From: a virus
Virus record (IMG/VR): IMGVR_UViG_3300050166_000039
Span: 1 to 64,000 of that record
Strand: one strand, 5' to 3'
DNA: 64,000 bases
How positions within the stretch are numbered: the first letter of the stretch is position 1; every line of letters begins with the position of its first letter. A program made the position numbers and the translations under genes. The notes under the pieces were generated by a model. It did no database searches. It saw nothing but the letters and a program-made list of their open reading frames with translations, and had not been told where the DNA came from. Below are positions 1 to 64,000 of this stretch, piece by piece.

Positions 1-798
1 GCAACTGAACACTCAGTTATGTGTGCTGGATCTAAAGAAGATGAGGTTGGAACATTCCGAAACTTGATGGAAACATATCCAACAGGAATTCTTTCAATCG
101 TATCAGATACTTGGGATTTATGGAAAGTTTGTACTGAACATATTGTTACTCTTAAAGAAGAGATTTTAGCAAGAGACGGTAAAGTAGTTATTCGTCCTGA
201 CTCAGGAGACCCTTCCGATATTATTTGTGGAATGAATACGTCAATTCGTAAAGTTTCTGATGAAGAAAAAGAACATCCTTCATATAAAGGTGTTATTGAA
301 TTACTTTGGGACGTATTTGGTGGAACTATAAACGAACAAGGTTACAAAGTTCTTGACCCTCATATCGGAGCTATTTATGGTGACTCAATTACAATCGACC
401 GAGCAAATGAAATCTGCGCTCGATTAGAAGCTAAGGGATTTGCATCTACAAACGTAGTTCTTGGTATTGGTTCATTTACATATCAATATAATACTCGCGA
501 TACTTTCGGATTCGCAATGAAAGCAACGTACGTTGAGGTAAATAAACCTAAATTTGATGGTGATTTTAATCCCGAAGGCCGTGAAATCTTCAAAGACCCA
601 ATCACAGATGATGGTACTAAAAAATCAGCAACGGGTTTATTATGCGTGACTAAGCATAACGAAAACGGATATATGTTAGTTGATAAAGTTTCTTGGACTT
701 CCGAAGGTAACGGAGAACTTCAAACTATTTATAATGATGGTAAATTTGAAAACTATACAACACTTGAAGAAATTCGTAAACGCTTAAAGCAAGCATAA
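1..798 (+). CDS. nadV: Nicotinamide phosphoribosyltransferase (NAMPT/NadV family), 5'-truncated by window edge
   Basis: Frame open from base 1 (ATEHSVMC); motifs SIVSDTWD, VIRPDSGDP, IYGDSIT, TRDTFGFAMKAT, KDPITDDGTKKSA. Confidence 0.92.
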   Translation, partial: ATEHSVMCAGSKEDEVGTFRNLMETYPTGILSIVSDTWDLWKVCTEHIVTLKEEILARDGKVVIRPDSGDPSDIICGMNTSIRKVSDEEKEHPSYKGVIELLWDVFGGTINEQGYKVLDPHIGAIYGDSITIDRANEICARLEAKGFASTNVVLGIGSFTYQYNTRDTFGFAMKATYVEVNKPKFDGDFNPEGREIFKDPITDDGTKKSATGLLCVTKHNENGYMLVDKVSWTSEGNGELQTIYNDGKFENYTTLEEIRKRLKQA

Positions 799-1437
799 AT
801 GAAAGTAATATTTTTAGATATCGATGGTGTTATGAATTCCAGAGCCTTTTATGAACAGAGGCATGAAAGGCGCTGGCGAAAACCAATCACATGGTGGTGG
901 GATTTAAAGAGCCTATTTAGAAAAATACTTGGAATCAAATCCAAAGGAGTTTCTATGGCAGATTACAAAACACCTAGAGATTTTTACACCTTTGATTATC
1001 AATTTAAAAGATTGGCAGAGGAAACTTGTCCTCAAAAGTGGAGATGGTTAAGTAGATGGTGTAATGAAACTGGCACGAAGATTTGTATCTCATCGGTTTG
1101 GAAAAATCATTTTGCCGAGAACGTTTACGTATCAGCGCCTGAACGATGGGAAAAGGCCCTGGTAAGACTTGGCTTCAAGCCCGGAACCTATGTTGGAATT
1201 ACCGGTGAGAGAAGAAGCCTAAGAGGTGAAGAGATTCAAGACTGGTTAGCTGTACATCCTGAGGTTGAAGACTATGCAATCCTAGACGATGATTCAGATA
1301 TGTTGCCTGAACAGTTTGCAAAGTTTCATCATTCAGACCCTTGGTTCGGCCTAACACCGAATCACTTGTATAGAATTGAAAGACAATTTAACAAGTTAAA
1401 CAATTACGAGCATCTTAATATAACCAGAAAAAAATGA
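799..1437 (+). CDS. HAD-family phosphatase (RNA-repair-associated HAD_SAK-like)
   Basis: FLDIDGV motif I, ISSVW, RGEEI..WL, YAILDDDSD. Confidence 0.8.
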   Translation: MKVIFLDIDGVMNSRAFYEQRHERRWRKPITWWWDLKSLFRKILGIKSKGVSMADYKTPRDFYTFDYQFKRLAEETCPQKWRWLSRWCNETGTKICISSVWKNHFAENVYVSAPERWEKALVRLGFKPGTYVGITGERRSLRGEEIQDWLAVHPEVEDYAILDDDSDMLPEQFAKFHHSDPWFGLTPNHLYRIERQFNKLNNYEHLNITRKK

Positions 1438-2030
1438 AAGTAATATTTTTAGACCATGACGGTGTGATTTGTCTCTCTAGCGAATGGGGCACTCGTCACA
1501 AGAAACAGGAGAAAGCACGTAGAAAATTGAGTCAATCAATCATGTCATTGCCAGTTCTGTCTAGATATGATGACTTTAATAAGGAGGCGGTTAAGGTCCT
1601 GAACGAGATTCTGGAAGCGGCTGGAGCTGAGATCGTAGTTAGTTCAGATTGGAAGCGATGGGCAGACGTCGAGGAGATGGGAGAATACTACTTATCACAG
1701 GGCATTATTAAGAAGCCGATTGATTTTACGCCTTACTGTTCAGATTTACAACGTGAGGGTAGGATTCCAGATTACGATAACTTTAAGTGGACTCGCAGTG
1801 AAGACCTAGAACAAGAGAGACATTTTGAAATCTTGGACTGGTTAAGCAGACATCCGGAGGTGACTCATTGGGTTGCGATTGATGATTTGCACATGGGAAT
1901 TCATGTTGCTAATAGTAGTTACGGTCCCTTTGATAGAGAGTGGGGTCTTCAAAATTTTGTCTGGACACCTCAAAGCGATGAAGGCATTAAGCAGTCAGGT
2001 ATTAAAGAAAAAATATTGAAATTTTTTTAA
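1434..2030 (+). CDS. HAD-family phosphatase (HAD_SAK-like), paralog of preceding gene
   Basis: FLDHDGV, VVSSDW, WVAIDD. Confidence 0.8.
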   Translation: MKVIFLDHDGVICLSSEWGTRHKKQEKARRKLSQSIMSLPVLSRYDDFNKEAVKVLNEILEAAGAEIVVSSDWKRWADVEEMGEYYLSQGIIKKPIDFTPYCSDLQREGRIPDYDNFKWTRSEDLEQERHFEILDWLSRHPEVTHWVAIDDLHMGIHVANSSYGPFDREWGLQNFVWTPQSDEGIKQSGIKEKILKFF

Positions 2031-2084
2031 AAATAATTAGCCCGAGATTTTTTAGTCTCGGGTTTTTTAGTTATATTTACCTAT
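2030..2084 (+). promoter_or_regulatory. Class I promoter module, stem-loop variant
   Basis: AAAATAATTAG-CCCGAGA-TTTTTTAG-TCTCGGG-TTTTTTAG-TTATATTTACCTAT; one of about 17 dispersed copies. Confidence 0.8.
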
Positions 2085-2104
2085 AACAATTAAATAAGAA
2101 GACA

Positions 2105-2656
2105 ATGGAAATCGTAATAGGTTCAAAAGTAAAACATATACCAACAGGTAAGATTGTCACAGTGAAATCGAAAACTAAAGTCTTTATTCAAGGAACTATT
2201 CCAGATGAAGAAGTTGATTGGATGGTAGGTAGGTCGGTTAAAGTTCGAATCACCGAATGTGAAACTTACATTGAACCACCAAAAGAAAAATCTGCGTATG
2301 AAATTATGCGTGAACGAAATATGGAAGATGCTAAGAAATTAACACCATCTCCAAAGGAAGTTGGCCAACATATTTTGTGGTTAAAAATGGCGGTGATGGA
2401 CCGCATTGAGCAGATTGAGAATCTAAAAGATGATAAGCTAAAAACTTTTAGGTCTGGAGAAACTTTCGGTTTCACTGAGCCCTATGTTAATCTATTAATG
2501 CACCATGCGTATGAAGCAGGTAAGAACAATGCGACTGACAGTTTAACGCGTCATTTTAATGAATCAACCCGAGATATGAAAACTGCAATGGATTCTATTA
2601 TCAAGGCATTAGATGATAACGGATTTTTACCAGACCATGACAATTATGAGTACTAA
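2105..2656 (+). CDS. Hypothetical protein
   Basis: 183-aa ORF directly after class I promoter. Confidence 0.7.
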   Translation: MEIVIGSKVKHIPTGKIVTVKSKTKVFIQGTIPDEEVDWMVGRSVKVRITECETYIEPPKEKSAYEIMRERNMEDAKKLTPSPKEVGQHILWLKMAVMDRIEQIENLKDDKLKTFRSGETFGFTEPYVNLLMHHAYEAGKNNATDSLTRHFNESTRDMKTAMDSIIKALDDNGFLPDHDNYEY

Positions 2657-3017
2657 GATGAAAATTGATAGAGCCCTAATTCACTCTAAATACGATGGTA
2701 GATGTGCGTATTGTGGCACTGAAATCACAGTCAAACAGATGCAGGTTGACCACATTCAACCACATTGGCATACTGTTACCGAAGAAGAGGCACTTAGATG
2801 TGGCATTAAAAAAGGTTCACATGATGTTGAGAATCTAAATCCAAGTTGTGCAAGATGCAATCGCTGGAAAAGCACTTGGACTCTGGAGCAGTTTAGAAAT
2901 CAGGTGCAAACATCAATTAATCGCTTAACGCGAGATACTCCTAACTTTAACTTAGCCCTAGATTATGGTCTAATAGAGATAAAACCAATCACAGTTAAAT
3001 TCTATTTTGAAAAATGA
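2646..3017 (+). CDS. HNH endonuclease
   Basis: CAYCG..MQVDHIQP..NLNPSCARCNRWK; start moved to ATG 2646. Confidence 0.85.
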   Translation: MSTKMKIDRALIHSKYDGRCAYCGTEITVKQMQVDHIQPHWHTVTEEEALRCGIKKGSHDVENLNPSCARCNRWKSTWTLEQFRNQVQTSINRLTRDTPNFNLALDYGLIEIKPITVKFYFEK

Positions 3018-3403
3018 AAACACCAAAAATTAACACACAAGGACTTGACATCAATCAAGATCTTTTAGAGACTCTTAGAAACTTTAAGCAGGGTCAAATC
3101 TTAGAAAACTCATATCTCAGATTTCAACATTCTGTTCCTCGTGAGATGATGGAATTAGAGTCTAGGCTTGGAGAAGACGTGGCAGACGAATTTATAAAAC
3201 GCGACTGTATGAAAGGATTCGCAGACACTGTATGGAATAAGTATAATGAAGAGATTGAAATCGATAGAAGCCCTGCTGGGAAAGTATATCGCTTAGACTT
3301 GATGGTGATGCACCTAACAGACTTAAAGCATATTGTAGAGTATTGTGTTAGAACCATGCCAGAATCAGCAATTCAAAAAATTAGAAACAATGAAAACAGT
3401 TAA
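3014..3403 (+). CDS. Hypothetical protein
   Basis: ORF overlapping the upstream stop. Confidence 0.65.
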   Translation: MKTPKINTQGLDINQDLLETLRNFKQGQILENSYLRFQHSVPREMMELESRLGEDVADEFIKRDCMKGFADTVWNKYNEEIEIDRSPAGKVYRLDLMVMHLTDLKHIVEYCVRTMPESAIQKIRNNENS

Positions 3404-3656
3404 AATCTTTGCGGTTCTTACCGCCCTATTACTCTCTTCATGTGGTGAACGCAAACCAGACACTGTACGTCATTATAAGTATAATGTCGGTGATGTAGTT
3501 TCATTAAAGCCCGACGGAACTAAAGCAACCGTAATGGCAAGATATAATGTCAGTGATTCTTATGACTATGTCGTAAAGTACTATGTAGCAGACGACGAGA
3601 GATACTCCGAAGATTTAATTAAAGAGTTTGAAATCTTTGGTAAAATAATTCAGTAA
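3390..3656 (+). CDS. Putative lipoprotein
   Basis: MKTVKIFAVLTALLLSSC lipobox signal from ATG 3390. Confidence 0.65.
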   Translation: MKTVKIFAVLTALLLSSCGERKPDTVRHYKYNVGDVVSLKPDGTKATVMARYNVSDSYDYVVKYYVADDERYSEDLIKEFEIFGKIIQ

Positions 3657-3696
3657 ATATTTTTTTTATTCGGGAATTATAGTTAGATTTACCTAT
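3642..3696 (+). promoter_or_regulatory. Class I promoter module, no-hairpin variant
   Basis: AAAATAATTCAGTAAATATTTTTTTTATTCGGGAATTATAGTTAGATTTACCTAT. Confidence 0.8.
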
Positions 3697-3727
3697 CTTA
3701 AATAATCAAACAAAAACAATACTTATC

Positions 3728-3940
3728 ATGGCAAAAAAGAAGCAAGACGACGTAAAATTTGGCAGAATTTCTAAAGAGGAATTTGAGGAATTAATGAAAG
3801 CCTCTGAGAAAGTGCGTCACAATGCAGAACGCTCAATCGAACAAACCGGAGTTGCTAGAGCTGGTTACATCATGATGAAAGGAGTTCCTCATGTTTATCG
3901 CAATGGCGAGTATGTTCCAATGACTAAAGTTGCTAAGTAA
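3728..3940 (+). CDS. Hypothetical protein
   Basis: ORF after class I promoter. Confidence 0.65.
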   Translation: MAKKKQDDVKFGRISKEEFEELMKASEKVRHNAERSIEQTGVARAGYIMMKGVPHVYRNGEYVPMTKVAK

Positions 3941-4299
3941 TGCAGATTGAGATTGAACAAGACCCGCATTATGGTGAAGTGTTCGCCTTATTGCGTCTCT
4001 CCTCTGGAACCTATGTTTGTCCGGGTTGGCACAGGGTTCCAGAGGGCACCACCAGAGAGCAGATAGTAATGCTGCCTATAGTTAATAAGGCCCCAAGCGC
4101 AAGTGTCTTAGAGAAGCCTAAAAAAGCAGCAGCAATCAATAAGAGCTGGAAAGTTGCAGGCTCAAAGCCCGGCACCGTCTACGATGTCACTAATAAGAAC
4201 GGCAAGTGGTCTTGTAGTTGCCCGAGCGCCTCATTTCATAGAGGTGATTGTAAACACGTTAAAAAACTTAAATTAGAAGAGTATGCAGAGCAAGTATAA
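3940..4299 (+). CDS. SWIM zinc-finger protein
   Basis: WSCSCP..RGDCKH. Confidence 0.75.
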   Translation: MQIEIEQDPHYGEVFALLRLSSGTYVCPGWHRVPEGTTREQIVMLPIVNKAPSASVLEKPKKAAAINKSWKVAGSKPGTVYDVTNKNGKWSCSCPSASFHRGDCKHVKKLKLEEYAEQV

Positions 4300-4516
4300 A
4301 AAAATTTTAGTAGCGTTTTGCCTAAGTTTAGCGATTTACTCATTTATAGTTATCCTAACTAAGCCAAAGCCTTACGCTATTCACATTGACGGTCAAACTG
4401 AGTATCGACGTTATGAGTATGATTGTGATTCGGTCATTGGTAATTATGCGTACCGAGACGGTGTCAAGTTAAAGTTGGCCGGTAAAACCGATCACTTTTT
4501 TAATGAGGTTAAATAA
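4283..4516 (+). CDS. Small membrane-anchored protein
   Basis: N-terminal hydrophobic helix. Confidence 0.55.
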   Translation: MQSKYKKILVAFCLSLAIYSFIVILTKPKPYAIHIDGQTEYRRYEYDCDSVIGNYAYRDGVKLKLAGKTDHFFNEVK

Positions 4517-4521
4517 TCTTG

Positions 4522-4576
4522 AAAATAATTCAGTAAATATTTTTTTTATTCGGGAATTATTGTTAGATTTACCTAT
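4522..4576 (+). promoter_or_regulatory. Class I promoter module
   Basis: Near-identical to 3642-3696. Confidence 0.8.
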
Positions 4577-4595
4577 CAAACAATAACAAACAGAT

Positions 4596-4874
4596 ATGAA
4601 CTTTCAAAAATTTAACCGTCATGAAATTTTCAACGCAGAGATGATGAAGTATCACTCTACGACCGTTCGTCAAGTAGAAGATTTCTTAATAGATACAGAG
4701 CAAGACCTGTTTAATGACTTGACTAACTCATTATATGGTATCTGGGACGGTTACTTATATACTGACATATTACAGTCCGCAAAGAAGTATCGTCTTACTC
4801 AAGAGCTTGTTGCTAGGGTTAAAATAACCATCAATTTCATCATGGAGAAGACACATCTTCATGAAACAATTTAA
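4596..4874 (+). CDS. Hypothetical protein
   Basis: ORF after class I promoter. Confidence 0.65.
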   Translation: MNFQKFNRHEIFNAEMMKYHSTTVRQVEDFLIDTEQDLFNDLTNSLYGIWDGYLYTDILQSAKKYRLTQELVARVKITINFIMEKTHLHETI

Positions 4875-4885
4875 TCATTAAGAAG

Positions 4886-5620
4886 ATGCCGAAAATATAC
4901 CGCGTAGGAGGTTGTGTTAGAGACCGCTTAATGGGATTAGAGTCAAAGGACATTGACTTTACCTTTGTGTTAGATGATGAGAGAACCGTAGCAGAGGGCT
5001 TCGAGATCATGACAGATTGGTTAGATGACCATGGCTTCACTATCTTCCTAAGCACACCAGAATGTTTTACAATCCGGGCCAAGTTTCCACAGGGTCATGT
5101 AAATGAAGGCATGGTGGCAGATTTTGTGCTGGCTAGAAAAGAAGTTGGCTACGAAGAAGGAACTCGCCGTCCAATCTTAGAACTTGGCACTCTCGAAGAT
5201 GACTTGATTCGTAGAGACTTTACAGTCAACGCTATCGCCGAGGCCGAGGATGGAACCCTGATCGACCCCTTTGGTGGAGGGCAGGACATTATTGATCGAG
5301 TACTAAGAACCCCGACGGACCCAATGATTACGTTAATGGATGACCCATTGCGTATCTTGCGTGCTTTCAGATTCGCATTGACGAAGAACTTCTTAATGGA
5401 TGAGAAATTACAGGCCGCTATCTCTCAGCGAGAAGCATGGGATAAAATGAAACTAGTAGTTAGTCAGGACCGTATAAGAGATGAACTAACCAAGTGTTTT
5501 CATCACGATACAGTTACTACCTTAGGCATGTTGTTCGTGATTGAAGAAGAGGTGCCAGGAGTGGTGGCCGATGTTTTATTCACAAACGGCTTGTGGCTAC
5601 AACCAACAAACAAAAAGTAA
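4886..5620 (+). CDS. cca: tRNA nucleotidyltransferase (CCA-adding / poly(A) polymerase class II)
   Basis: VGGCVRD, KDIDF, DLIRRDFTVNAIA, DDPLRILRAFRF; most tRNAs here lack encoded CCA. Confidence 0.88.
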   Translation: MPKIYRVGGCVRDRLMGLESKDIDFTFVLDDERTVAEGFEIMTDWLDDHGFTIFLSTPECFTIRAKFPQGHVNEGMVADFVLARKEVGYEEGTRRPILELGTLEDDLIRRDFTVNAIAEAEDGTLIDPFGGGQDIIDRVLRTPTDPMITLMDDPLRILRAFRFALTKNFLMDEKLQAAISQREAWDKMKLVVSQDRIRDELTKCFHHDTVTTLGMLFVIEEEVPGVVADVLFTNGLWLQPTNKK

Positions 5621-5621
5621 A

Positions 5622-6083
5622 ATGGCAAAGATTAAAATTTATTTAGATGATGTTAGAACCCCGGTCGATAAGGATTGGACGGTGGTGAGAAATTTTGAAC
5701 AGTTTGTTAGCACCATTGAGTATATTCAGCTTGAGAACGTTGAGATGATTTCCTTCGATCACGACTTAGGCGATACTGCAATGCAAGAGTATTACACTAA
5801 CGTGCGTCATAATTACAAGATAGATTATGACAATATCTTAGAGAAGACAGGAATGGATTGCGCTAAGTGGCTAGTGGACCACTATTATGATAACTATCAC
5901 ATAGATGAAGAGCTGATTAGTCGAAGCAGCAAGAGGTTGTTAGGTATATTGTTCCCGAAAGTCTATGTACACTCTGCGAACCCGATTGGCAGTGCTAACA
6001 TTATGGGATACTTGAACAACTTCTTTATGAATGAAGGTCAACCCCAAAGTTGCGTTAGGGTTAGAATTGACCATACCGTGTAA
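5622..6083 (+). CDS. Cyclic-phosphate-processing receiver-domain protein
   Basis: IYLDDVR, ISFDHDLG, TGMDCAKWL, VHSANPIG; start ATG 5622. Confidence 0.75.
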   Translation: MAKIKIYLDDVRTPVDKDWTVVRNFEQFVSTIEYIQLENVEMISFDHDLGDTAMQEYYTNVRHNYKIDYDNILEKTGMDCAKWLVDHYYDNYHIDEELISRSSKRLLGILFPKVYVHSANPIGSANIMGYLNNFFMNEGQPQSCVRVRIDHTV

Positions 6084-6099
6084 GTTAAAAAAATTATTG

Positions 6100-6154
6100 A
6101 AAATAAATAGCCCGAGATTTTTTAGTCTCGGGTTTTTTAGTTATATTTACCTAT
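6100..6154 (+). promoter_or_regulatory. Class I promoter module, stem-loop variant
   Basis: Near-identical to 2030-2084. Confidence 0.8.
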
Positions 6155-6167
6155 AACATTAAAGAAG

Positions 6168-6386
6168 ATGATGCTGAAAAAATATCTAAACGAATCAATC
6201 TGCTATTTTACAGGGCATGTGTATGAAAGAACTTTCAACACTAAAAAAGACTGTATAATCAGCGCTCCGATCGTAGCACAAAACTTACAGACCGGTCACA
6301 GAACACAAGCACACCAAAGTTATGATGAGCACAAGTGTTCAAGATGCGGTAAAATTAAAATGCTCGCCGGGGACCCTACGATTTAA
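6168..6386 (+). CDS. Small Cys/His protein (DUF1660-like)
   Basis: C-x3-GH ... CSRCG. Confidence 0.55.
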   Translation: MMLKKYLNESICYFTGHVYERTFNTKKDCIISAPIVAQNLQTGHRTQAHQSYDEHKCSRCGKIKMLAGDPTI

Positions 6387-6419
6387 ACAAATAGATACTA
6401 AAAAAATATTAGTCATACA

Positions 6420-6638
6420 ATGGCATCATTTAAAATCTTCATTAAAGGCGACTCGAAAAAATGTTGGTCTATTCACAAGAAAATCTTTAACTTTCTAGAG
6501 AAAGACATGGTTTTCGGCGAAGTCTCGGCGAACGACGAAGTTATGACAAAGGACGGAATGTTTTTAGACATTGATATACAACCAGATTGGCACGAGTTTC
6601 AATTTATTTCTAAAATTAAAGAGGTCACCGTTTTATAA
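6420..6638 (+). CDS. Hypothetical protein
   Basis: ORF in operon. Confidence 0.6.
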   Translation: MASFKIFIKGDSKKCWSIHKKIFNFLEKDMVFGEVSANDEVMTKDGMFLDIDIQPDWHEFQFISKIKEVTVL

Positions 6639-6645
6639 TTAATAT

Positions 6646-7098
6646 ATGACAAGAATTAATGCAACTATACCTCCTTCGGCTCTTTGTGACCAACATCTTG
6701 TCGCCGAGTATCGAGAGATACTTAGAACTATAGCGCTGGCAACAAAGAAGCCTGTGATTGAAAGCAGGCTGCCTAAGCAGTTCACCTTAGGCACTGGTCA
6801 CGTGCTATTCTTCTATAACAAACTAAAATACATTCACCTTCGCTTTAATGCTCTTAGAGATGAATTAATTAAGCGCAGATTTGAAGTCAATATGGAATAT
6901 GACCCGACTAAAGTAGTAGGGCATGAACACCTATACAATGACTGGGCTGGCACCGATGAAGCGAAGGAATTGGTTATTGACCGAATCTATGAAAGAGCGC
7001 TGACAATGAAAAGAATCACTCACTATGGTATCTCTATCACCGCTGACCAGTATCACTTACGCCTAACTAACTGTATTACACTATGCATGAAATACTAA
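6646..7098 (+). CDS. denV: Pyrimidine-dimer DNA glycosylase (T4 endonuclease V family)
   Basis: MTRIN..LCDQHLVAEYREILR..FTLGTGHVLFFYNKL. Confidence 0.92.
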   Translation: MTRINATIPPSALCDQHLVAEYREILRTIALATKKPVIESRLPKQFTLGTGHVLFFYNKLKYIHLRFNALRDELIKRRFEVNMEYDPTKVVGHEHLYNDWAGTDEAKELVIDRIYERALTMKRITHYGISITADQYHLRLTNCITLCMKY

Positions 7099-7304
7099 TC
7101 TATCTGTGGATTGGGGTAGCCGCTGCCTTCGGAGCCCAGCTAATTCAAATTAAAGCGGCAAAGGTCGATCAGAGAGTAGATGACTTTTCACTCACTGACC
7201 ACATACTAATTGTTGCCCTGTGGCCCATCTTCGTCACTTACGTCTCATGGAGTCTGAGTAAAATAATTATTAATCAGTTTATTGAAACCAAACGCAACAA
7301 GTAG
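7083..7304 (+). CDS. Small membrane protein
   Basis: Two hydrophobic segments. Confidence 0.55.
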   Translation: MHEILIYLWIGVAAAFGAQLIQIKAAKVDQRVDDFSLTDHILIVALWPIFVTYVSWSLSKIIINQFIETKRNK

Positions 7305-7354
7305 AATATAAGGATTGTCTTTCCGGGTTTGAAGGTTTAACTTAAAGAGCACAC

Positions 7355-8188
7355 ATGCCAGAATTAGCAGAATTAAAATTGACGGCCGATTTCATTAATC
7401 ACTCGGCTAAAGGTAAAGTTTTTTATGGTGTAAAGAAGAATCCAACGCATAAATGTCCTGATATTGAAGGTGACTTTAAGATGCCATTTACCATTGAGGC
7501 CCAGAGTCGAGGTAAAGAATTGATGCTAATCATTTCACCAATAATCATAGATGAATGGCTTCAATTTAAGAGCGGTACCCCAGTAACCTTGATGATGACA
7601 ATGGGTATGTCGGGTCATTTTAAATGGGTCAATGACGGTGTCTATGAGAAACACGCACACTTACTGTTCAGAACTGAAGGAGGCTCATTGGCTTTTGTAG
7701 ATGTGAGACGCTTTGGTAAATGGAAATGGGGCTCATGGGGTCCAGATCGTGGCCCTGACCCAACCACCGAGTTTCAAGACTTTATCAGAAACATTGCCAG
7801 TAATTTAGGCCGTAAAGAGTTTGATCGTCCTATCTGTGAGATGTTAATGAATCAAAAATACTTCAATGGTATCGGCAACTATTTAAGGGCTGAAATCTTG
7901 TACAGAGTCAACGTTGACCCATTCATCTCGGCCAGAGAAGCGCTTACAGATCATCCTGAAATTTATCAATTATGCCGTTGGGCGCCGATGCAAGCTTATA
8001 AGTTAGGTGGCGGACAGTTAAGAGACTGGGAGAATCCTTTCGGCTCTTATAAGGAGATGATGGAGAGTTGGGATGAGTTTATCCTGTGTTATGGTAACCC
8101 GATGATGGCGAAGGTGGTGGACAGAAACGGCCGAACTTTCTGGTATGACCCAATGAAACAAAAAGTAAATACAATATATAATACCTAA
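7355..8188 (+). CDS. Fpg/Nei DNA glycosylase, NEIL1-like
   Basis: MPE N-terminus, RGKEL, GMSG, FVDVRRFG, H2TH FNGIGNYLRAEILY, zincless finger DRNGRTFW. Confidence 0.9.
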   Translation: MPELAELKLTADFINHSAKGKVFYGVKKNPTHKCPDIEGDFKMPFTIEAQSRGKELMLIISPIIIDEWLQFKSGTPVTLMMTMGMSGHFKWVNDGVYEKHAHLLFRTEGGSLAFVDVRRFGKWKWGSWGPDRGPDPTTEFQDFIRNIASNLGRKEFDRPICEMLMNQKYFNGIGNYLRAEILYRVNVDPFISAREALTDHPEIYQLCRWAPMQAYKLGGGQLRDWENPFGSYKEMMESWDEFILCYGNPMMAKVVDRNGRTFWYDPMKQKVNTIYNT

Positions 8189-8200
8189 ACTAAATACAAT

Positions 8201-8755
8201 ATGGCATCTAAAAAGACCACAGAAAAAGCAACTATCACAGTTGAAGATTTACAATCATTACGTACTCAATTAGAGCAAGAAGCAGCTGAAAAGCAGGTAG
8301 AGTTATCACAACGTACTTACGAGGTTGATTTCGAATCAGTAGAAAACATCACTCGAGTTCTTAAGCACTTAAATCAAGATGTAACATGGAACATGAAGAA
8401 CGCTGCAGTCCTAATCAACTTAAGCGATTCTTTACATGATGAAAAAAATCGTATTACAGCAGAGCAAAAAGTTAACAAGGAGACTCAGGCTGTAGTAGTG
8501 TTACGTCAAGTTGACATCAACACCCTATATCAATCCTTAACAGCCGTTCAGAGCACAGGCATTGAGTCAGCTCGTTTATATGTTCGCTTATTAACCAACA
8601 TTGGCGCTCAAATTACAACTGCAATGCAAGCAATGGCAACAGCTAACCAGGAGATTCAATCTTTACACGTTGAATTAGCAGAGCTAGACTCTAAGATTGA
8701 TGAAGAGACAACACCTACTGAACTAGTCAACAATGAAACTGTCGAGCAAGTCTAA
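8201..8755 (+). CDS. Coiled-coil hypothetical protein
   Basis: 184-aa helical ORF after class II promoter. Confidence 0.7.
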   Translation: MASKKTTEKATITVEDLQSLRTQLEQEAAEKQVELSQRTYEVDFESVENITRVLKHLNQDVTWNMKNAAVLINLSDSLHDEKNRITAEQKVNKETQAVVVLRQVDINTLYQSLTAVQSTGIESARLYVRLLTNIGAQITTAMQAMATANQEIQSLHVELAELDSKIDEETTPTELVNNETVEQV

Positions 8756-9269
8756 GAGCAGAATTGAATTACTGGACTTTATCACCGAAGGTGTTTCAAC
8801 ACAAGAAGTGTTTAAGACTATTAATTACAAGACACAGTCAGAGGATAAGATCAAGCATTTTATTTACCCACACTTATTGGACGCATTAACAGAATGGGTA
8901 ATGCAGAAGAAAGATTTTAGCCGGGCCTTGGCAAAAGAAAAAGCCAAGGCCATGCTAAAATGGGAAGGTAATGTTAACACTACAATCAATCACATGCAAT
9001 TCATGGGAACTGCAAATAGACCTGATATGATTGTAGAGACGCAAGATCTTAGAATTGCAATTGAGTTTAAGAAAGGTGAAAGAGGCTCGGATCTTCGATC
9101 TGGCTTTGGTCAATGTATGATCTACTCTACATCTTATGATTTTGTGTTGTATATGTTTATTGACACTACACAAGACTCAAAGATTGCAAAGTCAGTTAAT
9201 GGTATAGCTGAACAACAATTTCTAGAGGGTCTCTGGGAAAACTTCAATATCAAATTTGTCATTGTATAA
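8733..9269 (+). CDS. PD-(D/E)xK nuclease-fold protein
   Basis: RPDMIVE..IAIEFKK..GQCMIY. Confidence 0.6.
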   Translation: MKLSSKSKSRIELLDFITEGVSTQEVFKTINYKTQSEDKIKHFIYPHLLDALTEWVMQKKDFSRALAKEKAKAMLKWEGNVNTTINHMQFMGTANRPDMIVETQDLRIAIEFKKGERGSDLRSGFGQCMIYSTSYDFVLYMFIDTTQDSKIAKSVNGIAEQQFLEGLWENFNIKFVIV

Positions 9270-9796
9270 TGAAAATATTCTTCACGGGTAACTTGCAGTT
9301 TGGTCGTCCAAGCGCAATCAAGTATTTTAAGCGTCCATTTCATGACGTTGAACACATGGATCAGACTCTAAGAGCAAACTGGAACCAGGTTGTAGGAGAG
9401 GACGATATAGTGTATGTGTTAGGTAACTTTGCATGGGATCCAACCACTGCCGAGGAGATGTTGACATCTTTAAACGGTACTATTATCATTGTGCCTGGTG
9501 AGATAGATGCACCTCTACTCGAGTTAGAGGATAAGGAGATGATGCCAGAGGGCTGTGCCGTTATCGAACACGTCTTTACGGCCGATGAGGATAATTTAAC
9601 AGTCTCTTATTGGCCATTGATGGAGTGGCCAAACAAATCAACGGGCTCCTACTCCTTCTTTGGCTTTCCAAACGCCAAGTACAAGACCGATCACAAGAAA
9701 AGAATGGTCAACGTTGCATGTGATTTCTGGGGCTATAAGCCACAATCATTAGAGAATATCATGGCCCTGTTCAAGGACATTGAAGATTCAAAATAA
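9269..9796 (+). CDS. Calcineurin-like metallophosphoesterase with degenerate metal ligands
   Basis: Family pattern, but GNLQFG/LGNF/PGEID replace the DxH/GD/GNHD motifs. Confidence 0.65.
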   Translation: MKIFFTGNLQFGRPSAIKYFKRPFHDVEHMDQTLRANWNQVVGEDDIVYVLGNFAWDPTTAEEMLTSLNGTIIIVPGEIDAPLLELEDKEMMPEGCAVIEHVFTADEDNLTVSYWPLMEWPNKSTGSYSFFGFPNAKYKTDHKKRMVNVACDFWGYKPQSLENIMALFKDIEDSK

Positions 9797-9810
9797 TTTT
9801 ATTTTTTTGT

Positions 9811-9865
9811 AAAATAATTAGTAAAAAGTTTTTTACTGTCAGAAATTATAGTTAGATTTACCTAT
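9811..9865 (+). promoter_or_regulatory. Class I promoter module upstream of sigma factor
   Basis: AAAATAATTAG...AATTATAGTTAGATTTACCTAT. Confidence 0.75.
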
Positions 9866-9897
9866 CAATAAAAAATAAACAAATAAAATACTGTTCT

Positions 9898-10512
9898 ATG
9901 CAATTAACCTATAGAGAATTAACTGAAAACTATTTAGAAACACGTTCTGAAAAAGATTTCACTGTCCTATATCGTAAAGTTAAACCAGGTCTTCGCTCTT
10001 ACATCTACAAGATTATAAAAGACCAGGAGGCCACTGATGACGTGTTAGTTAATACTCTAGCTAAGATGTGGACCAAGATTGATCAGTACGATCCACAATA
10101 TCAAATTACTACTTGGTTGTATAGAATTGCTTTTAACGAGTGTTTAGGTTTCATCAACGAACGCAACAAGAAAACTTCTCTAAACAAGCTATCTGAGTTT
10201 GGAATTGAAGTTGAAGATGGCGGAACAATCAACGATGACTTGTCTATCTTACTAGAAGACGCAGAATACAAGACAGAACAAGATTTCTTAGATGAAGATC
10301 AAGAGCTAGAGAATCAATACTTACAGTGCCTTCAGCAAATTCAAAATTTGAAACCGTTGTACCGAGAAATTGTTATAGATAGATTAATCAATGGCATGAA
10401 GTACGAAGATATTTCTGCAAAGTACGATTTACCATTACAAACTATCAAGAACCGTATTCTACGAGGCAAGAGAATTATCATTGACCAAATAGAAAATAAT
10501 GAAGCCGAATAG
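9898..10512 (+). CDS. ECF-type RNA polymerase sigma-70 factor
   Basis: Region 2 (DDVL..KMWTKIDQYD..TTWLYRIAFN) and region 4 HTH (MKYEDIS..TIKNRILRGK). Confidence 0.9.
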   Translation: MQLTYRELTENYLETRSEKDFTVLYRKVKPGLRSYIYKIIKDQEATDDVLVNTLAKMWTKIDQYDPQYQITTWLYRIAFNECLGFINERNKKTSLNKLSEFGIEVEDGGTINDDLSILLEDAEYKTEQDFLDEDQELENQYLQCLQQIQNLKPLYREIVIDRLINGMKYEDISAKYDLPLQTIKNRILRGKRIIIDQIENNEAE

Positions 10513-10730
10513 TGTTAAGCAAATATCCGTCAATCATCATAGTGTATAGAACTTCAGAAAGAAGTAAGAAGTGCCTAATAAAGGTATACGAAAATACACA
10601 CGTCGACGACATTTTAGAAACAATTAAGAGAAAGCCTCTAATCCCTAAAGAATGGGTGTTAGAGGCTATTTCTGTTGGAGCGAACGACGAAAAAATTAAA
10701 GAGTACAAGAAAAAATACAGCATTAAATAA
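10512..10730 (+). CDS. Hypothetical protein
   Basis: GTG start coupled to sigma stop. Confidence 0.55.
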   Translation: MLSKYPSIIIVYRTSERSKKCLIKVYENTHVDDILETIKRKPLIPKEWVLEAISVGANDEKIKEYKKKYSIK

Positions 10731-11635
10731 TGAAAACAATTTGGGTTCTTGAAAATATTCAAGCAGACTTTAATTTTTATCAACGATTTAATATTTTAAA
10801 TCTAGTGGCTTCTGTGTCCTTGTGGAGAAAATGGCATCCAACAGACACCGCAATTCTATACTGCGATCAGATTACTTATGATTTGATTAAGTATTTGGAA
10901 ATAGAAGATCTATGGGATCTGATTGATACCTCTATCTTAAGCAGAGAACAGACTATCGACAAGAGAGTGTTCTGGGCTGGTTCAAAATTAGAAATCTTAA
11001 ACTCCATCAATGGACCCGTTACGATAATCGACAATGATTGGCTAGCCTTCAAAAATTTAGATAAAGAGAGAAGCCAAGCTGACGTTGTATATTCACATGA
11101 TGAAAATGGCGTTGACTACTATTTAGAAGACACTGAGTGGTACCTAACGGAGTTGAAGAAAACATCACTGGTTAAAGATTTATTTCCAACAACACAGCAA
11201 GCAATTAACGTTTCATTTTTAACATTTAACGCTCCAATCGTAACAAAGCTCTACGCCTCCACGTCTGTTCAGTTAATGGAAGAGTGGACAGAGATGCAGA
11301 TTAAGGATAATAGGCTAATCATCTACGCAGAGCAGAAGTTGTTAAAACAGATACTGAGAAAGTACAAAGTTTCGCATTCACCGCTAATCAAAGACATTTG
11401 GTTATGCAAAGAAGATAGTTGGAGCGATGAAACTAATCCTCTTGGAATATGGAATTCCACCGAGTTATGGGACAAGTTTAAACATTATGGCCCAGATAAA
11501 AGAAAGTACAAAGACAATTTACCGGGCTTTGAATATGAGAGAGAAGTTAGATTCCTATATAATTGTATAGGTGCGAGCAAGAGAGTAAATGTTGAGAACT
11601 TAAAAGAAAAAATAAAAATAATACAGAATGTATAA
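10730..11635 (+). CDS. Putative GT-A fold glycosyl/nucleotidyl transferase
   Basis: FWAGSKL and IIDND DxD-like motif. Confidence 0.5.
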   Translation: MKTIWVLENIQADFNFYQRFNILNLVASVSLWRKWHPTDTAILYCDQITYDLIKYLEIEDLWDLIDTSILSREQTIDKRVFWAGSKLEILNSINGPVTIIDNDWLAFKNLDKERSQADVVYSHDENGVDYYLEDTEWYLTELKKTSLVKDLFPTTQQAINVSFLTFNAPIVTKLYASTSVQLMEEWTEMQIKDNRLIIYAEQKLLKQILRKYKVSHSPLIKDIWLCKEDSWSDETNPLGIWNSTELWDKFKHYGPDKRKYKDNLPGFEYEREVRFLYNCIGASKRVNVENLKEKIKIIQNV

Positions 11636-12599
11636 GCAACACATATATACTGATGAGAAGTTTTGGGTTTCTGAGCAGCTTGGCTTTGAGAATTTGCCAG
11701 GCATGGAGAAGCCATTTAAGAATACGGGAGATAAGCCAGTTGCTGCAGTATATCAAACATGGAGCACAGAAGGATACTTACCATACATCTACTACTCTAT
11801 CATGTCACAGATAATGTATACTGACCTTAACGAAAAGGCAGACTTGTACATTTTTATCGACGATGAAAGATATGAGTATGCAAAGTGGGTCTTTAGAAAT
11901 CTGGTAGACGAGAGCTGCTTCATTAAGGTCTCAAGAATGATGGCTGTTAAATACATGGTTACGTGTCATCCAGTATTACATAAGTATAACGCTGTCGCAG
12001 TCTGTGACTCAGACATGTTCTTCTATTCAACAGAAAAGAGGGACTTCTACCAGAACATAGAACAGCACTACACGGAATCAGATGATGTCATCTTAATAGA
12101 CTCTAATATCTCGGCAAAAGATACATTCTGGTCCAGACAGGAAGGCCTGAATAAGAATGTGAAAGCCGAAGATTATATTGAATTCTTCGACACGGAGATA
12201 AAATTAAATCAAGACTTCTTAAAAACCTGGTTAGATCAAAACACTTGGTATATTAGCCCAATTTTCATCTATAATCCAAAGACTTTTATTAACCCAAAAT
12301 ACTATCAGTACGCAATCACTTGTGCATACAAAGAATTTTTCTGTGACGAAACAGTTTGGTTAATGTGGTCTCTTGCGCGTATGGTTCAAATCTCGGCAAT
12401 TCAGCAAAACAAATTAATGGATGTTGAGGTATGCTTGGATTTTAAAGGATTAGATTTTCAAAGATACGCAGATCTTCATCAATTCAATAAAAAAATAGCG
12501 ATGATTCACCCGCTATCAGGTCCTGGCCGAATTAACCCAACATGCTTAGAGTTTTTACGCATAGTAGAAAAAGAATTTAGAAATACACATGGAGAATAA
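11628..12599 (+). CDS. Putative GT-A fold protein, paralog of N-terminal domain of next gene
   Basis: VCDSDMFF DxD motif; YTDEKFWV, YQTWSTE, FCDETVWL shared with 12589. Confidence 0.5.
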   Translation: MYKQHIYTDEKFWVSEQLGFENLPGMEKPFKNTGDKPVAAVYQTWSTEGYLPYIYYSIMSQIMYTDLNEKADLYIFIDDERYEYAKWVFRNLVDESCFIKVSRMMAVKYMVTCHPVLHKYNAVAVCDSDMFFYSTEKRDFYQNIEQHYTESDDVILIDSNISAKDTFWSRQEGLNKNVKAEDYIEFFDTEIKLNQDFLKTWLDQNTWYISPIFIYNPKTFINPKYYQYAITCAYKEFFCDETVWLMWSLARMVQISAIQQNKLMDVEVCLDFKGLDFQRYADLHQFNKKIAMIHPLSGPGRINPTCLEFLRIVEKEFRNTHGE

Positions 12600-14460
12600 A
12601 TTAAAGAGATATACCGACGACAAATTTTGGGTTGCTGAGCAAATAGGTTTTAATCACTGGCCTGAGCCCAAAACACAGATACACTCGAAGGGCGAAAAGT
12701 CTATGGTGACAGTGTATCAGACATGGAGCACTGAGGCCTATATGCCTTACTTATATCACTCGCTACTTTCACAAATAATGTACACTGATATCTTAGAGAA
12801 ATCTGACGTGTACATCTTCGTCGATGAAGAGAGACACGAGTATGCAAAGTACCTATTTAGACACATTATTCACGAAGATAACATTATCAAGCTTAAAAAG
12901 TGGGATGCTGTTAAATACAAGGTCACTTCACACCCAATCCTACAAAACTACGAGACGGTGGTCGTAGTAGACTCGGATATGTTTTTTCATAGTCGAGAGA
13001 AGAACAACCTATATCAAAACATCGAGAACTGGTACAAGGAAAATACCGGCGTACTGATTATCGAGGACATTATCAACGCAGGCGAGACTTTTTGGAAGAG
13101 AAGAAAAGACCTAAACTTTTTGGTTCCGGAAGAAGAATACATTGATTTTTTAGTGGATAAGACGGGTTTAGACAAGGCAGAATTTGAACACTGGTTACAG
13201 AACGGAGTCTGGTCAGTGAGCCCTTTCTTTGTATATCAACCCAAGACTTTCGTTAATGAAGAGTACATTAAGTACGCTGAGATCTGTGCAGAGAAAGAAT
13301 TTTTATGTGACGAGACAGTGTGGTTGGTATGGGCTAAAGCGAATGGGATCCCAGTAAAAGGAATTCATCATGAGCTGGAACACATCACTATAACTTTTAA
13401 TTTTACAGAATCTAACGTAGAAGACTATTTAAAGCACACTCCACATCTTGGAATCTCGTTGATTCACCCCTTAAACATTACAAAGGTAAACACTATCCTG
13501 AGAGATCTAATTAAAATGTATCAGAGTACGTTTAGAAAACAGCACAAGGTTGCAAGAGATCATGGAAAACTGGTGGTTGCAAGAAGCTGGAGAGAATTTG
13601 GCAAGCAGCAATTCGTCGCTATCTGTGAGCTGTGTGAAAAGCTGAATGATTATGATTTAGAATTCCATATCAATATCAACGAAGAGACTGATTCACACTT
13701 TCTCGATTTAGCAAAAGACTATGTAGACTTAAATGGCCACAGTCTTACTATTTACGAAGATCAGTTCTTTGATCAGTATGCTCTGAAAAAAGAGGCAGGT
13801 GTTGAACGCGTTGAAAAGTTTAAAGACTGGAAGTGGATCTATCACCTACTTCTATATCATTACCTCTTCCACGAAAAAGGAGTTGACTACTTATTGACTT
13901 ACGATGATGACATTCTATTTAATGAGAAGCCAATCGGAGAGCTATTATATCTGTTATCGAATAGAGTCTACTTTTCGTGCGCAGATCAGTTTGCTGATTC
14001 AGACAAGTGCATGATGGGAGAGGTATGCTTTCAATTAGGACCTAAGATGAATGACGAGTATTACGCAAACACATCAAATCATTTTGCGACCAATTCAGGA
14101 TTTATGGGTCTAAACAATAAGATGTTTAATCTGTATAAATCTAATGAAATGTTCCAATCTATGTTAGATCTATTTGAGTACAAGAAATGGGATCACAAGA
14201 CAATGACAGGAATGAACTACGATCACTATAGAATCCTGTTACAAGAGCAGTCGTTTCTATCAATCTTGAACCGTGCTCTAAGCGGTAGAACGCATAGAGT
14301 GTTAGATGCTTCAGATGAGTACATCATTTCTTCAGATCTGGAAAAGATTAGACAGTCCAAAATTGAACACTATGTAAGTGTTTCAAAATACAGTGATGAG
14401 TACCTAGATAAGATTCAGCAACGATTCGAGAAGTACAGTAAATCTATCGAGAGAATGTGA
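12589..14460 (+). CDS. Two-domain putative glycosyltransferase
   Basis: VDSDMFF and YDDDILF DxD motifs, NSGFM, QEQSFL (GT8-like). Confidence 0.55.
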   Translation: MENKLKRYTDDKFWVAEQIGFNHWPEPKTQIHSKGEKSMVTVYQTWSTEAYMPYLYHSLLSQIMYTDILEKSDVYIFVDEERHEYAKYLFRHIIHEDNIIKLKKWDAVKYKVTSHPILQNYETVVVVDSDMFFHSREKNNLYQNIENWYKENTGVLIIEDIINAGETFWKRRKDLNFLVPEEEYIDFLVDKTGLDKAEFEHWLQNGVWSVSPFFVYQPKTFVNEEYIKYAEICAEKEFLCDETVWLVWAKANGIPVKGIHHELEHITITFNFTESNVEDYLKHTPHLGISLIHPLNITKVNTILRDLIKMYQSTFRKQHKVARDHGKLVVARSWREFGKQQFVAICELCEKLNDYDLEFHININEETDSHFLDLAKDYVDLNGHSLTIYEDQFFDQYALKKEAGVERVEKFKDWKWIYHLLLYHYLFHEKGVDYLLTYDDDILFNEKPIGELLYLLSNRVYFSCADQFADSDKCMMGEVCFQLGPKMNDEYYANTSNHFATNSGFMGLNNKMFNLYKSNEMFQSMLDLFEYKKWDHKTMTGMNYDHYRILLQEQSFLSILNRALSGRTHRVLDASDEYIISSDLEKIRQSKIEHYVSVSKYSDEYLDKIQQRFEKYSKSIERM

Positions 14461-14485
14461 AACAACTCACTATAACCCAGTATAA
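14459..14485 (+). promoter_or_regulatory. Class II promoter GAAAC-N17-TATAA
   Basis: GAAAC 14459-63, TATAA 14481-85; 13 copies with an exact 17-nt spacer. Confidence 0.75.
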
Positions 14486-14506
14486 TATCAGAACTTAAAT
14501 ATATTA

Positions 14507-15931
14507 ATGATGAAATTCGTAGACGCTTTAAGACAAGAGGATCAGTTGACAGAGAATGGTATGACAACCAACTCAACGTCATTAAACATGTGTGTTGACC
14601 TGTTCTTTACTATTGGAGCGATGCGAGGCCAAGATAAGCAGCGCTTAATCTCTGGTTTCTCAAAGGCATTCAATGAGGATTCAACAAGAGCCCTAAAAAT
14701 ATTGTTCTGGGCCAGAGATGTTAGAGAAGGAGCCGGAGAACGTCAAGTCTTTAAAGACATTTTAGTATATTTAGCAAACGAGCGCACTGAAGCTCTGGCA
14801 AAGCTGGTGAAATTCATTCCAGAGTTTGGTAGATGGGATGACCTATTAGTTTTATTTGGTACGCCGGCTGAAGCTGAAGCCCTAAACGAAATTAAACGTG
14901 CTTTATTAGAGGATAAAAATTCTCTATGTGCTAAGTGGATGCCACGTAAAGGAGCCAATGCTGAGAGATTAAGAAAGCACTTACAGATAACACCAAAAGA
15001 GTATCGCAAAACACTTGTTGAAATGACAAAGGTGGTTGAGACTCAAATGTGCGCGGGTGAATGGGAACAGATAGAATTTGGTAAGCTACCGTCTTTAGCG
15101 TCTTCTCGCTATCAGAAAGCATTTGGCAGAAGAACTCCAGAAACTTATGGAGCCTATATTGATGCCTTGCAAAAAGGAGAGGAGAAGATTAATGCGGGAG
15201 CAGTGTACCCTTACGATATTGTAAAATCTCTGCAGCATGGTGAGACTAAGGTTGCAACTGAGCAATGGAAAGCTCTCCCAAACTGGATGGAAAATAATGG
15301 CGGCGAAATGATTCTTCCTGTCGTAGATGTTTCAGGCTCTATGGCAACGCCAGCTGGCAATAATCCAAACTTGACTTGCATGATGGTTGCAATCTCATTA
15401 GGTCTGTATATTTCTGAAAGAAATGAAGGACCATTCAAAGATGCATTTATTACTTTTCACGAGACACCAGAACTACAGGTATTAAGTGGCTCATTAAACG
15501 ATAGATACACACAGTTAGCGAATGCCTCATGGGGTATGAACACAAATCTTGAGTCTGTTTTTAAGTTGGTTTTAAACCAAGCCACTAAGCATAAATTAAG
15601 TGAAGCTGAAATGCCAACAAAAATTCTAATCCTATCGGATATGGAATTCGACGCAGCAGTTGGCAACTATAGAGATGAATGGGGTCCAACTGCACATCAA
15701 ATGATTCAGCAAATGTATGATGATGCTGGCTATAAAATGCCACAGATTGTGTTCTGGAATATTGAGTCCAGAAATGGAGGAGTTCCAGTTAAGTTCGATG
15801 AACAAGGTACTGCTTTAATCTCTGGTTTCTCACCTGCAATTATGAAATCAATTATTGGCGGAGAGATTGAATCACCTGAGCAAATAATGGACAAGACAAT
15901 TTTAGTTGAGAGGTACTCTCAAATACATTGA
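14507..15931 (+). CDS. DUF2828 / TROVE(Ro60)-like protein with C-terminal vWA domain
   Basis: TENG, ARDVREGAGER, FGRWDDL, AKWMPR, MIDAS DVSGSM, LSDMEFD, IVFWN, SGFSP. Confidence 0.85.
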   Translation: MMKFVDALRQEDQLTENGMTTNSTSLNMCVDLFFTIGAMRGQDKQRLISGFSKAFNEDSTRALKILFWARDVREGAGERQVFKDILVYLANERTEALAKLVKFIPEFGRWDDLLVLFGTPAEAEALNEIKRALLEDKNSLCAKWMPRKGANAERLRKHLQITPKEYRKTLVEMTKVVETQMCAGEWEQIEFGKLPSLASSRYQKAFGRRTPETYGAYIDALQKGEEKINAGAVYPYDIVKSLQHGETKVATEQWKALPNWMENNGGEMILPVVDVSGSMATPAGNNPNLTCMMVAISLGLYISERNEGPFKDAFITFHETPELQVLSGSLNDRYTQLANASWGMNTNLESVFKLVLNQATKHKLSEAEMPTKILILSDMEFDAAVGNYRDEWGPTAHQMIQQMYDDAGYKMPQIVFWNIESRNGGVPVKFDEQGTALISGFSPAIMKSIIGGEIESPEQIMDKTILVERYSQIH

Positions 15932-15949
15932 TAAATATTAAGAATTTAA

Positions 15950-16185
15950 AGGATTGATACAGCAAACAAAAACTCAACCATGCAGATGGCGATTCTTACG
16001 ATGTAAATTGTAGCTTCGTTCAACTTGAAATGTTTTCTTCAAGTAAAATAACAGAGACCCGTCAACTTCTCATTGTAGACGAAGAAATGAAAGCCACTGA
16101 AGATAGTAAGTGGAAGAAATAGAAGTCGAAGACGATAAAAGAGATATAGCGTACGCAGCCGAATAAATGCCGGACCTCAATCCTG
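15950..16185 (+). ncRNA. Candidate structured RNA (Y-RNA-like partner) after the TROVE-like gene
   Basis: No convincing ORF; terminal stem AGGATTGA/TCAATCCT; internal hairpins; followed by a terminator. Confidence 0.5.
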
Positions 16186-16193
16186 TCCTTTTT

Positions 16194-16272
16194 AAATCCT
16201 GGTCAAAAAATATATTTAAAATATTTTAGCCAGGATTTTTTTTTGTCGCCGAAATTGCTTATATTTACCTAT
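16194..16272 (+). promoter_or_regulatory. Terminator hairpin overlapping class I promoter module
   Basis: AAATCCTGG...CCAGGATTT plus T-run, then TTATATTTACCTAT. Confidence 0.7.
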
Positions 16273-16292
16273 CACAATTAAAGAACACGATT

Positions 16293-16475
16293 ATGGTAAA
16301 CGATGGAGAATTAATTTATGAAATATCTTACGGACATGAAGCGCATGGAGAAGTTAGATTAGTTGACGGTGTATATCACTGTTACACAATACCACTATTC
16401 GGAGGAGAATGGATATGGGAGACAAAGTTCGACAACGAAGATGATGCCATCAATTTCATAGACTCAATTACCTAA
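16293..16475 (+). CDS. Hypothetical protein
   Basis: ORF after class I promoter. Confidence 0.6.
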   Translation: MVNDGELIYEISYGHEAHGEVRLVDGVYHCYTIPLFGGEWIWETKFDNEDDAINFIDSIT

Positions 16476-16491
16476 TCTAAAATATAAAAAT

Positions 16492-16683
16492 ATGATTCAA
16501 TACTTTGAATACTATCAATTACACAGCTTTAGCGGTAACGTAATTACTGGTTTAACTAAAGCCGAGGCTAAACTACGCGAAGAAGCGGGATTATTACCTG
16601 GAGAATATATGGTAGGTCCTTTTATTGGACAGAGATTAAAGTCAGACATCGAAGAAGATGAAAAAGAAAAAGAACAAGCCTAA
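16492..16683 (+). CDS. Hypothetical protein
   Basis: ORF in operon. Confidence 0.55.
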   Translation: MIQYFEYYQLHSFSGNVITGLTKAEAKLREEAGLLPGEYMVGPFIGQRLKSDIEEDEKEKEQA

Positions 16684-16810
16684 TCCAAAATTAAATGGTC
16701 TTACTGACCGTCATGTTGCACAAATTGTTAGACGCAAGATGATTCAGAAAGACCACGGCGATAAGAACAAATATAATAGAAAGGACAAATCATGGAAAAA
16801 ACAACCGTAG
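16658..16810 (+). CDS. Small basic protein (50 aa, not in ORF track)
   Basis: MKKKKNKPNPKLNGLTDRHVAQIVRRKMIQKDHGDKNKYNRKDKSWKKQP; fills the gap and overlaps both neighbours. Confidence 0.55.
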   Translation: MKKKKNKPNPKLNGLTDRHVAQIVRRKMIQKDHGDKNKYNRKDKSWKKQP

Positions 16811-16992
16811 ATTGGCTAGTAAATGTATTCGATTTAGAATTTTCACTTATGCAATATAAATTTTATCGAAAGTGGAAAGGAGGTACATACTATTTAATTT
16901 GGAATTGGTTGCCAATGAGTACATTTTGGAGTAAAGAATTGATAACAAGTTGTGGAGGTAGAGCAATTAAAATAGAAAATTATGGAAAATAA
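16792..16992 (+). CDS. Hypothetical protein
   Basis: ORF in operon. Confidence 0.55.
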   Translation: MEKTTVDWLVNVFDLEFSLMQYKFYRKWKGGTYYLIWNWLPMSTFWSKELITSCGGRAIKIENYGK

Positions 16993-17030
16993 ACAAACAG
17001 CATATTTATATTACAACGAAATTTACGGCA

Positions 17031-17756
17031 ATGATAAATAATCTAGAGCTTATTAAGCCTCTTTTAAACTTCGATAATGAAGGTGACTTCTATATGCTGT
17101 ATATCTTTAAGCGTAAGAAAGACCAACCTGAAGGAGAACGCGACAATCACCAGTCAGTAAGAACTATTAAAACTTACTGCATTGATAGTGTTGAATACTT
17201 AGAGAAGAGATATGAAGAGATTCAGCAACTCTGTGAGATGTTTAAGGCCAGAGCATACATTCATATTCAGAAACAGAACCACAAGGATGTTGCTATGAAT
17301 ATGATTACTGAGATTGTCAGTCGTATTCAATCTGGTCAAATCAATCAAAAGCACGTTTTTGATTCCGTAGTTGGTCAAATCAAAACTCAAGAGAAGAGAT
17401 GGATTGTAGATATTGATAATAATGATGAACAATATGATAGAGAAATACAGGAATACATAAACACAAAATGTAGACCTGAAGGGAATAAGATAATTGCAAA
17501 CATTCCAACAAAAAACGGTCATCACCTTATTACTAAAAGATTCGATATACAGGAGTTTAAGAAACAATACCCCGACATTGACATACAAAAGAAGAATCCG
17601 ACACTTTTATATTATCCAAATAGTTTAGATTCTTCATTTGGTAAACCTGTATTTTTAGAAATGGACAAGAAGTTAGATGCAGATTTAACTGAAGAAATGA
17701 ATAAATTATTAACCAGTAAAATTGGCAATCAACCACAGCAACATAGACAATGGTAA
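17031..17756 (+). CDS. Hypothetical phage protein
   Basis: 241-aa ORF; WIVDID and TKNGHHLIT resemble an AEP-like DxD/H arrangement. Confidence 0.65.
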   Translation: MINNLELIKPLLNFDNEGDFYMLYIFKRKKDQPEGERDNHQSVRTIKTYCIDSVEYLEKRYEEIQQLCEMFKARAYIHIQKQNHKDVAMNMITEIVSRIQSGQINQKHVFDSVVGQIKTQEKRWIVDIDNNDEQYDREIQEYINTKCRPEGNKIIANIPTKNGHHLITKRFDIQEFKKQYPDIDIQKKNPTLLYYPNSLDSSFGKPVFLEMDKKLDADLTEEMNKLLTSKIGNQPQQHRQW

Positions 17757-17757
17757 T

Positions 17758-18075
17758 ATGGAAAATAAATCAATGAAATGCACCTGCGAAAGACCAGACG
17801 ATTACACTTGTGATTACTGTGATGAGCAAGAATCAAAAAGAATCTTGAAAGAAGCGAAGGAAAGGCATAATCTTCAAGAAACAGTTGAAGAAGCTGCTAA
17901 AAAATACTATAAGGATAATCAATTTAAAAGCAATTATCCTCATTGCCCTTATAGTTTTATAGATGGTGCTAAATGGCAAGCTGAAAGAACATGCAACCAT
18001 AATTATATTTTAACAGCAGAAAAAGGTCATAGAGTTATAAAATGCAGTACATGTAATGACACTCGACCAATTTAA
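17758..18075 (+). CDS. Cys-rich hypothetical protein
   Basis: CxC..CxxC and C-terminal CxxC. Confidence 0.55.
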   Translation: MENKSMKCTCERPDDYTCDYCDEQESKRILKEAKERHNLQETVEEAAKKYYKDNQFKSNYPHCPYSFIDGAKWQAERTCNHNYILTAEKGHRVIKCSTCNDTRPI

Positions 18076-18144
18076 AAAATAAGCCTTTAAATAAACATAA
18101 TACATATACCGAGTATAATAAACCATAAACATATAGTTCTAATA

Positions 18145-19272
18145 ATGAAGAATCACCAACCATGGTACGAGACTAATGATGCGGGTTTTTTCCTTCCGGG
18201 TCAATATTTTATTGAGAAGTACGATCAACCAATTAAGTATAATGCTAGCATTTCAGGCTGGGATTTCGACCCCGAGAAATTAAAGCAGTGGCTGATTGAA
18301 AACGACTTTGAGCTGCTTCATCACCAGGATTTCTATCATAGCAATTCAAAGTGTTCAGAGGAAGCATACATTAAAGAGTTCAAGGTAGAAACCCCTAGCA
18401 ATGGTATTGGCTGGGGTGTAGTAGTAGTTAAGTTGGATCCTTTAAATCTTGTGAAATTCAAGAAGATGTTGGATGAGGATGATGATTATTTTACAAAGCC
18501 AAATGTTTCAATATACGGCGTCGGCGACAAGATTCACTACGACAAAATTTTCAACTACATTGAATCTATTTTAAAGAAGCGCAATCATAGAGAGAACAAT
18601 ATTTCACTTGTGGTCAAAAACGCACACGGTTATGACACAGAATACTTTAAGATGCCAAAGCAGCAACTTGACCTGTCGCTTAATTATGGTGAAGGGTTTA
18701 TGCCAATTCACGATAAGATCTTAAAGAATCTGAATCAGCAAAATGGAAAGGGCCTAGTACTGCTTCATGGAGAACCAGGCACTGGAAAGACTCACTACTT
18801 AAAATACTTAGCCTCTAAGATTAAGGACAAGAAGGTAATGTTCGTAGCGCCTTATATGGTTGATTTTATTACATCACCGGAGATGACACCCTTCTTAATT
18901 GAGAACGCAAACAGTGTCCTATTCATTGAGGACGCAGAACGAGTAATAACAGACAGGAATTTAGACGGTAACGCAGGTGTCTCAAACATCCTAAACTTAA
19001 CCGACGGAATTTTAGGAGACATCCTGAATATACAGATTGTGGCAACCTTTAACATGGACCACAAGAAACTAGACGAGGCCCTGTTACGCAAAGGTAGACT
19101 AATCGCCGAGCACCACTTTGATAAATTATCAGTCAAAGATGCAAACACGTTGATTAAGAAACTAGGTTATAAGGTGATTGTCGATCAGCCAATGACGCTA
19201 ACAGAAATCTATAACTTAACAGAGGTTGAGTATAAAACACAGAGAAAAGGTAAATCAATAGGCTTTAATTAG
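18145..19272 (+). CDS. AAA+ ATPase
   Basis: Walker A GEPGTGKT, Walker B LFIEDAE, LNLTDG, ALLRKGRL. Confidence 0.88.
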   Translation: MKNHQPWYETNDAGFFLPGQYFIEKYDQPIKYNASISGWDFDPEKLKQWLIENDFELLHHQDFYHSNSKCSEEAYIKEFKVETPSNGIGWGVVVVKLDPLNLVKFKKMLDEDDDYFTKPNVSIYGVGDKIHYDKIFNYIESILKKRNHRENNISLVVKNAHGYDTEYFKMPKQQLDLSLNYGEGFMPIHDKILKNLNQQNGKGLVLLHGEPGTGKTHYLKYLASKIKDKKVMFVAPYMVDFITSPEMTPFLIENANSVLFIEDAERVITDRNLDGNAGVSNILNLTDGILGDILNIQIVATFNMDHKKLDEALLRKGRLIAEHHFDKLSVKDANTLIKKLGYKVIVDQPMTLTEIYNLTEVEYKTQRKGKSIGFN

Positions 19273-19273
19273 A

Positions 19274-20551
19274 ATGTTACAGATACACACACTCAGAGAT
19301 AATCCAGTATGGGTTAAAGATAAATTATTGTTTAGAAATTTCAAGGACGTTCATTTAGTTGATCAGATTCTCGAGGCTGACGATCGTAGAAGAATAATTC
19401 AGATAGATGTTGAGAGAATGCAAGCCAACATCAATGAGGCCTCAAAGCAGATTGGCGTGCTGGTGGGCTCTAAGAGACTGGTTGAAGCTGAAGTGCTTAA
19501 GACGGTGGTTACTTCTACAAAGGAGGACTTGTCTCACGCGATTGATGAAATTAGAGGCCTGAACTCTGAGATCCATAGATGGATGGTGTTACTACCAAAT
19601 CTACCCGATATTACAGTAAACTATGGCACTGGTGCAGAGGAGAATGATGTGATCGAGTATTCTTCATTGAATCCATTGGGCATCCAGCCGGGTTTAAGAC
19701 CTCACTGGGAACTGATTGAAGACTATGAGTTGGTGAGTTTTGAACTGGGTTCTAAGATTACAGGCAGAGGTTTTCCAGTGTATATTGGGCAAGGCGCCAG
19801 ACTGCAAAGAGCCTTAACTCAATACTTCTTAGACTTTAACGTAGATGCGGGCTACACTGAGTACATTCCACCCTTTATGGTAAATGAGGCCTCTGCCTTT
19901 GCAACCGGGCAATTACCAGACAAAGATGGGCAAATGTACCACGCCACCGAAGATAACCTGTTCTTGATTCCAACTGCCGAGGTGCCAGTTACAAACCTAT
20001 ATAGAGATACCTTATTAAAGGAATGGGAACTGCCAATTAAAATGACAGCCCACTCACCCTGTTTTCGTAGAGAAGCCGGCTCTTTCGGTAAGGAGGTTAG
20101 AGGCTTAAACCGGGTGCATCAATTTGAAAAGGTTGAAATCATTCAGATCGTACACTTTGAAAAGAGCGAAGCTGCATTGAATGAAATGGTTCAGCATGTT
20201 AAAAACCTGTTAGAATCATTGGAGTTACCGTATAGAATTCTACGATTATGTAGCGGTGATATGGGTTTCACTTCAGCTATTACATATGACTTTGAAGTCT
20301 GGAGCGCAGGCCAAGAGAGATGGTTAGAAGTCAGCTCGGTCTCAAACTTTAAGACCTTTCAAACAAATAGAATGAAATGTAGATTCAAGGACAAGGACGG
20401 CAAGAGTCAGTTACCTCACAGCTTAAATGGTAGCTCCTTAGCCTTACCGAGAATCTTCGCGGCCTTAATAGAGTTAAATCAAACTGAGGTCGGAATCCGG
20501 ATTCCAGAGAAGTTAAGACCCTATTTTGGAAAAGACCTGATCGTAAAATAA
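19274..20551 (+). CDS. serS: Seryl-tRNA synthetase
   Basis: LIPTAEVP, CFRREAGS, RVHQFEKVE, EVSSVSNF, LNGSSLALPR. Confidence 0.96.
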   Translation: MLQIHTLRDNPVWVKDKLLFRNFKDVHLVDQILEADDRRRIIQIDVERMQANINEASKQIGVLVGSKRLVEAEVLKTVVTSTKEDLSHAIDEIRGLNSEIHRWMVLLPNLPDITVNYGTGAEENDVIEYSSLNPLGIQPGLRPHWELIEDYELVSFELGSKITGRGFPVYIGQGARLQRALTQYFLDFNVDAGYTEYIPPFMVNEASAFATGQLPDKDGQMYHATEDNLFLIPTAEVPVTNLYRDTLLKEWELPIKMTAHSPCFRREAGSFGKEVRGLNRVHQFEKVEIIQIVHFEKSEAALNEMVQHVKNLLESLELPYRILRLCSGDMGFTSAITYDFEVWSAGQERWLEVSSVSNFKTFQTNRMKCRFKDKDGKSQLPHSLNGSSLALPRIFAALIELNQTEVGIRIPEKLRPYFGKDLIVK

Positions 20552-20565
20552 ATTAATTTTTTTTG

Positions 20566-20620
20566 AAAATAATTAGCCCGAGATTTTTTAGTCTCGGGTT
20601 TTTTGTTTATATTTACCTAT
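20566..20620 (+). promoter_or_regulatory. Class I promoter module, stem-loop variant
   Basis: Match to repeat consensus. Confidence 0.8.
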
Positions 20621-20636
20621 CTTAAATAATCAAGCA

Positions 20637-21293
20637 ATGAAAATAGTTTTAGAGAAAGATCAGAGGTTATTTTTTACCAGTGACACCCACTACAACCACA
20701 CTAATATCTGTTCAGCGACCACTAATTGGGAAAATGAATCAGGTCGAAATGTTAGAGATTTCAGCTCCTTAGCGATAATGAACGCTAACCTGATCGATAA
20801 TATCAATGGGCTGGTTAGAGAGCAGGACATCTTGATTCACTTAGGTGACTGGAGCTTTGGAGGCTTTGAGTCCATCGCCGCTTTTAGAAATCAAATTGCG
20901 TGTAAGACTATTCACTTGGTCTTAGGCAATCACGACCACCACATCAAGAACAACAAGGAAGGTATTAAAGACTTGTTTGCTAGCGTTAGCGAGTACAGAT
21001 ACTTAACAGTGGTTGAGCAAGCGAAATCTAAACAGGCTCCAGCAACAAAGCACAGATTTATCTTGAGTCACTACCCAATTGCAAGCTGGCAAGATATGGG
21101 TCAAGGTGTAATGCACTTACACGGTCACGTTCACTTGCCAAATCATTTAAGAGTTGGGCCGGGTAAAATGATGGATGTTGGAGTTGATGGCAATGGGTTA
21201 GTGCCTATCAACTTAGAAGAGGTTCTATCAATCTTAGAACCCAGACCTATCAAAGGCTTATTAAATTTTGACCATCACTTATTAGAAAACTAA
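20637..21293 (+). CDS. Calcineurin-like metallophosphoesterase
   Basis: SDTHY, HLGD, GNHD, SHYP, HLHGHVH. Confidence 0.88.
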   Translation: MKIVLEKDQRLFFTSDTHYNHTNICSATTNWENESGRNVRDFSSLAIMNANLIDNINGLVREQDILIHLGDWSFGGFESIAAFRNQIACKTIHLVLGNHDHHIKNNKEGIKDLFASVSEYRYLTVVEQAKSKQAPATKHRFILSHYPIASWQDMGQGVMHLHGHVHLPNHLRVGPGKMMDVGVDGNGLVPINLEEVLSILEPRPIKGLLNFDHHLLEN

Positions 21294-21294
21294 G

Positions 21295-21642
21295 ATGAAA
21301 ATGAAAAAATTAGAAGCATACAAGCGATTGCTAGCGGATACTTTCCAACTACAATTAAACGCAGGAGATTTCTTCTACTATGCATGTGCTCAAGCGCTGA
21401 ACGTAGTTTCAGAGGACGTTTACTGGGTAGTAGAACATATTAGACAATTTGGCGATGAAGGCTTATACTCAGCAATGGCGTACATTCAAAATCAAGTGCC
21501 TATCCTACCATATCAGACCCAGGATTTCGAAGCCGCGATGAAAGTGTTGGTGGATAGAAAACAAGAGGTTGAAGGGGACATTGATTGGGATTATCACGGG
21601 TATAAAAATGATGGACCCTATCGTACCGTGAATGAAGATTAA
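21295..21642 (+). CDS. Hypothetical protein
   Basis: ORF in operon. Confidence 0.6.
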   Translation: MKMKKLEAYKRLLADTFQLQLNAGDFFYYACAQALNVVSEDVYWVVEHIRQFGDEGLYSAMAYIQNQVPILPYQTQDFEAAMKVLVDRKQEVEGDIDWDYHGYKNDGPYRTVNED

Positions 21643-21672
21643 ACTAAATTGATTAAACGTTTATAAGATATA

Positions 21673-22056
21673 ATGAAAGAATTAATATTAGTTAGAGGAT
21701 TACCTGGCAGTGGCAAGTCAACCTTCGCCTCAATCTTAAGCGGTTGGGTGTTAGAGGCAGACATGTATTTTATGCAAGATGGAGAGTATCAGTTTGATGC
21801 TGATAAACTATCAAAGGCACATGAATGGTGTCAAGCAGAATGCAAGAGATACATGATATCTGAAAAGCCTAAAATCATCGTCTCAAACACTTTTACTCGT
21901 GAATGGGAAATGAAAGCCTATAAGGAGATGGCATTTCAGTATGGATATAGAGTTCACACTGTCATAGTAGAGAACAGACATGGTGGTGTTAACACTCATA
22001 ACGTGCCTGACGCTACGTTAGGAAACATGTTAAACCGCTTTGAAATCAAATTATGA
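21673..22056 (+). CDS. P-loop kinase (polynucleotide-kinase-like)
   Basis: RGLPGSGKST, EADMYF, VSNTF, HNVP. Confidence 0.82.
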   Translation: MKELILVRGLPGSGKSTFASILSGWVLEADMYFMQDGEYQFDADKLSKAHEWCQAECKRYMISEKPKIIVSNTFTREWEMKAYKEMAFQYGYRVHTVIVENRHGGVNTHNVPDATLGNMLNRFEIKL

Positions 22057-22223
22057 TAGAACTTATAAAGCAGTTATTATCAAAGTGGGGTTGCATGCAT
22101 CAATGGCATCCATATCATAGAACAAAGGTTTATGATTGGGCACGAAACGATGAAATGCCTAATAAGATAGAAGAAACTTGGGTATGTATTAAATGTGGTA
22201 AAATTAAAAAAGTAGAACTATGA
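22053..22223 (+). CDS. Small Cys/His protein (56 aa, not in ORF track)
   Basis: ATG 22053 to TGA; CMHQW..CIKCGK; coupled to both neighbours. Confidence 0.55.
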   Translation: MIELIKQLLSKWGCMHQWHPYHRTKVYDWARNDEMPNKIEETWVCIKCGKIKKVEL

Positions 22224-22792
22224 TGACCTACTCGGACGACAATATTGGTAATGTAGTGTATGACTATATAGAACAAGTGATTGTTGACATAATCAAGAAT
22301 GATGGTCAAACTCACAGAAAGGTGTTTGATGACACGCTTCAGCTATTCATAGCTAATAGGGTCGACCATCTACAATTTGTGTTTAGAGATTTAAGAGTGA
22401 GTAATTATAATCCAATTAATTATTTGCACGTTAAACCTATGCTATTTACTTTTAGTGAGAACCCGGTGCTACAAACTCTCGAAACAGAAGTTATTAGTAC
22501 AGTTTACGAAAATCCGCAATTATATCTAGACACTGATATTGAACGAACTAGAGTGAAACGCGTAAAGAAAATGGTTGCCACTGGATGGCGAGGCTTTGGA
22601 TGGGGCGTCAACGTGGATGAATTTACCGAAGTAGAAACAGTAGAAGGAGGTAATGTATTAGATCCCGAAGGGCGTTCAAAAATAAAAGCGCTTCTAGGAA
22701 TAAAGAAGCACATTGTGCCGGAGTTAGGAGCATACCTAAACAGAACGACAATTTTTATTAACTCAACTGACTTTAGGCCAAAGAATTTATAA
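22220..22792 (+). CDS. Hypothetical protein
   Basis: 190-aa ORF. Confidence 0.65.
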   Translation: MMTYSDDNIGNVVYDYIEQVIVDIIKNDGQTHRKVFDDTLQLFIANRVDHLQFVFRDLRVSNYNPINYLHVKPMLFTFSENPVLQTLETEVISTVYENPQLYLDTDIERTRVKRVKKMVATGWRGFGWGVNVDEFTEVETVEGGNVLDPEGRSKIKALLGIKKHIVPELGAYLNRTTIFINSTDFRPKNL

Positions 22793-22795
22793 ATA

Positions 22796-23191
22796 ATGGA
22801 AAATGATTTTGGAACATACGAGCAAGCATTAGCTTTGAAGGAGTTAGATTACGATGAAATGTGTTTTGGGTTCTACCGAAATCCAAGCGTTGAGTTAATG
22901 CGTTGTAGAAATAGAGAGGGTTGGATGGGCAATCAGGTTGTTGCTGCTCCGCTAAAACAACAAGTATTTAGATGGTTTAGGGAGAAGTATAACCTAGCTG
23001 GTCTTATTCATATAGGTAGTCAAGACTTTTCTTTTAGTATAAACAAAGATGGACATAGAATTAGTCCTCTGAAAGAATATCTTAACTATAATGGAACCTA
23101 CGAAGAAGCAGAGAATGCTTGTATTGATAAGTTAATTGAATTAGTTAAACAACAAGAAAATGATTGCATACGGAACATTAAGGATAACTAA
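22796..23191 (+). CDS. Hypothetical phage protein
   Basis: YEQALALKEL..QVFRWFREK..TYEEAE. Confidence 0.65.
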   Translation: MENDFGTYEQALALKELDYDEMCFGFYRNPSVELMRCRNREGWMGNQVVAAPLKQQVFRWFREKYNLAGLIHIGSQDFSFSINKDGHRISPLKEYLNYNGTYEEAENACIDKLIELVKQQENDCIRNIKDN

Positions 23192-23360
23192 CTCAGACAC
23201 TCTAAATAAGTGGAAGTTATCAGGTAAGTATCAGAATCTTATATCAGAGGGTTACATTTATGCAGAAGGATGTGGAAGATTTAGGTTAGATATATGCGAA
23301 TGCCATAAATGCAGATACTATAAACGCAAACAACAAGACAATGATACCAATCCTAAATAA
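23160..23360 (+). CDS. Hypothetical protein
   Basis: Cys cluster; operon position. Confidence 0.5.
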   Translation: MIAYGTLRITNSDTLNKWKLSGKYQNLISEGYIYAEGCGRFRLDICECHKCRYYKRKQQDNDTNPK

Positions 23361-23694
23361 AACATATTACTCCTTTGATGATGGTAAGATTAGACCCAAT
23401 CGAAGAAGTAGAGTTGTAATAAAAGAAATCATCCCATTTAACGAAATTGACCAGGAAACCTTATCCAAATGGGAACAGGAAGTAAGTGAGTGCGATTGGC
23501 TATATAGAGAAACAACCGACTACTTCATTAAAGCCGAAGCAAATCAAGAAGATATTGGAATTGATGAAACATTAATCTTTGTTAGATGTAAAAAAGATGG
23601 TTGGTTCAGCCTTGGTTTTTGGGCAGGAAGATTAGACATTGATGGGTCACTTAACTATTTTTGTGAAGAAAATTTTAAGGAAACACTTAAATAA
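23341..23694 (+). CDS. Hypothetical protein
   Basis: ORF in operon. Confidence 0.6.
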   Translation: MIPILNKTYYSFDDGKIRPNRRSRVVIKEIIPFNEIDQETLSKWEQEVSECDWLYRETTDYFIKAEANQEDIGIDETLIFVRCKKDGWFSLGFWAGRLDIDGSLNYFCEENFKETLK

Positions 23695-23708
23695 TAAAGA
23701 ACATATAA

Positions 23709-23978
23709 ATGATGGAATCACCCATATCAATCTTAATCCTTATTATATTATTAGCAGGATGGTTTTTACCAGTACCGCCAGGAATCTTTGGCGCTTTGCT
23801 AGATTATTATATTTTTGGTGGTAAAGAAGAAGAGCAAAGAAAAGAAAGACTATTTGAGCTATTGCAAAAACTTGAAGATGATGGTACTGACATCCATACC
23901 GAGATTAAAAAAGCTAGAAAAGGTGAGAGTAAATACATCACAGTGTGTAATGTCCCACGTAAAAAAACAATAAAATGA
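23709..23978 (+). CDS. Small membrane protein
   Basis: N-terminal hydrophobic segment. Confidence 0.5.
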   Translation: MMESPISILILIILLAGWFLPVPPGIFGALLDYYIFGGKEEEQRKERLFELLQKLEDDGTDIHTEIKKARKGESKYITVCNVPRKKTIK

Positions 23979-24253
23979 AAGTAAAATCCGGAATAAAAAA
24001 CCTAAACTTTTTTAAGCAAAACGCTAAAGAAAATTATATTACAACACCAATCAGTGTACTGCGATATATTTCAGAATTAGAAAAGCAATTAAAGTTAGCT
24101 TATACAGAAGAAAGGGTTAAAGACCTTTTATTAGCACAAAGAGGCAATTCTTACGTTGCAGTTTTAACTAAATGTAGAGATGAAGAGATTGCGACAGCAG
24201 CCTCATTAGCACCAGAACCTTGGAATTGGAATAATACAGAAAATAAGATATGA
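23975..24253 (+). CDS. Hypothetical protein
   Basis: Coupled ORF. Confidence 0.55.
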   Translation: MKVKSGIKNLNFFKQNAKENYITTPISVLRYISELEKQLKLAYTEERVKDLLLAQRGNSYVAVLTKCRDEEIATAASLAPEPWNWNNTENKI

Positions 24254-24924
24254 TTTACGCGAGTATTGACATCGAAACCACGGGTATCGATAATGAAAAC
24301 ACACAGACTCTCTCAATCGGTATTGTAGTAGAGGACACTGTAAATGTTAAGCCTCTAGAAGAACTGCCAACGCTAGAGATTGCGATTATTAGAGAACGCA
24401 TTGAAGGAGAAATCTTCGCCATCAACATGAATCGGCAACTAATCGCCGACATCTTAGAATACAGGTTGGCCAGAACCGATGAGGAGCGCAAGGAGATAGA
24501 GACTAGAACTGGTCGTGAATATCTTTATGAAGAGGATGTTACTAAGAGAATCTTTAGGTTCTTGTTTGATGCAGGCGCTTTAGATGGTAAAATGGACCTG
24601 ACTGGACATGTAGAAGTTGTAAATGGAAAAACATATCCAGCACTAACTTCAAAAATGAAGCCTTTCTATTTCAATGCAGCCGGTAAGAACTTCGCCAACT
24701 TCGATAACAAATTCTTAGAGCGTTTACCAAGATGGAAGCAGTGTCTTAAAGCTAGGGGTAGAACCCTGGACCCTTCGGTTTTATACGTTGATTGGCAGAG
24801 AGATGACTCAGCGCCGGGTCTGGCTAAATGTAAAGAGCGAGCAGGCTTGGGAGATGTGGTAACGCACAACGCGATCGATGACGCAATGGATATTGTAATG
24901 CTGTTTCGTAAATTTTATAATTAA
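24250..24924 (+). CDS. DEDDh 3'-5' exonuclease
   Basis: IDIETTG, GKNFANFD, HNAIDDAMD. Confidence 0.85.
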   Translation: MIYASIDIETTGIDNENTQTLSIGIVVEDTVNVKPLEELPTLEIAIIRERIEGEIFAINMNRQLIADILEYRLARTDEERKEIETRTGREYLYEEDVTKRIFRFLFDAGALDGKMDLTGHVEVVNGKTYPALTSKMKPFYFNAAGKNFANFDNKFLERLPRWKQCLKARGRTLDPSVLYVDWQRDDSAPGLAKCKERAGLGDVVTHNAIDDAMDIVMLFRKFYN

Positions 24925-24927
24925 GAG

Positions 24928-25152
24928 ATGAAAAAGATAGTTTTAATCAGTGCTGTGCTGCTATCACTCGTAACCATTTCAGTTTCACAGGTCAAAGAGA
25001 AGGGAGCAGTGGTCCAGAAATTCGTAGATGAGCAGGACCGGCTTCATGTGGTAGTGAAGTTCGCAGACGGCACAGTACAGGATAATATAGTGAGCCGACA
25101 AGAGTATACATCAACCAAAGAACTTGAGTTCTATTCAACTACTAGAAGATGA
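24928..25152 (+). CDS. Small secreted protein
   Basis: Signal-peptide-like N-terminus. Confidence 0.55.
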   Translation: MKKIVLISAVLLSLVTISVSQVKEKGAVVQKFVDEQDRLHVVVKFADGTVQDNIVSRQEYTSTKELEFYSTTRR

Positions 25153-25574
25153 GAAAAGAGAATCAAAATTACATGACTGACCAGGAGTTCGAACAGTTTT
25201 TACAGAGTATCGGAGGCTTAAAGAATGGCTATTTCGTAGATAGACCGGCAATTTTAACCCCAAGATGCGGAGTTGGCAATGGCTGGTATGGAATTGTAAA
25301 GCGCTTGATAGAGGACCTGATTGAATTAGGCTGGAACCGAGAGATTTGCCAGATTAAAGAGAAGTTCGGTGGATTAAGGTTCTACATTAACGAAGGCTCC
25401 GAGGACATTTTTAACCGAATACGATTAGCAGAGGACGCTTCATACTTGACATGTGAAGAATGTGGAGAGCCAGGCACACCAAGAGCCAGTGGCTGGATTA
25501 CAACCCTTTGTGACGAGCATGCTGAGGGCAGATTACCGCTTGATCACGCTGTATACCGCTTGAAAATTGATTAA
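25149..25574 (+). CDS. Hypothetical phage protein
   Basis: QIKEKFGGLRFY, CEECG, WITTLC. Confidence 0.7.
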   Translation: MRKENQNYMTDQEFEQFLQSIGGLKNGYFVDRPAILTPRCGVGNGWYGIVKRLIEDLIELGWNREICQIKEKFGGLRFYINEGSEDIFNRIRLAEDASYLTCEECGEPGTPRASGWITTLCDEHAEGRLPLDHAVYRLKID

Positions 25575-25592
25575 CACTTAAATAAAAGTAAT

Positions 25593-25925
25593 ATGAAAGT
25601 TGGAGTTGTTGGTACTAGATATTTTGAAAATTATGAAACCCTTAAAAATACGCTAGATAAGCTGGAAATAACTTGTATTATCAGTGGCGGAGCAAAGGGT
25701 GCAGATACTTTAGCGGAGCTGTACGCAAAAAATAATGGCATTAACACTATCATCCACAAGCCAGACTGGTCCGTCGGTAAAAAAGGAGCCGCGATTAGAA
25801 ACGCAAAGATAGTAGAAGACAGCGATATTATAGTTGCATTCTGGGACGGAGACTCGAGAGGCACTAAAATGACAATGGAGATGGCGAAAAAAGCCGGCAA
25901 AGGAGTTGTCTGTATTTTATATTAA
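25593..25925 (+). CDS. SLOG family (YspA/DUF2493-like) protein
   Basis: VVGTRYF, ISGGAKGADTLA, IRNAKIV, AFWDGDSRGT. Confidence 0.85.
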   Translation: MKVGVVGTRYFENYETLKNTLDKLEITCIISGGAKGADTLAELYAKNNGINTIIHKPDWSVGKKGAAIRNAKIVEDSDIIVAFWDGDSRGTKMTMEMAKKAGKGVVCILY

Positions 25926-25932
25926 ACTGTTG

Positions 25933-25987
25933 AAAATAAATGACCCGAGATTTTTTAATCTCGGGCTTTTTGCTTATATTTACAATG
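25933..25987 (+). promoter_or_regulatory. Class I promoter module, stem-loop variant
   Basis: Match to repeat consensus. Confidence 0.78.
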
Positions 25988-26007
25988 TAATTAAATAAAC
26001 AAACATT

Positions 26008-26175
26008 ATGAGCACATTTTCAAAAAGAATAGAAGATTTAAAATCACGAGGATTTAAAGAAACTAAAGTAGGAATGACAAATGATAAATACGCTTTCCTA
26101 TGGTATCAAATAGATACAGATGAAATATCTGATAGCGATTGGGAGGATTACCTCTTGAAATTAATTAACACTTAA
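26008..26175 (+). CDS. Hypothetical protein (55 aa, not in ORF track)
   Basis: ATG just after class I promoter. Confidence 0.55.
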   Translation: MSTFSKRIEDLKSRGFKETKVGMTNDKYAFLWYQIDTDEISDSDWEDYLLKLINT

Positions 26176-26187
26176 ACAAAAAACAAT

Positions 26188-26469
26188 ATGAAAAAATTAT
26201 TAGCAGTATGGATTGTAACGTTAACAATCATGGCGCTTGAGTATAGCTGCACTGAAAATCAGAGCGCTAGAAATTATGGTGGAACAGAAACAGTTCAGTT
26301 AGAAGAAGGAGTCCGAGTTGTAAATGTAACCTGGAAAGGAGATGAGCAACTTGGTTCTTTATGGATTCTCACTAAAAAGGACACTACTACTAAGCCTACA
26401 ACATATTCATTCAAAGAGAAATCAAATTTTGGTGTAATGGAAGGCACTGTAATTATTATAGAAAAATAA
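26188..26469 (+). CDS. Putative lipoprotein
   Basis: Signal peptide followed by SCTEN. Confidence 0.6.
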   Translation: MKKLLAVWIVTLTIMALEYSCTENQSARNYGGTETVQLEEGVRVVNVTWKGDEQLGSLWILTKKDTTTKPTTYSFKEKSNFGVMEGTVIIIEK

Positions 26470-26483
26470 ATCTAAATTTATTG

Positions 26484-26538
26484 AAAATAAATAGCCCGAG
26501 ATTTTTTAGTCTCGGGTTTTTTGCTTATATTTACATAT
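26484..26538 (+). promoter_or_regulatory. Class I promoter module, stem-loop variant
   Basis: Match to repeat consensus. Confidence 0.8.
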
Positions 26539-26553
26539 CAGAATTATAGATAG

Positions 26554-27765
26554 ATGGAATTAAACAAAGAAATCTTAGACAAGTACGTAGCCGAGGGTTG
26601 GTTAAGCCGACAAGTGCACCCAACCCTGCCTCTCAGCATCTACAATTACACACAAGAGACCCAATATGAAAAGTATTGGGATTCAATTACTCTTGCTTGT
26701 AGAGGCGTGGTGGTCGACCATGAAACCGGAGAAGTGCTTGTTAGACCGTTTCCTAAGTTCTTTAACTGGGAAGAGGTAGCAGACCGAGTACCAGTGACAG
26801 GAGATTATGTCTACGTACAAGAGAAGATGGATGGCTCCTTAGGAATTCTTTTCTATTATGATAGGCGCTTAACTCTCGAAGAGAGGTACAATATCTGGTT
26901 CAATAACAACGTTGTCTCAGGCATGGAGCGAAACTTTGACCCGACTAAGTTACCTGACTTCAACGACCCTTATTACGAGCCAACACCTGTTACAAGAGGT
27001 GAGTGGGTAATGGCAACTCGTGGTAGTTTTACCTCAGAGCAAGCTGTAAAGGGTTTAGCCATCGCCAAGAGACTATTTAATCTTGACGCCTTTAAGAAGT
27101 CAGTGACCTATCTATGTGAAATAATCTACCCCGAGAACAGGATAGTAGTTGATTACAGTGAGGAGAAACTAGTGTTCTTAGGAGCTTCAATTCCGAGGAC
27201 AGAGTTAAACTGGACCGTAGCCACAACCATTTTTATTGAATCTGAAATTAAGCCCGAGTATATTGTAAAGACAGAGCAATACTTTCTGTTTGGTGAGGGC
27301 ATGTACAACGCCTTGAAAGAGAAGAACCTGGAGAACAAGGAGGGTTATGTGTTACGCTTTCATCCCAGCAATTTCAGGATGAAGATTAAGTTTGAAGACT
27401 ATATAAAACTTCACAGAGTGTTGACACAGTGCTCATCCTATGATATCTGGGAAAACTTAAAACAGTTTGATAAACTACCCAACGAGCTATTAGATAACAT
27501 CCCCGATGAATTCTATAAGTGGGTAGAAGGGTTAGAAATCTCAATTCGTCTTAACTTTAATAAGATTAAGATAGAGCATGAAGAGATGGTAAAGAAGGCC
27601 AGGGAAGAGTTCACTGAGAAGAGAGACTTTGCCCTATGGGTCAACTCACTGAACAAGGCCGGAATAAATCACAGTCTCTTATTTGCAATCTGGGACGGAA
27701 AGGATGCGGCTCCCTATATCTGGCCGATGGTGAAACCAAGATATGAGAAACCATTTCAGAAATAA
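26554..27765 (+). CDS. RNA ligase, T4 Rnl1-like
   Basis: CRG, RPFPKFFN, motif I EKMDGSLG, ATRGSF, motif IV EGYV, motif V KIK. Confidence 0.88.
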   Translation: MELNKEILDKYVAEGWLSRQVHPTLPLSIYNYTQETQYEKYWDSITLACRGVVVDHETGEVLVRPFPKFFNWEEVADRVPVTGDYVYVQEKMDGSLGILFYYDRRLTLEERYNIWFNNNVVSGMERNFDPTKLPDFNDPYYEPTPVTRGEWVMATRGSFTSEQAVKGLAIAKRLFNLDAFKKSVTYLCEIIYPENRIVVDYSEEKLVFLGASIPRTELNWTVATTIFIESEIKPEYIVKTEQYFLFGEGMYNALKEKNLENKEGYVLRFHPSNFRMKIKFEDYIKLHRVLTQCSSYDIWENLKQFDKLPNELLDNIPDEFYKWVEGLEISIRLNFNKIKIEHEEMVKKAREEFTEKRDFALWVNSLNKAGINHSLLFAIWDGKDAAPYIWPMVKPRYEKPFQK

Positions 27766-27794
27766 GCATATAATAAAGAAAAATAGAGGTTACT

Positions 27795-28340
27795 ATGGCA
27801 ACATTACAGCAAATGCAGACAGCAATCAATAAACTGGTAGAAGGAGAAGACTTACCGGGCTTAGATTTCGATACTGTCGTTGAGAAGATAGTGGGTGAAA
27901 AGTATAAGAAGACCTTGGAGGAGATAAAGGACCCCGTAGAGAGAAAGCAGCAATTCAATAATATGATTGACTACTATAAGACTGAGGCTCGAACTGAGAT
28001 TGAGAATAAAATCAATGACGTAAAGATGTGCTATAAGACAGCAAAGGCCCAGATTAAGAGTATTCAGGCCTCTATTAAAACAGCGACGGCCTCGAACGCA
28101 ATCCCGGCAGTGATCGTGGCTGGTGCTGGAGCTGCGGCCCCAAATCCATTATATGCTATCACTGAAAACTCGAATAAGGTGAATCAACTACTCGGAGCCC
28201 TGGAAGCAATCGGTAAGATGCTATACGACCTGTTAAAGTCTGCGTTGGACATTATGTTTCCAGTGCCTGACGCGGTTATAGACCTAATTAATCTGATTGC
28301 AGACATCAAGAACACCATTAAAGCTATTCCGACAGTATAA
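27795..28340 (+). CDS. Hypothetical protein
   Basis: ORF after class II promoter. Confidence 0.65.
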   Translation: MATLQQMQTAINKLVEGEDLPGLDFDTVVEKIVGEKYKKTLEEIKDPVERKQQFNNMIDYYKTEARTEIENKINDVKMCYKTAKAQIKSIQASIKTATASNAIPAVIVAGAGAAAPNPLYAITENSNKVNQLLGALEAIGKMLYDLLKSALDIMFPVPDAVIDLINLIADIKNTIKAIPTV

Positions 28341-28657
28341 TGAAGAAAGAAGCACAAATAGTCTCCTACAACATGGGTTATATTAGCCCGCTTGGCAGTT
28401 CAGGCATCTTAACATGGTATCCTGAGGTATTAGAGATGTCACTAGCCGACTTTTGTAAATTGCTAAGAGATAAAGAGAGCATTGAAACTATATGGGAGCG
28501 GGCGATTGACAGTCACATTACGCCATCATCAGCGTGCATCATGTTTAGATACGATGAAGGTGCATTTTATTGGGAATGGACCGTTAAGATGATTAATGTT
28601 AGAGAATATAGAGAGTATTGGGAACTTAAACGCAATAAAAAGTGGAAAGAAAGTTAG
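28340..28657 (+). CDS. Hypothetical protein
   Basis: Coupled ORF. Confidence 0.55.
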   Translation: MKKEAQIVSYNMGYISPLGSSGILTWYPEVLEMSLADFCKLLRDKESIETIWERAIDSHITPSSACIMFRYDEGAFYWEWTVKMINVREYREYWELKRNKKWKES

Positions 28658-28700
28658 CAAATATTTTTTTATCTCAGAAATTATAGTTATATTTACCTAA
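28647..28700 (+). promoter_or_regulatory. Class I promoter module
   Basis: AAATATTTTTTT..AATTATAGTTATATTTACCTA. Confidence 0.72.
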
Positions 28701-28714
28701 CAAACAATAATAAC

Positions 28715-29800
28715 ATGAAAAGAAAATTAGCAAGCATTCAAAAAGTAGCCAGTATTAGACCGATTGAAGGTGCTGATGCCATCGAGGTGGCTCGTATCAA
28801 TAACTGGGATGTTGTAGTGAAAAAGGGAGAGTACAAACCTGGCTATCTATGCGTTTACTGTGAGATTGACTCCTTCTTACCAATTAAAGAGGAGTTCGAG
28901 TTCTTGCGTAAGAGTTCTTATAAGAAGATGGTAGACCGTGAAGGTTTCTGTTTAAGAACAATTAAGTTAAGAGGTCAAATAAGTCAGGGTCTTTTATTGC
29001 CGCTGTCAGTTTTAGAAGGAGAAGATGAGATGAAGATTGGCACTTGCACCCAGGAAAATGGGATATTGCAGTTAGGACCCTATGATGACGCTCTAGTCAT
29101 TGAAGAAGGTGTAGATGTGACAGACTTATTAGGTATTGTTAAGTATGAAGCACCAATTCCGGCCGAGTTAAGCGGATTGGTTAAAGGCTCATTTCCTTCC
29201 TTCTTGAGAAAAACCGACGAGGAGCGGGTTCAAAACCTGAGCAAGGAGTACGATGAATGGGTAAGAGAGGGTTTGGATTTCTATGTGACCGAGAAATTAG
29301 ATGGTAGCTCAATTACTTTCTACTTAAAGGATGGAGAGTTTGGTGTCTGCTCTAGAAACTTAGACCTATTAGAGACCAAAGAGAACACACTATGGAGAGT
29401 GGCCAGAGAAATGAAGATTGAGGAGAAGTTACGGGCCAATGATAACCACAACATGGCTCTACAAGGAGAGTTGATTGGTGAAGGCATTCAAGGCAACCCT
29501 TATAAAATCAAAGGACAGACTGTTAAATTCTTTAACGCTTTCGATATTGATAGACAAGAGTATTATGGCTTACCGATGTTCCTGGCTCTTTTCCGTCACC
29601 AGTTCCAATTAGATACGGTGCCAATCTTGACTAATTTAACAATGAAGTTGCCGGCCACCATCGATGAGTGCTTAGCCTTCGCAGACTCTAAATCAGTGCT
29701 GAATCCCGGTTTTGACAGAAAAGGAGTTGTATTTAGAACAATGAATCGCAAGATTAGCTTTAAGGCTATCTCAAATAAATTTTTAATGAACGAAAAATAA
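28715..29800 (+). CDS. RNA ligase, DRB0094 family
   Basis: RKLASIQ, KLRGQISQGL, KTDEERVQN, TEKLDGSS, QGELIG, SFKAIS. Confidence 0.88.
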   Translation: MKRKLASIQKVASIRPIEGADAIEVARINNWDVVVKKGEYKPGYLCVYCEIDSFLPIKEEFEFLRKSSYKKMVDREGFCLRTIKLRGQISQGLLLPLSVLEGEDEMKIGTCTQENGILQLGPYDDALVIEEGVDVTDLLGIVKYEAPIPAELSGLVKGSFPSFLRKTDEERVQNLSKEYDEWVREGLDFYVTEKLDGSSITFYLKDGEFGVCSRNLDLLETKENTLWRVAREMKIEEKLRANDNHNMALQGELIGEGIQGNPYKIKGQTVKFFNAFDIDRQEYYGLPMFLALFRHQFQLDTVPILTNLTMKLPATIDECLAFADSKSVLNPGFDRKGVVFRTMNRKISFKAISNKFLMNEK

Positions 29801-30069
29801 TGAATCTACTATCCCGATTTAAGAGCTCAGAGAATCCTCGCTACAAAATAGTTGAGTATAAGAAAATAAATCATTTTGGTGAAATCACTGACCGCATATA
29901 CCTTATCTTAGAGAGAAAATGGCGCCTTATCTATGTCTATTTTGAAATAAGAGATAATTATAGTTACAGAATGAGATTTGACACCTTAAAGCTGGCAGAG
30001 GAATACTTAGCAAAAAAATTGACACCTGAACCAAACGTAGTTGAAACTGTCGTTAAAGAAATTTTATAG
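29800..30069 (+). CDS. Hypothetical protein
   Basis: Coupled ORF. Confidence 0.55.
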   Translation: MNLLSRFKSSENPRYKIVEYKKINHFGEITDRIYLILERKWRLIYVYFEIRDNYSYRMRFDTLKLAEEYLAKKLTPEPNVVETVVKEIL

Positions 30070-30072
30070 AAG

Positions 30073-30795
30073 ATGAAACTAGGAGAATTTATCAAGAGCT
30101 TTAGTCACAATAATATGATTAGGTTACACTATGATATGGAAAGTGGAACCAAATGCGTATTAGGAGATTGGAATAATGTATCAATGGACCATGAGATTCT
30201 AAAAGGTAAAGGTAAAAATAGACATTACATCAATAATGAGGTCTTGAGATTGGTCGGCATCAATTTCCAAGCAGCCCACACAAGTTACCCTGAAGCACTT
30301 AATATTGTTATTGAATATTTAGAGAATCAACCAATCGTCGATGAAGTAGTTGATGGAATTGATGTGATGTTTAATGAGATTGAAATTTCGACAAACAAAC
30401 AATTAGAACGGTTAAAGGCTCATCTTGACAGTCCAGAGGGCAAGGCTTCAATGAGCGCATGGGTTAAGAAGTATGCGAACGGCATAGAAGTTAAAGATAG
30501 ATGGGTTGAGAAGATTAAACTGTATTATGGACAAAACATAGATGTACTAACTGAAAAGTTAATGGATAAGTATTATTCAGATGAATACAGAGACAGAGAA
30601 TACTTCAAATGTAAATGTGAACCGAGAGAAACTTTATTGTGGCTATTATTGGATTACGCTGAATCATACGGTACATCATGTGAAGACGAAAAATATTTTA
30701 ATGATTTCACAGCTGATGCTTATCAGATAGGGTCTTATGTTATTCAATTAATGATAGGTCAAGGCTCATGTGTTAGAATTGATAAAGTAGAATAA
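30073..30795 (+). CDS. Hypothetical protein
   Basis: 240-aa ORF. Confidence 0.65.
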   Translation: MKLGEFIKSFSHNNMIRLHYDMESGTKCVLGDWNNVSMDHEILKGKGKNRHYINNEVLRLVGINFQAAHTSYPEALNIVIEYLENQPIVDEVVDGIDVMFNEIEISTNKQLERLKAHLDSPEGKASMSAWVKKYANGIEVKDRWVEKIKLYYGQNIDVLTEKLMDKYYSDEYRDREYFKCKCEPRETLLWLLLDYAESYGTSCEDEKYFNDFTADAYQIGSYVIQLMIGQGSCVRIDKVE

Positions 30796-30965
30796 AATTA
30801 TTATTAAAATAATACAATTTAACTCTAACCACTACTACTAATTTTAATACGCATAAATATTAACCTGTAAACAACTTATTGTATTTTTTGTATTTTATTA
30901 AACAAATTGGTATTTTTTTAATATAACTATAGTTATATAACATATATCATTAAACTTTATCAAAG

Positions 30966-31313
30966 ATGAAAAATTACAGTAAGTTTTTAGCAGTTAAAAT
31001 TATTATCCTAGCGCTCTTTTCATTCAGCGCCTCAGCACATACCGTTAAGGCAGAAGCTACATCTACACAAGCAACCGAGACATTGGACTCTTGTATTAAG
31101 AAAAAATCTACAAGCGCGAAAGTTGCAGATTCTATCAAGTTTCAACAAGCTATCTCAAGCGTACCGACCTTATTTGAATTGGCTACAATGTTAGATGTGA
31201 ATATTGGCGGAGACACAAAACCAGATCAGAGCCCTGAAGTTCTAGAAGCTCAACACACATCAGTAATGAGTCTACGAGAAATGATTACTCTTTATGGCGT
31301 TAAAGTGTTGTAA
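30966..31313 (+). CDS. Secreted hypothetical protein
   Basis: Signal peptide ending ASA. Confidence 0.6.
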   Translation: MKNYSKFLAVKIIILALFSFSASAHTVKAEATSTQATETLDSCIKKKSTSAKVADSIKFQQAISSVPTLFELATMLDVNIGGDTKPDQSPEVLEAQHTSVMSLREMITLYGVKVL

Positions 31314-31350
31314 ACCAGCGATATATAAGTTATAAAAATAACTTAAGATC

Positions 31351-32019
31351 ATGAAGCTTCACCGTAAAATTGGCATCATCAAAACAATCATAATTGTCAT
31401 CCTGATTGCGATGATTGAAATTGTATTCCTGATGAAAAATGAGACATCTACTAAACATCCCGCTATTTCATCAGTTGATTCTATTAGAATAGCACAATCT
31501 GCGGTTAAAGGTATTAAGCCACAAATCGTAAAGATTCAAATGATTAAATGGTTAAAGCCTAAGTCTATCACTAAGGACTCTCTAATTCCAGTTTACACTA
31601 AGGTTGATTCTTCATTACTATTAGAAAAATATTACGCGACTAAAGTTTCATACGGTGTCATTCAAGTTGACCCAGGCTATACTAACGTAATTACGGTCGA
31701 TAGCATCTCCAGAAACAGAATTTTCAGTAGACGTTCATTCGTACACACTATTAAACCTAGAAACAATAGAATCAATGTTTTAATAGTTGAAGAGGCCACT
31801 AAGGCCCCTATCGTAGAACCAACACCAAAAACCAGAGAGTGGTATGCTGGGTTAGGCACCTCAGTTAACGGCTCGGGTTTCAATTCTCTGTATGGTAGTG
31901 CCCTGCTTAAAAATAAGAGAAATGAAATCTTTCAGTTAAACCTGGGTATTTCAAATATGTCACCACTTGGAGATTATAGACCTTTTATTGGAGCCTCAGC
32001 CCACTTTAAGATAAAATAA
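31351..32019 (+). CDS. Membrane-anchored protein with C-terminal amphipathic beta strands
   Basis: N-terminal TM helix; C-terminal PFIGASAHFKIK. Confidence 0.55.
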   Translation: MKLHRKIGIIKTIIIVILIAMIEIVFLMKNETSTKHPAISSVDSIRIAQSAVKGIKPQIVKIQMIKWLKPKSITKDSLIPVYTKVDSSLLLEKYYATKVSYGVIQVDPGYTNVITVDSISRNRIFSRRSFVHTIKPRNNRINVLIVEEATKAPIVEPTPKTREWYAGLGTSVNGSGFNSLYGSALLKNKRNEIFQLNLGISNMSPLGDYRPFIGASAHFKIK

Positions 32020-32066
32020 TCTGCCAAAAATTTTTTATTGTCACTAGAATTGCTTATATTTACCTA
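32013..32066 (+). promoter_or_regulatory. Class I promoter module
   Basis: AAAATAAT...AATTGCTTATATTTACCTA. Confidence 0.72.
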
Positions 32067-32083
32067 ACTTAAATATAATAAAG

Positions 32084-32332
32084 ATGCCATTTCCTTCAAA
32101 TTACCCATTGATTAAACCCAGCGCCTTAAAAAAGACTCTCGAGAAATTAGGCCGTGTAAATGACGCGCAGAACAAGCAGTATAAGCGCTTAAACAGCTTA
32201 GGCAAACTAGATGATATTCACTCTGTTCGTGAAGCAAAGGAGAGCATTAATCTAATCCTAGAACTAGAGGTCAAGAAAGAGGTGTTACTGGACATGGCAA
32301 CGATATTGGCTTTAGACACTGATAATGATTAA
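32084..32332 (+). CDS. Hypothetical protein
   Basis: ORF after class I promoter. Confidence 0.6.
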   Translation: MPFPSNYPLIKPSALKKTLEKLGRVNDAQNKQYKRLNSLGKLDDIHSVREAKESINLILELEVKKEVLLDMATILALDTDND

Positions 32333-32361
32333 AATCTGCACAAGAGCAAGATAAATAGTTA

Positions 32362-32658
32362 ATGAATCTAGAAAAGCAGATTGAGGCCTATAACAAAACA
32401 GCCTTAAAGTATACCGAAGAGAACCTAAGTTTCACTATTCCAGGGGTTCATTTTTCACCCGAGGAGGTGCTGCACATCTCAAGTATAGTAACTTCTATCT
32501 TAATGACAAGAGATGGCGTGGGTTACCCAGGAGGTGAGGTGGTGAAGGCTATCTTAGAGGATGACTTACAGAATCCAGCTCTAGAAGATGACACCCTGAG
32601 TAAGACGGTGCTTAAATTTTTAGTTCAGGCAAAACAATGGTGTGCAGTTTCATACTAA
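32362..32658 (+). CDS. Hypothetical protein
   Basis: 98-aa ORF. Confidence 0.6.
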   Translation: MNLEKQIEAYNKTALKYTEENLSFTIPGVHFSPEEVLHISSIVTSILMTRDGVGYPGGEVVKAILEDDLQNPALEDDTLSKTVLKFLVQAKQWCAVSY

Positions 32659-32662
32659 AAGT

Positions 32663-32724
32663 GAAACAAAGCCCAAGTAACGAGTATAAATATAGTAACA
32701 AGAGAGTTACTGAGTTCTTTAAAA
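32663..32724 (+). promoter_or_regulatory. Class II promoter plus boxA-like element for tRNA mini-cluster
   Basis: GAAAC-N17-TATAA (32663-32689); GAGTTCTTTAAAA (32712-32724). Confidence 0.7.
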
Positions 32725-32733
32725 TAATGAAAT

Positions 32734-32818
32734 GCTTCGGTGGTGGAATAGGTAGACACGCCAGACTTAAAATCTTGTGGGACTTGCGCCCGTGCTGGTT
32801 CGATTCCAGTCCGAAGTA
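32734..32818 (+). tRNA. tRNA-Leu(UAA)
   Basis: GCTTCGG/CCGAAGT acceptor, loop CTTAAAA, long variable arm. Confidence 0.9.
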
Positions 32819-32943
32819 CAGTGTAACGACTTAGTGATAAGTGGCGGAACAGACGCTAAGCATGAAATGGAAACTTGTTGAAGCTCGATAAAGGAGTGGA
32901 TAAGACACAAACCGCACAGACGTTACATCAATTTTTAAAATAT

Positions 32944-33015
32944 GGTTCCATGGTGAAAGGGATATCACGAGAAGCTTCTACCTTCTAATTTTACGTTCGA
33001 ATCGTAATGGGACTA
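32944..33015 (+). tRNA. tRNA-Arg(UCU)
   Basis: AGAAG-CTTCTAC-CTTCT anticodon arm. Confidence 0.88.
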
Positions 33016-33016
33016 C

Positions 33017-33047
33017 AAAGCTCTATCAGAAATGGTAGAGCTTTTTT
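33017..33047 (+). terminator. Intrinsic terminator
   Basis: AAAGCTCTATCA-GAAA-TGGTAGAGCTTT plus T-run. Confidence 0.8.
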
Positions 33048-33059
33048 AATTTAAACAGT

Positions 33060-33434
33060 ATGCAACTATTAGCTACAAAGATTGTTAAAAGAATGGACCT
33101 GGGCTCCAACGGAAACCTGTTTGGAGGCCAGTTACTGGCCTGGGTCGATGAGGCAGTGGCAGCATACGCTATGTTAATTCTTCAAAACCGAGAAATGGTG
33201 ACCTTGAGTATTGACTCTCTTAAATTCGAGAGAGAAGTAAAAGAGGGAGCTTTACTACAAATCAATGCTGGTATAATCAAGACTGGCAACACCTCAGCAA
33301 CCTTTGCCGTAGTTGTAAATATTTACGACCCAGTGAACGCCTCCATCGAGAGAGTCTTTAAGACCAACATGACTTTTGTTAGAGTTATTAACGGCAAATC
33401 TACGCCAATTAGTAAACAATCAATAGACTCATGA
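33060..33434 (+). CDS. Acyl-CoA thioesterase (HotDog fold)
   Basis: GNLFGGQLLAWVDEA, GNTS, MTFV. Confidence 0.85.
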   Translation: MQLLATKIVKRMDLGSNGNLFGGQLLAWVDEAVAAYAMLILQNREMVTLSIDSLKFEREVKEGALLQINAGIIKTGNTSATFAVVVNIYDPVNASIERVFKTNMTFVRVINGKSTPISKQSIDS

Positions 33435-33444
33435 TATAATAAAT

Positions 33445-33636
33445 ATGAAATTAAAACTATTAATTTGTAAAATACTCGACCACAAGTACGTCTATAATTT
33501 TGGCTGGAGACCAAATCGCTGTAAATGTAGTCGATGTGGCATGAAGTGGAAGACAGCACCAAACCCCAATTATATTCCAGGAGAGACTAGCCCCTTATCA
33601 GAGGACATAGAAATCTGGGTAGAAGACAACTCATAG
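33445..33636 (+). CDS. Small Cys/His protein (DUF1660-like)
   Basis: LICKILDHK..CSRCG. Confidence 0.6.
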   Translation: MKLKLLICKILDHKYVYNFGWRPNRCKCSRCGMKWKTAPNPNYIPGETSPLSEDIEIWVEDNS

Positions 33637-33639
33637 AAG

Positions 33640-34002
33640 ATGAAAAACTTTTTAAACTTTTTTATAACATTCGCACCGCATCGGATAATTGGTGCATGTA
33701 TTGGGGTACTGGTCTTCTTCTTAGTGTATGTGTATTTCATTTCAGTAATTTCTACGACTATACCGGATAAAGAATTTGTCTTCTATCCTCGCACTTCCAC
33801 TCCAGTAAATAAGTATAGTAATAAGCAGTATGAGTCTATCTTAGATTCATTAAAGCACGAGAATGACTCTCTTCGTAATGAACTTAGAATCTATATAGAT
33901 GGTTGCGACCACAAGGAGCAGATATACGAAGAAATCATATACGAGTTGCAACACAACCGAACAAAAAAATCAAACATCATAGGCACTAAAGATTCACTCT
34001 AA
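33640..34002 (+). CDS. Membrane-anchored coiled-coil protein
   Basis: TM helix followed by coiled coil. Confidence 0.55.
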   Translation: MKNFLNFFITFAPHRIIGACIGVLVFFLVYVYFISVISTTIPDKEFVFYPRTSTPVNKYSNKQYESILDSLKHENDSLRNELRIYIDGCDHKEQIYEEIIYELQHNRTKKSNIIGTKDSL

Positions 34003-34003
34003 T

Positions 34004-35179
34004 ATGAATAACATTGATAAACAGTATCAGGCTTTATTAAAAGATATTCTGGAAAACGGAGTAAAGAAGGAGGACAGAACAGGAACCGGTACAGTTTCAG
34101 TTTTTGGTCGTCAAATTCGTCACAAGATGAGTGAAGGCTTTCCACTGTTAACAACCAAGAAGATGCCGTTCAAACTGGTTGCGGCCGAGCTGCTATGGTT
34201 TCTACGCGGTGACACTAACATTAAGTTCTTATTAGACTATAACTGTCATATTTGGGATGGAGATGCGTATAAGAACTTCACTAAACAGGTAAGCGATATT
34301 ATTGATGGATATAAATGTGGTGATATTATGGGCATGCAATCTCATATTGAAGCCATGTTTAGTGATTCAGACAAACTTATTCCTTTAACACAAGAAGAAT
34401 TCATCAACAAAATCAAAACCGATGATAAGTTTGCAACACAATGGGGTGATTTAGGACCAATCTATGGTAAGCAATGGAGAAAATGGGAAACCGATGACAT
34501 TGATGCTCCTAGATATGAACACTATAAAAAAGATATAGACCAAATTCAAAACCTAATCAATGACCTTAAAACAAATCCAGATAGTAGAAGATTAATGGTA
34601 AGCGCGTGGAACGTATCAGAGTTAGACCAAATGGTGCTTCCACCCTGTCACTACGGATTTCAGGTTTACACGAGAAAGTTAAGTTTTGATGAAAGGTATG
34701 CAATCTACTCTAAGAGCTCTAAAACATGGGAAGAAGGAGGTGGTAATGCCTACGGTAAAATCAGCGGCTTAGACATGATGGATGAAGATAACGTTCCGAC
34801 AAGAGCTGTCTCTTTAATGTGGAATCAACGAAGTGTTGATACATTCTTGGGTCTTCCTTTCAATATAGCATCCTATGGTTTACTGTTAGAGATTATAGCC
34901 AGAGAAGTCAACATGGTTCCCGAAGAGTTGATTGGTAACTTAGGTGATGTGCACTTATACTCGAATCATCTAGAGCAGGCTAAGATGCAAGCACTTCGCA
35001 AGCCTTATAAGTTGCCTACGTTAGAGATTACTGAACGTAATTGGTATCCTCATGAAAAGGTAAAAGAACACGTAGGAGAGAAAGATTTCAATGATAAAAT
35101 CATGTCATATAGACCAGACTCTTTTAGTTTAATAGGTTATGATTCACACTCAGGAATCAAAGCTCCTTTAAGCAATTAA
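34004..35179 (+). CDS. thyA: Thymidylate synthase
   Basis: DRTGTGT, FPLLTTKK, LGPIYGKQWR, LPPCH, QRSVDTFLGLPFNIASY, DVHLYSNH. Confidence 0.96.
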   Translation: MNNIDKQYQALLKDILENGVKKEDRTGTGTVSVFGRQIRHKMSEGFPLLTTKKMPFKLVAAELLWFLRGDTNIKFLLDYNCHIWDGDAYKNFTKQVSDIIDGYKCGDIMGMQSHIEAMFSDSDKLIPLTQEEFINKIKTDDKFATQWGDLGPIYGKQWRKWETDDIDAPRYEHYKKDIDQIQNLINDLKTNPDSRRLMVSAWNVSELDQMVLPPCHYGFQVYTRKLSFDERYAIYSKSSKTWEEGGGNAYGKISGLDMMDEDNVPTRAVSLMWNQRSVDTFLGLPFNIASYGLLLEIIAREVNMVPEELIGNLGDVHLYSNHLEQAKMQALRKPYKLPTLEITERNWYPHEKVKEHVGEKDFNDKIMSYRPDSFSLIGYDSHSGIKAPLSN

Positions 35180-35297
35180 CAATTAAAAATAAATCTAGTA
35201 TGAACTATAAGATCGCGGTTGTCATTGGCATTTTAATCATCATCTCGGTGATGATACAGTTAACTGATAGAAATCAACATAGAAGATACTGATTGAC

Positions 35298-35957
35298 ATG
35301 ACAAGCTTAGAAAAATTTAAGGAGGCTGGTTGGGTTCATCTAAAAGGTGCGTTGCCGATAACAGAGGTTGAAAAGGCCCAGAGAATCACAATTCAGTTAA
35401 AGCAGCGTCTTATTGACCTGGGCTTAATAGGTACTGAAAAAGAATTTGGCACGAAAATGTACTGGTCTGGGCTAGACATGGCCGGCATGGAGAGCAGAGA
35501 GCTGTATGATATGTATACCTCTAGTGCAATGTATGAGATTGCAAGTCTATTTCTAGAGGCTCAACCCTATCTCTTCAACGATCAGATAGTGGTTAAATTA
35601 CCGAACGAGAACTTTGAGTTCTCTCCACGCTATGACAATCAGTATGGCCCAGACCCCGAAGCAGCACTTAAAGGAGATTTTAAGACTATTACGTGCGCTT
35701 GGATTCTAGATGACTTTAAGATGTGCAATGGGCCAATTCACTTACAGCATAAACAGAGTGGAGTATGGAGCACTCCATTACCCAGGGTCGGAGACATGCT
35801 GATTTGGGATGGAAATACTGTCCATAAATCTGGGATAAATAAAGATATAAATCCAAGAAGAATCTGGTTAAACGTTTACTCGACAATAAACATGTCAACG
35901 TTAGCTCCAGGCTTCAATAACCTTTATACTGACAAATTCAATGGAAATCTTAGGTAA
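35298..35957 (+). CDS. PhyH-like 2OG-Fe(II) dioxygenase fold
   Basis: LFNDQIVVK, TCAWILDD..NGP, GD..DGNTVHKSG; HxD position reads RYD. Confidence 0.72.
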   Translation: MTSLEKFKEAGWVHLKGALPITEVEKAQRITIQLKQRLIDLGLIGTEKEFGTKMYWSGLDMAGMESRELYDMYTSSAMYEIASLFLEAQPYLFNDQIVVKLPNENFEFSPRYDNQYGPDPEAALKGDFKTITCAWILDDFKMCNGPIHLQHKQSGVWSTPLPRVGDMLIWDGNTVHKSGINKDINPRRIWLNVYSTINMSTLAPGFNNLYTDKFNGNLR

Positions 35958-36528
35958 CGATATTTTTGTATTCAAAAACGCGGTAACTGGTCAGCTCTTC
36001 ACTAAGTTAAGAGAGCTGTTTAATACGGCTCCGATTAATAGAGATCAGTTTAAGAAAGAGCTAGAAGAGAGTCATGTTATTGAGCTGAATCAGGTACTCA
36101 AAGAGAAGATAGAAGAGCCTATTTACAAGTACCTATTAGACTTAAAACTGGACTCCAGACCCGATCTATTAGATTATAGTGGATGCTTTAACACTGATCT
36201 TGAATATTATGAGAAGTATAAAGAGTTTAGAAACTCTTTAAGAGACTCGAATCCAATTCAGGTTGAAACAGCAATGGCCAGAGAGTTACATAGAGGAAAT
36301 TTAGTATACTATAGTAATTTCGTAGAATGGAAAGGCCATCTCAATAAATTCGGTATCTTCGTTAATGTCTCAGAGGGCGGCGAGAACACAACAACCCTAA
36401 AGTTTCCTATACAACAACAAGAGTGCACTCTATTACAAGGAGATATTGTAGTTTCACCCGGAGGTATCACACATCCATACTTAATAGATGTTATTAACGG
36501 CAAATTAAAATTCATCCAGGCACTATGA
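35941..36528 (+). CDS. Hypothetical protein, possible 2OG-Fe-like fold; paralog of 38162
   Basis: GDIVVSPGGITHPY..VINGK. Confidence 0.6.
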   Translation: MEILGNDIFVFKNAVTGQLFTKLRELFNTAPINRDQFKKELEESHVIELNQVLKEKIEEPIYKYLLDLKLDSRPDLLDYSGCFNTDLEYYEKYKEFRNSLRDSNPIQVETAMARELHRGNLVYYSNFVEWKGHLNKFGIFVNVSEGGENTTTLKFPIQQQECTLLQGDIVVSPGGITHPYLIDVINGKLKFIQAL

Positions 36529-37235
36529 TTTATTCTTACGGCTGTTCTTTTAGCACAGAGTATGAGGTAGGGAAAGAGGCTTTCTGGCTTAAAAAGCTAG
36601 CAGATCACTTAGGTGATCAGTTTGAGGCGTGGGGCACTGGAGGAGGAGAGCATCATGAAGCATATCATAGACTTCTCTTCTCAATGAGAGACTTTAAAAA
36701 AGGAGACTTGGTGATCTTTCAGTTCTCAGATCACCATAGAATAGGCCTGAGACACAAGAACTATTATATAACAACGGCCGGTGTTAAAAGAGACACACCC
36801 GAAGAAACATTGGATAATATAGAGTTTTTAAGAAAGGTGGTGAATATTGATAAGACCGATGAGGAATATTTGTCACTCTTTGAGTTTAGTCAGAAATGGG
36901 CAAAGCATCAAATATTTCACAGTTACTGGAATGTATGGAACCTTCTTAAATATTTAGAGAAGACGATCGGAATTAAATTTGTGATAATGGCCCTAGATCA
37001 AACATGGGCTAACGTAATTCCAGAGGATCACTACACTAACATACCCTTCTTTCCAATCGGAAGGGCTATTAAGAATGAAAACTTTACACTATTAGACGGT
37101 GCCAAGAACATAGGACTGGACTCTTTTTGTATAGAAAACGGGCTAACCATTTCTGAGATAGATGGGCATCCTAACAAAATGGGACATCATGCAATTACAA
37201 ACATTCTAATTAAACACTTAAAGGAGAATGGATAA
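36525..37235 (+). CDS. SGNH hydrolase/acyltransferase-like; paralog of 38752
   Basis: YGCSFS and DGHP. Confidence 0.65.
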   Translation: MIYSYGCSFSTEYEVGKEAFWLKKLADHLGDQFEAWGTGGGEHHEAYHRLLFSMRDFKKGDLVIFQFSDHHRIGLRHKNYYITTAGVKRDTPEETLDNIEFLRKVVNIDKTDEEYLSLFEFSQKWAKHQIFHSYWNVWNLLKYLEKTIGIKFVIMALDQTWANVIPEDHYTNIPFFPIGRAIKNENFTLLDGAKNIGLDSFCIENGLTISEIDGHPNKMGHHAITNILIKHLKENG

Positions 37236-38043
37236 CATTAAATGTATTGTAACGGTGGGAACTTCTTTCACGGCCGGCGGTGGCTTTGAAGAAAACAATG
37301 CGTTGAGACCTATCATGAATAGATGGGAACCCGAGCCATTGCCGACTTCTATGTTTGAGTGCTCCTGGCCTGGTCAACTTAAGAAACTGATTAAGCCCGA
37401 GATTAAAGTTATAAACTTAGGCATGCCTGGAGCCGGCCATGAGTACTTGATAAGAATTACAGAGGAATGGATCGCTAATAATCCTGATAAGTATGAGCTA
37501 GAGAGAACTCTTTTTTTATTGGAGACCTCAGCTCTAGGAAGAAGTGAGTTTTGGGACGCGGAGTTAGGGCAACATATTGTATGTAACTGGGAACAGAAAG
37601 GAGATAGAATGCACGCATCTCTACACAGCGGTCAATACTGGAAAGATTCACCTGAAAAAATACAAGCTATTAATAAAAATGAAGACTTAATGTCTGAGTG
37701 GCTAACTAAGTTTATTGGCTTTGAACAATTCTTAGAGAAGGCAGAGTCAAGTCAATTTAATTTCTTTTGCAAGTTAAACTATCTAGGTTACAAATTTGCA
37801 CATTACGGTACACCTTTCACTAATCCTGTAATAGAAGAGGATCCACTGATTAAATCAAAGGCTCTATATTTAGAGCATAAAGGTAGAAAATATACTTCTA
37901 TTCACGAATATCTTGACGCTTCAAAGTTAACGATAACCGATTTTACACATGGTGAGGCAGTGGACTTTCATGCTAGCTTGAAGGGAAATCTTCACATAGC
38001 TCATTTCTATTACGCGCAACTAAAACAGTTATATAATATATGA
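37228..38043 (+). CDS. SGNH hydrolase/acyltransferase-like
   Basis: VGTSFTAG, NLGMPGAG, DFHAS. Confidence 0.65.
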   Translation: MDNIKCIVTVGTSFTAGGGFEENNALRPIMNRWEPEPLPTSMFECSWPGQLKKLIKPEIKVINLGMPGAGHEYLIRITEEWIANNPDKYELERTLFLLETSALGRSEFWDAELGQHIVCNWEQKGDRMHASLHSGQYWKDSPEKIQAINKNEDLMSEWLTKFIGFEQFLEKAESSQFNFFCKLNYLGYKFAHYGTPFTNPVIEEDPLIKSKALYLEHKGRKYTSIHEYLDASKLTITDFTHGEAVDFHASLKGNLHIAHFYYAQLKQLYNI

Positions 38044-38162
38044 TAAAGAAACTAATTAACATGATCAAAACAAAGTGGATCATATACAAAAAGAAACAGG
38101 CTTTTAAGAAAGCGATCGGTAAATATAAAAAGCAAGATCCCTTTAATTATAAAAATTTTTAA
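38040..38162 (+). CDS. Small basic protein (40 aa, not in ORF track)
   Basis: MIKKLINMIKTKWIIYKKKQAFKKAIGKYKKQDPFNYKNF; coupled at both ends. Confidence 0.55.
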   Translation: MIKKLINMIKTKWIIYKKKQAFKKAIGKYKKQDPFNYKNF

Positions 38163-38755
38163 TGGAAATTTTAGATTCTAACATTTTACTATTTAGGAAG
38201 GCTGCCACCTCTTCAATAATGAAAATTATTGATAATCACATATCTACTCTACAAGTAAATGATAGTTATGCGCAATCACACTTAAACGAGGTTGAAAAGG
38301 AAAAGCTAACAAAGTTCTTTAACGAGAAGACAGATCCTGAAATGTTAGATTATTTTCTAAATTTCAAGGCTGCTAGCAGACCAGATTTGAATTCTTCGAT
38401 GTGGAAACACTATATTGATGCAGAATGGTTTGACAAAACCAGTGAATTCAGAAACAAATTAAGAGAAAATTTTGCAACTAGAATAGGATACGCTGCCGCA
38501 AAAATGTTTCATAGATCAAATATTGGGTATGAAGGTGCTAATAATGTAAATATAATAGGAGAACTAAATAGATTTGCATATCATATTGGGGCAAGCGAAG
38601 ACGCTTCACATGATTCTGTCATCGTATTTCCTTTACAAAAGATTAGTGTCAAGCTAAACAAGGGAGATGTACTTGTTTCACCAGGTTCAATATCACATCC
38701 ATACGTAATTACGAACGTAATTAACGGCAAATTCAAATTCTTAGAAGCGATATGA
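38162..38755 (+). CDS. Hypothetical protein, paralog of 35941
   Basis: MEIL, SRPDL, GDVLVSPGSISHPY..VINGK. Confidence 0.6.
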   Translation: MEILDSNILLFRKAATSSIMKIIDNHISTLQVNDSYAQSHLNEVEKEKLTKFFNEKTDPEMLDYFLNFKAASRPDLNSSMWKHYIDAEWFDKTSEFRNKLRENFATRIGYAAAKMFHRSNIGYEGANNVNIIGELNRFAYHIGASEDASHDSVIVFPLQKISVKLNKGDVLVSPGSISHPYVITNVINGKFKFLEAI

Positions 38756-39537
38756 TCTATTCATACGGATGTTCATTCAGTACTAGACAGTTAGTTGAAG
38801 TTGAAGACTTTTGGGTTCATCTACTAGCAAAGCACTATAAGACTCCTTATGAGGCATGGGGCACAGGAGGAAATGAGTATCATGAAGCATTTCATAGACT
38901 TTTAGGTTGTATGCACGAATTCAAGAAGGATGACTTAATCGTCTTTGAATTCACAGATCACACTAGAATCGGGGTTACGGTAAACGGAAAGTACATAACG
39001 ACTGCTATTATAACCAGAGCTACGCCTGATGAAACAATGCAGCATATCAATCATCAGAGAATCTATAATGGAATAGATAAAGACGATGAGGATTACGCTA
39101 GCTTGTATGATTTCTCTAATATATGGGCAGATTCACAGATGTTCTATCATTACTGGAGAGTCTGGAATCTTTTAACCTATTTACAGGACACGGTCGGAAT
39201 TCATTTTATACTATTATTCTTAGATCAAACATGGGCTAACGTAATTCCAGAGGACCATTATAAGAATATTCCAATGTTTGAACTCAAAAAACCTTACATT
39301 GGTTATGAGAATCCAAAATCTAAAATAAGAGATCCGGAGAAAAACATATCCCTGGCTAAATTCTGTTTTGATAGAGCAGCCACTATTGGAGGCAGTGATA
39401 AATATAAAGAAGATGTAAGATGGCATCCAGAAGACGGCCACCCAGATGACATAGGAAATAGGCTGTTCACCGAACAGATCATAAATCACATTAACACAAA
39501 GTGGGACGAGACTAATCCATATCGTCAATTAAAATAG
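38752..39537 (+). CDS. SGNH hydrolase/acyltransferase-like; paralog of 36525
   Basis: MIYSYGCSFST, EAWGTGG, DGHP. Confidence 0.65.
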   Translation: MIYSYGCSFSTRQLVEVEDFWVHLLAKHYKTPYEAWGTGGNEYHEAFHRLLGCMHEFKKDDLIVFEFTDHTRIGVTVNGKYITTAIITRATPDETMQHINHQRIYNGIDKDDEDYASLYDFSNIWADSQMFYHYWRVWNLLTYLQDTVGIHFILLFLDQTWANVIPEDHYKNIPMFELKKPYIGYENPKSKIRDPEKNISLAKFCFDRAATIGGSDKYKEDVRWHPEDGHPDDIGNRLFTEQIINHINTKWDETNPYRQLK

Positions 39538-39545
39538 AATAGAAA

Positions 39546-41231
39546 ATGATTCAGTTAGGCATTTCAGCTTTTTATCATGATGCAGCGGCCTGTATTGTTA
39601 AAAACGGTAAAGTTCTAAGAGCTGTCGAAGAAGAAAGATTCACAGGAGTAAAGCACGATCAATCTTTTCCAATTAATTCAATTAATTGGATGCTAGCCGA
39701 TTTAAACTTAACGATTGAAGACATAGATCAAGTTTGTTGGTACGAGGATCCAGCCCTTAAAAAAGATAGGGTGATTTCAATCTTTAATCAATTCTTCTTT
39801 AAGTCACTATGGAACAGATTTAAGTTTTTAAAGAGACACTCGATAGAAGGAAACATTCCACAATTATTAAAGCATGAATTAGGATACAATGGAGAAATTA
39901 AGTATACTAATCATCATGAAAGTCACGCAGCCTTTTCATATTTTACATCTTCATACAATCACGCAGCGGTAGTGTCAATTGATGGCGTTGGAGAATGGGC
40001 AACCACCACTATTTATAGAGGCGATGGAGCACAGTTGACAAAGATACTACAGGTTAATTTTCCACACTCAATTGGAATGTTATATTCTACAATCACTGCC
40101 TTTTTAGGATTTCAACCAAATGAAGGAGAATATAAAGTGATGGGCTTGGCCCCATACGGAGATCCTACAAAGTATCAGCATCTCCTATTAAACCTAATTA
40201 ATTTTAGACCAAACGGTAAGTTTGAGATTGATCAAACTCATTTTACATGGGGCTATTCAGACACCATCATGTTTAAGGAGTCTTTATGTGAATATTTACA
40301 ACTTCCAGTAAGACTTAAAGGCGAAGAAATAACACAAGACCACAAGGATCTGGCAGTGGCGCTACAAAAAACTTACGAGACAGTATTCTTACATATCCTG
40401 AAAGCAGCGAAGCAGATCACCGGATACGATAACGTATGCTTAAGTGGAGGCTGTGCATATAATGGTGTTGCAAATAATAGAGCGTATGAGGTCTTTAATT
40501 CGGTATGGGTTCCCTTTGCTCCTTCGGATTCTGGCTCTTGTATTGGAGCTTGCTTAGCAAACTATCATGGCCCAAGATGCAACAATACAACACCATACCT
40601 GGGTCCTGTATTCGATGACGATGACGCCAAGTCTGCGTTAAAAGCATGGGAAGATCAGATTGAATGGACAGAACACGAAGAGGCAGAGCTGATAAGTAAA
40701 ACTGCTAAAGCAATCAATGCAGGTCATGTGATAGGCTGGTTTCAGGGCCGAATGGAGTTTGGCGCCAGGGCCTTAGGTAATAGATCTATTCTTGCATCTC
40801 CACTAGGAGAAACTACAAAGGCCAGATTGAATCAAGTGATTAAGAAGAGAGAAGGATTTAGACCCTTTGCGCCTTCATGTGTAGAGAGCGAAGCCGATAA
40901 GTTCTTTGAAATCAAGGACACAGTGCCCTACATGAATCAAGTGATGCAGGTTAGATCGAAATGGAAGATGCCGGCAATTACACACGCTGACGGCTCGGCC
41001 AGAGTGCAAACTGTCAATAAGAAGCAGAATGAAAAGTATCATGCGTTGTTAACCGAGTTAGGCAAGATCTCAGGTTATCCTATCAGCCTAAACACTTCTT
41101 TTAATTTTAAGGATCAGACTATTACAATGACACCGTTTCAGGCCATAGAGCGTTTCTTAGACTGTGACATGGACGTGTTGGTGATTAATAATTTTTACAT
41201 AGTAAAAAGATCTGAAACTTATTCACTGTAA
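39546..41231 (+). CDS. Carbamoyltransferase, NodU/CmcH family
   Basis: HDAAA, EEERF, HHESHAA, DGVGE, EYKVMGLAPYG, EFGARALGNRS, FRPFAP, LNTSFN. Confidence 0.93.
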   Translation: MIQLGISAFYHDAAACIVKNGKVLRAVEEERFTGVKHDQSFPINSINWMLADLNLTIEDIDQVCWYEDPALKKDRVISIFNQFFFKSLWNRFKFLKRHSIEGNIPQLLKHELGYNGEIKYTNHHESHAAFSYFTSSYNHAAVVSIDGVGEWATTTIYRGDGAQLTKILQVNFPHSIGMLYSTITAFLGFQPNEGEYKVMGLAPYGDPTKYQHLLLNLINFRPNGKFEIDQTHFTWGYSDTIMFKESLCEYLQLPVRLKGEEITQDHKDLAVALQKTYETVFLHILKAAKQITGYDNVCLSGGCAYNGVANNRAYEVFNSVWVPFAPSDSGSCIGACLANYHGPRCNNTTPYLGPVFDDDDAKSALKAWEDQIEWTEHEEAELISKTAKAINAGHVIGWFQGRMEFGARALGNRSILASPLGETTKARLNQVIKKREGFRPFAPSCVESEADKFFEIKDTVPYMNQVMQVRSKWKMPAITHADGSARVQTVNKKQNEKYHALLTELGKISGYPISLNTSFNFKDQTITMTPFQAIERFLDCDMDVLVINNFYIVKRSETYSL

Positions 41232-41245
41232 AACGTATAAACTAC

Positions 41246-41680
41246 ATGAAGCACGCAATTACATCAATGTATGCTAATCCCATACATCCCGGACACATAG
41301 AGTGTCTAAAATTATCAAAGGAACTGGCAGATCATCTTTGGGTCATAGTCAATAATGACCATCAGGCACGGTTAAAGAGAGGAGTTGAGTCTTTTCAGGA
41401 TGAGGATTTCAGAGTCACAGTAGTCAAGTCTATTAGATATGTAGACAATGCAATTATCTCAATTGATCAGGACGCAACAGTTTGCACTTCTATTGAGCAG
41501 GTTCATAATTACATTAAGATTATGGATCCTGAGGCAGAGATCATCTTTACTAAAGGTGGTGACCGATTCGCTGATGAAATTCCAGAGAAGAAGGTATGTG
41601 ATAAATTAGGAATTAAGATTGTGGATGGACTGGGCCTTAAAACACATCACTCGAGTCAAATAGTTAAAATTCAATCATAA
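41246..41680 (+). CDS. Cytidylyltransferase-like (HxGH) nucleotidyltransferase
   Basis: NPIHPGH, VIVNND, KGGDR, HSS. Confidence 0.85.
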   Translation: MKHAITSMYANPIHPGHIECLKLSKELADHLWVIVNNDHQARLKRGVESFQDEDFRVTVVKSIRYVDNAIISIDQDATVCTSIEQVHNYIKIMDPEAEIIFTKGGDRFADEIPEKKVCDKLGIKIVDGLGLKTHHSSQIVKIQS

Positions 41681-41880
41681 TGAAAAAGTTATTAGCACTT
41701 GCGTTAACACTACTCGCCTTAGAAGGTTGTGTAGTTAGACCAATGAGAATGTATCCAGTAGGAGGCATCTATATTGGCCGTAGCTCTTATAGAAGAGTGC
41801 CAAACTATCATAGATCAAGAACCTATTGGAGCCCGGTTCCAGTAAAGCCAGTTAAACCCCTTAAACCCAGAAACAGATGA
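41680..41880 (+). CDS. Putative lipoprotein
   Basis: LALEGC lipobox. Confidence 0.55.
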   Translation: MKKLLALALTLLALEGCVVRPMRMYPVGGIYIGRSSYRRVPNYHRSRTYWSPVPVKPVKPLKPRNR

Positions 41881-42332
41881 GAAAATGGTTAGCCAAAAAA
41901 TTATTAGGTAAAGACTATACGGTTGTTGAAACCAATGTAGCACCCAGAAAAATAGTTAAGCCTATTCATATAATGATCGACGAGATCTTACAGGAGTTTG
42001 ATTTCAATAAGGTTCATTATGTAATGCAAGAATTAAACTGGACCTGGGTAAAACAACCTGTAAACGGATTTAAGTCATTTGAAGACATTGAACATGCAGA
42101 GATGGGAGTTCCAAGTCTTGATAGAATTAAGATGGCAGCTGTTGAGAGAATCTGGTCAGCGATTGACGAGGCACAAAACCCTATAAACTCTGAAAACAGC
42201 GAGGATTGTCCATACACATGTTCTTCGGGTGGATTTCAAGCAACTGTTTATAAGGATAAAGAGGGTCTTATCTCACTTATCGCACTAGAGTTCGTATTGA
42301 CAGAATGGGACTCAACTTACGAAGAAGATTAA
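41877..42332 (+). CDS. Hypothetical phage protein
   Basis: FDFNKVHYVM..LNWTW..SGGF. Confidence 0.65.
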   Translation: MRKWLAKKLLGKDYTVVETNVAPRKIVKPIHIMIDEILQEFDFNKVHYVMQELNWTWVKQPVNGFKSFEDIEHAEMGVPSLDRIKMAAVERIWSAIDEAQNPINSENSEDCPYTCSSGGFQATVYKDKEGLISLIALEFVLTEWDSTYEED

Positions 42333-42350
42333 TAATAATATTTATATAAA

Positions 42351-42605
42351 ATGGAAAACACGACTTCACCACAAATTGCCTGCATGAAGCTGAAAGATTT
42401 AAAAGTCTGGATGAATATGCTACCGAATGAATTTTTAGAATATGATTTAGTAGTAGCTGCAAATGGAATACAGCCTAGCGGAGTATTCATATATGAAAAA
42501 GAATATACTGTTAGAGGATTTGATGTCGACGATGTCGGCAAACAAGTTTTATTTTTGCATGCAGCGGACGACAGTAAGGTTAAAAGAAACAAAATTATAA
42601 TCTAG
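42351..42605 (+). CDS. Hypothetical protein
   Basis: ORF in operon. Confidence 0.55.
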   Translation: MENTTSPQIACMKLKDLKVWMNMLPNEFLEYDLVVAANGIQPSGVFIYEKEYTVRGFDVDDVGKQVLFLHAADDSKVKRNKIII

Positions 42606-43757
42606 ATGGAAAATAATAGAAGACCAACTCTTGCATTTGCAACTATGTGCAAAAACGAAGAGCATATCATAGGTGCGGTGTTAGATGCGGTATCTCCATA
42701 CATAGATTACTTGGTGGTGGCGGATAATGGTTCTACTGATAGAACTCTTGAAATCGTGCAAGAGTTTATGGATAGAACTGGAATCCCAGGAGAAATTTAC
42801 AGAGACGAATGGCATGGTTTTGATAAGAATAAAACCATGATGATGGAATATGTATACGATAAAACAGATTACGTATTACACCTAGATGCAGATGACGTAC
42901 TAGCAGGAGACTTTAGCTTCGCTAATCAGGATACAGGATATGACACGTACTTGATGACAATGAAACGTGGTAGTTTTAATTGGAAAGCAACTGTCATTTA
43001 TAACAATAGACTGAGATGGAAATTCTGTGGAGTAGCTCACACTATCATTAAGTGCCTGGATAAACCATTCGGTTATAGCATGGGAGATCTTTCTAGTAGA
43101 GGTTGGGTTATAGCAGATGGTGTTGGTTCAAGAGCGTTTGATCCAAAAAAATATCTGTATGATGCCGAAAGATTACAAAAGCAGTTCTTCGATACTCTTT
43201 ACAATGATCCAGATGGACTAAACACTCGTTCTGTATTCTATACTGCTCAAAGTTTTATGGATTACGGGATGATACAGGAGGCTCTACAGTGGCACTGTCT
43301 TTATTTAAAGCTAAAGAATACTTGGATTGAAGAAGAATTTGAGGCTAGAATGAGAATCTCCAAATGTTTAATGTCTCTTGGCCATGGAAAGGATGAAGTG
43401 ATTCGACAGATGGATGAAGCAATTAAAATATTCTCAGATAGAGCCGAACCATATTATGCATTAGGTTATTATCTAAATCAAGTTGGAGATCATGAATTAG
43501 CGTATCAATACTTATCTAAAGGAATTAAGTGTTCTCTAGAAAATGCTAAATCAAAGTACGTTCTATTCATTGAAGATTATTGTTACGGTATAGGAATGAA
43601 TGATCAGCTTTCAATCGCTTGTATAGGAACTGGTAGAGTTGAACAAGGCATTGCGTTAATCAATGAAATCATAGATGATCCTGTATTTATTGATGATAAG
43701 CCTAGATTAACTGAAAATCTTAAAAGACTAAAAGAACTACAAGCAGTAAATGCATAA
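42606..43757 (+). CDS. GT2 glycosyltransferase with TPR repeats
   Basis: MCKNEE, DNGSTDRT, LDADD, RAEPYY. Confidence 0.88.
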   Translation: MENNRRPTLAFATMCKNEEHIIGAVLDAVSPYIDYLVVADNGSTDRTLEIVQEFMDRTGIPGEIYRDEWHGFDKNKTMMMEYVYDKTDYVLHLDADDVLAGDFSFANQDTGYDTYLMTMKRGSFNWKATVIYNNRLRWKFCGVAHTIIKCLDKPFGYSMGDLSSRGWVIADGVGSRAFDPKKYLYDAERLQKQFFDTLYNDPDGLNTRSVFYTAQSFMDYGMIQEALQWHCLYLKLKNTWIEEEFEARMRISKCLMSLGHGKDEVIRQMDEAIKIFSDRAEPYYALGYYLNQVGDHELAYQYLSKGIKCSLENAKSKYVLFIEDYCYGIGMNDQLSIACIGTGRVEQGIALINEIIDDPVFIDDKPRLTENLKRLKELQAVNA

Positions 43758-44994
43758 TGTAAATACGTTGATTATCGGCGGCGGCATAACGGGTTTATCC
43801 GCCGCTGCTTTTTTGAAAGGAGACTATCTAATCTTGGAAGCCTCTTCTGAATTAGGAGGATATTGTAAGACTACTATGTCAGGTGATTTCGTGTGGGATC
43901 ACTCAGGCCACTTTTTTCATTTTAAAGACCATTCTATCAAAGAATGGATGATGGAAAATATAGAAACTGAAATAGTGGAAGTTGAAAAGATAACAGACAT
44001 TAAATATAAAGATTCTATTATAGATTTTCCATTTCAATATAACGTATATCAATTGCCCGAAGAAGAATTCTTAGATTGTGTTAAAGACGCGTATTTAGCC
44101 TCTGCACAAGAAACCAACTACTCGTCATTTAAGGCGATGATTCAAACAACAGTTGGAAAAGCAATCTGCAACAAATTTTTAATACCGTATAATGAAAAAT
44201 TATATGCATGCGATCTAAATGAATTGGATGCGAATGCGATGGGAAGATTCTTTCCTACCAATATTAATCCTAGTGAACTATTAGAAAGAAATCATGACAC
44301 TGCACGAACTTCTTCTTACAATAACACTTTTATTTATCCTGTAAATGGAAGTCAAGAATTCGTCAATTCAGTTATAAAGAGATTAGATCCTACTAAAATT
44401 AAAACCAATGCTAAAGTTATTTCTATTGACGTGGTCAAGAAAACAGTTCAAACCACAATTGGAGAATTTAGCTTTAAGAATTTAATCAGCACTTTGCCAT
44501 ATCCGATTCTTCAAGATATGATGGGATTAGATTCATCTAATTTAAGTTTCAATAAGGTTGCAGTCTTTAACCTGGGCTTTGATAAAGGAACAGATATTAA
44601 AACACACTGGAGATATTTTCCAGGCAGTGAAATATTTTATAGAGTTGGATTCTATAACAATATCCTGGGAACCGATAAGATGAGTCTTTATGTTGAAATA
44701 GGTGCTAAATCAAATCAGGTTCTATCATCAAAGGATGAGCTATTAGAGATTGTGATTAAGGATCTAAAATCATCAGGCATAATTACTGATCAAACCCTAG
44801 TAGATCATCAATATCTAGAGATGAGCCCGGCTTATGTTCATATTACAGAACAGAGTACTAAATCGTATTCAGACTGGTGCGAAACTCATAATCAAATGGG
44901 AATCTATTCCATAGGCAGATATGGAGCTTGGACGTATTGTTCAATTGAAGACAACATCATAGAGGCTAAGAATACTGCTGAAAAAATAGTGTAA
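43750..44994 (+). CDS. FAD-dependent oxidoreductase (sugar mutase/HemY-like)
   Basis: IGGGITGL, GGYCKT, GHFFHF, GRYGAW. Confidence 0.8.
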   Translation: MHNVNTLIIGGGITGLSAAAFLKGDYLILEASSELGGYCKTTMSGDFVWDHSGHFFHFKDHSIKEWMMENIETEIVEVEKITDIKYKDSIIDFPFQYNVYQLPEEEFLDCVKDAYLASAQETNYSSFKAMIQTTVGKAICNKFLIPYNEKLYACDLNELDANAMGRFFPTNINPSELLERNHDTARTSSYNNTFIYPVNGSQEFVNSVIKRLDPTKIKTNAKVISIDVVKKTVQTTIGEFSFKNLISTLPYPILQDMMGLDSSNLSFNKVAVFNLGFDKGTDIKTHWRYFPGSEIFYRVGFYNNILGTDKMSLYVEIGAKSNQVLSSKDELLEIVIKDLKSSGIITDQTLVDHQYLEMSPAYVHITEQSTKSYSDWCETHNQMGIYSIGRYGAWTYCSIEDNIIEAKNTAEKIV

Positions 44995-45036
44995 AACATT
45001 TTTATTTGTCAGAAATTTTAGTTAAATTTACTCTAT
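44981..45036 (+). promoter_or_regulatory. Class I promoter module (divergent copy)
   Basis: TTTTATTTGTCAGAAATTTTAGTTAAATTTACTCTAT. Confidence 0.6.
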
Positions 45037-45053
45037 AACCAAACAAAATAAGT

Positions 45054-45431
45054 ATGAAAGTAAATTTAGATTTAATTACAGGACTTTTTAAGCGCGCTGA
45101 AAAAGAAATGGACGCCGAACAAACTCTAATCTACGGTATTGTGGAGAAGATGTGTAGCAATCAGGATTCAATTTTAGTTGCGGCTCCAGGTCAAGACACA
45201 GGACAGTTCTATATTAAGAACGATAATAACGGTTACTTCATCGTCTTATCTGGAAACTGTGTTAAGATCACAAATAAGGAGTTGTATCTTGTGCGTTATT
45301 TCGAGATGAACATGATTAAACCTTTAATCGAGTTAGTAAATCAGCGAATCAGTGAGGACTGCAACAAGATTCAAAACAACGTCTTTGTAAGCGAGTTAGA
45401 TGTCTTACAGAATATTTCAGATTCATTATAG
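45054..45431 (+). CDS. Hypothetical protein
   Basis: ORF after promoter. Confidence 0.62.
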   Translation: MKVNLDLITGLFKRAEKEMDAEQTLIYGIVEKMCSNQDSILVAAPGQDTGQFYIKNDNNGYFIVLSGNCVKITNKELYLVRYFEMNMIKPLIELVNQRISEDCNKIQNNVFVSELDVLQNISDSL

Positions 45432-45502
45432 CACTGAAACAAAACACATATATAAAGTATAACAAAAGGAGTTGAGAGACTCTTTTTTAACTTTATCTCT
45501 AT

Positions 45503-46375
45503 ATGAACAAAAACATCGGTATTATTGGGCAGGGTTTTGTAGGTAACGCTGTTAATCAAGGATTAAAGTCTCACTTTAATATTTTAACCTACGACAAATA
45601 TCAAGCAGATAAGTCTAATTCAACACTCTTAGAAATTGTGAAAGAGTGTCACGTTATTTTTGTTTGTGTTCCAACGCCAATGAACTCTGAAACAGGAGAG
45701 GCTTATACTGGTATAGTTGAATCAGTGATTAAAGATTTAGACTATTTTGCTACTTCGATGAATAAACCCACGATTGCAGTCATCAAATCTACCATTCCAC
45801 CCGGAACAACTCTACGCCTAGATAATTCAACTACCACATTAAGAGTAGCTTTCAACCCAGAGTTCTTGACAGAGGCCAATGCAGTTAACGATTTCTTAAC
45901 ACAGGATAGAATCATCGTTGGTGCCAATCATGCATCCACAAGTGAATATGTTGCGGAATTATATCAGTATGCATTTCCTAATGCTAATATCATCGAACAA
46001 GATTCAACCTCAGCCGAGATGGTAAAATATGTCAGCAATTGTTTTCTAGCTGTTAAAGTTAGCTTTGCAAATGAAATGTATGACCTATGTAAAGCTGAAG
46101 GAGCTAACTGGCAAGAAGTAGTTGAAGCAGTTAAGTTGGACAAGAGAATGGGTACCTCACACTGGCAGGTTCCAGGACCAGATGGTGATAGAGGATTTGG
46201 AGGACATTGTTTCCCTAAAGACATGCAGGCTATTAAATACGTAGCACAGATTAATGGCTTACAAGTTAGCACTATCGATGGAGCAATCGAAACTAACGAG
46301 AGAGTTAGACAAGATAGAGATTGGGAGCAGCAAGAAGGCAGAGCAGTGATAAACTTACAGAAAGAATCAATATAA
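45503..46375 (+). CDS. UDP-glucose/GDP-mannose dehydrogenase family
   Basis: GQGFVG, CVPTP, KSTIPPGT, NPEFL, AEMVKY, GFGGHCFPKD. Confidence 0.9.
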   Translation: MNKNIGIIGQGFVGNAVNQGLKSHFNILTYDKYQADKSNSTLLEIVKECHVIFVCVPTPMNSETGEAYTGIVESVIKDLDYFATSMNKPTIAVIKSTIPPGTTLRLDNSTTTLRVAFNPEFLTEANAVNDFLTQDRIIVGANHASTSEYVAELYQYAFPNANIIEQDSTSAEMVKYVSNCFLAVKVSFANEMYDLCKAEGANWQEVVEAVKLDKRMGTSHWQVPGPDGDRGFGGHCFPKDMQAIKYVAQINGLQVSTIDGAIETNERVRQDRDWEQQEGRAVINLQKESI

Positions 46376-47232
46376 TGAAAAAGGTATTAGTAACCGGAGG
46401 AGCAGGATTCGTAGGCTCTAACTTAATTAAACGTCTAAAACAGTTAGACGATAACATCGAAATCACCAGCTTAGATAACTACTTTACTGGAAAGCAGGAG
46501 AATCACATTGAAGGAGTCAAGTATGTAGTCGGTGCAACATGGGATATAGATGAGCTGTTAGGAGAAGAAACTTTCGACACTGTCTTTCACTTTGGTGAGT
46601 ATTCGAGAATCGTAAAGTCTTTTGATGACATTAAGTATGTTGAAAAGACCATTCTATACGGTACACCAAAGGTGTTAGAGATGTGTAGAAAGTGGCAGGC
46701 TAAATTAATCTATTCTGCTTCTTCTTCGAAGTTTGGGAACGGTGGCAAGGACGAGAACCTATCCCCTTACTCTTGGATGAAGTCAAAGATGATTGAATTA
46801 ATCAAGAACTATTCAGAATGGTATGACTTGAAATACGAGATCTGTTACTTCTTTAATGTGTATGGCCCTGGTCAAATTATGGCAGGAGATTACGCAACAG
46901 TGATAGGTATATTCGAGAGACAGAAAAATGCAGGAGAAGACTTAACGGTTGTTACACCTGGAACACAAAGCAGAGATTTTACGCACGTATCAGATGTAGT
47001 GAATGGTGTTGTTAAAGCAGCGACAAAGGGTTTGCAAGGGGAATGGCACCTAAGAAGCGGTATAAATGTAACTATCATTGATGTGGCTGAGATGTTTGGC
47101 GCCGAATGGAAATTGATTCCAGAGAGAAGAGGCGAGAGATTTACAAGCGAAGAATTTCCATCAGATACACAAGAGAAGTTAGAATGGAAACCTGAAATGA
47201 ATTTAATAGATTGGATAAACTCAAGAAAATGA
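46375..47232 (+). CDS. NAD-dependent sugar epimerase/dehydratase
   Basis: TGGAGFVG, YSWMK, NVYGP, RDFTHVSD; start ATG 46375. Confidence 0.9.
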   Translation: MKKVLVTGGAGFVGSNLIKRLKQLDDNIEITSLDNYFTGKQENHIEGVKYVVGATWDIDELLGEETFDTVFHFGEYSRIVKSFDDIKYVEKTILYGTPKVLEMCRKWQAKLIYSASSSKFGNGGKDENLSPYSWMKSKMIELIKNYSEWYDLKYEICYFFNVYGPGQIMAGDYATVIGIFERQKNAGEDLTVVTPGTQSRDFTHVSDVVNGVVKAATKGLQGEWHLRSGINVTIIDVAEMFGAEWKLIPERRGERFTSEEFPSDTQEKLEWKPEMNLIDWINSRK

Positions 47233-47708
47233 AAATAGTAATTGTAGGAAAAGCAGCATCAGGCAAGGATTACTTACGCAAGAGAATGATGCAACAAGGA
47301 GCGAAGTATGGTGTAAGTTATACCACAAGGCCTCCTAGAGTTAAAGACGGGGAAGTCCATGGCGTAGACTACTTATTTACAACTGAAGAGGACTTCTTAG
47401 CGATGGTTGAACGTGACGAAATGATAGAGTATCAGCAATTCAATGGCTGGTACTATGGTATGACAAAAGAAGTGTTTGATCAGTGTGAAGTAATGATTTT
47501 AAACGTCGAAGGCCTAGCAATGTTATCTGATGAAATTAGAAAACAATGCTTCGTTATTTATGTTGACATTGACCAAGAGACCAGAATTGAAAGATTAGGA
47601 GCTAGAAAGGATGTAGATGACTTAAAATGGAGAAGGCTTCAGGCTGATGAAGAACAGTTTAAAAATTTTACAGATTATGATATTAGAATAACAAATCCTG
47701 ACTTTTAG
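47229..47708 (+). CDS. gmk: Guanylate kinase-like
   Basis: GKAASGKD, SYTTRPPR..EVHGVDY, WYYG. Confidence 0.85.
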   Translation: MKIVIVGKAASGKDYLRKRMMQQGAKYGVSYTTRPPRVKDGEVHGVDYLFTTEEDFLAMVERDEMIEYQQFNGWYYGMTKEVFDQCEVMILNVEGLAMLSDEIRKQCFVIYVDIDQETRIERLGARKDVDDLKWRRLQADEEQFKNFTDYDIRITNPDF

Positions 47709-47764
47709 AGCCCGTTTTCATTACATATACAGATATATAAGTAAATAAAAAAAATATATTTAAT

Positions 47765-48277
47765 ATGGCATCAGGATTAAGTGTAAGCGGTACAGTGTAC
47801 TCTGTAGGCGCAACAAGTATATCAACTAATGTGTTAACAGACTCTAATGGTAGAGGCATGTACACTAATGCAACACAATACAGATACCCTAGAGTTGGAT
47901 CTAACATCAGTATGGGTTCACACTACAGAAGTAAAACATTTTATAGATTAACTACAGTTGGAATGGGAAGTACTAGATTAACAGGTACTGCACAGATCAC
48001 GGTTAACTGGGGTGTTATCTCGTGGACTACGGGAGCTACTGTAATTACACAAACAAACGTTTTAAGAACATGGACTCCAGTTGCAGCCGATGGTTTTCAA
48101 GTGTTCATGGATACTGCAACTTCAGGAACAGCAACAGTTAACGTAGATACTCAGCTTTATGCAGGTACATGGTCAGGCTGGATGACAGGTATGAACTCCG
48201 GTCTTGTTTCAGGAGCTACCAACTACTCATGGGCTGGTTACACTGGAAATAACCAACTTTACGCAATCTGGACTTAG
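47765..48277 (+). CDS. Thr/Gly/Ser-rich protein, possibly virion structural
   Basis: Beta-rich, low-charge composition; upstream GATATATA motif. Confidence 0.55.
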   Translation: MASGLSVSGTVYSVGATSISTNVLTDSNGRGMYTNATQYRYPRVGSNISMGSHYRSKTFYRLTTVGMGSTRLTGTAQITVNWGVISWTTGATVITQTNVLRTWTPVAADGFQVFMDTATSGTATVNVDTQLYAGTWSGWMTGMNSGLVSGATNYSWAGYTGNNQLYAIWT

Positions 48278-48299
48278 TATTTTTTAACTAAAATTTTAT

Positions 48300-48902
48300 A
48301 TGGGATTTATTATTAAAAAGAGTTATTCTAGAGATAACAAAGAGATTACGGAGTTCTACGCAAGAATTCAACAATATACAGTTGAAAGATTTCCTGGAAC
48401 TGCGTACGCAATGGTACAATACTTTATAGATAAAGAAGCAGCTGAAGGCTACACGATGAAATATGCTAGAAATACGTTTCAGCATGAGATGGAACCCTTA
48501 AAGCATGAGAACTTTCCAATCGATATCAGTGAAGACTGTATTATTGGAGGAGAACCCTTTAAGATGCCTGATCCTATTCACGATGATTTTAGAATCTCTT
48601 GCTTTGGATTTTGGTTTCCTTTAGGAGAACCCGCTAAAGTAACCGAAGAACAATATGAAATGCAGGATTCTACAGTAGAGATGCCGTACGTTGATTTTGA
48701 CGAGGATGGAAATCCAGTACAAGCAACAAAGACGATACCTTGCAAGAACAGAGTCTTAGTTAAATCTGAAATAGTTGATCGTCACATTACTAATCACATG
48801 CTACCTGAATTTATGGAGAATCCATACGCATTCTTGTACAAGAGATTAAAACCTGAACTTGAAAAAATCTTCGGTGAAGGTAGTGTAGTTGACGATTTAT
48901 AA
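48300..48902 (+). CDS. Hypothetical protein
   Basis: 200-aa ORF. Confidence 0.65.
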   Translation: MGFIIKKSYSRDNKEITEFYARIQQYTVERFPGTAYAMVQYFIDKEAAEGYTMKYARNTFQHEMEPLKHENFPIDISEDCIIGGEPFKMPDPIHDDFRISCFGFWFPLGEPAKVTEEQYEMQDSTVEMPYVDFDEDGNPVQATKTIPCKNRVLVKSEIVDRHITNHMLPEFMENPYAFLYKRLKPELEKIFGEGSVVDDL

Positions 48903-48920
48903 AAAAGTTAAAATATTTTT

Positions 48921-48947
48921 GAAACAAACAGATATATAAGAGTATAA
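48921..48947 (+). promoter_or_regulatory. Class II promoter for leader peptide and tRNA array
   Basis: GAAAC-N17-TATAA. Confidence 0.75.
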
Positions 48948-48967
48948 CAGTTAAATAAAAACTAACA

Positions 48968-49060
48968 ATGCAACAAATTTGCCTACATATTACGAAAAAC
49001 AATTATTGGTTTAGCAATGAACCGATGACGGTCGATCGTATGCCCGGGCTCCAGAGTTGA
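48968..49060 (+). CDS. Leader peptide MQQICLHITKNNYWFSNEPMTVDRMPGLQS (not in ORF track)
   Basis: ATG 48968 to TGA 49060, A-rich upstream; 19 distinct amino acids; 3' end overlaps the antiterminator arm. Confidence 0.75.
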   Translation: MQQICLHITKNNYWFSNEPMTVDRMPGLQS

Positions 49061-49107
49061 TAAGTTTTTTTGTGATTGATTTCACACCGAACATAACTAA
49101 GAGCCCG
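49045..49107 (+). promoter_or_regulatory. Antiterminator hairpin
   Basis: CGGGCTC-cag-AGTTgAT pairs with AT-AACT-aa-GAGCCCG, enclosing a TGTGA/TCACA hairpin. Confidence 0.72.
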
Positions 49108-49128
49108 ATTTTTAATCGGGCTTTTTTT
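49099..49128 (+). terminator. Intrinsic terminator (attenuator)
   Basis: AAGAGCCCGATT-TTT-AATCGGGC followed by T7. Confidence 0.88.
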
Positions 49129-49142
49129 GTTTCAAAAGTTTA

Positions 49143-49160
49143 GAGTTCTTTGACATATTG
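49143..49160 (+). promoter_or_regulatory. boxA-like antitermination element
   Basis: GAGTTCTTTGACATATTG; related copies at 32712, 49638, 52535. Confidence 0.65.
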
Positions 49161-49168
49161 GTAAAAAA

Positions 49169-49238
49169 GTACGAGATGGTCTTGGAGGCCAATGGGACTG
49201 CAAATCCCATGGAGTTGGTTCGATTCCAACCTTGTACT
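49169..49238 (+). tRNA. tRNA-Cys(GCA), shortened D arm
   Basis: TGGGA-CTGCAAA-TCCCA; U73 discriminator. Confidence 0.85.
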
Positions 49239-49319
49239 CTACATCCTGTCTCTACAGACACACACATCCGGGAGATGAGCAGGATTACGTCGAATAAAGG
49301 AGAAGAATAAGACGATTCT

Positions 49320-49395
49320 GGACTGGTAGCTCAGTTGGTAGAGCACTAGACTGAAGATCTAGGTGTCGCAGGTTCAAGCCCTGCTCGGTCCACCA
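49320..49395 (+). tRNA. tRNA-Phe(GAA)
   Basis: Canonical cloverleaf, CCA encoded. Confidence 0.95.
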
Positions 49396-49398
49396 CAT

Positions 49399-49473
49399 TG
49401 CGGGATGCGTAGAAAATGGTTATCTCATCGGTCTCATAAGCCGAGGTTCCGGGTTCGAGTCCCGGTCCCGCAA
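49399..49473 (+). tRNA. tRNA-Met(CAU), initiator-like
   Basis: TGCGGGA/TCCCGCA, TCGGT-CTCATAA-GCCGA. Confidence 0.88.
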
Positions 49474-49479
49474 CAATAT

Positions 49480-49552
49480 AGAGTAGTATATCAATGGCTA
49501 GATTACACGTTTTGGGTGCGTGAGGTTGCAGGTTCGAGTCCTGCCTACTCTA
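49480..49552 (+). tRNA. tRNA-Pro(UGG)
   Basis: CACGT-TTTGGGT-GCGTG. Confidence 0.9.
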
Positions 49553-49567
49553 CTTAAAAATATTTTA

Positions 49568-49654
49568 AAAATAATTCAACAAATATTTTTTTTATTCGGG
49601 AATTATTGTTATATTTACCTATCTTAACAAATAAGATAGTTCTTTGACATATTG
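49568..49654 (+). promoter_or_regulatory. Class I promoter module plus boxA-like element
   Basis: Repeat consensus 49568-49622; AGTTCTTTGACATATTG 49638-49654. Confidence 0.78.
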
Positions 49655-49664
49655 ATAAAAACAA

Positions 49665-49737
49665 GCAGGTATCGTATAATGGCTTATTACTCTAGCCTTC
49701 CAAGCTGGAGATGAGAGTTCGATTCTCTCTACCTGCT
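49665..49737 (+). tRNA. tRNA-Gly(UCC)
   Basis: CTAGC-CTTCCAA-GCTGG; U73. Confidence 0.92.
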
Positions 49738-49834
49738 CAACGTATTTAGCGCTCCAACTTAGGTTGGTAAGCATCCGATAGTAACCTCGGACGGGCAACG
49801 TGTTAAATAAGCGGTAAGGAAAAGACGAAAAAAT

Positions 49835-49936
49835 AGTCAGGTGGCGGAATGGTAGACGCAGCCCTGCACACAGGAACTGAATCGAATATGAGTGCAGCAT
49901 TTAAGATTTGTACAGGTTCGAATCCTGTCCTGGCTA
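49835..49936 (+). ncRNA. tRNA-like RNA with payload replacing the anticodon arm (family copy 1)
   Basis: AGTCAGGTGGCGGAATGGTAGACGC...ACAGGTTCGAATCCTGTCCTGGCTA. Confidence 0.8.
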
Positions 49937-50057
49937 CGAAGATATACACAAAAGTGTTGTGAGCAACTCAAATTAGTACGGCATTGACCGAGCGAAGTTT
50001 TTAGGTTGTAGAGGCAGTGGAGCGACACCACATATCAACTTATTTAGATTGAATAAT

Positions 50058-50191
50058 AGTCAGGTGGCGGAATGGTAGACGCAAAAAGCCAACTCGTATG
50101 TGGAAGCGAGTCTAAATAATACTATCCCTGGTTCGTGGCTCGCATTAGCGGCTGGCACCAAGGCTTACAGGTTCGAATCCTGTCCTGACTA
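50058..50191 (+). ncRNA. tRNA-like RNA with payload (family copy 2)
   Basis: Same ends, unrelated insert of about 85 nt. Confidence 0.8.
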
Positions 50192-50256
50192 CGGTGATGT
50201 TTGGCAACTACGCTGATTAGATGAAAGTTGTTGACAGTTTGGAAAGACAAACAAAT

Positions 50257-50381
50257 AGTCAGGTGGCGAAACGGTTAGACGCTAATTGAAGGAATAAAGT
50301 TCACGACCTACCATACAGGCTAATGGGACTTCAATTAATAAGGTTGCAAACTTAATACCCGTTCGAATCGGGTCCTGACAC
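50257..50381 (+). ncRNA. tRNA-like RNA with payload (family copy 3)
   Basis: AGTCAGG..CCTGACA; extended stem TAATTGAAG/CTTCAATTA. Confidence 0.75.
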
Positions 50382-50427
50382 TATGGTTTGGTTAGTACTA
50401 TACAACGAATAGAGGAAGTACAAATAT

Positions 50428-50554
50428 TGTCAAGAGGCGAGAGGAACACGTCCCGAAACATTGATACAAAACTTTCTGACAGAAGAGCAACGGAGTCTCT
50501 GCTTTATCAATGTACTGATGGAGACTATCACTGGTTCGAATCCAGTATTGACAA
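50428..50554 (+). ncRNA. tRNA-like RNA with long branched insert
   Basis: TGTCAA/TTGACA acceptor, ACTGG-TTCGAAT-CCAGT T arm, ACATTGATA/TATCAATGT stem. Confidence 0.65.
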
Positions 50555-50627
50555 CAAGGAGTTCCCAATCTCAAGTGCTGGTTAACCCTAAAAAGTTATC
50601 CGTATGAGCCCATCAAAATTGGAATTT

Positions 50628-50709
50628 GCCTGTATCGCATAGCGGCAATTGCAAGGCACTGTAAATGCCTTCTCGTTTGAGTTCGGAGGTTCGAGTCCTT
50701 CTGCAGGCA
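50628..50709 (+). tRNA. tRNA-Tyr(GUA)
   Basis: AGGCA-CTGTAAA-TGCCT, variable arm. Confidence 0.9.
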
Positions 50710-50766
50710 CGATTAAACAAAAATATTTACGTGAGTATAATTAGTACAACTATTAAAATTAAAATT

Positions 50767-50979
50767 ATGACATCTAACGAATTCACTTATTGGTTACAAG
50801 GTTTTTTTGAAATTTCAAAAGACGCTAATGTAAAAGAACTTGATGAAGTGCAAACTCAAATTATCAAAGACCATTTGAAATTAGTTTTTAAAAAAGAAAC
50901 ACCTAATAGAACATGGTCCGATACCGGTAACCATGGAACATGTGGAAGAGCTGGAACAGTGGACACGTTTGGATTATAA
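50767..50979 (+). CDS. Small hypothetical phage protein
   Basis: MTSNEFTYWLQGFFEIS..IKDHLKLVFKKETP; own class II promoter at 50714. Confidence 0.75.
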   Translation: MTSNEFTYWLQGFFEISKDANVKELDEVQTQIIKDHLKLVFKKETPNRTWSDTGNHGTCGRAGTVDTFGL

Positions 50980-50982
50980 TTT

Positions 50983-51063
50983 GGGAGTGTTGAGCAACGG
51001 TTGCTTAGCAGACTGTAAATCTGTGGTCTTCGGACATTGGCGGTTCGAATCCGTCCACTCCCA
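50983..51063 (+). tRNA. tRNA-Tyr(GUA), second copy
   Basis: GCAGA-CTGTAAA-TCTGT. Confidence 0.9.
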
Positions 51064-51215
51064 CAAACAAGGTGACGCTACGGTCGTAAGATTCCGGAAT
51101 CGAGAAGACAAAAAGCCTAAGTGTACAGATGAGCTCCTACAGCCTTGGACTACTATTATTGAATGATACGAGCCCTCAAAGTTCGAAAGGAGTCAGATAG
51201 TAGTCAAACTTAAAA

Positions 51216-51315
51216 GTATTAGTAATTCAGTGGTAAGACTGGCGTCCCCTCATGGTTAAGGGCCTAAAAGCTGGGAATAAGACGATCGCCGTTGGTTCGA
51301 GTCCAACCTAATACT
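51216..51315 (+). ncRNA. tRNA-like RNA with expanded anticodon loop
   Basis: GTATTAG/CTAATAC acceptor, normal T arm, CGTC/GACG stem enclosing 34 nt. Confidence 0.7.
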
Positions 51316-51321
51316 TTAAAT

Positions 51322-51392
51322 ACGTCTATGGTGCAATGGTAGCATGCAACTCTCCAAAAGTTTTGATGTGGGTTCGAATCCTACTAGACGTG
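51322..51392 (+). tRNA. tRNA-Trp(CCA)
   Basis: Loop CTCCAAA; G73. Confidence 0.88.
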
Positions 51393-51455
51393 CAAATAGT
51401 TTTATAGGTCGTTCTGTCCTTGGGTTCTATGAATCAAAAACCCTAAAAAAGGCCA

Positions 51456-51529
51456 GGACTCGTAGCGAAGAAGGTTATCGCAGCTCGCTCATAACGAGAA
51501 GATCGTAGGTTCGAGCCCTACCGGGTCCA
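51456..51529 (+). tRNA. tRNA(CAU), probably Ile2 (or elongator Met)
   Basis: CTCG-CTCATAA-CGAG; GGACTCG acceptor. Confidence 0.82.
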
Positions 51530-51534
51530 CATTT

Positions 51535-51606
51535 GATTCTTTAGGCTAACGGATAAACCTCTCGGCTACGAACCGAGCATTGAATGTTCGAATCATTCAG
51601 GAATCA
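51535..51606 (+). tRNA. tRNA-Arg(ACG)
   Basis: CTCGG-CTACGAA-CCGAG. Confidence 0.9.
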
Positions 51607-51614
51607 CAATACAT

Positions 51615-51737
51615 GATTGTGTAAGTGTACGGCAGCACTGCCCACCGGTAAATTGGGTGCCTTTTAAGGCTAGGTTAATTTAAAGATGATGAAGTATCGA
51701 TCAAGTAGTCATCGTGGTTCGATTCCCCTCACAGTCA
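51615..51737 (+). ncRNA. tRNA-like RNA with large insert
   Basis: GATTGTG/CACAGTC acceptor, D arm AGTG/CACT, GGTTCGATTCC. Confidence 0.6.
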
Positions 51738-51767
51738 CTGAGAGAAAAGCGGAAAGTAATAATTGCG

Positions 51768-51839
51768 CGGCGATTAGTGGATTGGTCACCACACTGGCCA
51801 CACGGGCCGGGGAAGCAGGTTCGATTCCTGCATTGTCGT
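51768..51839 (+). ncRNA. Atypical tRNA-like cloverleaf (loop CACACGG, no U33)
   Basis: CGGCGAT/ATTGTCG, CTGGC/GCCGG, GCAGG-TTCGATT-CCTGC. Confidence 0.65.
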
Positions 51840-52029
51840 TATAAAGTGCTGGACGCAGTAAAAGAAACCGATGAGTAGTAACGTGACAAACATTTAAGTT
51901 GCAACTAAAGTGTTTGGTGTAGTTAAGTCTTACATGGATTCGCGGTCTTAGGTAAGATGTTTCTTTTACGCTCTTTTTAAAAGTTTTTACGGTGGTTCTG
52001 GTTCTTCAAAAACGCTATCACCTCCATCA

Positions 52030-52103
52030 GACTCCGTAGCTCAGTTGGTAGATGCACCTCACTTTTAATGAGGGGGTCAATGGTTCGAGTCCATTCGGGG
52101 TCA
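52030..52103 (+). tRNA. tRNA-Lys(UUU)
   Basis: CCTCA-CTTTTAA-TGAGG. Confidence 0.92.
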
Positions 52104-52208
52104 CAATATGCTTCATGCACAATCTTACGATCTCTCAGTTAAAAGCTGTCGTAAGCGTAAATCGGCACTCCAATACGTTTGTCAGTTGTGAATTACATGA
52201 AGCGCCAT

Positions 52209-52283
52209 GCACCTTTAGCTCAGTTGGTTTAGAGCACTGCTTTTACACAGCAGGGGTCGGAGGTTCGAATCCTTCAAGGTGCA
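52209..52283 (+). tRNA. tRNA-Val(UAC)
   Basis: CTGCT-TTTACAC-AGCAG. Confidence 0.92.
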
Positions 52284-52292
52284 CTGTGAAAT

Positions 52293-52369
52293 GGTGAGTG
52301 TAGCTCAATCGGTAGAGCGCTGGTTTGTGGTGCCAGAGGTAGTGGGATCGTAACCCATCATTTACCCCA
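52293..52369 (+). tRNA. tRNA-His(GUG)
   Basis: G-1:C73, loop TTGTGGT, CCA encoded. Confidence 0.9.
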
Positions 52370-52371
52370 AT

Positions 52372-52456
52372 GGAAGTTTGTCCGAGTGGCTTATGGTGAC
52401 ACTTTGCTAAAGTGTTGGATGTAACAGTCCCACAGGTTCGAATCCTGTAACTTCCT
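52372..52456 (+). tRNA. tRNA-Ser(GCU)
   Basis: ACACT-TTGCTAA-AGTGT, long variable arm. Confidence 0.9.
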
Positions 52457-52465
52457 CAATGACAA

Positions 52466-52552
52466 AAAATAATCGGTAAAAGATTTTTATTTGTCGAAAC
52501 TTTTAGTTATATTTACATATAATTAAAAGATTTAGAGTTCTTTGATGTATTG
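52466..52552 (+). promoter_or_regulatory. Class I promoter module plus boxA-like element
   Basis: AAAATAAT...TTAGTTATATTTACATAT; GAGTTCTTTGATGTATTG 52535-52552. Confidence 0.72.
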
Positions 52553-52566
52553 GTAGATTAAAAAAT

Positions 52567-52640
52567 GCTCGTATGGTGGAACTGGAAGACACACCAGATT
52601 TAGGCTCTGGGTTTTGTAGGTTCGACTCCTACTATGAGTA
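52567..52640 (+). tRNA. tRNA-Leu(UAG) with short variable loop
   Basis: CCAGA-TTTAGGC-TCTGG. Confidence 0.85.
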
Positions 52641-52643
52641 CAA

Positions 52644-52761
52644 GAGAGATTAGTGAAGCTGTAGTGATGAGCTTACGAGGTATAGGTTGGAAAAAAGGTT
52701 AGTAGTACGACTTTAAGCCTGCACTCATCATCAGTAACCTTGAAAGACCCGAAGTCTCTCT
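52644..52761 (+). ncRNA. Candidate pseudoknotted ncRNA
   Basis: AGAGAGATT/AGTCTCTCT closing stem; TGATGAG/CTCATCA; AAGGTTA/TAACCTT crossing pair. Confidence 0.5.
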
Positions 52762-52767
52762 TTTTAT

Positions 52768-52841
52768 TACCCTATGGTGTAACGGTAACACAACTGTTTT
52801 TGGTGCAGTTATTGGTGGTTCGAATCCATCTAGGGTAACCA
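52768..52841 (+). tRNA. tRNA-Gln(UUG)
   Basis: Loop TTTTGGT, CCA encoded. Confidence 0.9.
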
Positions 52842-52853
52842 TCGTCTATATAC

Positions 52854-52925
52854 TGCGACGTAGCTCAGAGGCAGAGCAGGGAGCTGTTAACTCCAAGGTC
52901 GGGATTTCGATATTCCCCGTTGCAG
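52854..52925 (+). tRNA. tRNA-Asn(GUU)
   Basis: GGAG-CTGTTAA-CTCC; G73. Confidence 0.9.
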
Positions 52926-52936
52926 CAATTAAATAT

Positions 52937-53012
52937 GCTCCGTTAGGCAAATGGTTAAGCCGCCTCTCTTTCTAAGAGGAAATTAAGGGTTCGATCCCCT
53001 TACGGAGTACCA
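52937..53012 (+). tRNA. tRNA-Glu(UUC)
   Basis: CCTCT-CTTTCTA-AGAGG; Glu-type acceptor; CCA encoded. Confidence 0.88.
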
Positions 53013-53013
53013 T

Positions 53014-53275
53014 GAGTAAGAGATACTCAGCAGTCTTTTATCCAAGACTCATTTAACAATGGATAGGGCATGGACTTTTCGCCCTGGATACTAGTCTCAT
53101 GGGAACAAAGGAACGGGGACACGGTTCCTTCCCAGTAAGTGTTGACTTTTTAAGCGGTAAGACGCGTTGGGTTTTTGAAAGCAAAAACTGTGAATATCTA
53201 CTTACTATAATCTCAGGTGAGGAAAGAAGTTCTGAGGTTGGCGAGCTCTTCTATAAAAAAGCAATCCATCCACCA
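53014..53275 (+). ncRNA. Candidate large structured ncRNA
   Basis: AGTAAGAGATACTC pairs with GAATATCTACTTACT about 190 nt later; internal hairpins; 3' pseudoknot-like segment ending CCACCA. Confidence 0.5.
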
Positions 53276-53276
53276 T

Positions 53277-53361
53277 GGTTAGGTGGCGGAATGGTAGACG
53301 CAACGTGGGACCTTCTGTTGGTGCAGCACGATAGATACAGGTTCGAATCCTGTCCTGACTA
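53277..53361 (+). ncRNA. tRNA-like RNA with payload (family copy 4)
   Basis: GGTTAGGTGGCGGAATGGTAGACGC...ACAGGTTCGAATCCTGTCCTGACTA. Confidence 0.78.
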
Positions 53362-53375
53362 CAAAATAAATTATT

Positions 53376-53573
53376 ATGTTTAAAATAGGAGAAAAGGTAA
53401 AATTAACGGGAAATCCATTGGATGAACAATTGGGTGAATTTATCATACCAGGTATTAAAACAATAACCGATATAAAAGACATTATAAACATTGAATATAC
53501 TTCTAGACAATGGGTAAAAATATCAGAATATAATGATTGGATAGATTCTAATTGGTTTAAAAAAATAATATAG
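53376..53573 (+). CDS. Small hypothetical protein between two tRNA-like repeats
   Basis: MFKIGEKVK; AT-rich, coding-like. Confidence 0.65.
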   Translation: MFKIGEKVKLTGNPLDEQLGEFIIPGIKTITDIKDIINIEYTSRQWVKISEYNDWIDSNWFKKII

Positions 53574-53740
53574 TCAGGTGGCGGAATGGTTTAGGTTCAC
53601 AATATGTGGTAAAACGATGAAAGTTTCCAACCAATGGTAGACGCAACAGTTGCTATCGGAGAAATTAGGTGGGAAAAGTAATCTAACGACTTTAATGTGA
53701 GCTTACCACCCTCGTACAGGTTCGAATCCTGTTCTGACTG
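53572..53740 (+). ncRNA. tRNA-like RNA with inserts in both D loop and anticodon arm (family copy 5)
   Basis: AGTCAGGTGGCGGAATGGT-[insert]-GGTAGACGC-[insert]-ACAGGTTCGAATCCTGTTCTGACT. Confidence 0.75.
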
Positions 53741-53743
53741 CAA

Positions 53744-53834
53744 AATAATTAGAGAGAATGTGGGTTCGAGTCCCACCTGGTCTATCCGGTGAGGATGGGC
53801 CGGTAGTGGAAAGGGATAAAGCACTCTATTTATT
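53744..53834 (+). ncRNA. Circularly permuted tRNA mimic (YrlA-like topology)
   Basis: Order T arm, closed acceptor stem, D arm, inside a closing stem. Confidence 0.7.
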
Positions 53835-54168
53835 AAAGTATTGTATCAAATGTGCAGTGAAAATTGATGTAGGCATACATTAGTGAGGTGGGTCCGATTC
53901 CCGTTTTAATTCCTAACTATGGAGGAAGCCAAGTAACTGAGAACACATTATAGCCGGATGGGTTGTGCACCTTGTCTAAGAGACCCTAATAGTTCCTAAT
54001 AGGTCGGTATGGAACTGATACATAAATTATAGGTTGATTGGGGAATGATTATGTCGATAGTTCGAGAGTGAATGCTGACTGACATAATCGGAGTTTAGAA
54101 GTATTCACCAGAGTAAAGCCAATCATAAAAGTAGATGTCCACTGAACCATCTTCTACTTTCCTAAATT

Positions 54169-54241
54169 GCTTCCATAGCTCAATTGGTAGAGCCCTCGAT
54201 TTGTAATCGAGAGGTTGTTGGTTCGAGTCCAACTGGAAGCT
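54169..54241 (+). tRNA. tRNA-Thr(UGU)
   Basis: CTCGA-TTTGTAA-TCGAG. Confidence 0.93.
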
Positions 54242-54242
54242 C

Positions 54243-54370
54243 AATGTAATTAACATAATGTCCTTAGCGGGAGAGCCTAATATGTTACGGATAATCCTTC
54301 GGTGATATGTGATGTGGTAACGTGGAAACAAGAGTAAGAGGATTTGAGTTCCACCTATGTTAGTTACATT
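54243..54370 (+). ncRNA. Candidate structured ncRNA
   Basis: 15-bp closing stem AATGTAATTAACATA/TATGTTAGTTACATT with one G-U pair. Confidence 0.55.
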
Positions 54371-54375
54371 ATTTT

Positions 54376-54521
54376 GGTTCTATAGTTGTTTAGGTCGCCT
54401 CCTAAAACAATGAGTGGGCTAACGTGACGGTCAACCGTAAAGGCTCTAAGGTGTACACGATAAGGAGTAGTTGGTTGAAGTAAGTGACTTAGCGAGATGG
54501 GTTCGATTCCCATTAGAACTG
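54376..54521 (+). ncRNA. tRNA-like RNA with large insert
   Basis: GGTTCTA/TAGAACT acceptor; ATGGG-TTCGATT-CCCAT T arm. Confidence 0.68.
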
Positions 54522-54570
54522 CAAAACATAGGTTTAATTACCCTATGTATGTCAGGTTCGAAACTGACGA

Positions 54571-54644
54571 TTGATTATGGTGTAAAGGTGCACAGAGACC
54601 GTAATTGGAGCTCAGGTTTAAGGTTCGATTCCTTTTTAATCAGC
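54571..54644 (+). pseudogene. Degenerate tRNA-like sequence
   Basis: TGATTA/TAATCA and GGTTCGATTCC but no proper anticodon arm. Confidence 0.45.
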
Positions 54645-54654
54645 AAACTCAATT

Positions 54655-54727
54655 GGGATTGAGGTCAAACGGTTAAGATATCGCACTGTCACTGCGTATG
54701 GAGCGGGTTCAACTCCCGTCAGTCCCG
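54655..54727 (+). tRNA. tRNA-Asp(GUC)
   Basis: CGCA-CTGTCAC-TGCG; G73. Confidence 0.9.
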
Positions 54728-54742
54728 CATTAATGTAAAGTT

Positions 54743-55243
54743 ATGAGCACTGAAATGCACTTATTTATGAATCCAGCAGAAAACCTAGACCTATTACACC
54801 CGGACTATCAGTTAGGGTTCTTTGTGGCTTATCAGATTAAGACTCCGACATTAAGTATTGATGCATGTCAAACAGAAAACGTGCACTCAATTTTGTGGGG
54901 AGAGAGAAAGGAGTATGATAGGTTGAGCGCAGAAGCAACGGAAAGTTGGTTGTGTAGTAAATGGAAAAGAAATCAGGAGCCAACTACATGGAAAGCTTTA
55001 GAAGAGTATAGAGAACACTTATATGATAAGTACTTACCTGTTAACTTTACAGTTCATCTACCACTGATTAAGATCACTGACCTGCAACAATTTAAAGAGG
55101 GCATCATCTGCTACTTATGGAATCAAGATAATTGCCATTACTCTTTACAGCCAGAAGACATTGAATTCAATTTAGATATAGAAGACGGCAGTTCAACTAT
55201 TAAATTGATTAGAAAGAAACTTAAAACCGAATCGGGTTCGTGA
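54743..55243 (+). CDS. Hypothetical protein
   Basis: 166-aa ORF. Confidence 0.65.
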   Translation: MSTEMHLFMNPAENLDLLHPDYQLGFFVAYQIKTPTLSIDACQTENVHSILWGERKEYDRLSAEATESWLCSKWKRNQEPTTWKALEEYREHLYDKYLPVNFTVHLPLIKITDLQQFKEGIICYLWNQDNCHYSLQPEDIEFNLDIEDGSSTIKLIRKKLKTESGS

Positions 55244-55324
55244 ATAAGAGAGGCCTGCAACTTGAAATAAAGACAAATCACGTTAAATCTCTCCATTGAA
55301 GGTGTCATCGGTGACCTTCTACTC

Positions 55325-55402
55325 AGGCAAGTATCCACCCGATCTGATACGTCGGAGCAAGGTAACTGGTTGAAAATGTGGGTTCGAATCCCATCTTGCC
55401 TA
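55325..55402 (+). tRNA. Atypical tRNA-Ile(GAU) lacking a conventional D arm
   Basis: AGGCAAG/CTTGCCT, CCGAT-CTGATAC-GTCGG, normal T arm. Confidence 0.65.
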
Positions 55403-55417
55403 CTAAATTTTATCAAT

Positions 55418-56506
55418 ATGAAAAGTAATGAGTTCTTGAAGGCATACTTAAATGCCTATTCACCGGTTGCACAAGAGACCGAAGGTCAACAAATTTGGGT
55501 TGACTACGTAAAACAATTCACCAATGAAGTTAAGGTAGATGCTTATGGCACTGCAGTTGCCAGAGTTCAAGGTTTTCAACCTATTTTACAACATAGAATG
55601 GGTATACCATATAAAGTTGTGATTGAAGCCCATTGTGATGAGATTGCATGGATTGTAACTCAAATCGAGAAAGAAGGCTTTATTAGAGTTGCAAGACACG
55701 GCGGCTCAGATAACATGATTGCTGCCTCTAAAACTGTCCTAATTCACACCCATAAAGGGCAGAAAGTACCAGGAGTTTTTGGGCACCCAGCTATTCATAC
55801 TCGAGATTCACGTGTGGAATTAGGACCTGAGTACCATGAGTTATGGATTGACTTGGGTGTTGACTCCGATGAGAAGGTATTAGAGCTTGGAGTTGAGGTT
55901 GGCAATGTAGTTACTTTCGACGATCAATTTAGTGAACTTGGAGACTACTATGTTGGCAGGTCATTGGATAATAAGATTGGCGGTTTCATTATCGCAGAGA
56001 CATTGAGAAGACTCACAGAGCTAAAAATAACCCTACCCTATGATTTATATGTAGTTAATTCAGTACAGGAAGAGGTTGGCTTATACGGTGCAAAGATGAT
56101 TGCCAAATCTTTAAAGGCTGACCTAGCACTGGTGCATGATGTTTGTCATGACACTAACACACCAAAGATGAACAAGGCGAAGGACTCCGATGTGAAAGGC
56201 GGTAAAGGCCCAACTCTAGAGTTCACAGCTCAGAACCATAGAATGATCATCTCTAAGTTAAGAGAGATTGCCGAAGCGTCAGCGATGGACTTACAGTTAC
56301 AGGTTGGTAGTTATGGTAATGACACTATGGCATTCTTCTTAGAGAATACTCCAACGGCAATTGTTGCAACACCATTAAAATACATGCACTCAACGTGTGA
56401 AATGGCTCACAAGCGAGACGTAGAAAATTGTATTAAATTATTTGTAAAATTTTTATGCAATATTAAACCAGAATGGATAGATACTGTAAAAGGTGAAACA
56501 TTCTAA
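55418..56506 (+). CDS. M42 family metallo-aminopeptidase
   Basis: EAHCDEI, SLDNKIGG, VQEEVGLYGA, DVCH, KYMHS; start ATG 55418. Confidence 0.92.
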   Translation: MKSNEFLKAYLNAYSPVAQETEGQQIWVDYVKQFTNEVKVDAYGTAVARVQGFQPILQHRMGIPYKVVIEAHCDEIAWIVTQIEKEGFIRVARHGGSDNMIAASKTVLIHTHKGQKVPGVFGHPAIHTRDSRVELGPEYHELWIDLGVDSDEKVLELGVEVGNVVTFDDQFSELGDYYVGRSLDNKIGGFIIAETLRRLTELKITLPYDLYVVNSVQEEVGLYGAKMIAKSLKADLALVHDVCHDTNTPKMNKAKDSDVKGGKGPTLEFTAQNHRMIISKLREIAEASAMDLQLQVGSYGNDTMAFFLENTPTAIVATPLKYMHSTCEMAHKRDVENCIKLFVKFLCNIKPEWIDTVKGETF

Positions 56507-57208
56507 GTGAAATTTCTTATAGCATTTTTATTACTATCATTTAGCATATTAGGGCAGGACACTACTAGACACAAGGCCTCAATTATGTTAAATGGTAGTT
56601 TTTCCGATATAAACGGGCAGTCTCAGATTGCAGCCAACGTTAATAACTCGTACTCCATTACTAGAAAGCATGTAGAAAACTTAACACTGCTTAAGTATCT
56701 GTATGTTCTTGAGAACGGCACTGTAATTATCAACGACCTGACCCTTAGAGTTCAGCCCAGATACTTAAAAAAGAACTGGAGTATCTTTGCATATCATCAA
56801 TTCTCTAGCATCTTATCCAGAAAAATAGACACCAGATATGAGTTTGCTCTCGGCGGAGGCCGCTATCTTATCAAGAAGAAAGATTTCTACTCAACCCTGT
56901 CCTACGCTACAATCTACGTTAATACTCGTTACAAGTCCAATTTAGATATTGCAAGTCTTAGACACTCTGGCAGGGTTCAAGTTGGTGGAAATATAGGCCG
57001 GATAACTTACGCCTTAGAAGCATTCTATCAGCCTACTTTCCAAGACTTTGATAACTATAACTATATGTATGACTTGAAGGTGTCGGTGCCGATTGTAAAG
57101 AGACTCTCATTCAATGTCAACTCCTACGGTAACTATGAGTCATTTAACTTAAAAGGGGTCAGCAACTCGAACGATATTCTGAGCCTAGGCTTCATCTACA
57201 ATTATTGA
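56507..57208 (+). CDS. Outer-membrane beta-barrel protein (DUF481-like)
   Basis: Signal peptide, alternating amphipathic strands, C-terminal LGFIYNY. Confidence 0.7.
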   Translation: MKFLIAFLLLSFSILGQDTTRHKASIMLNGSFSDINGQSQIAANVNNSYSITRKHVENLTLLKYLYVLENGTVIINDLTLRVQPRYLKKNWSIFAYHQFSSILSRKIDTRYEFALGGGRYLIKKKDFYSTLSYATIYVNTRYKSNLDIASLRHSGRVQVGGNIGRITYALEAFYQPTFQDFDNYNYMYDLKVSVPIVKRLSFNVNSYGNYESFNLKGVSNSNDILSLGFIYNY

Positions 57209-57218
57209 TATATAAACC

Positions 57219-57380
57219 ATGAAGAAAATGCTTAGCCTATTCTTTCTTGGCTTACTCTCATTCTTTACAGGGGCTCAAACCGTGCAACATGGCACGGGAA
57301 ATTGTTGTGCTGAATGTCAGTTAATGAAGGAAGAGACCCAAATCGAACTAGTTGAAGAAAAGAAAGAAGATGAAAGGTAG
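57219..57380 (+). CDS. Small secreted protein (53 aa, not in ORF track)
   Basis: MKKMLSLFFLG.. signal, CCAEC. Confidence 0.5.
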   Translation: MKKMLSLFFLGLLSFFTGAQTVQHGTGNCCAECQLMKEETQIELVEEKKEDER

Positions 57381-57975
57381 AGAAACATTACCCTATTTAT
57401 TAGACAGAACGGGCTTAATCGGTGCTGAGATTGGCGTTGAGACCGCTGCATTCAGTAAGTATCTATTAGACACAGGCTTATTCGAGAGACTGTACTCCAT
57501 TGATCCATGGGCTGCATTAATTCCAGGAGTTACCCAGGATGGCGAGCAGTACTACTCAGAGAATGCAATGAAGACCTATCTATTAGCAAAGGACACTCTT
57601 AGAATGTACGGAGATCAATCCAGGATCCTAAGAACAGAGTCAGGTAAAGCAGTTAAGTATTTTGAAGGTGCTGCCTTCGATTTCATCTTCTTAGATGGAG
57701 ATCATACTACACAAGGAGTTAAGCTGGATCTTGAGACCTGGTGGCCGAAAATTAAAGTAGGAGGCATGCTAGCCGGTCATGATTATTTTGATGTTGAAAT
57801 GGACTGTGGTAGTGGAATCATCTCTAACTTTGGAGTGAAGACGGCCGTTGATCGTTTTGTAGCCGAGAATGGCTTACAGCTCCATATAGTAGAAGAGCCT
57901 AATGATGCATTACAATGGCTACCTGAGCAAGAGCTGCCACAATGGGCAAGCTGGTACATCTTGAAACAAAAGTAA
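57370..57975 (+). CDS. Class I SAM-dependent methyltransferase (Methyltransf_24-like)
   Basis: GAEIGV, SIDPW, FIFLDGDH, GGMLAGHDY. Confidence 0.88.
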   Translation: MKGRETLPYLLDRTGLIGAEIGVETAAFSKYLLDTGLFERLYSIDPWAALIPGVTQDGEQYYSENAMKTYLLAKDTLRMYGDQSRILRTESGKAVKYFEGAAFDFIFLDGDHTTQGVKLDLETWWPKIKVGGMLAGHDYFDVEMDCGSGIISNFGVKTAVDRFVAENGLQLHIVEEPNDALQWLPEQELPQWASWYILKQK

Positions 57976-57998
57976 ACAGATCAATATAAGTTAAACAG

Positions 57999-58322
57999 AT
58001 GGCTAAATGTGATATACATATCTGGAACACAACCGACACTCAACCATGCTGGAAGTGTGAAGAGCTTAAATACAGTGAACGAAAAAAAGTTATTGATATG
58101 GCAAAGGAAACTTGTGTAATGTGTGGCAAAGAAACACCCTATGACATCAACGATCATGTAGATATGAGATTTGGTTACGTAGATGGTCTGGGTCAAACAT
58201 GTAAAGATTGTAATAGACTGCATAACATCAATGAAGTTATCATTGAAGTGCCAGGAAAATTAATCAGAGATACACCGAACGATCAGGAGTTAGGTGGAAA
58301 GATTAGAAGCTTATTAAGCTAA
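57999..58322 (+). CDS. Zn-binding hypothetical protein
   Basis: CxxH/CxxC pairs; class II promoter at 57963. Confidence 0.6.
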   Translation: MAKCDIHIWNTTDTQPCWKCEELKYSERKKVIDMAKETCVMCGKETPYDINDHVDMRFGYVDGLGQTCKDCNRLHNINEVIIEVPGKLIRDTPNDQELGGKIRSLLS

Positions 58323-58329
58323 ATTAAAT

Positions 58330-58480
58330 TGTAGAGTGGCGAAATTGGCAGACGCGCACTTCCTGTCTCGAAGGTGGGGATAACGAAATAAAGTAAGGAT
58401 ATCGGGGTAGACCACCAGCTTGCAAGCGCTATTGTCCTTAACCTAATTGCCCCTTGGTGGTTCGACTCCACCCTCTACAG
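58330..58480 (+). ncRNA. tRNA-like RNA with giant variable arm (GUC at loop centre)
   Basis: TGTAGAG/CTCTACA, Leu-type D arm, CTTC-CTGTCTC-GAAG, about 78-nt GGGG..CCCC arm, T arm. Confidence 0.72.
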
Positions 58481-58484
58481 CACT

Positions 58485-58511
58485 GAAAGCTAACTCCAAA
58501 GGTTAGCTTTC
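58485..58511 (+). terminator. Hairpin, probable terminator
   Basis: GAAAGCTAAC...GTTAGCTTTC. Confidence 0.55.
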
Positions 58512-58533
58512 TTCAATTAAAAAAAGCCTAACA

Positions 58534-59049
58534 ATGAATACATTTAAGATGAGCCCAAAGGGTCTCGCAATGACGAAGGAGTTTGAACAGTTAATGCTTA
58601 AACCATATTTGTGTCCGGCCGGAGTTCCCACCATTGGATATGGTTGTACCCGATACGAGAATGGCAAAGCAGTAACCTTAAAGGATTCACCTGTTACAGA
58701 AAAGAGAGCCACTGAGCTCTTATTAAATTCGTTAAAGGAGTACGAGAAGACAGTGAATACTTTTGTTCAAACTAAAATTACGCAGAATCAATTCGATGCT
58801 CTGGTTGATTTCTGTTTTAACGTAGGTGTTTCAGCCTTGAAAGCCTCAACCCTGTTAAAGAAAGTGAATCTATACCCGAATGACCCAACCATTGAGCTTG
58901 AATTTTTAAAGTGGTGCAAGGCTGACGGAGCTCACAACGGTAAAGACGATGACGGCGATGGAGAAGTAGATGAGAAAGGTGAAAAGCAAGTGCTAAAAGG
59001 CCTGTTAAGAAGAAGACAAGCCGAGGCAAAGTTATATTTTTCTAGATAA
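58534..59049 (+). CDS. Phage lysozyme (GH24)
   Basis: FE..YLCPAGVPTIGYG, QNQFDALVDFCFNVG, GLLRRRQAE. Confidence 0.9.
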   Translation: MNTFKMSPKGLAMTKEFEQLMLKPYLCPAGVPTIGYGCTRYENGKAVTLKDSPVTEKRATELLLNSLKEYEKTVNTFVQTKITQNQFDALVDFCFNVGVSALKASTLLKKVNLYPNDPTIELEFLKWCKADGAHNGKDDDGDGEVDEKGEKQVLKGLLRRRQAEAKLYFSR

Positions 59050-59632
59050 CATCATCGCTTTCCAGTAAAGTATATGTGAAGGAGTTTCCATGAATTTTGG
59101 AAGCTCTTTTACAGATAGACATAAATTCAGCAAAATCTTTTGCTCTTTTAAAAACTTGACAGCCTTCACTCCAGTTTTCAACCCAAGTAGATTCAGTTTT
59201 AGAATTAGATTTATGGATGTTGATGCCAAATAAACCTGTTTGTGGTTTAACCTCATCAAATTTAGTATCCTTGTTAGCATCTCTAAAAACGGTTAAGGGC
59301 TTAGATTGACAAAGAGCCTCATATTTACCTTTATGCGTTCCTATATAATAGGCACTTCTATATTGTCCAGGTTTTAGAATAGCAACTCCGATTGGATTAG
59401 TTACCATCATCATTGCCTTTGTGCCTGGGTCAGTTGTAATAGCCCATTCAAAATACTTCCACTCTCCGCCCTCTTTAAAACTAATAGTGATTAGGTCATC
59501 GAATAGGTTAGTAACCTTATCGTTAGTCTTTTTATTTCTAATGCCAACTATATTAACGTCAAGGTCTCCGTTTGTAAACCATTTATAATTCTTCTTAAGC
59601 ATTGACGCTTCAATCTGTTCTCTAGTGTACAT
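59042..59632 (-). CDS. L,D-transpeptidase-like cell-wall enzyme
   Basis: NIVGIR, TTDPG, FGINIH..WSEGCQV (His/Cys motif). Confidence 0.72.
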   Translation of the reverse strand: MYTREQIEASMLKKNYKWFTNGDLDVNIVGIRNKKTNDKVTNLFDDLITISFKEGGEWKYFEWAITTDPGTKAMMMVTNPIGVAILKPGQYRSAYYIGTHKGKYEALCQSKPLTVFRDANKDTKFDEVKPQTGLFGINIHKSNSKTESTWVENWSEGCQVFKRAKDFAEFMSICKRASKIHGNSFTYTLLESDDVI

Positions 59633-59678
59633 TGTAAACTTTTTTCATTTTATCTATATAACCACTAAAGCGATCAAA

Positions 59679-60275
59679 ATGGAGGTAAATTTCTCAGATA
59701 CATTCAAACAAAGCCTTAAACGGGTTTATTGGGAACAGAGTTGGCTGTATAAAGTCTATTCTTTTTTTAGAAGAGACCTATGGCAATTCTTCTCGAACAT
59801 ATACCGATTTAGAAAGGTACTATGGTCTCATAGATGGTGGGATTATCATTACACTCTAGAAGCATTGAAGACCTCTCTTGAGATTATGCAACTCGGCCTG
59901 ATTGAGAAGGGAATAGAAGAGGACCAGAGCCTAAATAAGAAGATTGAGAAGATAGGCAGAGCGATTCAGATTATTAATGGTAAGAACGAATTAGATTTCA
60001 TTGAGCGAGCAGAGGCTGAGTTAGGGCAGATCTTTCACCGGGATTGGCAGTTCGAAGACCTGGGTAATGGTACAAGTAGACTAATAGATACGTTTACACC
60101 CGAGGAGAAGGAGCACAACCGTAGAGTGTATGATAGAGCAAGTGAAATAGAAAGAGAAGAGTGGGAAGAGTTATGGCAAATCTTCAAAGGAAAGAATCAC
60201 AAGCAATGGAACCCCGATGAGATGTCATGGCATGAATGGTTCGATGGTGCAGGCATGGAGAGCTGGTGGGACTAA
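59679..60275 (+). CDS. Hypothetical phage protein
   Basis: Trp-rich, ends WWD; start ATG 59679 after class II promoter. Confidence 0.68.
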   Translation: MEVNFSDTFKQSLKRVYWEQSWLYKVYSFFRRDLWQFFSNIYRFRKVLWSHRWWDYHYTLEALKTSLEIMQLGLIEKGIEEDQSLNKKIEKIGRAIQIINGKNELDFIERAEAELGQIFHRDWQFEDLGNGTSRLIDTFTPEEKEHNRRVYDRASEIEREEWEELWQIFKGKNHKQWNPDEMSWHEWFDGAGMESWWD

Positions 60276-60302
60276 GATACATATAAAAAATATAGAATAA
60301 AG

Positions 60303-60869
60303 ATGAAACTAATTAAAGACTATGTGACCTGGTTATTTGAGTCTCAACAAGAAGAGGTCAATGAAGAGAAGCAGGGCTATGATTATGGCTGTGCGATGCT
60401 ATACTTTGATTTTCCAGAGATGGCAGAACTGCACGATAAGATCGATCCTGAGCACGTGTTTGTGGACCCGAAAGACCCTAGCTTTGGTCTCGAGACCGAG
60501 CCACATTGCACTCTATTATATGGTCTACACGATGATGTAACGACGGAAGTGGTAGAGAACGTAATGAAGAACTACGCCTTTGGTAACTGCACGATTCAGA
60601 ACGCTTCTCTATTTGAGAATGAGAAGTTTGATGTGCTTAAATTTGATGTAGCCGGTGATAATTTACATGACTGTAACAAGGAGCTGTGTAAGCTGCCTCA
60701 CACTACGAATTTTCCAGACTATCACCCACACATGACGGTCGCATACCTGAAACCGGGAATGGGAAAAGAGTATGCTGACATGTTTAGAGATAGAATGCAC
60801 GAGTTGAAGCCTAAATATATCGTCTACTCAAAACCCGATGGCAGTAAAGATAGAATTGAATTAAGATAA
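60303..60869 (+). CDS. 2H phosphoesterase (Acb1-like)
   Basis: Two HxT motifs: PHCTLLYG and DYHPHMTVAY. Confidence 0.8.
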   Translation: MKLIKDYVTWLFESQQEEVNEEKQGYDYGCAMLYFDFPEMAELHDKIDPEHVFVDPKDPSFGLETEPHCTLLYGLHDDVTTEVVENVMKNYAFGNCTIQNASLFENEKFDVLKFDVAGDNLHDCNKELCKLPHTTNFPDYHPHMTVAYLKPGMGKEYADMFRDRMHELKPKYIVYSKPDGSKDRIELR

Positions 60870-60870
60870 G

Positions 60871-61068
60871 ATGAGAGTAGGAGACCAATTTAGAACAAAT
60901 CCTCTAGCGGCTACACCCGGTGGCTCAACGATTCAGATAATTTATAAAGATGGCAGAGATATGATCTATGATAAGATTAAGTCTCCGGCGGCTTACATTG
61001 CAAAATTAAGTTTAAGCGAGATTAAGCAGCTTTTTATAAATGGTAGAGAGATAAAGATTGTAAATTAA
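60871..61068 (+). CDS. Hypothetical protein
   Basis: ORF in operon. Confidence 0.6.
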   Translation: MRVGDQFRTNPLAATPGGSTIQIIYKDGRDMIYDKIKSPAAYIAKLSLSEIKQLFINGREIKIVN

Positions 61069-61082
61069 TTGAAACTTTTTTG

Positions 61083-61137
61083 AAAATAAATGACCCGAGA
61101 TTTTTTAGTCTCGGGTTTTTTAGTTATATTTACCTAT
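61083..61137 (+). promoter_or_regulatory. Class I promoter module, stem-loop variant
   Basis: Match to repeat consensus. Confidence 0.8.
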
Positions 61138-61157
61138 AACAATTAAACAAGCACATT

Positions 61158-61592
61158 ATGAAAAACTCAAACATCATCTTAGCTAACAAAAAAGACATTC
61201 ATGTAACGAACGTATTAGAAGGATATAACTCTGGTAAGTTTCGCTTTGTGGTTAAATGTCGCGCAGGTTTCTTAACCGTTTATGATGCTCGTGATTTTGA
61301 GAATGAGCGTTACTTTAAGTATCCAGAGACCTTGGTAGCTGACTATAAGAAAAACTCATTGATGACAGTTCAATTTCAACCCGAAGGAACTGAATTTTGG
61401 TTGACAGTTTTTGCTCGTCAAGGCAAGAAGATTCCAGTGATCGATGAGACTATCTTAGCTAATCTTACCGTTGGCACTATCAATTCATGCTGGTTAAATA
61501 CAGCCTTATACAGCCAATCACAGTATCAATTAGTTGAAGCTAAAACCTGGGCAGATAAAGCCTTTGTACTGAATGAAAAAATAATTGCCTAA
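61158..61592 (+). CDS. Hypothetical protein
   Basis: Between two class I modules. Confidence 0.68.
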   Translation: MKNSNIILANKKDIHVTNVLEGYNSGKFRFVVKCRAGFLTVYDARDFENERYFKYPETLVADYKKNSLMTVQFQPEGTEFWLTVFARQGKKIPVIDETILANLTVGTINSCWLNTALYSQSQYQLVEAKTWADKAFVLNEKIIA

Positions 61593-61632
61593 ATATTTTT
61601 TTATTTCGGGAATTATAGTTATATTTACCTAT
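61578..61632 (+). promoter_or_regulatory. Class I promoter module
   Basis: Near-identical to 61923-61977. Confidence 0.8.
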
Positions 61633-61652
61633 AACAATTAAACAAGACGACG

Positions 61653-61937
61653 ATGTTTCCAATTTTAATTCCAAAAAGTCTCAAACTTAGTAGCACCGGG
61701 CCTTCAATCATCACCTTAAATAACTATACGTCATTAAGTGATGATCAGTTCTTTGCGAAATTAACAGAGACTTGTAACGAAGCCGGCGTCAATACAGCCC
61801 TGGGCTATATTGAAAAGTGGAACAACTTTGATTCTTTAAAAGAAGGAGAAAAGGTTAGATTTGTAAAAGAAATAGAAGAACCTGAGTATTTTACCTTCAA
61901 AGCCCGTTTTAAAAGAGCCTTAAAAATAATTGCCTAA
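61653..61937 (+). CDS. Hypothetical protein
   Basis: Between two class I modules. Confidence 0.6.
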   Translation: MFPILIPKSLKLSSTGPSIITLNNYTSLSDDQFFAKLTETCNEAGVNTALGYIEKWNNFDSLKEGEKVRFVKEIEEPEYFTFKARFKRALKIIA

Positions 61938-61977
61938 ATATTTTTTTATTTCGGCAATTATAGTTATATTTACCTAT
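61923..61977 (+). promoter_or_regulatory. Class I promoter module
   Basis: Match to repeat consensus. Confidence 0.8.
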
Positions 61978-61993
61978 CTTAAATAATAACAAC

Positions 61994-62224
61994 ATGAGCG
62001 AAGAGCAAATCTATAACGAGCAACAAGAGTACAAAGAGTATCAACGTCTAATCAATACCGTTGAGAGATTGACTCAAGCCGAATATGAGTTGTGTAAGAG
62101 ATGGAATCCTGAGGAGGCTTGGAAGTACTTAAACGATATCGGTGACGGTCGTTGGTTAAACATCAACGTTTACTCCGAGGTAGACAAAGAAGAGTATGAT
62201 TTACGCAGAGAACATGGCTTTTAA
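61994..62224 (+). CDS. Hypothetical protein
   Basis: ORF after class I promoter. Confidence 0.62.
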   Translation: MSEEQIYNEQQEYKEYQRLINTVERLTQAEYELCKRWNPEEAWKYLNDIGDGRWLNINVYSEVDKEEYDLRREHGF

Positions 62225-62402
62225 ACCAATCTAAAATGAACAAGTTCAAACCTTTTATTTTCACAGCGACCGGAGCATTAATGTTGGTTTGCTACACTGT
62301 CTTAGATCGCATCTATGGCGTAGAAGTCAGCTTTTCTAAGTATGCTCTATGCGTCATGGTAATCATTTTCGGGGTCTACTTAAATTCTAATCAAAAATAG
62401 TT

Positions 62403-62657
62403 ATGTTAAGCGCAGCAAAATATGTAATCGTCGATGGATTTGCCATCGTCTTCTCCGCCGGAATCAAACATAGTGATATGGTCAGCTCTAATAAAAAAGC
62501 TGAAGGTGCAGGATTTGTAAGATTTTCAACAGAAGTTGATGAATATGGAGAGACCATTATCAAGGCAGATGCTTATGGTAAATCTATCTCATTAGGCGTA
62601 GAATCACGAGAAAGAGATTCGAGAATTTTAACAATGCAAATTACTAATACGTATTAA
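62403..62657 (+). CDS. Hypothetical phage protein
   Basis: H..GAGFV..YGKSISLG. Confidence 0.62.
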   Translation: MLSAAKYVIVDGFAIVFSAGIKHSDMVSSNKKAEGAGFVRFSTEVDEYGETIIKADAYGKSISLGVESRERDSRILTMQITNTY

Positions 62658-62658
62658 T

Positions 62659-62874
62659 ATGTCAAAGAAAACAACTTATACTTTCAGGCCTATTTCATTT
62701 CCAAGTATCTTTTTTACCCTACCAACGGCAATGATCGGCTATCAAATTCATGGCAGTGTATTCTGGTCTATCATCGACTTTCTTTTCTGGCCGCTTGTAT
62801 GGATAAAATGGTTTATCTATCATGAAGTGACTCTTTCTATCATCAAGGCTGCTTTTAGCTGGTTCTTAGTGTAA
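62659..62874 (+). CDS. Small membrane protein
   Basis: Two hydrophobic segments. Confidence 0.6.
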   Translation: MSKKTTYTFRPISFPSIFFTLPTAMIGYQIHGSVFWSIIDFLFWPLVWIKWFIYHEVTLSIIKAAFSWFLV

Positions 62875-64000
62875 TGAATATGAAAATACCTTTATTCAAA
62901 GTTAATGTGTCTGAGGAGGCTATTAGTAGAGTCAGCGAGGTTCTACGAAGTGGCTTTATTGGGCAGGGTCAGGTTGTAAATGAATTTGAATCAGAGCTAT
63001 GCAACTACCTTGGCACCCAGAATGTTTTGACTCTGAATTCTGCGACGGCGGCGGAGCATTTAGCCCTACATCTTCTAAAAAAGAAGAGTGCTTGGTGGAC
63101 GGGAATGGAAGAAGGAGATGAGGTTCTCACAACACCCTTAACGTGCACTGCCACAAACTGGCCTATTCTCGCAAACGGATTCAATATTAAATGGGTAGAC
63201 ATTGATCCAGCTACGCTAAACATGGATCTCGATGATTTGGCAAGAAAAATAACAGCAAAAACCAAGGTGATTGTTGTAGTACATTGGGGTGGCTACCCGA
63301 TCGACCTAGATCGCTTAAAGCAGATTCAATTAAAGTGCTTTGATCTATACGGGTTTGAACCTATTATAATCGAAGACTGTGCACACGCAATGGGAGCTAA
63401 ATACGATGGCAAGTTAATAGGTTCACATGGAAATATTTGTACTTTTAGTTTACAGGCAATCAAGCACGTCACTTCGGGAGATGGCGGAATCTTAACCCTG
63501 CCTTATAAGCAGTGGTATGATAGAGCAAAGAAGTTAAGATGGTACGGTATTGACAGAGACAGTCCTCGTAGAGATTTTAGATGTGAACCAGACATTGAAG
63601 AATGGGGCTTTAAGTTTCACATGAACGATATTAATGCTGCCATTGGAGTTGAAAACTTTAAACAGAAAGATCAGATCATCGAGAGACACAAACAGAACGC
63701 AGCTTACTATGACAAGGAATTACATGAAGTTGCGGGTATCACGCTCTTAGAAAGAAATCATAGGGCAGAGGGTTCATTCTGGATTTATAGTCTACTAGTT
63801 GAAAACAGAGAAGCATTTCAATTACACATGGAAAAGAAAGGAATCTCAACCTCGCAGGTTCACCAACGAAATGATCAACACACATGTGTAAAAGAGTTTA
63901 GAACCATCTTGCCTAATCTCGACTCGGTTATAGATAAGATAATTTCGATCCCGGTAGGTTGGTGGGTTACGGATGAAGACAGGAAATATATCGTAAACTC
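62874..64000 (+). CDS. DegT/DnrJ/EryC1/StrS PLP-dependent sugar aminotransferase, 3'-truncated (not in ORF track)
   Basis: MNMKIPLFKV.., VHWGGYP, IEDCAHA, FSLQAIKHVTSGDGG (PLP lysine). Confidence 0.9.
   Translation, partial: MNMKIPLFKVNVSEEAISRVSEVLRSGFIGQGQVVNEFESELCNYLGTQNVLTLNSATAAEHLALHLLKKKSAWWTGMEEGDEVLTTPLTCTATNWPILANGFNIKWVDIDPATLNMDLDDLARKITAKTKVIVVVHWGGYPIDLDRLKQIQLKCFDLYGFEPIIIEDCAHAMGAKYDGKLIGSHGNICTFSLQAIKHVTSGDGGILTLPYKQWYDRAKKLRWYGIDRDSPRRDFRCEPDIEEWGFKFHMNDINAAIGVENFKQKDQIIERHKQNAAYYDKELHEVAGITLLERNHRAEGSFWIYSLLVENREAFQLHMEKKGISTSQVHQRNDQHTCVKEFRTILPNLDSVIDKIISIPVGWWVTDEDRKYIVN

Follow-up and report, generated by a model that had tools for sequence, protein, structure and literature searches.

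A putative ribosome-mediated attenuator ahead of a phage tRNA array, in a family whose leader codons match the downstream tRNAs

The window, by which we mean the whole 64,000-nucleotide stretch of DNA analysed here, is the first 64 kb of an 82-kb fragment of a large phage with 38% GC; matching DNA is present in freshwater metagenomes. Between the stop codon of the upstream gene (48902) and a tRNA array lie, all on the plus strand, a promoter-like region, a short ORF, an intrinsic terminator and a boxA-like site. The promoter-like region (48918-48955) consists of TATTTTTG, then TTGAAAC, 18 nt and TATAAC; the start of the leader transcript is inferred from it and is unmapped. The leader ORF follows at 48968-49060 (30 codons; TGA at 49058-60), with an A-rich upstream context and no Shine-Dalgarno sequence, much like the phage's own genes, which have A-rich starts and lack Shine-Dalgarno sequences (2/76). 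Such starts are typical of Bacteroidota. A leader-peptide attenuator needs a short translatable ORF, and this one qualifies by its ATG at 48968 and its credible start context. The predicted peptide, MQQICLHITKNNYWFSNEPMTVDRMPGLQS, contains 19 distinct residues and no Ala, and the codon choices reported in the original prediction (CTA/CTC for Leu, CGT for Arg, AGC/AGT for Ser) were confirmed. Inside the ORF an 11-bp hairpin with a GCAA loop (49003-49028) is predicted, possibly a pause hairpin, although that function is only inferred; it is mostly preserved in the related loci L001 and L052. A 38-nt spacer containing a small hairpin separates the ORF from the terminator (49099-49131), which has a 12-bp stem (49099-49125), a 3-nt loop, a T-run to about 49131 and a hairpin energy of -15.3 kcal/mol. 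The 3′ end of the ORF carries the 5′ strand of an alternative pairing (CGGGCUC ... AGUUG, 49045-49059), which extends over the final five sense codons and into the stop; its 3′ strand (49094-49107) is shared with the terminator as the terminator 5′ arm, with CGGGCUC (49045-51) complementary to GAGCCCG (49101-07) and the extension AGUUG (49055-59) to UAACU (49094-98). Beyond the terminator, the boxA-like GTTCTTTGACATATTGG (49145-49161), the same as the boxA of Bacteroidota rRNA-operon spacers, adjoins tRNA-Cys, which starts at 49169. Those of these elements that had been predicted, from uORF to tRNA array, were found in place at the stated coordinates.

The array itself comprises 19 tRNAs called by ARAGORN and several atypical ones seen by Rfam, and extends to about 55402; among its members are an Asp(GTC) tRNA at 54655 and an atypical RNA with an Ile(GAT) anticodon arm at 55325-55402. 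Any view of this array as gated by a single leader must be tempered, in line with a caveat already raised in the original prediction, by two internal units of promoter-like block plus boxA. One (49568-49661, with a second boxA, conserved in L001) is followed by tRNA-Gly and the remaining array to about 55402, and the other (52489-52552, with a boxA variant) precedes tRNA-Leu(TAG). These two internal promoters feed most of the array and bypass the leader. Hence gating is partial, and just four tRNAs, Cys(GCA), Phe(GAA), a CAT tRNA and Pro(TGG), at 49169-49553, can be reached solely through it. In all, four copies of boxA lie in the window, each directly 5′ of a tRNA, and two of them follow the internal promoter-like blocks. 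Many Bacteroidota genomes, among them those of Pedobacter, Mucilaginibacter, Chitinophaga and Bacteroidales, contain the exact 17-mer. At most loci with available flank, tRNA-Ile and tRNA-Ala immediately precede it within the 16S-23S spacer, the place where a spacer boxA is classically found. Identity to the host-phylum sequence and location at the start of an untranslated RNA operon are what would be expected of an rrn-type boxA, and both hold here, in the absence of Nus-binding data. From the perspective of NusB/NusE-dependent antitermination in rRNA operons, as known from textbooks, the window shares the 17-mer and its position at the start of untranslated RNA operons, whereas it differs in being phage-borne, in having four copies before tRNA blocks and in lying downstream of an attenuator.

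The tRNA complement was also as predicted: the array includes tRNAs with UAG, ACG and GCU anticodons, and a separate locus at 32.7 kb carries Leu(TAA) and Arg(TCT). This pair has a boxA variant ahead of it, and neither a leader nor a terminator. Neither the window nor the full 82-kb contig yielded a tRNA-Ala, so the reported coincidence, that the one amino acid missing from the leader is also the one without a tRNA, stands as an observation. It could not be retained as a rule, being a single data point that relatives do not strictly follow: the L001 leader has no Arg despite a tRNA-Arg, and the L008 leader has neither Cys nor Glu despite both tRNAs.

Relatives were reached through the protein encoded downstream of the array (55370-56506), which retrieved 56 viral loci; a close relative is a complete 256-kb genome with terminal repeats. 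A DNA search of the phage collection had returned only tRNA matches and no close relative, the upstream 200-aa protein led to no related loci, no PHROGs family was assigned to the flanking small proteins, and narrow DNA patterns for the uORF core and for the terminator each gave one new contig. At the DNA level, L001 and the L052/L046/L005/L057 group have a leader region that can still be recognised. In these loci the promoter-like region (48918-48950) is kept and the ORF is retained, at 35 codons, and the upstream gene is different; since upstream genes vary between relatives, the cassette evidently travels with the array. In the more distant L008 group, L022 and L031, promoter, ORF and terminator are kept and the sequences are different. 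Behind the terminator of L022 and L031, a tmRNA gene comes first.

Recurrence beyond recognisable homology was assessed with a blind rule applied to all loci, in which a strong terminator within 200 nt upstream of a tRNA was located and the preceding sequence was then inspected. The diverse tRNA arrays compared came from a loose search with the boxA motif, with many unrelated contigs among the matches listed; there is some relatedness among the loci, many of which are incomplete. In the loci examined, the same cassette was found in 29 distinct leaders of phage tRNA arrays, the window included: a promoter, an ATG-initiated ORF of 24-50 codons, a spacer of 20-38 nt, a strong terminator and a first tRNA 10-140 nt further on. 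At two additional sites the ORF starts with GTG, and some phages, such as L077, carry several leaders. When the upstream regions inspected were shuffled at the dinucleotide level, a comparable ORF arose in just 3.8% of trials, and a control on bacterial rrn loci gave 4 weak terminator-like matches before tRNA-Ile and no leader ORF. At many loci, the first tRNA begins only 10-20 nt past the terminator, and therefore no space is left for a separate promoter. Moreover, the terminator takes the position that an attenuator demands, between the ORF and the tRNAs, with a stop-to-terminator spacer of 20-38 nt in all leaders.

What is conserved in these leaders is not the peptide. Among homologous leaders, the frame, the length and the position of the stop are conserved and the peptide is not. 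Differences are spread evenly over the three codon positions (54/56/65), and the 110 differing codons comprise 22 synonymous and 88 nonsynonymous changes, approximately the neutral expectation. A conserved ORF with neutral-looking substitutions would mean, as far as sequence comparison can tell, that translation is conserved and the peptide sequence is not, and on that evidence this is the signature of a regulatory leader. The reading as a small functional protein was rejected, as no purifying selection on the peptide was seen.

Similar support comes from the terminator side. For each leader, the 90 nt preceding the terminator were searched for the strongest duplex with the terminator 5′ arm, and this duplex was compared with 500 dinucleotide shuffles. 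Sixteen of 25 leaders beat their shuffles at p<0.05 (Fisher 4e-16), leaving 9/25 without an individually significant antiterminator. In the window, the duplex reaches -15.4 kcal/mol against -8.0 +/- 1.8 in shuffles (p=0.006), and on its own terminator arm the window leader is the best of 20 non-related leaders. In a more stringent control, each leader was also paired with the terminator arms of all the others, similar arms being left out; here the leader's own pairing was the best in 9/25 and among the top three in 17/25 (mean z -1.8, Wilcoxon 1e-4). The complementary segment thus changes along with the terminator: CGGGCTC/GAGCCCG in the window, TTTGGGTTT/AAACCCAAA in L180, AGTTCGGGT/ACCCGAACT in both L078 and L113, and GAGATGG/CCATCTC in L114. 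In leaders with a significant duplex, the segment lies no more than 36 nt before the stop, and in most no more than 25 nt, with L078 having it just after the stop. In the nearest relatives, L001 and the L005 group, and in L119, L122 and L178 it lies 16-36 nt before the stop, out of reach of a ribosome halted there, which counts against the model; in these leaders a passing ribosome, and not a terminating one, would have to do the masking. The mutually exclusive antiterminator that attenuation calls for is accordingly present in the window and family-wide, subject to the 9/25 leaders that are individually non-significant. The proposed look for conservation came out in favour, as relatives and unrelated phages alike keep the ORF, the terminator and the co-varying antiterminator.

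Folding adds the logic of the switch. In the nascent window RNA, transcribed as far as the terminator loop, 49094-49107 pairs with 49045-49059 at P=0.99, and the antiterminator compound structure is predicted at -22.3 kcal/mol against -15.3 for the terminator hairpin. With the ribosome A site at codons 24-31, the antiterminator falls to P=0.00, whereas stalls at codons 2-22 leave it at P >=0.85. The original prediction that the two folds are mutually exclusive is supported by these predicted folds, the antiterminator dominating the nascent transcript and being lost with a ribosome at the stop; so is its assignment of OFF to a stop-bound ribosome that masks the antiterminator and of ON to earlier stalls that spare it. 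Across the family, the terminator 5′ arm is paired to 62% in free RNA, to 63% with a mid-ORF stall and to 37% with the ribosome at the stop (p=1.6e-5). At equilibrium, the full-length window RNA favours the terminator; hence, the decision of the switch must be kinetic, as in classical attenuators. One element of the trp paradigm is not seen. The antiterminator strand has no excess complementarity with the upstream ORF (Fisher 0.72), so a trp-like 1:2 anti-antiterminator hairpin was rejected, and the hairpin at 49003-49028 does not tie up the antiterminator strand of the nascent transcript. Without a significant 1:2 hairpin, untranslated RNA should read through, unlike in trp. The folding also bears on the caveat that the last codons lie too late to be sensed: with codons 2-22 sensed, 16 of the 19 amino-acid kinds in the leader are covered, and Arg, Gly and, marginally, Asp fall outside, as anticipated for Gly.

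Evidence on what would be sensed lies in the codons themselves. Leader residues are enriched for amino acids that have a tRNA at the same locus (504 observed, 453 expected), and permuting tRNA sets among loci abolishes the excess (45 vs 0.3 +/- 10); against each locus's own long ORFs, the enrichment at the codon level has z=5.9. With decoding restricted to the first five downstream tRNAs and simple wobble allowed, 230 of 910 leader codons can be read, an excess of 66 compared with -3 +/- 10 for permuted pairings, and with one representative per homology group z remains at about 6.4. The match exists only in the frame of the ORF (z=7.45), with |z|<1.9 in both of the remaining sense frames and in all three on the antisense strand. 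Within the ORF, matched codons account for 35-39% at 9-24 codons before the stop and for 17-20% in the last eight, which is to say that they sit where an attenuator needs them. Individual leaders serve as examples: FDFAFFAAEADE stands ahead of Phe, Glu, His, Asp and Ala tRNAs (L092), LYNIDLYLDMDD ahead of Tyr, Leu, Leu, Met, Leu and Asp tRNAs (L123), ANINIANNYPCNAGNPDYD ahead of Pro, Asn, Asn, Asp, Ala and Tyr tRNAs (L122), and KEDDLLED ahead of Glu and Asp tRNAs (L080). Leader codons that match downstream anticodons, the regulatory codons of an attenuator, are thus established at the level of the family, and the suggestion that leader codons would track tRNA content is upheld there and in the ORF frame only. 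For the window alone, the fraction of leader codons read by the array is 0.83 versus 0.74 in the phage's own ORFs; an array that reads most codons leaves the match in this one leader inseparable from background.

The feature that drew attention to the window, 19 of 20 amino acids in 30 codons, has to be seen from the same perspective. The probability check that had been proposed gives P=0.006 for at least 19 distinct residues when they are drawn at the amino-acid frequencies of the phage, and P=0.0036 when actual 30-residue stretches of its proteins are counted. As a general leader trait, the sampling of nearly all amino acids was rejected, since the mean z for diversity across all leaders is just +0.67 (range -2 to +3.3); it is true before diverse arrays. 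Leader diversity correlates with array diversity (rho 0.45, p=0.015, with some loci incomplete), and leaders before broad arrays reach 20 distinct residues of 31 (L141) and 20 of 48 (L119). That leader diversity follows array diversity therefore explains the 19/20 amino acids in the window, whose diverse leader is the expected form for sampling an array that covers 18 to 19 amino acids.

We consider it probable, with a good part of the doubt remaining, that the cassette is a ribosome-mediated transcription attenuator that governs read-through from the leader promoter into the tRNA array. Computation shows the anatomy, a conserved ORF, an antiterminator that co-varies with the terminator, a codon match confined to one frame and the logic of the folding; translation of the leader, stalling and regulated read-through are inferred. 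As we picture it, RNA polymerase would transcribe the 30-codon leader, and the leader's last codons (49045-59) would pair with the terminator 5′ arm on its emergence, blocking the terminator; the polymerase would then continue, acquire the boxA antitermination signal, which may render escaped polymerases termination-resistant, and transcribe the tRNAs. A ribosome that had translated smoothly as far as the final seven or eight codons, or the stop, would sit over the segment, so that the terminator would fold and the switch would be OFF, and a ribosome delayed at codons 2-22 would leave it ON. Since across the family the leader is written in codons of the downstream tRNAs, a delay would report a shortage of exactly those tRNAs, and the device would act as a supply sensor, closing a negative feedback loop for the array. 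The RNA data at hand are limited to assembled contigs from four freshwater metatranscriptomes, in which a relative about 94% alike covers 48300-49092, up to the contig end, and 48885-49042 is covered by identical sequence, with 49104-49170 uncovered; such contigs show neither transcript ends nor levels, and DNA carry-over is possible.

If that is the mechanism, the attenuator most likely reports tRNA supply. The role in tRNA damage with which the original prediction had linked it, by way of tRNA-cleaving defences, remains a guess. On that reading, a host anticodon nuclease or another tRNA-targeting system would cleave tRNAs, ribosomes would stall on the matching leader codons, and nuclease-resistant replacement tRNAs would be made within seconds. 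The idea is made plausible by the phage tRNAs documented as counter-measures to tRNA-cleaving defences (PMC10264068, PMC11555353, PMC11464382), and we think it unlikely as the purpose of the switch. Were this alarm reading nevertheless true, a 30-codon leader that samples at least 16 amino acids would be a broad detector of damage to the tRNA pool, with tmRNA among its outputs in relatives. Whether the purpose is supply homeostasis or defence alarm, the attenuator mechanism is supported and the purpose is undecided.

Three other explanations deserve to be weighed against the attenuator. The cassette could be blind to codons, sensing translation capacity or the coupling of transcription and translation, and so responding to any global slowing of ribosomes, whether from ribosome shortage, infection stage, antibiotics or host shut-off. 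With three segments and no 1:2 hairpin, any failure of translation would indeed give read-through; the window leader has no repeated regulatory codons; tmRNA, the rescuer of stalled ribosomes, comes first behind the switch in L022 and L031; and uORF attenuators that sense translation stress are known (e.g. PMC12121999). A sensor of this sort would not be expected to show a codon match that is specific to locus and frame (z about 7), nor to have the matched codons in precisely the stretch where stalls would be sensed, and we rate it as a rather poor prospect. A simpler notion dispenses with sensing altogether, and takes the leader to be a self-contained mini-gene or small RNA, its ordinary terminator insulating the array from upstream transcription and the tRNAs being transcribed from their own promoters or by constant leak-through. 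The internal promoter-like blocks with boxA at 49568 and 52489 would serve such an arrangement, the terminator is favoured at equilibrium, and a clear antiterminator is missing in some leaders. Against this, the peptide evolves neutrally, a promoter would not fit at the many loci with only 10-20 nt from the terminator to the first tRNA, antiterminator and terminator vary together, and the codon match to downstream tRNAs is left unexplained; we regard the mini-gene as improbable.

The codon match could also, in principle, be read without ribosomes, if leader triplets bound the anticodons of uncharged or damaged tRNAs directly, in the manner of a T-box, and triplets complementary to downstream anticodons are certainly present in the leader. 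Yet direct pairing offers no reason for the match to be limited to one open, ATG-started frame, neither T-box nor any other Rfam family scores above threshold, and no conserved platform for the tRNA acceptor end was seen, all of which leaves this reading barely tenable. A covariance-model search of 48000-56000 gave no T-box match at E<=1, and with the codon match bound to a frame, identity as a T-box riboswitch was rejected. In view of the codon match, the neutral peptide, the missing promoter room and the co-varying antiterminator, all three rivals are less likely than the attenuator; experimentally, none is excluded.

Attenuation by leader peptides is classical in enterobacteria, where it controls ilvGMEDA (Leu/Val/Ile), thr (Thr/Ile), trp, his, leu and phe. 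These systems, modelled in PMC1183508, share with the phage cassette a short ORF near the promoter, an intrinsic terminator whose 5′ arm also takes part in an alternative pairing, regulatory codons upstream of the shared segment, a decision taken by ribosome position and the capacity to sense more than one amino acid. The phage cassette differs in controlling tRNAs, and tmRNA in relatives, instead of biosynthetic enzymes; in having codons that sample up to 16-20 amino acids and match the downstream anticodons, in place of runs of 1-3; in lacking a detected 1:2 anti-antiterminator; and in its setting, a Bacteroidota host without Shine-Dalgarno sequences and with a boxA after the terminator. The Rfam model Trp_leader (RF00513) scores 28.6 bits over 49052-49129, driven by the terminator; membership was rejected, given a gathering score of 41 and no tandem Trp codons. 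In another class of uORF attenuators, which includes antibiotic-resistance leaders and the E. coli topAI-yjhQ uORF that senses translation stress (PMC12121999), a stall in a short ORF likewise switches on expression and the peptide is dispensable; those respond to drugs or arrest sequences, control protein genes and work partly through Rho or translation, whereas the codon set of the phage leader mirrors the tRNAs that it controls. Functionally, the Anabaena trn operon comes closest, its long tRNA array being inducible by translational stress (PMC8421152, PMC10272220). There too an accessory tRNA array is turned on when translation is impaired, but control is at the promoter, by the repressor TrcR on direct repeats (PMC8421152, PMC10272220), unlike the phage attenuator, and attenuat-, leader and terminator are words absent from the text of the 2021 Anabaena trn paper. 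A full-text literature search found no published account of leader-peptide attenuation of tRNA genes.

The purpose and the control of phage tRNA arrays have been debated for decades; among the ideas put forward are codon compensation, a substitute for host tRNAs that have been degraded and evasion of defences that cleave tRNAs (PMC10264068, PMC11555353, PMC11464382). If true, the attenuator would supply the first cis-regulatory logic for such arrays, with tRNAs made on demand and in proportion to a decoding shortage, and would have classical attenuation respond to the supply of tRNAs and not only of amino acids, in a phylum, the Bacteroidota, where translation-coupled control is little studied. 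The leader would then be a compact natural sensor of decoding speed at many codons simultaneously. Another element of the leader is the ACATAT motif at 48985-48990, nt +17 of the ORF, of unknown role; the same hexamer stands at +14 to +20 in 12/29 leaders, in any reading frame, where about one would be expected.

The window contains four boxA-like elements (32714-32729, 49145-49161, 49639-49655 and 52537-52552), boxA being the antitermination motif known from rRNA operons, and every one of them lies immediately 5' of a tRNA. The 17-mer GTTCTTTGACATATTGG is the exact motif that many Bacteroidota have in their 16S-23S spacers, 3' of tRNA-Ile and tRNA-Ala. It is also frequent among phage tRNA arrays: among the matches listed, at least 55 of the 115 viral loci carrying it have three or more tRNAs. 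It seems that the host's rRNA antitermination signal has been borrowed by phage tRNA arrays.

Short leader ORFs, each followed by a terminator, precede some of these arrays. One phage locus, L077, carries two leader cassettes on its reverse strand, with terminators at 7942 and 10730; an Asn-rich leader stands upstream of Leu(TAA), Arg(TCT), Pro and Asn tRNAs, and a leader containing FIICSKW stands upstream of Ile, Phe, Lys, Trp, Arg and Cys tRNAs. In two further loci the leader includes all 20 amino acids, within 31 codons in L141 (reverse strand, terminator at 12343) and within 48 codons in L119 (terminator at 6713). Inside the ORF, a motif A[AC]ATAT is conserved 14-20 nt downstream of the leader ATG, irrespective of reading frame, at 48985-48990 in the window and at the equivalent position in L001, L005, L101, L130, L145, L156, L092, L077, L114 and L141. 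The ACATAT form occurs in 12 of the 29 distinct leaders, the window included, versus about 1 expected, and the letters of the motif are also contained in boxA (GACATATTGG). The motif might serve as a signal for pausing or synchronisation. In two related phages, leader and terminator are followed by a phage-encoded tmRNA, then boxA and then the tRNAs (loci L179 and L180, about 1-330, reverse strand, and L022, 1-520), which places a ribosome-rescue RNA downstream of the putative stall sensor.

Several tRNA-like genes in the window are atypical. At 49829-50561 there are three or four tandem units with different middles and common tRNA-like ends, the 5' end comprising acceptor and D arm and the 3' end T arm and acceptor. 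ARAGORN did not call these units as normal tRNAs, and Rfam matches tRNA at 49835-49936 with 38 bits. The tandem units account for the apparent "joints" in the metatranscriptome contigs. Two other genes (51216-51315 and 53277-53361) have insertions within or near the anticodon loop. In a third (55325-55402) the anticodon arm, Ile(GAT), matches that of tRNA-Ile in relatives exactly, but the D arm is deviant and the extra arm long.

Upstream of the tRNA array, PHROGs matches mark an auxiliary metabolic gene block at 39546-47708, with a Nol-like carbamoyltransferase, a UDP-glucose dehydrogenase, a nucleotide-sugar epimerase and a guanylate kinase.
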